DNA of 18,467 nucleotides from Candidatus Iainarchaeum sp. (GTDB taxonomy: Archaea > Iainarchaeota > Iainarchaeia > Iainarchaeales > CSSED10-239), in contig CALBUD010000025.1 in assembly GCA_937968065.1 (NCBI GenBank), positions 1 to 18,467 on the forward strand, read 5' to 3'. The notes below the pieces were generated by a model that was not told the origin of the DNA, did no database searches, and saw only the letters and a list, made by a program, of their open reading frames with translations. Shown here one piece after another: positions 1-18,467 of this stretch (positions within the stretch are counted from its first letter, which is position 1; each line of letters begins with the position of its first letter). A program made the position numbers and the translations under genes.

Positions 1-59
1 AACAAAAATATATAAACCCAACTAATTATATATGTATATAGATAAAGGAGTGTAATAAA

Positions 60-1124
60 ATGTTAATTGATTTTACACAAATATTAATAATTATTTTAAT
101 ATTTCTTATATTTGGAACATTGATTGCTATTGTTAACTTAAAAGGAAAAAATAAAAAACCAGTAAACAAAGAGCAAATAACTTGGGTAAATATAGAAAAG
201 TTAAATACTAGAAAAAAAGAACTTTTAGATCAAAAAAAAGAATTATCTTATAAATACACAGCTAAAAGTATAGATGATTATACATATTCTAAAACCTTAA
301 AATTTATAACTGAAGAAATAAATAAACTTGAAGATGAAATAAACAAAGAAGTTGAAACTCTTACAAAATTACAAAAAAATGAAAATGTTGAAGACGAATT
401 AAGATTTAAAAATTTAAAAATTAAAGGAGATGTAAATGAACTTGAAGTTGAAAATAACTCTCTTAAAGAAAAAATAAAAGAACTTGAAAATTTTATTAAA
501 AATATTACAAAAAACGAAAATAAAAAATTAACTGATGAAGATATTAATAAAATTAAATATTATTCTTTAATTGTTACAAGATATAAAGAAGTTATTAATG
601 AAAATGAAAGAAAAACAATATCTGAACTTAAAGAAATGATAAGACCTACAGATCTAACAATTAAAAGTATAGTATCTAAATTTACACCTATAAGATATGA
701 TTTTAATAAAGACTATATAACCTCTTTAAGAAAAATTTATAACTATCTTAGAACAGAAATCAATATTGTTACAAATGATTTAAAAGTTTTGTTTTGGATT
801 GATTTTTCAAAAGTATTAAAAGAAAAAATATCTGACGAACAAACAACTTCTATTATTTTATGTTCTTGCATGAGAGCACTTCAAGATAATTTTGCAAGTA
901 TTGAGGTGGTTTTACTTGAAGATGATAAAGTACATTCTTTTGTAACTACAAAAATAAAAGAAACTTATTATATATTTGATCTAACTCAAAACTTGCCTTT
1001 TGATACTTATAAAAGTACAGATGCTAAAAAATTATATTCAGAATATAGGTATAATGATAAAAAAATTATTAAAAAGATTTATAGTTACAATAATTTAGAT
1101 TATACTGATTATAATCAAGAATAA
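60..1124 (+). CDS. Membrane-anchored coiled-coil protein with a C-terminal transglutaminase-like/papain-like (Cys-His-Asp pattern) globular region; function unknown
   Basis: 354-aa ORF. An SD-like AAGGAGTG sits at 46-53, 6 nt before the ATG. N-terminal hydrophobic helix (ILIIILIFLIFGTLIAIV). The central ~170 aa are K/E/N-rich and heptad-like (coiled coil). The C-terminal region carries TSIILCSCMRAL (Cys codons 861-863 and 867-869), KVHSFV (His 933-935) and YIFDLT (Asp 978-980). The order and spacing resemble transglutaminase-like cores. Confidence 0.7.
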   Translation: MLIDFTQILIIILIFLIFGTLIAIVNLKGKNKKPVNKEQITWVNIEKLNTRKKELLDQKKELSYKYTAKSIDDYTYSKTLKFITEEINKLEDEINKEVETLTKLQKNENVEDELRFKNLKIKGDVNELEVENNSLKEKIKELENFIKNITKNENKKLTDEDINKIKYYSLIVTRYKEVINENERKTISELKEMIRPTDLTIKSIVSKFTPIRYDFNKDYITSLRKIYNYLRTEINIVTNDLKVLFWIDFSKVLKEKISDEQTTSIILCSCMRALQDNFASIEVVLLEDDKVHSFVTTKIKETYYIFDLTQNLPFDTYKSTDAKKLYSEYRYNDKKIIKKIYSYNNLDYTDYNQE

Positions 1125-1160
1125 AATTATTTTTAATAAATTATAATAAGGAAAAATATT

Positions 1161-2207
1161 ATGGATAATTATCAAGCAACCAGTACTGTTTTTTTTTATA
1201 TTGTAAAACAATTAAGAGAAAAGTTACTAGATGGCTACTTAAATAACGTTCAAACTATTGATAAAAATGTATGGAAATTAAAGATACATAAGAAAAAAAC
1301 AAAAGAACTTATTGTTACACCTGAGATTTGTTTTATTTCAGAAAAATTATTTCCAGTTACTGATATTCTTGGTTTTGAAAAATATCTTAAAAAGAAAATG
1401 TATAATCAAAAAATAAAAGATATTTATCAAGATAAAAATAATAAAGTTATTTGCTTTGTTTTTGATAAATATAATTTAATATTTGAATTTTTCTCAAATT
1501 CAAATATAATTTTAACAGATTTAGATTTTATAATCATAACTTCAAAACAAAAAGAAGCTTGGAAAGATAGAAGTATTAAAAAAGGAGAGAAATATTTATT
1601 TCCTGGTGGAGAAGACATAAAACTTAAAACTGAAAAAGAAATAAATGAGGAACTAAAAGATTTAGATCAAAAAGAAATTATAAAAGTGCTTTCTAAAAAA
1701 TATAATGTAGCACCTATAGAAGTTAATGAGATTATTGATAATAAAAAGAACATAATTAAAGAAATTTTTAAAAAATATACTTTAGAAAAACCTAAATTAA
1801 AAATTATTGAAAAAGATAAAAAGAAAATAGGAATTGTTTCTAAAAACGGAGAGGATATATTTTCTTTTTTTGAAAATTATTTTTCTGAAAAATATGAAAA
1901 TAAAGAAGTTGTTATTGAAAAAAAGAAAAAAGATAAAAACCGAGAAATTTTAGAGATTCAAGAAAATAAAAAAATAGAAATTTTGGAAAAAATAAAATCA
2001 CTGGAACAAGAAGGAGAGTTTATTTATAACTATTTTACAATTATTGAAAATATAAATAAACAAATTAAAATTGCAATAGATAAAAAAATTAATGAAAAAG
2101 AAATTATTGAAAAAATAAATCAAATTATTAAAAAAGATAACTTAAAAATAAATAGTATTAATCAAAAAAATAAAGCTTATGAAATTGAAAAAATAGAAAA
2201 AAAATAA
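1161..2207 (+). CDS. NFACT-N domain protein (Rqc2/RqcH/FbpA N-terminal-like) plus coiled coil, lacking an NFACT-R region
   Basis: 348-aa ORF, 36 nt after the previous gene, with AAGGA upstream of the ATG. The N-terminal ~150 aa follow the NFACT-N pattern: QLREKLLDGYLNNVQTIDKNVWKLKIH, GFEKYLKKKMYNQKIKDIYQDKNNKVICFVF, NLIFEFFSNSNIILTD, RSIKKGEKYLFP. The remaining ~190 aa are K/E/I-rich coiled coil that runs to the stop. Confidence 0.7.
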   Translation: MDNYQATSTVFFYIVKQLREKLLDGYLNNVQTIDKNVWKLKIHKKKTKELIVTPEICFISEKLFPVTDILGFEKYLKKKMYNQKIKDIYQDKNNKVICFVFDKYNLIFEFFSNSNIILTDLDFIIITSKQKEAWKDRSIKKGEKYLFPGGEDIKLKTEKEINEELKDLDQKEIIKVLSKKYNVAPIEVNEIIDNKKNIIKEIFKKYTLEKPKLKIIEKDKKKIGIVSKNGEDIFSFFENYFSEKYENKEVVIEKKKKDKNREILEIQENKKIEILEKIKSLEQEGEFIYNYFTIIENINKQIKIAIDKKINEKEIIEKINQIIKKDNLKINSINQKNKAYEIEKIEKK

Positions 2208-2220
2208 ATATATTATATAT

Positions 2221-2481
2221 TTATTCTTTTTTAACTTGGTTTTCATCAACTATAAAAACATCACTTACAGCAAGAACACTTTTATAAGGAATTTCAAGCA
2301 TATTTCCTTGTAAACTTAATTTTTGAATAAATGCAGATGATGGATCAACTTCTACTAATATAGATTCTATTTCACCTGATTGTTCATTAACCATTAAATC
2401 TATTAAACGACCTATGTTGTCTCCTCTATTTGTAATTAATTTTTTAGTTGCAAGTTGTCTTGCTATTGCATATTTGTACAT
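2221..2481 (-). CDS. PRC-barrel domain protein (small, stand-alone)
   Basis: 86-aa ORF. A strong SD (GAGGAG, complement of 2488-2493) lies 6 nt before the ATG. The sequence KKLITNRGDNIGRLIDLMVNEQSGEIESILVEV ... IPYKSVLAVSDVFIV fits the PRC-barrel pattern (G..hG.h.Dh.h....G.I..hhV ... hP...h). Confidence 0.75.
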   Translation of the reverse strand: MYKYAIARQLATKKLITNRGDNIGRLIDLMVNEQSGEIESILVEVDPSSAFIQKLSLQGNMLEIPYKSVLAVSDVFIVDENQVKKE

Positions 2482-2704
2482 ATTTAACTCCTCACTTTAA
2501 TTTTAAATATAAAAATTATATTAATATGTTAGTAAATACATTTATAAAGTAATCGGTTTTAAAAACCTAAGTTATAGTAAAAATTGGTTGTTATTTTAAA
2601 CCTATAAACAATCTAAGAAAGTAAATTAAAAATGCTTAAAACAAATATATATAAAGTTATTTGAAGCATATTATAACATATGGTAAAAAAGAGATGAATA
2701 ATAA

Positions 2705-2944
2705 ATGAAGGAAAATAAAAATGATTTAAAAACAAAAATAATCTTGTTAGTTGGATGCTTATTAATTGGATTTATTTTAGGAGGAATTGTTTTTTCAAAA
2801 AATAGTTTAAATTTATCTTCTAAAGATAAATCAACAACAACAAATGAAATTACAATTTTAAATAAAGAGATAAACAATTGTATAAATCAACTAAATATTT
2901 GTGAAAATAGTTTAAAAAGTATTACCGAAAATAATTCAGATTAA
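2705..2944 (+). CDS. Small single-pass membrane protein, function unknown
   Basis: 79-aa ORF with a near-consensus SD (GAGATGA, 2689-2695). One clear TM helix (IILLVGCLLIGFILGGIVF) is followed by a polar, coiled-coil-like tail. The competing antisense ORF 2671-2877 looks like translation noise. The 3-prime end overlaps the convergent DUF373-like gene by 9 nt. Confidence 0.45.
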   Translation: MKENKNDLKTKIILLVGCLLIGFILGGIVFSKNSLNLSSKDKSTTTNEITILNKEINNCINQLNICENSLKSITENNSD

Positions 2945-4279
2945 TATTCTTCCATTATTTAAAAAAATATTTTTTTCAGAGATTGTTTTAATGGTTTCTG
3001 TGTTTTTTTCTTTATATCTTAATATTTTTCTTTTTTCATCTATACTTGTAACTTCTCCTAAAAATAAACCATATCTTGAATAGACTGGAAGGCCAATATA
3101 CAAAGAAGATATTCTAGAAGAAACATCGAAAATTATAGTAAATCTATTTATTAGTACTAAAAGAATTGAACCGAAGACAACAACTATTAAAAAATAAAAA
3201 GAACTTATATCTTGTAATATAAATTGAAGTGCAAAATCAAAGATAACTGCAAAAATCAAAATAAAAAATAATGCGAATAAATTTTTTCCTAAAAGATACA
3301 TTTTTTTAAAATAAATTAAATCTATTATAGACCCTATAACTAAAAGTATGAAAGAAATAACTAATAATAACAAAACAGCTCTTATTGAAGAAACAATTAT
3401 AAATATAAGATCAAAATATTGATTTTGATAGAAGAGATTTACTCCTTTAATAATTGCATATATTAAGAAAAATAAAAAAGCAAGATAAAAAGGGAGACTT
3501 ATCCTATAAATTGAAAATTTTTTAGAAACTGAATGTGCAAATCTAGTAAATTTTGAATCTAAATTAAATCCTTTTATTAAAAAATAAATTCCAAGTAAAA
3601 ATGCTATTATTTGTAAAGCATACTGTCTTAAAAAAACATACAATAATAATATTATAGCAGGAACTCCATATACAATTCTTGCAAAAAAAGGATCTTTTAA
3701 AGCTTTTTTAATTGTATAAAAAGTACTTTCAAGACCTTTTGATTGTCTTACGATAATAGTTTCTTTAGAAATAATTGGAATAAAATTTTGAACTAAAGGA
3801 ATTACTTGATCATCCTCAGCTCCATCGCTTACAAATATTGCAGCTGTTGCAGGATAAACACTTAAAACTTGTTTTAATTGTATAGCTATATTTTTATCTG
3901 CAAATAACAAATTTTCTTTAGAGTGTCCTGTTAAAGTTACAATTTCAACATCACTGTCTTTTTCTAATTTTTTATAAATTTTTAAAGCTCCAAAAATGGA
4001 GTTGGCATCAGAATCTTCTGGATCTTCCATTGCAAAATTAGTTGCAACTCTTAAATTATTTTTATAACCTATGATAGGTCCAGAAACATTTATTTTTTGA
4101 CCAATATCATTATCTCTATCTACAGTTATGATTATAATTTTTTCGTGATCTAAAATATCTTCACTAATAGTCTCCAAATTTTTAGGTTCTTTTAAATAAT
4201 TTAGATTTTTATTATTATTTTCTAAATTTTTATTTATTTTTTTCTTTTTTGGAGATATCTTTCTTTTTTTTGCAGGCAT
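2936..4279 (-). CDS. Archaeal DUF373-like polytopic membrane protein (acidic N-terminal cytosolic domain, ~6-7 TM helices, short C-terminal beta-rich tail)
   Basis: 447-aa ORF. After a K-rich N-terminus comes a soluble alpha/beta region with acidic motifs: IIITVDRDNDIGQK, AMEDPEDSDANSIFGALKIYKKL, VEIVTLTGH, FVSDGAEDDQVIPLV. I recall this arrangement from the archaeal DUF373 family. Multiple long hydrophobic helices follow. The last ~50 aa (LPVYSRYGLFLGEVTSIDEKRKILRYKEK) are weakly PRC-barrel-like. Confidence 0.7.
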   Translation of the reverse strand: MPAKKRKISPKKKKINKNLENNNKNLNYLKEPKNLETISEDILDHEKIIIITVDRDNDIGQKINVSGPIIGYKNNLRVATNFAMEDPEDSDANSIFGALKIYKKLEKDSDVEIVTLTGHSKENLLFADKNIAIQLKQVLSVYPATAAIFVSDGAEDDQVIPLVQNFIPIISKETIIVRQSKGLESTFYTIKKALKDPFFARIVYGVPAIILLLYVFLRQYALQIIAFLLGIYFLIKGFNLDSKFTRFAHSVSKKFSIYRISLPFYLAFLFFLIYAIIKGVNLFYQNQYFDLIFIIVSSIRAVLLLLVISFILLVIGSIIDLIYFKKMYLLGKNLFALFFILIFAVIFDFALQFILQDISSFYFLIVVVFGSILLVLINRFTIIFDVSSRISSLYIGLPVYSRYGLFLGEVTSIDEKRKILRYKEKNTETIKTISEKNIFLNNGRILI

Positions 4280-4375
4280 ATGTAATTACTCAAAAATATA
4301 TAATATAGAAAAATATATAAAACAATTGTAATCTTAATTATTTATTAAAATTAAAAAATTACAAAAAAAGATTAT

Positions 4376-5359
4376 ATGGACGCTACAAAATTTAAAAACT
4401 TTATATTTACTTTGCTTATATTTGGAGTCATCATATTTATATTTTTAATAATTTATGTTGGCAAAAAATTACAAACAAGTCTTTTATGGATTTTAGGAGT
4501 TTTTGTTTTCATATATCTTATTTTTAAATTAAAAATTATATTAACCTTAAAAGACTATGAAAGAGCAGTTATTTTTAGGTTTGGAAAAGTAAAAAGAGTT
4601 GGTGGGCCTGGTTGGACATTTGTTTGGCCATTGATTGAAAAACCAAATCTTGTAACTTTAAGAGTTGAAACTATAGATATACCTCCTCAAAATGTTTTAA
4701 CTAAAGATAATATTCAATTAAGAATAGATGGTGTTTTGTTTATTGCTGTAAATCCTGAAAAGCAAAGTGTAATTAATTCTGTTGTAAAAGTTGAAAATTA
4801 TAGAAAAGCATCAACAATGTATGTTATTGCTGTTTTAAGAGACATTGTTGGTGAGTTTGAGCTTACAGATGTTATAACGAATATTGAAGAGATAAACACA
4901 AGACTTAAAAAAGCATTAATTAAAGTTTCTGGTGAATGGGGTGTTGATGTAACTTCTGTTGAAATTACAGATATTAAGATACCTGAAGATATTTTACTTG
5001 CAATGCATGAACAAAAAGCAGCAGTTCAGAAAAAGCTTGCTATTTATGAACTTGCAGAATCTGAGAAAGCAAAGATATTAGCAGTAAGAGATGCTACTGC
5101 AAACTTAGATGAAAAAACCGTAGTTTATTACTATATAAAAGCACTTGAAAAAATGGCAGAAGGACAATCTTCAAAAATTATTTTTCCAATGGAACTTACA
5201 AATCTCTTAGAAAAAGTTTCAACAACTCTGATTAAGAAAAAAAATGTTCATGCTATTGAAGAAAAAGTAGATGAACATACTTTAAAAAATTATCTTCCAT
5301 TTATTAAAGCCTATCTTAAAGATGAAGAAAAAAATAAGAGATTAAAAAGAAGAAAATAA
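4376..5359 (+). CDS. SPFH/Band-7 (stomatin/prohibitin-like) membrane protein
   Basis: 327-aa ORF. It has two N-terminal TM helices followed by the hallmark SPFH core: DYERAVIFRFGKVKRVGGPGWTFVWPLIEKPNLVTLRVETIDIPPQNVLTKDNIQLRIDGVLFIAV ... WGVDVTSVEITDIKIPEDILLAMHEQKAAVQKK. The C-terminal tail is coiled-coil and K-rich. Confidence 0.9.
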   Translation: MDATKFKNFIFTLLIFGVIIFIFLIIYVGKKLQTSLLWILGVFVFIYLIFKLKIILTLKDYERAVIFRFGKVKRVGGPGWTFVWPLIEKPNLVTLRVETIDIPPQNVLTKDNIQLRIDGVLFIAVNPEKQSVINSVVKVENYRKASTMYVIAVLRDIVGEFELTDVITNIEEINTRLKKALIKVSGEWGVDVTSVEITDIKIPEDILLAMHEQKAAVQKKLAIYELAESEKAKILAVRDATANLDEKTVVYYYIKALEKMAEGQSSKIIFPMELTNLLEKVSTTLIKKKNVHAIEEKVDEHTLKNYLPFIKAYLKDEEKNKRLKRRK

Positions 5360-5360
5360 T

Positions 5361-5960
5361 TTAACTAAATTTTTCAAAAAATAACTTTGAAAACTTTTCA
5401 AGTCTTTCAAAGTTTATTTCTATTTTTTTATTTGCTCTATCAATTATAAATTTTAAATATTCATCTGAAACAAGAATGTTGTTATTTTCTTTTATTGGAA
5501 GAGCCATGTACTGAGTGCTTGTAACTTCTAAAATATATTTGCCATCTTTTGCAGTTATAATTCCTGCTTTTTTAAGACCAAACTCTTGACAGAAAGATAA
5601 GACTTCTCTTGCCTTTTCAAAATCTTTACATCCAAAATGAAAGATAAAAGGTTCCATCTTAAACCAAATATCTTTTTCTGAAGACTCTAAGATATCTTTT
5701 TTGATTTCTTCAAAAGTTACTTTTCTATGATATTTTTTATGAAAAGAAGATATTTTTTTATTTTCAGTTTCATCTGTTGACAAAAGCATTATTCTTCCTG
5801 CACAAGAAGAAGATGTAAAAATATCTGGTATCTTTACAACATCTAAAAGAAAAAGAGTTAAAATCTCATCTACTTTTTTATTATCAATTGCTTCATATAA
5901 TGTTTTTGTATGATGTTCTTTTAACATTTTAAATCTTTGAGTTACTTTGTTTTTATCCAT
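5361..5960 (-). CDS. taw3: tRNA wyosine-derivative biosynthesis methyltransferase Taw3/TYW3
   Basis: 199-aa ORF with an SD (AGGAG, complement of 5970-5974). The TYW3-family signature SSSCAGRI (around 5790-5813) is preceded by VDEILTLFLLDVVKIPDIFT. The second conserved block is MEPFIFHFGCKDFEKAREVLSF. Confidence 0.8.
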   Translation of the reverse strand: MDKNKVTQRFKMLKEHHTKTLYEAIDNKKVDEILTLFLLDVVKIPDIFTSSSCAGRIMLLSTDETENKKISSFHKKYHRKVTFEEIKKDILESSEKDIWFKMEPFIFHFGCKDFEKAREVLSFCQEFGLKKAGIITAKDGKYILEVTSTQYMALPIKENNNILVSDEYLKFIIDRANKKIEINFERLEKFSKLFFEKFS

Positions 5961-5991
5961 AACTTAAAACTCCTAAAAATAAATAACATTT

Positions 5992-6021
5992 TTATATATG
6001 TTCATATATATTATATATGTT
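5992..6021. promoter_or_regulatory. Pair of identical TATA-like elements (TTATATATGTT x2) in the divergent taw3 / surface-protein intergenic region
   Basis: Exact 11-nt direct repeat at 5992-6002 and 6011-6021 in a 93-nt divergent spacer. One copy lies ~32-42 nt from the taw3 ATG (5960). The other lies ~33-43 nt from the ATG at 6054. Confidence 0.3.
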
Positions 6022-6053
6022 AAATAAATAAAAATAGAACAGATGAAAAAAAT

Positions 6054-6857
6054 ATGAAATTAAAATTTATACTATTAGTTTTTATAGCAGTTCTTTTAAT
6101 AAATACAAATATTTATTCTTTAAAAATATTAGAACCATTAACAAAAGATTTAACTTATTCTAATACAGCTGATTTAGGTTATTTTTCTGCAGGAGAATTT
6201 TTTATGATAAGTTTTCTTCTAGAAGATGGAGATAATTACCATACCATCTCTGTTGATTCTAATCAGATAAAAGAGGTTATTGTAGAACCAACCAAGAAAA
6301 CACAAGAAAGTATATTTACAGTTATTCGTTTAGAGGATGAATTATCAGGAAATTATTCTTTAAAACTATTGTTAATATCTGATACTGAAACAAAAGAAGT
6401 TATTTTACAAATGAAAGTTACAGACGATGTTATTCATACAAACTTAATAAACTATAACCCTGTTATAAGATATGAACAAAAAGAAACTATTAATCTTAAA
6501 CTTATAAATAAATCAAACACCACAAAAACAGTTATTGTGACTTCTGATCTTCCAACAACTTGGTTTAATATTAAAAAAGAAAAATTAAATTCTGAAAAAA
6601 CAATTATCTTAACACCAAACAGTATAACTGAAACCACTTATGAATATTATCCAAAAGAGATTGGATCTAAAATAATTAATCTAAAAATATATACTTCTTT
6701 TGAAGAGGGTCTAGAAAAATATATTAGTTATAATTTAAATGTCGAAGTTGAAAAAGACTTAAAAGCAATTTATGGTTCAAGAGAACACACATATCCTTTA
6801 TTTAATGTTAATTTAATACCAATATATTTTTTAAATAAAATAATTAAAATTATATAA
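6054..6857 (+). CDS. Secreted/surface protein with a probable Ig-like (CARDB/NEW3-like) beta-sandwich domain; function unknown
   Basis: 267-aa ORF with an N-terminal signal-like segment (MKLKFILLVFIAVLLINTNIYS). The rest is beta-rich. The segment ETINLKLINKSNTTKTVIVTSDLPTTWFNI ... IILTPNSITETTYEYYPKEIGSKIINLKIYT resembles archaeal surface Ig-like domains. Confidence 0.65.
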   Translation: MKLKFILLVFIAVLLINTNIYSLKILEPLTKDLTYSNTADLGYFSAGEFFMISFLLEDGDNYHTISVDSNQIKEVIVEPTKKTQESIFTVIRLEDELSGNYSLKLLLISDTETKEVILQMKVTDDVIHTNLINYNPVIRYEQKETINLKLINKSNTTKTVIVTSDLPTTWFNIKKEKLNSEKTIILTPNSITETTYEYYPKEIGSKIINLKIYTSFEEGLEKYISYNLNVEVEKDLKAIYGSREHTYPLFNVNLIPIYFLNKIIKII

Positions 6858-6876
6858 AAACACCTAATTTTTAAAC

Positions 6877-8406
6877 ATGGATAAAAAACAACTCTCTCAA
6901 TTAAAAGAGTTTTTTAAAGATATTGATTTAGAAAATATCAAATATAGAGAATTACAAAAATTAAAATCAGAGTTTGCAAAAAAATATAACACATCTAAAC
7001 TACCATTAACTTCAGATCTTTTAAATTGTTTAAAGATACAAAAACCAACAGATACTTTTATAACAAAACCTTCAAGGACTTTATCTGGAGTTACAATAAT
7101 TTCTGTTATGACAAAACCAGATAAATGTCCTGGAAATTGTATTTTTTGCCCTACTTTTAAAGATACTCCTAAAAGCTATACTGGTTTTGAACCTGCGAGC
7201 ATGCGAGGAAAATTAAATAACTTTAATCCTTATAAACAAATAAAAGATAGACTTGCACAACTTAAGGCAATAGGACACCCTACAAACAAATTAGAATTAA
7301 TTATTATGGGAGGAACCTTTCCTGCAACTGATGTTAAATATCAAAAAGAATTTATGATTAAGTGTTTTCAAGCAATTACAAATTCAAAGAGCACAGATTT
7401 AAATCATTTAAAAAAATTATTAATGAAATCTAAGAGAAGAGTTGTTGGAATTACATTTGAAACAAGACCTGATTATTGTGATGAAAAAATAATTAAAAGA
7501 CTACTTGATTTTGGAGGAACAAGAGTTGAAATTGGAGCTCAAACAGTTCAAGATGAAGTACATTTGTTTGTTAAAAGAGGACATACTATAAAAGAAATTA
7601 TTGAAAGTACTAGAAAATTAAAAGACTCTGGTTTTAAGGTACTTTATCATATGATGTTAAACCTTCCTTCTAGTAATCTTAAAAAAGATTTTGAAGATTT
7701 TAAAGAAATTTTTAAAAATCCAGATTATTGTCCAGATATGATTAAGATATACCCTTGTTTAGTTACAGAAAACAGTGTTCTTGAAAAAATGTATTATGCA
7801 GGCAAATATAAGTCATATTCTGAAAAAGATGTTATAAAACTAATTGCTGATATTAAAGAAATAGTACCTAAATGGGTAAGAATAATGAGAGTTCAAAGAG
7901 ATATACCAGCAACAAAAATTCTTGCAGGTATGACAAAAAGTAATTTGAGAGAACTTGTTTTTAAAGAAATGGAAAGAAGAAAAACAAAGTGTAATTGTAT
8001 TAGATGTTGTGAACCTAAATCAAATATAGATAATATTAAAAAATACAGTATTAAAAAAATCAAATATGCAGCATCTAAAGGAAAAGAATACTTTATATAT
8101 GCTGAAAAAGAAAATTATTTATTAGGATTTTTAAGATTAAGAATACCGTTTAAACCTTTTGTTAAAGAAATTACAAAAAAAACAGCAATTGTTAGAGAAT
8201 TACATGTTTATGGACAAGCAACTAAGTTTAAAGATAAAAATATTCAACATAGAGGTGTTGGAAAAAAACTATTAAAGATAGCAGAAGAAATTGCAAGAAA
8301 AGAAAAAATGAATAAAGTTGCTGTTATTAGTGGTATTGGAGTTAGAGAATATTATAAAAAACAAGGATATAAACTTGAAAAGATATATATGGTAAAAAAG
8401 ATTTAA
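6877..8406 (+). CDS. elp3: Elp3-family tRNA U34 modification enzyme (radical SAM plus GNAT acetyltransferase)
   Basis: 509-aa ORF. Radical-SAM cysteine motif CPGNCIFC at 7126-7149 (CX3CX2C). TIM-barrel-type blocks: ELIIMGGTFPA, GITFETRPDYC, RVEIGAQTVQDEV, RGH. Cys-rich KCNCIRCCE segment. C-terminal GNAT motif A: VRELHVYG ... QHRGVGKKLLKIAEEIA. This domain order is diagnostic of Elp3. Confidence 0.9.
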   Translation: MDKKQLSQLKEFFKDIDLENIKYRELQKLKSEFAKKYNTSKLPLTSDLLNCLKIQKPTDTFITKPSRTLSGVTIISVMTKPDKCPGNCIFCPTFKDTPKSYTGFEPASMRGKLNNFNPYKQIKDRLAQLKAIGHPTNKLELIIMGGTFPATDVKYQKEFMIKCFQAITNSKSTDLNHLKKLLMKSKRRVVGITFETRPDYCDEKIIKRLLDFGGTRVEIGAQTVQDEVHLFVKRGHTIKEIIESTRKLKDSGFKVLYHMMLNLPSSNLKKDFEDFKEIFKNPDYCPDMIKIYPCLVTENSVLEKMYYAGKYKSYSEKDVIKLIADIKEIVPKWVRIMRVQRDIPATKILAGMTKSNLRELVFKEMERRKTKCNCIRCCEPKSNIDNIKKYSIKKIKYAASKGKEYFIYAEKENYLLGFLRLRIPFKPFVKEITKKTAIVRELHVYGQATKFKDKNIQHRGVGKKLLKIAEEIARKEKMNKVAVISGIGVREYYKKQGYKLEKIYMVKKI

Positions 8407-8407
8407 T

Positions 8408-8725
8408 ATGGATAAAAATGAAAGATTAATTGAAATGGTTGAAAAAGAACCAGAACTTTTAAAAATACTTAATTCTGAAGAGCATATGCGTGTTTTGCTT
8501 GAAATTAATAGAAAAGCACAAAAAAATGAAGAACTTAAGGTAAATATATATTTTAAAAATGTATCTATACTATATAATATATTAGATACACTTATATCAA
8601 ACAAATTAATTAAAAAAACAGAAATTGATAAAGACATAGTTTATTATCTTACAGATAAAGGAGAAGAGTTTGTTGAGTTGTATCTAAACACAAAAGAGAA
8701 ATTTAACTTAGGTGGTGAAAACTAA
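8408..8725 (+). CDS. Small winged helix-turn-helix (ArsR/TrmB-like) protein, putative transcription regulator
   Basis: 105-aa ORF whose ATG lies 1 nt after the elp3 stop. The pattern ELLKILNSEEHMRVLLEI ... VSILYNILDTLISNKLIKKTEIDKDIVYYLTDKGEEF matches a wHTH layout: helix, recognition helix, then a wing ending in Y-L-T-x-x-G. Confidence 0.55.
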   Translation: MDKNERLIEMVEKEPELLKILNSEEHMRVLLEINRKAQKNEELKVNIYFKNVSILYNILDTLISNKLIKKTEIDKDIVYYLTDKGEEFVELYLNTKEKFNLGGEN

Positions 8726-9076
8726 ATGAAAACATTTTTAGGAATTTTAAGTACTGGAAAAGGTACTTGGGGGCAAGTTGCACACATTATTGATAACACA
8801 GATTACGACAAAGTTTATTTAATATCTAATGAATGGGCACAAGATAAGTTTACTTGTTCAAAAAAAGTAAATTGGATAATCATTGATCCTAGAAAAGGAT
8901 TTTCAGAAATTGTAACAGATATTGAAAATCAAATTGCAAAAGATTTAAATGATATTGAACTTAATCTTCATTCAGGAAGTGGAAAAGAGCATAGTGCAAT
9001 ATTATCTATATTATTAAAAAACAAAATTAAATTTAAAATTGTAACAATTAATGCAGATGGTATAGTAAGATATTAA
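8726..9076 (+). CDS. Small alpha/beta (Rossmann-like) protein with two Gly-rich loops; possible minimal CARF-like or nucleotide-binding sensor domain
   Basis: 116-aa ORF whose ATG immediately follows the wHTH stop (TAA-ATG). A strong SD (AGGTGGTGA) is embedded in the end of the upstream gene. The hydrophobic strand/amphipathic helix pattern alternates: TFLGILS, KVYLISN, NWIIID, IELNLHS, KFKIVTI. The loops are STGKGTW (8750-8770) and NLHSGSGK (8963-8986). Confidence 0.55.
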   Translation: MKTFLGILSTGKGTWGQVAHIIDNTDYDKVYLISNEWAQDKFTCSKKVNWIIIDPRKGFSEIVTDIENQIAKDLNDIELNLHSGSGKEHSAILSILLKNKIKFKIVTINADGIVRY

Positions 9077-9096
9077 ATGATAGGGGATAAATTAAA

Positions 9097-12000
9097 TTGT
9101 TAAATAAAAAATATTTAATAATTTTTTTATTAGTTATTTTAGTTGGGCTTTCTGGCTGTATTGACTTTATAACCACACAAGAAAAGCAAGCTTGTCTTGC
9201 TTTAACTCATTTTTCTTCAACTTCTATATTGGGTTGTAGCACTCAAAATTCTTGCTACAAACAAGTTGAAAATTTGGATATTTTATCAAATGAAAATTTA
9301 CCATATGAAATATCTAATGATATTTTAATGTATGAAAATTATGTTGCTTCTAGTTATTATTATTATAACCAAAGTTCTAAACTTTTAGAAAAAATAAATA
9401 ATGCTTGTTTTAATGAAAAACCTAAAGATTTAGTTGAGAATGTTAATGAACTTATGTTTTTCTTTTCTCAGTTGTTTGAATATTTAGATAAAACATCTAA
9501 ACAAAGCATATTTTTGTTAATCGATTATTCTATTTATCTTGAAAAAGAAGAAGTTTATTTAATTCCTGAAGAAAAATTATATGATGACTTTATTTTGTTA
9601 AATAATAATTTAAATCAATTAAAAGAAATAAAAAATAAAGATACATATGTTTATAGAATAAATGAAGAAGTTGAAAATCTTCATTATCTTGCTCAAGATC
9701 TTGGATTTAATAGGACATATATATCTAAACAGAATTTTAGTGATTTATCTGAATATTATTTAAAAGTGTATGAAGAAGAAGTAAGTGCACATGAGATTTA
9801 CATTCCAGAAGTTTTTGAAATTGGGAGTTATGTTTTTAAAAAAATATCTGATATTGAAAGTTTAAGAAAAATTAATCTTAATCTTAATAGAATTGAAAGC
9901 TATAATTTTTATAATGTTTTAAATAGATTTATTGGAAAAGACAACTCTATATTGATTGATTTTAAAGAAATAAATAATAATGTAAATAATAATTTAGAAA
10001 ACGTTTTTTTAAAAATAAAACATTTAGAAATAAGTATTGAAGATAATCAAAAATATTTGACCGAAGATACATATCTTGAGTTTAAACAAAATAAAAATTC
10101 TTTTAAAAATAAAGAAATTAGTTTTGGAAGATATCTTGCATATCTAAAAACAATTGATAATTTGGTATCTAAAAACAAAATAAATTTAGATCTTTTAGAT
10201 GCTGAAGAAAAAAGATTGCTTTTAGAGTGTGATTTGGTAATAGCTGATGCAAAAACATACACTAATATTTTTTATAAAACTAAAATTGATGAATATTTGT
10301 TAAATGATAGTTTTATTGAAAAAATAAAAATTTGTGATCAATTAAAACAAGCAATAAATGAAGATTTTTGTCTTTTAAAAATAAATAATTTTTTAACCAC
10401 AGAAGTTTTAGAAACAAAAGAATATGAGTTGTTTATTTTTGAAGATGATTTGATGTGTAGAGAAACAGTTGGAAATATTAATTATAAGTTAAGTTCTAAT
10501 GAAAAAATATTGTTAATTGAAAAAATATTATTTGGTTTAAAACAATATATACAAGAGATAGAAACAAATGTTATAAAAAACGAAAATAAAAAAAGAATTA
10601 TTGAAATAAAAGAAATTGTTTTAAAAATTGATTTTGAAGAAAATATTGTAAAAATTATTAATATAGATTCTAAAATAGATAGATTAATAGAGCAAGAAAA
10701 AGAATTAGATGGTATTGCAAAAAATAGTATTGTTGAAAATAAATTGTTTGATATAAAACATGTAGAGGGAGAATATTATTTTAATATTTATAATCCTTAT
10801 TTTAAAACAATAGAAGAAGTTAGTTTTGAAAATAGATATAACGAAATAACAAGTGATAACCCTAACCTTAAAATTACAACTACTAAGATTACTGCACAAA
10901 AATTATTTTCTGGAGATAATTTATATAAGATAAATTATATTAATAAAAAAATAATTACTTTTGATATATTGAGATTAGATTTAGAAGAATCAATTATAAA
11001 AGTTAATATAAAAAATGAAGTAGAAGGTATTTATGATTTTTTTGATTTTATACCAGGATTTAAAACAAATTCTTCACAAGTTGATATAAATAATTCAAAA
11101 ATAACTTATTTGACAGAAAAAGAAAATAATATTTTTCTTTTTGGAAACTTATTTGAAAGAGAAAGTAATATAGAGGTAGATGAAATTTACTTAGATAAAT
11201 ATATATTAATTGAAAAAATTTCAGTTAAAAATAATTATTTAAAAAATATTGATCAAAAAATTTATTTTAAACCAATCAATAACACAGAAACAATAATTAT
11301 TACAGAAAATAAAAAAGAAATCACGCCTGTTATTGAAAATGGATACGTTACATTTATATTAAAAATAAATCAAAAAGAAACAAAACACTATGAAATACAA
11401 ATGTTGAAAGAAAAAGAAGAAATAAACTTGTTAGTTGAAACATATCTTTTAAAATTAAATAAATATCAATTATCAAGATTTGAAAATATTAAAAACGAAA
11501 GTGAGATTTTATTTAAAGATATAAAAAGTATAAATTTAAATAAAGAATATTCTATTACAGATATTAAAAAAATATTAGATAAAACAAATTATTTCGAAAA
11601 TATTGATTTAAAAATAAATAATTCAGAACTTGCAGAAATAAATTATTTAAAGTTATATAATAACATAAACCTAGAAGAATTAACAGTTTCTGAAAAAAAC
11701 AAATTAGATAAGATAGATTATAATAAATATAAAGATATTGTTGATGCAGAAGAAGAATTGAAAAAGTTATTACTTGAAATTCAAGAAAGAAAAAATGAAG
11801 AAGAAGAAACAAAAATCAAAATTGATGAAATACAATTGAATAACTTAAAAGAAAAAATAACTAAATATAATTTAGAAGGTATAGAGTTAAGTAAATATAA
11901 AGATTTAGAAGAGATCGATAAAATAATTAAAGATAAATTAAAAGAACATGCTCAAAATATATATTTAAACATAAATCCAGATATAACTGGTTTAAACACA

Positions 12001-12579
12001 AGAAAGATTGAAGAGTTAATAAATAAGATTTATATATTATACGAAGATTATTCTTTAAGAGATTTATATAACATCAATTATTTTGCAAGCATAACTATTA
12101 ATGACGCAGAAAGACTTGAAAAAAACAAAGATTTTTTAGATACTGTTATGTTTAATAATGAACTTTTAAAATTTGAAGAAAATTATAATGCAGAAGAATA
12201 TGAAAAAGCAATAAATTCTATTTCTACTCAGACTATAAGTAGAATTGAAAAAATAAAAACTGAAATGAATTTATTAGAAAAAGGACTAGAAGAAGTTAAA
12301 AAAGATGCAAAAGAACTAATTACTTCTTCTCAAAAAAATAATTTTGATTCTGAAATATTAGAATTTGCAAAAGTTAATTATGAGAATGAAAAATATCTAA
12401 ACACAATTATTTTATTAAAAGAAAATAAAGTAAATAAAAATAAACTAAATATAAATCAATATTTAATAGGAATTGTTATAGTTTTTATTTTTGGACTAAT
12501 ATATGCTTATTTTAAGATAGGGAATAAGAAAAAAGAAGAAACAAAACAAGAGAAGAAAAAAAAGATTATAAGACACTAA
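9097..12579 (+). CDS. Giant (1160 aa) surface protein: signal peptide with lipobox, long coiled-coil-rich ectodomain, C-terminal TM anchor with K-rich tail
   Basis: The longest ORF in the window. It has a TTG start (9097-9099) preceded by AGGGGAT (9082-9088). There is no in-frame ATG until about residue 77, so TTG is needed to keep the signal peptide MLNKKYLIIFLLVILVGLSGC (lipobox LSGC, Cys codon 9157-9159). The C-terminus is YLIGIVIVFIFGLIYAYFKIGNKKKEETKQEKKKKIIRH. Confidence 0.8.
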   Translation: MLNKKYLIIFLLVILVGLSGCIDFITTQEKQACLALTHFSSTSILGCSTQNSCYKQVENLDILSNENLPYEISNDILMYENYVASSYYYYNQSSKLLEKINNACFNEKPKDLVENVNELMFFFSQLFEYLDKTSKQSIFLLIDYSIYLEKEEVYLIPEEKLYDDFILLNNNLNQLKEIKNKDTYVYRINEEVENLHYLAQDLGFNRTYISKQNFSDLSEYYLKVYEEEVSAHEIYIPEVFEIGSYVFKKISDIESLRKINLNLNRIESYNFYNVLNRFIGKDNSILIDFKEINNNVNNNLENVFLKIKHLEISIEDNQKYLTEDTYLEFKQNKNSFKNKEISFGRYLAYLKTIDNLVSKNKINLDLLDAEEKRLLLECDLVIADAKTYTNIFYKTKIDEYLLNDSFIEKIKICDQLKQAINEDFCLLKINNFLTTEVLETKEYELFIFEDDLMCRETVGNINYKLSSNEKILLIEKILFGLKQYIQEIETNVIKNENKKRIIEIKEIVLKIDFEENIVKIINIDSKIDRLIEQEKELDGIAKNSIVENKLFDIKHVEGEYYFNIYNPYFKTIEEVSFENRYNEITSDNPNLKITTTKITAQKLFSGDNLYKINYINKKIITFDILRLDLEESIIKVNIKNEVEGIYDFFDFIPGFKTNSSQVDINNSKITYLTEKENNIFLFGNLFERESNIEVDEIYLDKYILIEKISVKNNYLKNIDQKIYFKPINNTETIIITENKKEITPVIENGYVTFILKINQKETKHYEIQMLKEKEEINLLVETYLLKLNKYQLSRFENIKNESEILFKDIKSINLNKEYSITDIKKILDKTNYFENIDLKINNSELAEINYLKLYNNINLEELTVSEKNKLDKIDYNKYKDIVDAEEELKKLLLEIQERKNEEEETKIKIDEIQLNNLKEKITKYNLEGIELSKYKDLEEIDKIIKDKLKEHAQNIYLNINPDITGLNTRKIEELINKIYILYEDYSLRDLYNINYFASITINDAERLEKNKDFLDTVMFNNELLKFEENYNAEEYEKAINSISTQTISRIEKIKTEMNLLEKGLEEVKKDAKELITSSQKNNFDSEILEFAKVNYENEKYLNTIILLKENKVNKNKLNINQYLIGIVIVFIFGLIYAYFKIGNKKKEETKQEKKKKIIRH

Positions 12580-12641
12580 TTAATAGAAAATAAGATAATT
12601 ATATAAATTATTTGATAGTATTTATATATTGGGAATTAAAT

Positions 12642-13808
12642 ATGTTTAAAAAAAATATGTTATTTATAATTGGATTATTACTCTTAATCTCTAGTGGAAT
12701 CTATGGAAGTGTTTTAGATGAAAAAACCTTGCAAGATATAACACCAGGAGATTTAATTATAAATAAAGATGAAAGCATATGTCAAGAATATTCTTTTTCC
12801 ATAGCAGGTATTGATGATAAGTCAAAAGCTTTTTTGCAATTATTTATTAAAAATTATATTCCTATTCAATCTAATGTAAGTATAACTGTATTTTTAGATG
12901 ATATTGAGATTAAAGAAGTAAAAAATAAAGATATATTAGAAAAAAATATAATTGAGCTAACTAATATAAAGTCAGAAAACAATCTAAAAATCTGTATTGA
13001 AAATAATTATTTACCAAGAATTGTGATAGATCAAAAAAGTATTATAGGTAATTATTATGTTGGAGAGATTAAAGAAGATGATTTTTATCAAAATGCACCT
13101 ACAACGGCTTACACTAACACTATGATACCAATTGATTTATTTGTAAGAAATAGTGGATATGATGATTTATATATTGAAGTTATAAATGCTACTGATAAAT
13201 TTATATATAATTCAAATCTTGAAAATGTTTCTGGAGAAACACATTTTAAAGGAATTTTAAAATCACAAGAAACACTCACATTAAATTATTTTGTAAAAAC
13301 TAGTTTAGATACTTCTTTTGCAACTCCACTTGCTAAATTGACTTACACAGATAATTTTGGAGTTAAACATACAAGATTAATAGAAACAAAAGTAATAAAC
13401 TTAATTGAACAAGAATCAAATATACAAGTATATACAGATATATTTAGAAAAATAGAGCCAAATAAAGAATATAAAGGTAATCTTATAATTAGAAATAATT
13501 CTGAAAAGATAATTTCTGATATTTATATATTTAATAATTTTAAGGGCACAATTATTTTAGATACAGACTATATTAATGAAATAGAACCAAAAAATGTAAT
13601 TGAAATTCCATTTTTAATAAAAACATATAAAGAAGATACATATCCTCTTAATTTTAATATTTATTATAAGACAAACAATATTGAAAAAAATGTAGGGTCT
13701 CCACTTATAAATATAATTTCAGAGAACGAAGAAAATAAAGAAAGTACAGCAATAACAATTTTAATTATTTTAACTATAATTTTATTTATATGGATTGTTA
13801 AAATTTAA
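12642..13808 (+). CDS. Surface protein with signal peptide, Ig-like (CARDB-like) repeats and a C-terminal TM anchor; function unknown
   Basis: Start moved to the ATG at 12642 (MFKKNMLFIIGLLLLISSGIYG is a good signal peptide); the TTG-extended ORF from 12612 adds only 10 non-signal residues. Two segments fit a beta-sandwich surface-domain pattern: IPIDLFVRNSGYDDLYIEVINA and YKGNLIIRNNSEKIISDIYIFNNF. The C-terminal TM is AITILIILTIILFIWIVKI. Confidence 0.72.
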   Translation: MFKKNMLFIIGLLLLISSGIYGSVLDEKTLQDITPGDLIINKDESICQEYSFSIAGIDDKSKAFLQLFIKNYIPIQSNVSITVFLDDIEIKEVKNKDILEKNIIELTNIKSENNLKICIENNYLPRIVIDQKSIIGNYYVGEIKEDDFYQNAPTTAYTNTMIPIDLFVRNSGYDDLYIEVINATDKFIYNSNLENVSGETHFKGILKSQETLTLNYFVKTSLDTSFATPLAKLTYTDNFGVKHTRLIETKVINLIEQESNIQVYTDIFRKIEPNKEYKGNLIIRNNSEKIISDIYIFNNFKGTIILDTDYINEIEPKNVIEIPFLIKTYKEDTYPLNFNIYYKTNNIEKNVGSPLINIISENEENKESTAITILIILTIILFIWIVKI

Positions 13809-15544
13809 ACAATTCTTTTAAATAATTTTTCTACATCTTTTAAAGAAATGAAAATTATTGTTGGTCTTCCGTGAGCGCAAACACCTTTATCTGAACATAA
13901 ACTTAACTTTTTAACTAACTCTATTTGTTCAGAAATAGAAAGTTCTTGATTTGCCTTTATAGATTCTTTACAAGATTTTAATTTTAAAAGATTGTCTTTT
14001 AATTTTTCAATCTCATTATTGTTATTTTCTAAATCATTTATTAGATTTAAAAAAATATTTTTATCAAAAACTTTATTTAAAAATAACGGAACAGTTGTTA
14101 AATAAAAATAATTATTTTTAAGAATAAAAGAAAACCCTAATTTTTCAATAATTAGTTTATTTTTTAATAAGGTTTTTTTATTACTTTCAGTTAAAATATC
14201 TAAAATAACAGGAGTTATTAAATTTTGATGTTCGATAATAGAGCTGTATTTTACACGGTTTTTCTCTAAATTTATTCTTTCATCAGCAGCGTGCTGATCT
14301 ATTAAAAGCATTCCTTTTTTAGTTTCACAAACAATAAAGGTTCGGTGTATTTGTCCAAGAAATCTAGTTATTTCATGAGAAAACAAATTAATTTCATCAA
14401 TTTTTGAAAACTGATTAAAAGTTTGTTGTGTTTTATATTCTGAAAATAAAGGTTTATTTTCTTTTAAAGAAAAATTTATTTTATTTGATTTAAAAGAAGA
14501 GTTGTATTTTGAATTGTTAGATGTATTTGGTAAAATAAAATCTTTTAATGAATTATAAGAAGAGTTAGGAAGTTCTTTACCTAGGTTTTTGTCTAAAATT
14601 TTAGATAATTCTTTTTTAAATTCAACTAAAAATAAAGTTTCATTTAATAATTTAACAACTCTTTTTTTAGGGTGTACATTAACATCTAAAGTACTAGGTT
14701 TTAAAGTAATAAATAAAATAAAAAAGGGTTTTTGTTGAATCATTAAATAATCTTTATAAGAGCTAGTTATTGCTTTATAGATTTGTGGAGAAAATATATA
14801 TCTTTTATTAATAAATAAAAAATTAGTTGGGAGATATATAGGATTTGCAGGATTTGTAATAAAACCAGTGACTGAAAAAAAATCATTTGCAACATCTATT
14901 TTAAGAGTTTTATTTTTTATTTCAAAACCGTATATTTGAACAAATCTATTATCAAAATTAGTTTTTGTAAAAGTAATATTTTTCTTTTCAGATATAAATT
15001 TAAAAGTTATTTGTGGATTTATTAATGTATGTGCTAAAAAAACATCATACAGTTTAGAAAATTCAAAACTTTTTGATTTTAAAAATTTTTTTCTTACTGG
15101 TACATTATAAAATAAGTCACTTATCTGTATTGTTGTACCTTTAATAGAAGAGGTTTCAGAAATTTTTTTATTTGATAAAACATATCCTTTACCATCATTA
15201 TTTGTAGAAGTTATAATTTTTAATTTAGAAATTGAATTAATTGAAGATAGTGCTTCTCCTCTAAAACCAAAAGAATTAAGATTGTAAAGATCATCAATAG
15301 AATTTATTTTACTTGTAGTGTATTTGTCCAAACAAATTTCTAGATCTTTTTTACTGATACCTATACCATTATCTTGAATTTCAATATATTCCATACCAGA
15401 TGATTTAACTTTTACAGTTATTTCTGTTGCGTTTGCATCTACTGAGTTTTCTATAAGTTCTTTTAAAATATCTGAAGGACCTTCAATTACTTCTCCAGCA
15501 CTTATTTGATTTATTGTTTCTTCAGATAATTTTTTAATAACCAT
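13805..15544 (-). CDS. mutL: DNA mismatch repair protein MutL (endonuclease-type)
   Basis: 579-aa ORF. GHKL ATPase motifs: INQISAGEVIE, ELIENSVDANAT, DNGIGI, GFRGEALSS, GTTI. The C-terminal domain has DQHAADERINLE (14264-14299), SCKESIKAN, CAHGRP (13862-13879) and a terminal FKR. This is the full motif set of nicking-proficient MutL. The gene starts 13 nt after the mutS stop. Confidence 0.92.
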   Translation of the reverse strand: MVIKKLSEETINQISAGEVIEGPSDILKELIENSVDANATEITVKVKSSGMEYIEIQDNGIGISKKDLEICLDKYTTSKINSIDDLYNLNSFGFRGEALSSINSISKLKIITSTNNDGKGYVLSNKKISETSSIKGTTIQISDLFYNVPVRKKFLKSKSFEFSKLYDVFLAHTLINPQITFKFISEKKNITFTKTNFDNRFVQIYGFEIKNKTLKIDVANDFFSVTGFITNPANPIYLPTNFLFINKRYIFSPQIYKAITSSYKDYLMIQQKPFFILFITLKPSTLDVNVHPKKRVVKLLNETLFLVEFKKELSKILDKNLGKELPNSSYNSLKDFILPNTSNNSKYNSSFKSNKINFSLKENKPLFSEYKTQQTFNQFSKIDEINLFSHEITRFLGQIHRTFIVCETKKGMLLIDQHAADERINLEKNRVKYSSIIEHQNLITPVILDILTESNKKTLLKNKLIIEKLGFSFILKNNYFYLTTVPLFLNKVFDKNIFLNLINDLENNNNEIEKLKDNLLKLKSCKESIKANQELSISEQIELVKKLSLCSDKGVCAHGRPTIIFISLKDVEKLFKRIV

Positions 15545-15557
15545 ATAATCACAAAAT

Positions 15558-18017
15558 TTAATTTTTATAATCTACCATTTTTTTTTGTTCTTTAGAGTTA
15601 GGTGTAATTTTTAAAAAAACCTCTTCTTCTAGTTCTTTTTGTATTTTTAAAGCATTTTCAATAAGGTTGTTTGGAAGTCCTGCTAATTTAGCTACTTGAA
15701 TACCATAACTTTTATTAATTCCACCTTCTATTAACTTATGAAAAAATAATAAATTTGTTCCTTCCTCTTTTGCAGTTACGTGAAAATTTTTAATCCCTTT
15801 AAATAAAACTTCCATTTTGTTTAATAAATGATAGTGGGTTGCAACTAATGTTTTAGAATTAATAAAATTATTTAAATATTCTATTATTGACCAAGCCAAA
15901 CTTAATCCATCATATGTGCTTGTTCCTCTTCCAACTTCATCTAAAATAACAAAACTATTTTTAGTACAATTATTTAAAATATATGCAATTTCAGACATTT
16001 CTACTAAAAAAGTACTTTGGCCATGAATAATATCATCAGAAGCACCAACTCTTGTAAATACAGCATCAATAAAACCTATTTCAGATTCTTTTGCAGGAAT
16101 AAAGCAACCGATATGTCCAAGAATAATTGCAAGGCAAACACTTCTCATATAACTGCTTTTACCAGACATGTTTGGTCCTGTAATTATCATTGTTTTTGTA
16201 TTTTCGTTTAATTTGCAATCATTTGGAATAAAAGTAACTAATTTTTCTATAATTGGATGTCTTAAGTCTTTGAAAAAAAGATTGTTAGAATTATTTAATT
16301 TAGGTTTATAAAAATTATTTTTTGAAGAGGTAATTGCATGAGATAAATATACATCTAATTCTGCAATTATATTTGCAGTTAATAAAATTTGTTCTTTATA
16401 AGTTAATATTTGTTTGCAAAGATCTAAAAAAATGTTATATTCTAATTCTATTCTTTTTTCATTAGAATTTAGAAGAATATTTTCTTTATCTGAAAGTTCT
16501 TTTGTTGTAAACCTTTCAGCATTAACCAAAGTTTGTTTTCTTTCAAAATAATCAGGTGCTTGGTTTGCTTGTAGTTTAGAAATTTCTATATAATATCCAA
16601 AAATTTTATTATATTTTACTTTTAGAGATTTTATATTAGTTTCGTTTCTTAATTTGTTTTCAAATTCTACAAGCCAAGAATTAATTGATTTATTTATGTT
16701 AATTATATTATATAATTCTTCTGAAAAATTCGGTTTTATAAATTTACCTTCTCTTACACTAAAAGGAGGTTCATCAATAATAGTTCTATCTATTAGTTTA
16801 AATAATTCATTTAAAGTAATTAAATTTTTATTTAATTTTATTAGATTATCTGAAGTTGTGTTTTTTAAAATTATCTTTAATTTAGGTAATATTGAAATAC
16901 TTTGTTTTAAACTAATTAAATCTCTAGGGTTTGCATTTCCAAACCCTATTTTACTAATTATTTTTTCAAGATCTCCAATATAAGATAATTGTAAAGAGAG
17001 TCCTTGTAATAAATGTGTGTTATTTATTAATTCTTGGACAGAATTATTAATATTAATTAATTCTTTTTTATTTAAAAGAGGGTGTAAAATATCAAAATAT
17101 AATTTTCTATAACCTAAAGGGGTTTTTGTATTATTAATTAAATAAAATAAACTGTCTTTTATAGAGTTGTTTTGTAGATTTGAAACTAGTTCTAAATGTC
17201 TAACTGTTTTACTATCTAGTTTTAAATATTCATTTAAAGAATAATCTTTAATTTTACTAATATAAGTAACTTCTGAAAATTGAGTTTCTTTTATGTATTT
17301 AAGAGCATTATAACAAGAAATTATCAATTCTGGGGTTTTAAAAATATCTAATCCAAAAGTAGTTAGTGATTTTAATTTAAAATGAGTTAATAAACTATTA
17401 TTTGATAATTCTAAATCTAAATTATCTGTGTAATTAATAATTGTATTAGGAATTGTTTTTTTAATATCTTCTATAATATTAATATCTTTTAATAAATTTT
17501 TAGTTAATAATAATTCTTTTGGTTTAATTAAAGAAAGTTCATTTAATATTGTTTGAATAGAATTAAATTTAGTTGTTTTAAAATCACCAGTAGTAATATC
17601 TATTAATGAAAATCCAAAAAAACCTTTATAAAAAGAAATAGAACACAAAAAATTATTTTCATAATTGTCATTAAAAAATGTGCTTGGTGTAATTATTCTT
17701 GTAACTGCTCTTTTAACTAATCCTTTTGCAAATTTAGGGTCTTCTATTTGTTCGCAAATAACTACTTTTTTACCAGCTTTAATTAATTTAGATATGTAAG
17801 GGTCAATAGAATGATAAGGAATTCCTGCAAGTGGTGCTTGAGTGTCTCCCTTTCCTCTTTTTGTTAAAGTTATATTTAATATATTAGATGCAATTTTAGC
17901 ATCATCGTAAAACATTTCATAAAAATCACCAGCTCTAAATAATAAAATACCTTCTGGATATTGTTTTTTAGTATCTATATATTGTTTCATCATTGGTGTG
18001 TAGTTATTTTCTTGCAT
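15558..18017 (-). CDS. mutS: DNA mismatch repair protein MutS (MutS1 type)
   Basis: Start set at the ATG at 18015-18017 (MQENNYTPMMKQYIDTKKQYP...). The upstream 29 codons of the track ORF run into tRNA-Phe. Mismatch-recognition motif GDFYE at 17916-17930. Walker A GPNMSGKS at 16155-16178. Also STFLVEMSE, DEVGRGTSTYDG and THYH. Confidence 0.92.
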   Translation of the reverse strand: MQENNYTPMMKQYIDTKKQYPEGILLFRAGDFYEMFYDDAKIASNILNITLTKRGKGDTQAPLAGIPYHSIDPYISKLIKAGKKVVICEQIEDPKFAKGLVKRAVTRIITPSTFFNDNYENNFLCSISFYKGFFGFSLIDITTGDFKTTKFNSIQTILNELSLIKPKELLLTKNLLKDINIIEDIKKTIPNTIINYTDNLDLELSNNSLLTHFKLKSLTTFGLDIFKTPELIISCYNALKYIKETQFSEVTYISKIKDYSLNEYLKLDSKTVRHLELVSNLQNNSIKDSLFYLINNTKTPLGYRKLYFDILHPLLNKKELININNSVQELINNTHLLQGLSLQLSYIGDLEKIISKIGFGNANPRDLISLKQSISILPKLKIILKNTTSDNLIKLNKNLITLNELFKLIDRTIIDEPPFSVREGKFIKPNFSEELYNIININKSINSWLVEFENKLRNETNIKSLKVKYNKIFGYYIEISKLQANQAPDYFERKQTLVNAERFTTKELSDKENILLNSNEKRIELEYNIFLDLCKQILTYKEQILLTANIIAELDVYLSHAITSSKNNFYKPKLNNSNNLFFKDLRHPIIEKLVTFIPNDCKLNENTKTMIITGPNMSGKSSYMRSVCLAIILGHIGCFIPAKESEIGFIDAVFTRVGASDDIIHGQSTFLVEMSEIAYILNNCTKNSFVILDEVGRGTSTYDGLSLAWSIIEYLNNFINSKTLVATHYHLLNKMEVLFKGIKNFHVTAKEEGTNLLFFHKLIEGGINKSYGIQVAKLAGLPNNLIENALKIQKELEEEVFLKITPNSKEQKKMVDYKN

Positions 18018-18079
18018 AATATAATATATAATAGAAAACTTATTTAAAAATGAGTTTATTTTATTTTTAAAAAGATAAG

Positions 18080-18153
18080 TGGCTCCGGTGGGATTTGAAC
18101 CCACGACACATAGGTCTTCAGCCTATTGCTCTCCCAGGCTGAGCTACGGAACC
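18080..18153 (-). tRNA. tRNA-Phe (anticodon GAA)
   Basis: Hand-folded cloverleaf on the - strand: GGTTCCG TA GCTC AGCCTGGGA GAGC A ATAGG CTGAAGA CCTAT GTGTC GTGGG TTCAAAT CCCAC CGGAGCC A. All stems pair, with U3-G70 as a wobble. G37 is present. CCA is not encoded. 74 nt. Confidence 0.93.
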
Positions 18154-18168
18154 AATATTTTTTTAACG

Positions 18169-18243
18169 TGAGCTCGGTGGGATTTGAACCCACGACACCT
18201 GGATTAAGAGTCCAGTGCTCTAACCGAACTGAGCTACGAGCCC
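18169..18243 (-). tRNA. tRNA-Lys (anticodon CUU)
   Basis: Hand-folded on the - strand: GGGCTCG TA GCTC AGTTCGGTTA GAGC A CTGGA CTCTTAA TCCAG GTGTC GTGGG TTCAAAT CCCAC CGAGCTC A. 75 nt, no encoded CCA. Confidence 0.93.
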
Positions 18244-18272
18244 AATTTCTTAAAAAAATATTAAAATTAATG

Positions 18273-18346
18273 TGAATCCGGTGGGATTTGAACCCACGAC
18301 ACCTGGATTAAAAGTCCAGTGCTCTGCCAGACTGAGCTACGGATCC
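18273..18346 (-). tRNA. tRNA-Lys (anticodon UUU)
   Basis: Hand-folded on the - strand: GGATCCG TA GCTC AGTCTGGCA GAGC A CTGGA CTTTTAA TCCAG GTGTC GTGGG TTCAAAT CCCAC CGGATTC A. 74 nt, no encoded CCA. Confidence 0.93.
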
Positions 18347-18371
18347 TCAATATCTTTTATATTATAAGAAA

Positions 18372-18380
18372 TATATAAAA
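18372..18380 (-). promoter_or_regulatory. Candidate archaeal TATA box for the tRNA cluster
   Basis: The - strand reads TTTTATATA, centred about 30 nt upstream of the mature 5-prime end of tRNA-Lys(UUU) at 18346. This is the expected TATA position. Specificity is low because the whole region is AT-rich. Confidence 0.3.
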
Positions 18381-18385
18381 AGACA

Positions 18386-18410
18386 TTTACTATATAATAT
18401 ATATAGTAAA
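18386..18410. repeat. 25-nt palindrome TTTACTATATA-ATA-TATATAGTAAA upstream of the tRNA cluster
   Basis: Perfect 11-bp inverted repeat arms (18386-18396 and 18400-18410) separated by 3 nt. The arms are flanked by direct ACATTTA copies at 18383-18389 and 18410-18416. Confidence 0.5.
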
Positions 18411-18467
18411 CATTTATAAATAATTTCTATTTTGTTTCTTAATAAAAATATAATTAAAAAAGATAAA

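Follow-up and report, generated by a model that had tools for sequence, protein, structure and literature searches.

A stand-alone minimal CARF-fold protein beside a winged-helix gene and clade-specific envelope genes in an Iainarchaeota contig

Four adjacent genes of an Iainarchaeota (DPANN) contig, which is compact and has a GC content of about 20%, have been analysed within a window of 18,467 nucleotides, the whole stretch of DNA considered here. This 5.4-kb stretch is read as two juxtaposed units and not as one system, with a probability of roughly 0.7. Unit A (8408-9076) is an old, vertically inherited pair coding for a small winged helix-turn-helix (wHTH) protein and a protein of 116 residues, which on its predicted structure consists solely of a complete minimal CARF domain and is referred to as mini-CARF. 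Unit B (9097-13808) comprises two clade-specific, rapidly evolving envelope proteins. The mini-CARF family, the noteworthy part of the locus, is undescribed, with no family model in Pfam or NCBIfam and with the groups of Makarova et al. 2020 compared via PADLOC models only. The features are listed in Table 1.

Table 1. Features of the four-gene stretch and of the two genes preceding it
Feature	Position	Strand	Basis or remark
267-aa gene, secreted β-rich protein	6054..6857	+	First gene of the same-strand run; context, outside the four-gene claim
Elp3, radical SAM + GNAT tRNA-modification enzyme	6877..8406	+	Pfam; 1 nt upstream of the wHTH gene
105-aa cytoplasmic wHTH protein	8408..8725	+	Profile against PDB; HTH_45
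Shine-Dalgarno-like AGGTGGTGA	8710-8718	+	Inside the wHTH gene, with the ATG of the 116-aa gene 7 nt downstream; sequence read
116-aa stand-alone minimal CARF-fold protein (mini-CARF)	8726..9076	+	AF2, Foldseek, weak PADLOC CARF matches
1160-aa envelope protein	9097..12579	+	TTG start; lipobox LSGC with Cys21; ectodomain; C-terminal TM helix and Lys-rich tail
388-aa type-I membrane protein, three Ig-like β-sandwich domains	12642..13808	+	AF2, Foldseek

The 116-residue protein, earlier taken for a small α/β protein of ligand-binding type, has been assigned more specifically to the CARF fold. Its AF2 model (pLDDT 91.7) has the predicted topology β1-α1-β2-α2-β3-α3-β4-α4-β5-β6, in which β5 and β6 form a hairpin, and this agrees with the published CARF definition of six strands with a β5-β6 hairpin (PMC4012209). 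The best 45 Foldseek matches in the PDB are all CARF proteins, drawn from at least 7 different families; Can2 is the best of them (E=1.3e-5, query TM 0.68-0.71), and Cdn1, Csa3, Csm6, Crn1/Sso2081, Cam1 and Card1 are also matched. Ten PADLOC CARF models are matched weakly by members of the family. The best of these is CARF_m11, a minor CARF group of Makarova et al. 2020 in the form of its PADLOC model, which is matched by 3 of 36 members (best E 1.8e-5), although mini-CARF of the window does not itself reach E 0.1 against it.

At 50% identity the family has 182 representatives, almost all of them about 117 residues long, and it has been found in 315 species genomes. Its carriers include the complete genomes of Forterrea (CP045477) and AR10 (CP010424). 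Two loops are conserved, namely LSTGKGTW after strand 1 and HSGSGKEH after strand 4, with S83, G84, G86 and H89 invariant throughout the family and K12, G13 and W15 nearly so. These residues sit exactly in the two ligand-binding regions named in the 2014 CARF paper (PMC4012209). Several members have another residue in place of K87, where a basic one is expected to follow strand 4. Neither a wHTH-CARF nor a CARF-nuclease fusion occurs among the 150 family representatives listed, no viral copies have been found, and no CRISPR neighbours were seen at the loci examined.

The identification of the 105-residue protein as a wHTH protein is borne out by a profile of 20 orthologues searched against the PDB, in which YodB (5hs7, E=2e-6) is followed by QsrR, HxlR and PadR, and by HTH_45, which is matched by 13 of the 20 family members. 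Matches of the single sequence are weak (HTH_45 4.8e-4, Sso10a_fam 5e-5, PadR, HxlR), and no hydrophobic segment was found in it. Pfam, NCBIfam and PDB searches agree with the earlier statement that none of the four products maps to a characterised family.

All four genes are encoded on the + strand, and the tight junctions first noted from the letters have been confirmed from the ORF coordinates and the sequence. The Elp3 stop codon (TAA, 8404-8406) is separated by 1 nt from the ATG of the wHTH gene at 8408, the wHTH stop codon (TAA, 8723-8725) by 0 nt from the ATG at 8726, the end of the mini-CARF gene (9076) by 20 nt from the 1160-aa gene at 9097, and the end of the latter (12579) by 62 nt from the ATG of the fourth gene at 12642. 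No oligo-T run was seen between the four genes. Junctions of 0-62 nt are normal for this compact contig and not special to these genes. The + strand run begins two genes earlier, at 6054, where the 267-aa gene is followed after 19 nt by Elp3 and this after 1 nt by the wHTH gene, and the convergent pairs of the window are just as tight (1 nt at 5359/5361, an overlap of 4 nt at 13808/13805). The six same-strand genes (6054-13808) may be co-transcribed, which would reflect genome compaction and not a conserved functional link.

The sequence-only reading was right in placing a Shine-Dalgarno-like motif inside the wHTH gene; GGTGA shows no enrichment in the window (6 copies observed against 8.3 expected). 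The translational coupling of the wHTH and mini-CARF genes drawn from this motif may occur here but is not conserved, because the 0-nt junction is retained in the closest relatives only. Elsewhere in the close clade the two genes lie 9-24 nt apart, the one apparent overlap there being due to an ORF that was called too long, and in distant Iainarchaeota the spacing is mostly 39-215 nt.

All 20 species-level genomes of the close clade share the order wHTH-CARF-giant-Ig-like. This synteny is uninformative because the whole window is collinear there, in a block of 18 kb that runs from a 354-aa ORF to MutS. The median identities within the close clade are 76% for CARF, the highest of the locus, 64% for Elp3, 43% for wHTH, 37.5% for the Ig-like protein and 33% for the giant protein, the lowest. 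About 32 loci of distant Iainarchaeota have the arrangement TYW3, 267-aa gene, Elp3, wHTH (in some), CARF, PF10107 nuclease, Pelota and ABCE1. The PF10107 nuclease is membrane-anchored through an N-terminal TM helix, is of the PD-(D/E)xK type with an invariant PxD...ExK, and follows CARF directly in 29 of the 32 loci; the whole close clade, this window included, lacks it. A wHTH gene lies upstream of mini-CARF in 20 of the 30 evaluable distant loci. Next to mini-CARF it is missing at about one third of the distant loci and throughout the other phyla, and is therefore not an obligatory partner. Elp3 adjoins the wHTH/CARF genes throughout the close clade and at about 22 distant loci. At 6 of the latter it is encoded on the strand opposite to CARF, and the wHTH-CARF unit keeps its orientation where Elp3 is inverted. 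In Woesearchaeota, Nanoarchaeia and Methanofastidiosa mini-CARF stands alone among housekeeping genes, and neither wHTH nor surface genes have been found beside it outside Iainarchaeota. The 112 neighbours in 21 non-Iainarchaeal loci include ZPR1, ThiI, Orc1/Cdc6, Dph2, ATP synthase, SecDF and similar genes, with no Cas10 or CBASS gene among them, and no cas or cyclase gene lies within about 8 kb of mini-CARF in the 80 loci examined.

Several known systems share modules with unit A. Csa3, the CARF and wHTH regulator of type I-A CRISPR loci (PDB 2wte, 6w11), is built of the same two modules and is a significant fold match of mini-CARF (E 3.5e-4 to 8e-4). Here, however, the modules are two separate genes in reverse order, wHTH first, the pair has no CRISPR context and its wHTH is dispensable in many lineages; the PADLOC Csa3 models are unmatched by both window proteins and reached by one mini-CARF family member at E 0.023. 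Can2 and Card1 (CARF4), in which CARF is fused to a cA4-activated PD-(D/E)xK nuclease, are the best structural matches (8q3y, 8q41 and 8bao; E 1e-5 to 2e-4, query TM 0.66-0.71), and the PF10107 gene of distant Iainarchaeota recalls their second module. That nuclease is unfused, belongs to another Pfam family and carries a TM helix that sets it apart, and there is no type III CRISPR nearby. Crn1/Sso2081 and Csx15 are likewise small CARF-only proteins with conserved residues in the β1-α1 loop (motif I) and after β4. Mini-CARF is shorter than Sso2081 (aligned PDB chains of 168-184 residues), retains all six strands whereas Csx15 has lost one, and differs from both in being vertically inherited, highly conserved and without CRISPR association.

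If it behaves like all characterised CARF proteins, mini-CARF would most likely form a homodimer, with a pocket made of the GKGTW and SGSGKEH loops that would accommodate a small ligand derived from a nucleotide. Lacking an effector domain, it would have to work through separate partner proteins or by sequestering or degrading its ligand. The only candidate partner near it in this organism is the upstream wHTH protein, and the two would make up a Csa3-like regulator of two polypeptides that responds to a ligand. The PF10107 nuclease gene downstream of it in most other Iainarchaeota would add the components of a split Can2/Card1-like arrangement. The extreme conservation of mini-CARF, its fixed place among translation and tRNA genes and its absence from viruses and from CRISPR and defence neighbourhoods point to a role in housekeeping signalling or sensing rather than mobile defence.

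Other explanations of the locus have been weighed against that of two juxtaposed units. Local regulators often control neighbouring genes, and the four genes had been proposed to form one sensor-regulated surface or adhesion module, an operon in which mini-CARF senses a ligand, wHTH transduces the signal and both control the two envelope genes. Strand, spacing, the lack of an oligo-T run and the constant order in the close clade are all consistent with this, yet we consider it quite improbable. Elp3 and the 267-aa gene are joined to the run by equally tight spacing, the collinearity is in no way specific to the four genes, and conservation differs more than two-fold between CARF and the giant protein. 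The wHTH-CARF pair long predates the surface genes, and elsewhere different genes follow it; mini-CARF occurs with neither wHTH nor any surface gene in the three non-Iainarchaeal groups, and distant Iainarchaeota keep it without the surface genes. The single-module claim fails because synteny is lost beyond the close relatives, the outcome which that claim had itself named as its refutation. Regulation of the adjacent surface genes by wHTH in this one clade is possible. The 116-residue protein might also not be a CARF protein at all but a generic small Rossmann- or flavodoxin-like one, chelatase-like as in the JGI label 'CbiK', its fold matches being convergent. HMMER matches it to none of the solved CARF sequences, it aligns weakly and at motif level with the CbiK-type protein FetB (GHGTEH; E 0.14), and RCK and SDR Rossmann folds come lower in the Foldseek list. 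The exclusively CARF best matches, the diagnostic antiparallel β5-β6 hairpin of the AF2 model and the recurrence of ten different PADLOC CARF models make this highly unlikely, and 116 residues are far too few for a CbiK chelatase.

Two further alternatives accept the CARF fold and concern its role. Mini-CARF could be an extrinsic ring nuclease or cyclic-oligoadenylate sponge, Crn1- or Csx15-like, that damps type III CRISPR or other cyclic-nucleotide defence elsewhere in the genome. It is a stand-alone CARF without an effector domain, it matches Sso2081/Crn1 in fold and its motif-II loop has the invariant H89 and S83; moreover, about 25% of csx15 genes lie as orphans outside CRISPR loci, and some Csx15 proteins act as sponges (PMC13148439). 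Its fixed place among core genes and its top conservation are unlike those of patchy mobile defence genes, and together with the lack of cas and cyclase genes within about 8 kb at the 80 loci, the lack of viral homologues in the searches, and the absent or marginal PADLOC hits to the named families of ring nucleases and Csx proteins, they render the proposal very doubtful. A housekeeping factor of translation or tRNA biology, such as a sensor of damaged or 2',3'-cyclic-phosphate RNA ends or an accessory of Elp3, is also conceivable and in our judgement unlikely. The divergent CARF domain of RtcR is said to sense such RNA ends (Hughes et al. 2020). RtcR is accepted as a member of the CARF superfamily outside CRISPR (PMC4012209). 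Elp3 adjoins mini-CARF without an intervening wHTH in about five loci (L050, L051, L057, L062, L072), the surrounding block contains TYW3, Pelota, ABCE1 and an RqcH-like gene, and the recurrent neighbours in other phyla are ThiI, ZPR1 and diphthamide synthase. The block could, however, be mere conserved synteny of core genes; Elp3 is inverted in some loci and is no neighbour outside Iainarchaeota, and in Methanofastidiosa mini-CARF lies next to genes for an aminotransferase and a LarA-like protein.

Unit B would have been placed beside unit A by a rearrangement with its breakpoint right after the CARF gene. The TTG start of the 1160-aa gene is also that of the public gene call (P0197) and is consistent with how the homologues begin at their N-termini. 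The double anchoring described earlier for this protein is supported by hydrophobic segments at residues 1-28 and 1117-1142, which flank a large ectodomain with conserved cysteines, and by the lipobox, in which L15, S19, G20 and C21 are invariant, along with eight more cysteines, in the 8 homologues. These are the only homologues in the database, all from the close clade, and the protein has no sequence match in Pfam or PDB. For the fourth gene the mechanical ORF (12612-13808) opens at a TTG at 12612; the public call (P0180) gives 388 residues from the ATG at 12642, which is most likely the start. The Ig-like character proposed for its product is upheld by the AF2 model (pLDDT 85.6), which has an N-terminal helix, all-β domains at about 24-140, 148-255 and 261-360, and a C-terminal helix at 366-387. 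The Foldseek matches are tandem Ig-like/ASH sandwiches (E 5e-10 to 1e-6), including central-pair proteins, Cep192 SPD-2, transglutaminase C-terminal barrels, RbmA and alpha-2-macroglobulin. Only 17 homologues were found, all from the close clade, and HMMs of the two proteins find nothing in 60 distant loci. Unit B resembles archaeal Ig-like surface proteins of S-layer or adhesin type in having a signal peptide or lipobox, a C-terminal TM helix and a basic tail, tandem β-sandwich domains, conserved ectodomain cysteines and fast evolution, but neither sequence nor profile searches link it to a described surface-protein family. The two proteins are probably part of the cell surface, with an adhesion or S-layer-like role.

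Of the two genes that precede unit A, Elp3 is recognised by Radical_SAM_C (3.7e-25), Radical_SAM (4.6e-19), Acetyltransf_1 (3e-7) and ELP3_N. The 267-aa protein has an N-terminal hydrophobic segment (residues 1-26) and no Pfam family at significance; a homologue of it directly precedes Elp3 both in the close clade and at 21 loci of distant Iainarchaeota (HMM E 1e-9 to 3e-23).

The four genes of the cluster lie on the plus strand with the positions and junctions that the sequence-only reading had reported, to which both the ORF coordinates and the sequence correspond. A single nucleotide separates Elp3 from the gene of the 105-residue protein, none separates the latter from the gene of the 116-residue protein (hereafter mini-CARF), 20 nt lie between this and the gene of the 1160-residue giant protein, and 62 nt precede the ATG at 12642 of the last gene, which is also the start in the public gene call of the same contig (P0180, 388 residues). 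The sequence AGGTGGTGA is located at 8710-8718, and an over-representation of the Shine-Dalgarno motif GGTGA, sought in the window, was not found. The run of same-strand genes extends back to 6054, where a gene for a protein of 267 residues is followed after 19 nt by Elp3, and the convergent gene pairs of the window have a gap of 1 nt or overlap by 4 nt. The tight spacing is a product of a genome that is compact throughout and is not particular to the four genes of the cluster. Co-transcription of the cluster is possible because no T-run lies between the genes; if it occurs, it would equally take in Elp3 and the 267-residue gene. The GC content is about 20% throughout the window, and a search for repeats over 8300-13900 returned only AT-rich chance matches. 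The nearest relatives comprise MAGs labelled Candidatus Iainarchaeum or "ainarchaeum", together with Candidatus Forterrea multitransposorum, whose genome is complete, and they place the window in Iainarchaeota (Diapherotrites, DPANN).

Features of the window and of the compared loci, with the median identity to the window protein across 20 species-level relatives of the close clade
Feature	Location	Strand	Median identity (%)	Remark
RqcH/NFACT-like gene	1161-2207			archaeal housekeeping gene
DUF373 gene	window			archaeal housekeeping gene
Band-7 gene	window			archaeal housekeeping gene
TYW3	window			archaeal housekeeping gene
267-residue protein	6054-6857	+	39
Elp3	6877-8406	+	64	archaeal housekeeping gene
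wHTH protein (105 residues)	8408-8725	+	43
mini-CARF (116 residues)	8726-9076	+	76	highest in the locus
Giant protein (1160 residues)	9097-12579	+	33
Ig-like protein (388 residues)	12642-13808	+	37.5
MutL and MutS	13805-18104	-
MutS	15558-18104	-	66
tRNA-Phe-GAA, tRNA-Lys-CTT, tRNA-Lys-TTT	18079-18346	-
PF10107 nuclease, examples	L052:8367-8732; L071:8344-8721; L036:4031-4393			distant Iainarchaeota, within loci L033-L085
TnpB/Cas12f-like protein	L055:8427-9524	-		Woesearchaeota locus

For the comparison of gene neighbourhoods, 80 loci were retrieved with A3, an alignment of mini-CARF proteins; ORFs were called in them and searched with the window proteins and with HMMs, the remaining ORFs were clustered and the clusters were identified by Pfam. 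The ORFs of these loci are our own calls and their starts may be over-extended. Among the 20 species-level genomes of the close clade mini-CARF is 70-95% identical and the whole window is collinear, from a 354-residue ORF to MutS. The order of the four genes is kept there along with everything else in the window, and the contexts of the retrieved loci L001-L007 are uninformative because the whole loci are collinear.

About 32 loci of distant Iainarchaeota, with mini-CARF proteins of 37-46% identity, present another order, namely TYW3, the 267-residue gene, Elp3, wHTH, mini-CARF, a PF10107 nuclease, Pelota and ABCE1. The wHTH gene lies upstream of mini-CARF in 20 of the 30 evaluable distant loci, Elp3 directly precedes mini-CARF with no wHTH gene between them in about five, and six loci have Elp3 in the opposite orientation, the genes downstream keeping theirs. 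Neither the giant nor the Ig-like gene has been found in the distant Iainarchaeota loci, and it is exactly at the junction of mini-CARF and the giant gene that the conserved order gives way to the clade-specific one. The nuclease gene follows mini-CARF immediately and on the same strand in 29 of the 32 distant loci, often with a gap of -23 to +20 nt. Its product, of about 120 residues, is matched by the Pfam family described as "endonuclease related to Holliday junction resolvase" (E=2.7e-19), has an N-terminal transmembrane helix and carries the invariant residues E52, PxD76 and E89-F-K91 (PxD...ExK). No such gene was detected in the six-frame translation of the window (best E 0.12) or by a profile search of 27 close-clade loci (L001-L027), and the nuclease profile found no match among PDB sequences.

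In Woesearchaeota/Nanoarchaeia and a few otherwise-labelled MAGs the neighbours of mini-CARF are varied and include ZPR1, ThiI, Orc1/Cdc6 and diphthamide synthase. The context in Methanofastidiosa (L047, L056, L064, L069, L070, L073, L074, L083 and L086) is fixed and wholly unlike that of Iainarchaeota: mini-CARF is preceded by V-ATPase subunit D, an AI-2E permease and a class I/II aminotransferase gene that runs 10 nt into the start of mini-CARF, and is followed by a LarA-like protein, an ArsR-type wHTH protein, a small membrane protein and an XPB helicase. A homologue of the window wHTH protein beside mini-CARF has been found in none of the loci examined outside Iainarchaeota.

The breakpoint after mini-CARF, the spread of the homologues and the differing rates together lead to the conclusion that the cluster is made up of two juxtaposed units, an old one of wHTH and mini-CARF and a young one of two fast-evolving surface genes. 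The proposal of the sequence-only reading that the four genes form one sensor-regulated surface or adhesion module is therefore not supported, as mini-CARF has other neighbours elsewhere and the surface genes are confined to the close clade. The co-occurrence of the four genes in this order, which that proposal called for, is seen in the close clade, where all is collinear, and breaks down in distant Iainarchaeota and other phyla. The operon of "sensor plus surface proteins" reflects a chance arrangement of genes in one clade and should not be propagated as a system.

The two surface proteins themselves agree with their earlier description as a giant, doubly anchored protein and an Ig-like protein. 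The giant protein has hydrophobic segments at 1-28 and 1117-1142 and a Lys-rich tail, and its signal peptide ends in L18-S19-G20-C21, which at the sequence level corresponds to the lipobox L-[AS]-[GA]-C; L15, S19, G20, C21 and eight other cysteines are invariant across 8 homologues. It has a weak match to LPAM_1 (E 0.12) and no significant match in Pfam, NCBIfam, PADLOC or PDB. The AF2 model of the 388-residue protein (pLDDT 85.6) has a helix at either terminus and three all-beta domains between them, and 396 PDB fold matches were obtained at E<=1e-3, the top ones being tandem sandwiches of the Ig-like/ASH/MG/FnIII type. It is thus modelled as a tandem Ig-like beta-sandwich, an assignment of fold that implies neither family nor function; Pfam, NCBIfam and PADLOC gave nothing significant for it. 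The possibility that it is a paralogue of the 267-residue protein was discarded, there being no detectable similarity. Database homologues, 8 for the giant and 17 for the Ig-like protein, come from the close clade only. Both are predicted envelope proteins, and as clade-specific, fast-evolving envelope proteins they are ordinary for DPANN archaea.

The 105-residue protein has on its own weak matches to HTH_45, PadR, HxlR and Sso10a. A profile of 20 orthologues (alignment A4) searched against PDB matches YodB (E=2e-6, profile positions 29-95), QsrR (1.5e-4), an HxlR-family protein (6e-4) and PadR (8e-3), in support of the earlier naming of this product as a wHTH protein. HTH_45 is matched by 13 of the 20 orthologues; the window protein alone scores 20.5 bits against a Pfam gathering score of 25.5 bits and, being below the gathering scores, is not placed in one specific wHTH family. 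It has no hydrophobic segment. On these profile matches, which cover the three helices and the wing of known wHTH regulators, it is a cytoplasmic winged helix.

The AF2 model of the 116-residue protein (pLDDT 91.7) has the order b1-a1-b2-a2-b3-a3-b4-a4 followed by a b5-b6 hairpin, with strands at 3-7, 29-34, 49-52, 77-80, 103-109 and 112-115 and helices at 12-23, 36-41, 59-69 and 87-98. Every one of its 45 best Foldseek matches in PDB is a CARF protein, including Can2 (E=1.3e-5, query TM 0.68-0.71), Cdn1, Csa3, Csm6, the ring nuclease Sso2081, Cam1 and Card1, which refines its earlier description as a small alpha/beta sensor-like protein. The defining core of the CARF superfamily is Rossmann-like and six-stranded, with strands 5 and 6 paired as an antiparallel beta-hairpin (PMC4012209; PMC13148439), and both core and hairpin are present in the model. 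Conservation in the superfamily is centred on a Ser or Thr that ends strand 1 (motif I) and on a basic residue just past strand 4, often within [DN]X[ST]XXX[RK] (PMC4012209; PMC13148439). In mini-CARF strand 1 ends at residue 7 and runs into L8-S9-T10-G11-K12-G13-T14-W15, where S9 is invariant in the close clade and K12, G13 and W15 reach a conservation of at least 90% across the family. Strand 4 is followed by N80-L-H-S83-G-S-G-K87, that is [ST]XXX[K], with the Asn one residue farther away than in the CARF signature; S83, G84, G86 and H89 are invariant family-wide, and at K87 some members carry R, N, I, A or T instead. The two best-conserved segments, LSTGKGTW and HSGSGKEH, stand at the published places of CARF conservation, the second agreeing with the signature only with an offset of one residue.

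At the sequence level, no match to the 116-residue protein was found in Pfam or NCBIfam, and neither the protein nor the family profile matched a CARF sequence in PDB, the best matches there being SRP54 and FetB (E 0.06-0.14). Among the 23 PADLOC families matched by 36 diverse mini-CARF members, ten are CARF models (best CARF_m11, 1.8e-5), all of these matches being weak and the window protein itself giving none. The protein is therefore placed in the CARF superfamily, as a bare minimal domain belonging to no named CARF family. Matches to Csn2 (E ~1e-3) were judged spurious. Weak Pfam matches were also seen to HFX_2341_N (E 0.07, two mini-CARF members) and DUF6293_C (E 0.002, one wHTH member), which may be two halves of one archaeal protein family; this lead was set aside as the matches are too weak to use. 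JGI labels of "cobalamin biosynthesis Co2+ chelatase CbiK" on some mini-CARF orthologues and of "ERCC4-related helicase" on one (database proteins P0002, P0018, P0027 and P0208) look like misannotations. The sole support found for the CbiK label is a weak, motif-level GHGTEH alignment to a CbiK-type haem-binding protein (E 0.14), and weak matches of the SRP54/FetB type probably explain it.

An exhaustive HMMER search has identified 182 representatives (clusters at 50% identity) of the family, nearly all of 115-120 residues, and a pattern scan with one genome per species finds mini-CARF in no fewer than 315 archaeal genomes at species level, most of them DPANN. The MAG labels Aminicenantes, Thaumarchaeota and Methanosarcinales are, judging from the gene contexts, probably due to mis-binning. 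Mini-CARF is under very strong purifying selection. Neither an IMG/VR scan nor a fold search of BFVD turned up viral relatives. Within about 8 kb of mini-CARF no cas, Cas10 or CBASS gene occurs in the 80 loci, the sole defence-like neighbour being one TnpB-like ORF. A neighbour named "Csx1" was considered as a link to CRISPR and rejected: present in a single Woesearchaeota locus, it is a transposon protein of the TnpB/Cas12f type. It is matched over its full length (E 6e-36) by the PADLOC model PDLC01039, "Csx1 (found elsewhere)", a name that misleads in the analysis of neighbourhoods. In several Woesearchaeota/Nanoarchaeia loci (L046, L059, L063) an Orc1/Cdc6 gene stands right after mini-CARF. 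The database protein P0088 (279 residues), in which residues 1-75 of mini-CARF are joined to Orc1/Cdc6 sequence, is probably a frameshift or an assembly chimera and not a real fusion.

What is known of CARF domains concerns almost exclusively the sensing of cyclic oligoadenylates in type III CRISPR defence, where they are fused to effectors or serve as ring nucleases. Csa3, which is linked to CRISPR, carries an N-terminal CARF and a C-terminal wHTH domain in one polypeptide, whereas here each module has its own gene and that of the wHTH protein comes first; no wHTH/CARF fusion of about 220 residues occurs among the 150 representatives listed, and PADLOC gives no Csa3 match for either window protein. 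Crn1/Csx15 are stand-alone CARF proteins in or near type III CRISPR loci that bind or cleave cOA, and mini-CARF shares their stand-alone build but is not associated with CRISPR in the loci examined. [quoted passage not shown] When compared for membership with Csa3, Crn1/Csx15 and Can2/Card1, mini-CARF falls outside all three. A link between CARF and these lineages was not found in the literature searched, though the family may already be listed in the 2020 CARF classification, for example under CARF_m11; it is described here as a minimal, non-CRISPR, vertically inherited CARF family.

Having no effector domain, mini-CARF must either work through partner proteins or sequester or degrade its ligand, the alternatives seen in stand-alone CARF proteins such as Csx15 (PMC13148439). 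By analogy with known CARF proteins, in which a cyclic oligoadenylate or related nucleotide is bound at the interface of a homodimer, it may form a homodimer that would bind a nucleotide-derived ligand between the two conserved loops. Since its recurrent neighbours in Iainarchaeota, a wHTH protein upstream and a membrane-anchored PD-(D/E)xK nuclease downstream, are of the module types fused to CARF in Csa3 and in Can2/Card1, and since Can2 is the best structural match, a split, partner-dependent sensor is favoured. Against this, the wHTH gene is often absent, the nuclease is missing in the close clade and no constant partner occurs outside Iainarchaeota, so that mini-CARF must have a function of its own. 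The neighbourhoods lean towards translation and tRNA genes (Elp3, TYW3, Pelota, ABCE1, ThiI, ZPR1, Dph2), which is suggestive but may reflect no more than synteny of core genes.

The reading that we put forward tentatively, with a probability of about 0.3, is that mini-CARF serves Iainarchaeota, Woesearchaeota/Nanoarchaeia and Methanofastidiosa as a core housekeeping sensor passed on vertically. As a minimal and possibly ancestral CARF outside antiviral defence, it might report a nucleotide or RNA-end signal of translation or tRNA status to separate partners, namely the wHTH protein and, in most Iainarchaeota, the membrane-anchored PD-(D/E)xK nuclease. If true, CARF signalling would have a second physiological role in small-genome archaea, one unconnected with CRISPR. 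The family is distinctive as a bare domain of 116-119 residues without a Pfam or NCBIfam model, with a fixed place among translation and tRNA genes and a conservation better than that of Elp3 or MutS. Were a signalling nucleotide to be bound, archaea of reduced genome would be keeping CARF-type signalling as core physiology, and the ligand and the enzyme synthesising it would be new targets to seek. The protein is small, soluble-looking and confidently modelled, which makes the proposal directly testable.

Some other genes of the window also merit description. The 267-residue protein has a signal peptide, is beta-rich and is without family assignment; its gene lies directly upstream of Elp3 in the window and in 21 distant Iainarchaeota loci, the gap to a same-strand Elp3 ranging from -21 to +47 nt. 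This pairing predates the association of the giant and Ig-like genes. The RqcH/NFACT-like protein has only 348 residues against the 645 positions of the NCBIfam model (E 6e-25, far below the cut-off) and appears to be a shortened form, its orthologues in relatives being also of about 365 residues. The three tRNA genes are just upstream of MutS, and the mechanical MutS ORF, beginning with GTG at 18104, overlaps tRNA-Phe; the true start must therefore be further in and is probably the Met of MQENNYTPMMKQY. In the close-clade locus L001 MutS is broken into two ORFs, with domain I separate. MutS and MutL form a mismatch-repair pair of bacterial type in this small-genome DPANN archaeon and occupy the same position throughout the clade.

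Follow-up and report, generated by a model that had tools for sequence, protein, structure and literature searches.

An open reading frame (positions 8726–9076, plus strand) in the window, an 18,467-nt stretch of DNA from Candidatus Iainarchaeum sp., encodes a 116-aa protein that our data support as a member of the CARF superfamily, mainly on the strength of its predicted structure. In the reading that we favour, and to which we give a probability of about one half, it is a minimal stand-alone CARF-fold protein of a family that occurs widely among DPANN archaea without a link to CRISPR-cas and has no model in Pfam or NCBIfam, and it would act as a homodimeric sink or ring-nuclease-like enzyme for a nucleotide-derived ligand. 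We call the family mini-CARF and regard it as new and undescribed, a judgement made apart from the 2020 classification of CARF proteins (Makarova et al., NAR).

The mini-CARF gene and its family

The window is an AT-rich archaeal fragment whose genes include Elp3, Taw3/TYW3, DUF373, SPFH, an RqcH-like N-terminal fragment, MutL and MutS. The mini-CARF reading frame is present exactly as the original prediction gave it, with an ATG start, and the TAA-ATG junction claimed for its upstream end is there as well: the stop codon of the preceding gene occupies positions 8723–8725 and the mini-CARF ATG begins at 8726. No Pfam or NCBIfam model matches the 116-aa product. A word-indexed search returned 30 homologues, 69–91% identical to it and all of about 116 aa, one labelled 'Candidatus ainarchaeum sp.' and several simply 'archaeon'. 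Database names attached to some family members, such as 'CbiK' and 'ERCC4-related helicase', are mislabels. When 1.84 billion cluster representatives were searched exhaustively with a HMMER profile, the family, counted as clusters at 50% identity, came to at least 182 clusters at E ≤ 1e-3, with 69 at E ≤ 1e-10. Nearly all of these are stand-alone proteins of 114–136 aa (∼118 aa) that align end to end. Judged by its sequence conservation, the reading frame is a conserved gene under selection, and a chance ORF is excluded.

Two glycine-rich segments had been singled out by the original prediction, and they turned out to be the most conserved parts of the family among both its close and its diverse members. 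Loop 1 (S9-T10-G11-K12-G13-T14-W15, positions 8750–8770, plus strand), rich in Ser/Thr and Gly, contains the STGKGTW motif at residues 9–15. Loop 2 (N80-L-H-S83-G84-S-G86-K87-E88-H89-S-A91, positions 8963–8998, plus strand) contains NLHSGSGKEHS at residues 80–90 and carries the family signature N-x-x-S-G-x-G-K-E-H. Both are invariant in an alignment of 28 close homologues. For a more demanding sample we used 105 diverse full-length members that are 20–40% identical to the window protein. Here loop 2 is the most conserved block of the aligned family (G86 100%, G84 98%, H89 96%, S83 90%, N80 88%, A91 86%), and position 87 is basic in 77% of members (Lys 71%, Arg 6%). In loop 1, G11 is found in 79%, K12 and G13 each in 76%, Thr or Ser at position 14 in 82% and W15 in 81%; position 9 is Ser or Thr in 47% and position 10 Thr or Ser in 48%. 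This pattern across the 105 members marks the two loops as defining features of the family.

Predicted fold

An AlphaFold2 model built from the 28-sequence alignment reached a pLDDT of 92.1 and a pTM of 0.86. It places strands (E) and helices (H) at E3–7, H15–23, E29–34, H36–41, E49–52, H59–69, E77–80, H86–98, E103–109 and E112–115, that is, in the topology β1-α1-β2-α2-β3-α3-β4-α4-β5-β6 with six strands, four helices and a terminal hairpin. The model thus agrees with the alternation of strands and helices read earlier from the letters alone, and also with the placing of the two loops after β1 and β4, at the positions of the CARF ligand motifs: loop 1 lies between E3–7 and H15–23, while loop 2 follows β4 and runs into the start of α4.

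When the model was compared with the PDB by Foldseek, ranks 1–45 were all CARF domains, and the first match of another kind came at rank 46 with E = 1e-2. The lowest E-value belonged to Can2 (8q3y, 6.7e-6), and a second Can2 structure (8bao) superposed with a TMq of 0.72 and an rmsd of 3.1 Å over 124 columns. Other CARF matches included Cdn1, Csa3 (2wte, 6wxq, 6w11), TtCsm6, Cam1, Card1, VC1899 and Csx1-Crn2, as well as the Crn1 ring nuclease Sso2081 (8htw, 7ygh) at E about 1e-3. The Rossmann-like CARF-type fold that had been suggested for this protein is therefore what the structure search returned.

The model also has two of the features by which CARF domains are recognised, and a third in part. 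In these domains the β5–β6 crossover of the classical Rossmann fold is replaced by a reverse turn or antiparallel hairpin (PMC4012209; PMC13148439), and the superfamily has been defined by a Ser or Thr at the end of strand 1 and a basic residue after strand 4, often in the form [DN]X[ST]XXX[RK] (PMC4012209). The predicted structure consists of a six-stranded Rossmann-like core closed by a β5–β6 hairpin (residues 103–115, positions 9032–9070, plus strand), in which E103–109 and E112–115 are joined by a two-residue turn. S9 and T10 come directly after the first strand, with T14 just before α1. The segment after β4, N80-L-H-S83-G-S-G-K87, reads [DN]XX[ST]XXX[K], so that its S-x3-K part fits the published motif while the Asn stands one residue farther away. 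Loop 1 is predicted to contact the ligand or its phosphates, and loop 2 is predicted to be a phosphate-binding motif.

Sequence relationship to CARF families

Links to known CARF families at the level of sequence are weak but consistent. Searches of the PDB by sequence, with the single protein and with profiles, found no CARF domain. When the 105 diverse members were compared with Pfam, Csa3_N (four members, best E 0.041) and HFX_2341_N (three members, best E 5.9e-4) drew the largest numbers of members, with matches below threshold; 56 other families were hit, nearly all by one member each. A DUF6293/HFX_2341 profile was then seeded from a gene that adjoins mini-CARF in one locus (L033). Its alignment with the mini-CARF profile by hhalign gave E = 0.082, non-significant alone, in a register that sets l-N-x-x-S-G-x-G-K-E-H-M-A over i-N-V-S-T-G-D-R-d-t-r-C-A, a segment with the canonical CARF motif N-V-S-T-G-D-R. 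In a local hmmsearch with an HMM of the DUF6293 N-terminal domain, 27 of the 105 real members scored at least 5 bits, against 6 of 1050 shuffled sequences; at 10 bits or more the numbers were three and zero, and the alignments were in register.

Distribution and CRISPR context

Using the peptide pattern SG[ST]GKEHM, we confirmed at least 559 mini-CARF loci in GTDB representatives, which hold one genome per species. The count is a lower bound, since the pattern, drawn from an 18-sequence subset, misses the window's own subgroup, which reads SGSGKEHS. Of the best 80 of the 559 loci, nearly every one carries the label Woesearchaeota, Nanoarchaeota or Nanoarchaeia.

The original prediction had seen no CRISPR-cas or cyclase gene nearby, and this stands for the window ORFs that we scanned (all but MutS, MutL and several short ones), among which no CRISPR, cas, Cas10 or cyclase family was found. 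An Rfam scan of the window gave three tRNAs only. Across the window and 90 family loci (853 kb) we found no CRISPR-like array apart from one four-copy candidate in a single locus (L020). This context is at odds with the close association with CRISPR that has been described for CARF proteins in general: of 145 genomes with CARF proteins surveyed in 2014, cas1 and cas10 were both missing from just 9 (PMC4012209). The label of 'orphan sensor' given to the protein earlier proves too narrow, as it belongs to a widespread DPANN family with at least 559 species-level loci and is no stray remnant of a defence system. A viral origin was considered and rejected: one pattern searched in IMG/VR retrieved no family member, and BFVD gave no significant structural match (best E 1.2e-3, TMq 0.47). 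PADLOC matched the CARF protein to Csn2 (E 1e-3) and its upstream neighbour to LmuC (E 8e-6); both matches were likewise discarded, since they are short and partial and nothing in the context supports them.

The winged-helix neighbour

The gene that ends at the TAA-ATG junction (positions 8408–8725, plus strand) encodes a 105-aa protein. Its matches in Pfam (HTH_45, PadR and HxlR) and NCBIfam are all to HTH families and all below threshold. AlphaFold2 (pLDDT 86) predicts a winged helix flanked by N- and C-terminal helices. The top Foldseek matches are YodB/HxlR (TMq 0.75), SmtB, CzrA, ArsR-like proteins, MarR and RosR. The original prediction was thus right in calling it a winged helix-turn-helix (wHTH) protein. 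Model and structural matches together identify it as a complete, stand-alone dimeric regulator of the ArsR/SmtB-HxlR-MarR type and not as a fragment.

This bears on an explanation that differs from ours, in which the two genes encode a two-piece regulator similar to Csa3, with mini-CARF binding the ligand, associating with the wHTH protein and controlling its binding to DNA. The arrangement of the genes speaks for it. Throughout the window's lineage they are co-oriented and 0–9 nt apart, and each of the six lineage loci has a Shine-Dalgarno-like motif 5–12 nt ahead of the mini-CARF start codon, placed either within the codons for the wHTH tail or in a spacer of 9 nt; the same kind of motif precedes mini-CARF in only 7 of 80 woesearchaeotal homologues. 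In the window it is GGTGGTGA (positions 8711–8718, plus strand), 7 nt before the ATG and inside codons for the disordered tail of the wHTH protein, and it may explain why the G-G tail of that protein is conserved yet disordered. The TAA-ATG junction and the conserved motif make it probable that in this lineage the pair shares a transcript and is coupled in translation. Furthermore, the upstream gene does encode a wHTH protein, and Csa3 itself carries a MarR-like wHTH (PMC8699464). Similar arrangements occur elsewhere: in L033 mini-CARF overlaps by 4 nt an upstream gene for a CARF+wHTH protein (DUF6293/HFX_2341_N, 43.9 bits), and in L009 a wHTH protein anchored by a transmembrane segment is encoded 1 nt upstream.

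Several observations nevertheless make such a two-piece regulator unlikely. The neighbour is a complete ArsR/HxlR/MarR-type protein with terminal helices of its own, and such regulators function on their own, as dimers. It is also confined to the narrow lineage of the window, with only 14 detectable homologues (58–100% identical), and there it evolves faster than its neighbour (55–75% identity to the window copy versus 69–91% for the CARF protein). The close lineage keeps the order Elp3, wHTH, CARF, a ∼1160-aa protein, a ∼390-aa protein and MutL, but a phmmer search for the wHTH, for Elp3, for the 1160-aa protein and for other neighbours from the window beside 80 diverse mini-CARF genes found none of them. 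Inspection, with Pfam on selected examples, identified an HTH in just two of about 22 tightly spaced same-strand upstream genes. Nor is the short spacing peculiar to this pair: the gene for Elp3, a radical-SAM/GNAT enzyme of tRNA U34 modification (TIGR01211, E 1.7e-182; positions 6877–8406, plus strand), ends just 1 nt before the wHTH gene. Tight packing of genes is common in small DPANN genomes.

The stronger proposal, that the pair arose as a split and reordered Csa3, is not supported, given a complete wHTH known from 14 proteins of one lineage and a CARF family that is stand-alone throughout. Nearly all of the 182 clusters of mini-CARF homologues are stand-alone proteins of ∼118 aa. In Csa3 both parts belong to one polypeptide, CARF first and wHTH at the C-terminus; the window protein ends after β6 at residue 116. 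A functional partnership between wHTH and CARF in the window's own lineage is possible, and there mini-CARF may feed the status of its ligand into transcription via the wHTH protein, a repressor of ArsR/HxlR type in this reading.

Housekeeping neighbourhoods

Across the 80 diverse loci mini-CARF has no constant partner gene, and its neighbours are mainly housekeeping genes. The commonest is a gene for an Orc1/Cdc6 AAA+ protein, found downstream on the same strand in 23 of 80 loci. Clustering of neighbours placed a ZPR1-like protein in at least nine, and some further loci have one a short way downstream. In 18 loci a 151-aa protein without a Pfam match is encoded upstream on the opposite strand. 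Rhomboid, site-2-protease-like and ThiI-like genes, judged as such from sequence alone, occur nearby as well. Same-strand genes within 30 nt of mini-CARF number 11 upstream and 10 downstream. Among intermediate relatives, one (L087) stands beside genes for a PRTase, an aaRS and a primase, and another (L090) beside RtcA, eIF6 and SRP54. Two more of these relatives lie in loci that are rich in short ORFs without a family and that contain UvrD-type helicase, PolB-exo-like, ParB/DndB-like and HNH genes, which suggests that they are mobile elements. A conserved module of CARF plus a 284-aa protein, considered for these two loci, was rejected since the two 284-aa proteins are unrelated.

Neighbourhoods of this kind (Elp3, Orc1/Cdc6, ZPR1, aaRS, primase) would fit a role outside signalling equally well. 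Mini-CARF could then be a housekeeping adaptor or structural protein that needs no ligand and just keeps a CARF-like Rossmannoid fold, working for example with factors of replication or translation such as Orc1/Cdc6 or ZPR1, and the wide spread of the family in reduced DPANN genomes as well as the information-processing character of its neighbours would be in keeping with this. A few longer database members even join mini-CARF to such neighbours: in P0085 the extension is Orc1/Cdc6 sequence, in P0158 a zinc ribbon similar to ZPR1. However, these sequences look like chimeras with the downstream gene that result from frameshifts or assembly, and the linkage with Orc1/Cdc6 is restricted to 29% of loci in one related clade, where it may be inherited synteny. 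Conservation also peaks exactly in the two loops and not on an evident surface for protein contacts; the loops lie along the C-terminal edge of the sheet, where Rossmann-like domains canonically bind their ligands. An adaptor of this kind seems to us distinctly unlikely.

A role as a small class II metal chelatase similar to CbiX-S or CbiK, with His89 and Glu88 as metal ligands, is very improbable. The idea comes from a JGI label, 'cobalamin biosynthesis Co2+ chelatase CbiK', on 3 of the 30 close homologues, from a weak profile match to the CbiK-like heme-binding protein FetB that aligns SGSGKEH with GHGTEH (E 0.03–0.035), and from the 96% conservation of His89. The FetB match is non-significant and we treat it as noise; the Foldseek top 50 hold 45 CARF domains and no chelatase, the β5–β6 hairpin is a feature of CARF, no chelatase model of Pfam or NCBIfam matches, and no gene of a tetrapyrrole pathway was seen at any locus examined. 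A P-loop NTPase, already dismissed in the original prediction, can be set aside on firmer ground, as G6 of the would-be Walker A motif is not conserved (Ala in 53%), K12 is followed by G13 instead of Ser or Thr, no P-loop fold occurs in the Foldseek top 50, and P-loop-type Pfam matches are limited to weak single-member hits to nSTAND3 and SRP54.

Discussion

The reading that we prefer, a stand-alone CARF-fold protein that handles a nucleotide-derived ligand, implies a mechanism. By analogy with all characterised CARF proteins mini-CARF would form a homodimer, and the loops after β1 (S/T-G-K-G-T-W) and β4 (N-x-x-S-G-x-G-K-E-H) of the two chains would line a two-fold pocket. Backbone amides of the glycines, together with Lys87 or possibly Lys12, might grip the phosphates of the ligand. 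Csa3 contacts the phosphates of cA4 through a glycine main-chain amide and the arginine of its post-β4 motif L-x2-G-h-R (PMC8699464), which provides a concrete precedent for the role that we propose for G84-x-G86-K87. The near-invariant His89, Ser83 and Thr14 are candidates for catalytic or ligand-orienting residues. Candidate ligands include cyclic oligonucleotides and RNA ends that bear a 2′,3′-cyclic phosphate. No source of cyclic oligonucleotide is visible, so cyclic oligoadenylate need not be what mini-CARF binds. RtcR-type CARF domains offer an alternative in the form of RNA-derived 2′,3′-cyclic phosphate species. As there is neither an effector domain nor a constant operon partner, we expect the activity to be self-contained: most likely the protein would bind its ligand and then sequester or cleave it, in the manner of Crn1, Csx15 and Csx20.

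These three CARF-only proteins, known as ring nucleases or sponges (PMC13148439), are the closest parallels in design. Crn1 (Sso2081), Csx15 and Csx20 are, like mini-CARF, small and consist of essentially a CARF or CARF-like domain without an effector, with conserved Ser/Thr, Lys and/or His around the pocket, which in mini-CARF is a predicted one. They differ from it in being found mostly in type III CRISPR loci and acting on cA4, whereas mini-CARF resides in housekeeping contexts of DPANN genomes; it is also shorter (∼118 aa versus ∼180 for the Sso2081 chains) and has motifs of its own, GKGTW and SGxGKEH. Csa3 and DUF6293/HFX_2341 resemble mini-CARF in other respects: Csa3 structures match it in Foldseek, the post-β4 motifs align in register, with the basic residue one position later in mini-CARF, and DUF6293 is common in the same DPANN lineages. 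In both, however, a wHTH is fused at the C-terminus, whereas mini-CARF has none and the wHTH of the window is a separate, upstream and unrelated protein of ArsR/HxlR type. The best structural matches, Can2/Card1 and Cdn1, share only 15–19% sequence identity with mini-CARF and are two-domain nucleases of 340–440 aa from type III CRISPR systems, activated by cA4 or cA3; mini-CARF lacks the nuclease domain.

CARF domains are known almost entirely as sensors of cyclic oligoadenylate in type III CRISPR systems and as ring nucleases. A CARF-only family of ∼118 aa that is conserved over hundreds of DPANN species, in housekeeping contexts, departs from this picture. The broadest claim that can be attached to it, that of a CRISPR-independent CARF sensor or enzyme that is widespread and possibly a core DPANN gene, is tentative, and we hold it to be a minority possibility. 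A correct definition of the family, for which neither Pfam nor NCBIfam now has a model, would in any case improve the annotation of DPANN genomes. If mini-CARF does bind a ligand, this would point to a pathway of nucleotide signalling or RNA-end sensing outside CRISPR in organisms whose genomes are very small, and the protein would be a very compact natural scaffold for structural and binding work. If the broad claim is true, a CARF protein independent of CRISPR would be reading a housekeeping nucleotide-derived signal in reduced DPANN symbionts, and the 118-aa module might resemble an ancestral stand-alone CARF unit out of which the CRISPR-associated sensors were put together later.

Putative translation signal and other genes of the window

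The 105-aa winged-helix (wHTH) regulator encoded directly upstream of mini-CARF ends in the residues L-G/N-G-G-E, which are strongly conserved despite predicted disorder of this tail (pLDDT < 50). At the DNA level, the corresponding codons (window 8699-8725, plus strand) form the Shine-Dalgarno-like sequence GGTGGTGA for the CARF gene that follows, and conservation of the protein tail may be driven by the translation signal of that downstream gene.

Three large ORFs on the plus strand of the window probably encode cell-surface proteins. The 1160-aa (9097-12579) and 398-aa (12612-13808) products carry hydrophobic segments at both termini, the 267-aa product (6054-6857) has one at its N terminus, and none of the three gave a Pfam match above threshold. 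The 1160-aa ORF also contains a lipobox-like LSGC, with a weak match to LPAM_1. In the close lineage, the window's own narrow archaeal group, genes for the 1160-aa and a ∼390-aa protein are kept downstream of the CARF gene.

Two gene calls elsewhere in the window call for comment. The mechanically called MutS ORF (15558-18104, GTG start) overlaps the first of three consecutive tRNA genes (18080-18346, minus strand; Rfam 65.7-72.9 bits), and for this reason the true MutS start is probably an internal Met further downstream (MQENNYTPMMKQY...). The 348-aa RqcH-like ORF (1161-2207, plus strand) aligns with positions 6-375 of the 645 in the archaeal RqcH model and scores 88 bits where the cutoff is 400; it may represent a truncated RqcH or just the N-terminal part of one.

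Genomic neighbours of mini-CARF homologues

Among 80 diverse loci from Woesearchaeota/Nanoarchaeia (L007-L086), a gene for Orc1/Cdc6 lies 3' of mini-CARF on the same strand in 23, and a gene for a ZPR1-like zinc-finger/jelly-roll protein is found downstream, also on the same strand, in at least 9. In these loci mini-CARF may be close to a replication origin. The database proteins P0085 and P0158 look like frameshift chimeras of mini-CARF with its Orc1/Cdc6 or ZPR1-like neighbours. Upstream and on the opposite strand, 18 of the 80 loci carry a gene for a conserved protein of ∼151 aa (MKISKDLPLSEITLRRYEKPY...GDSRDIVVDIL...; L071:5257-5712, minus strand, and likewise in 17 other loci), for which no Pfam match at E ≤ 0.01 was found.

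At L033 (OY970338.1, a Woesearchaeota chromosome) the neighbour is itself a CARF gene. A true CARF+wHTH gene of the DUF6293 type (L033:5339-6004; HFX_2341_N, 43.9 bits, with weaker matches to Csa3_N and HTH_24) overlaps the mini-CARF start by 4 nt, so that two CARF-type genes stand in tandem. DUF6293 relatives number at least 979, many of them of DPANN origin.

Source annotations of several homologues look wrong (P0002, P0018, P0027 and P0023; loci L010, L012 and L054, and others), some being labelled by JGI as 'cobalamin biosynthesis Co2+ chelatase CbiK' or 'ERCC4-related helicase'. Mini-CARF also occurs in several MAGs named 'Methanosarcinales archaeon' or 'Aminicenantes bacterium', yet the copies there share 58-64% identity with those of Woesearchaeota; mis-binning or mislabelling probably accounts for this.

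Two intermediate relatives of mini-CARF, P0035 and P0068, are encoded at L088 (Logan SRR30303857, a 60-kb contig) and L089 (GCA_004196315.1, SDBT01000424.1, 66 kb), surrounded by numerous short ORFs without Pfam matches. These regions also contain a UvrD-type helicase (phrog_1967, 4e-49), a PolB-exo/RNase H-like gene, a ParB/DndB/GmrSD_N-like gene and a 64-aa HNH-like ORF adjoining the start of the CARF gene. Both regions may belong to mobile elements or to archaeal viruses that carry the mini-CARF family.
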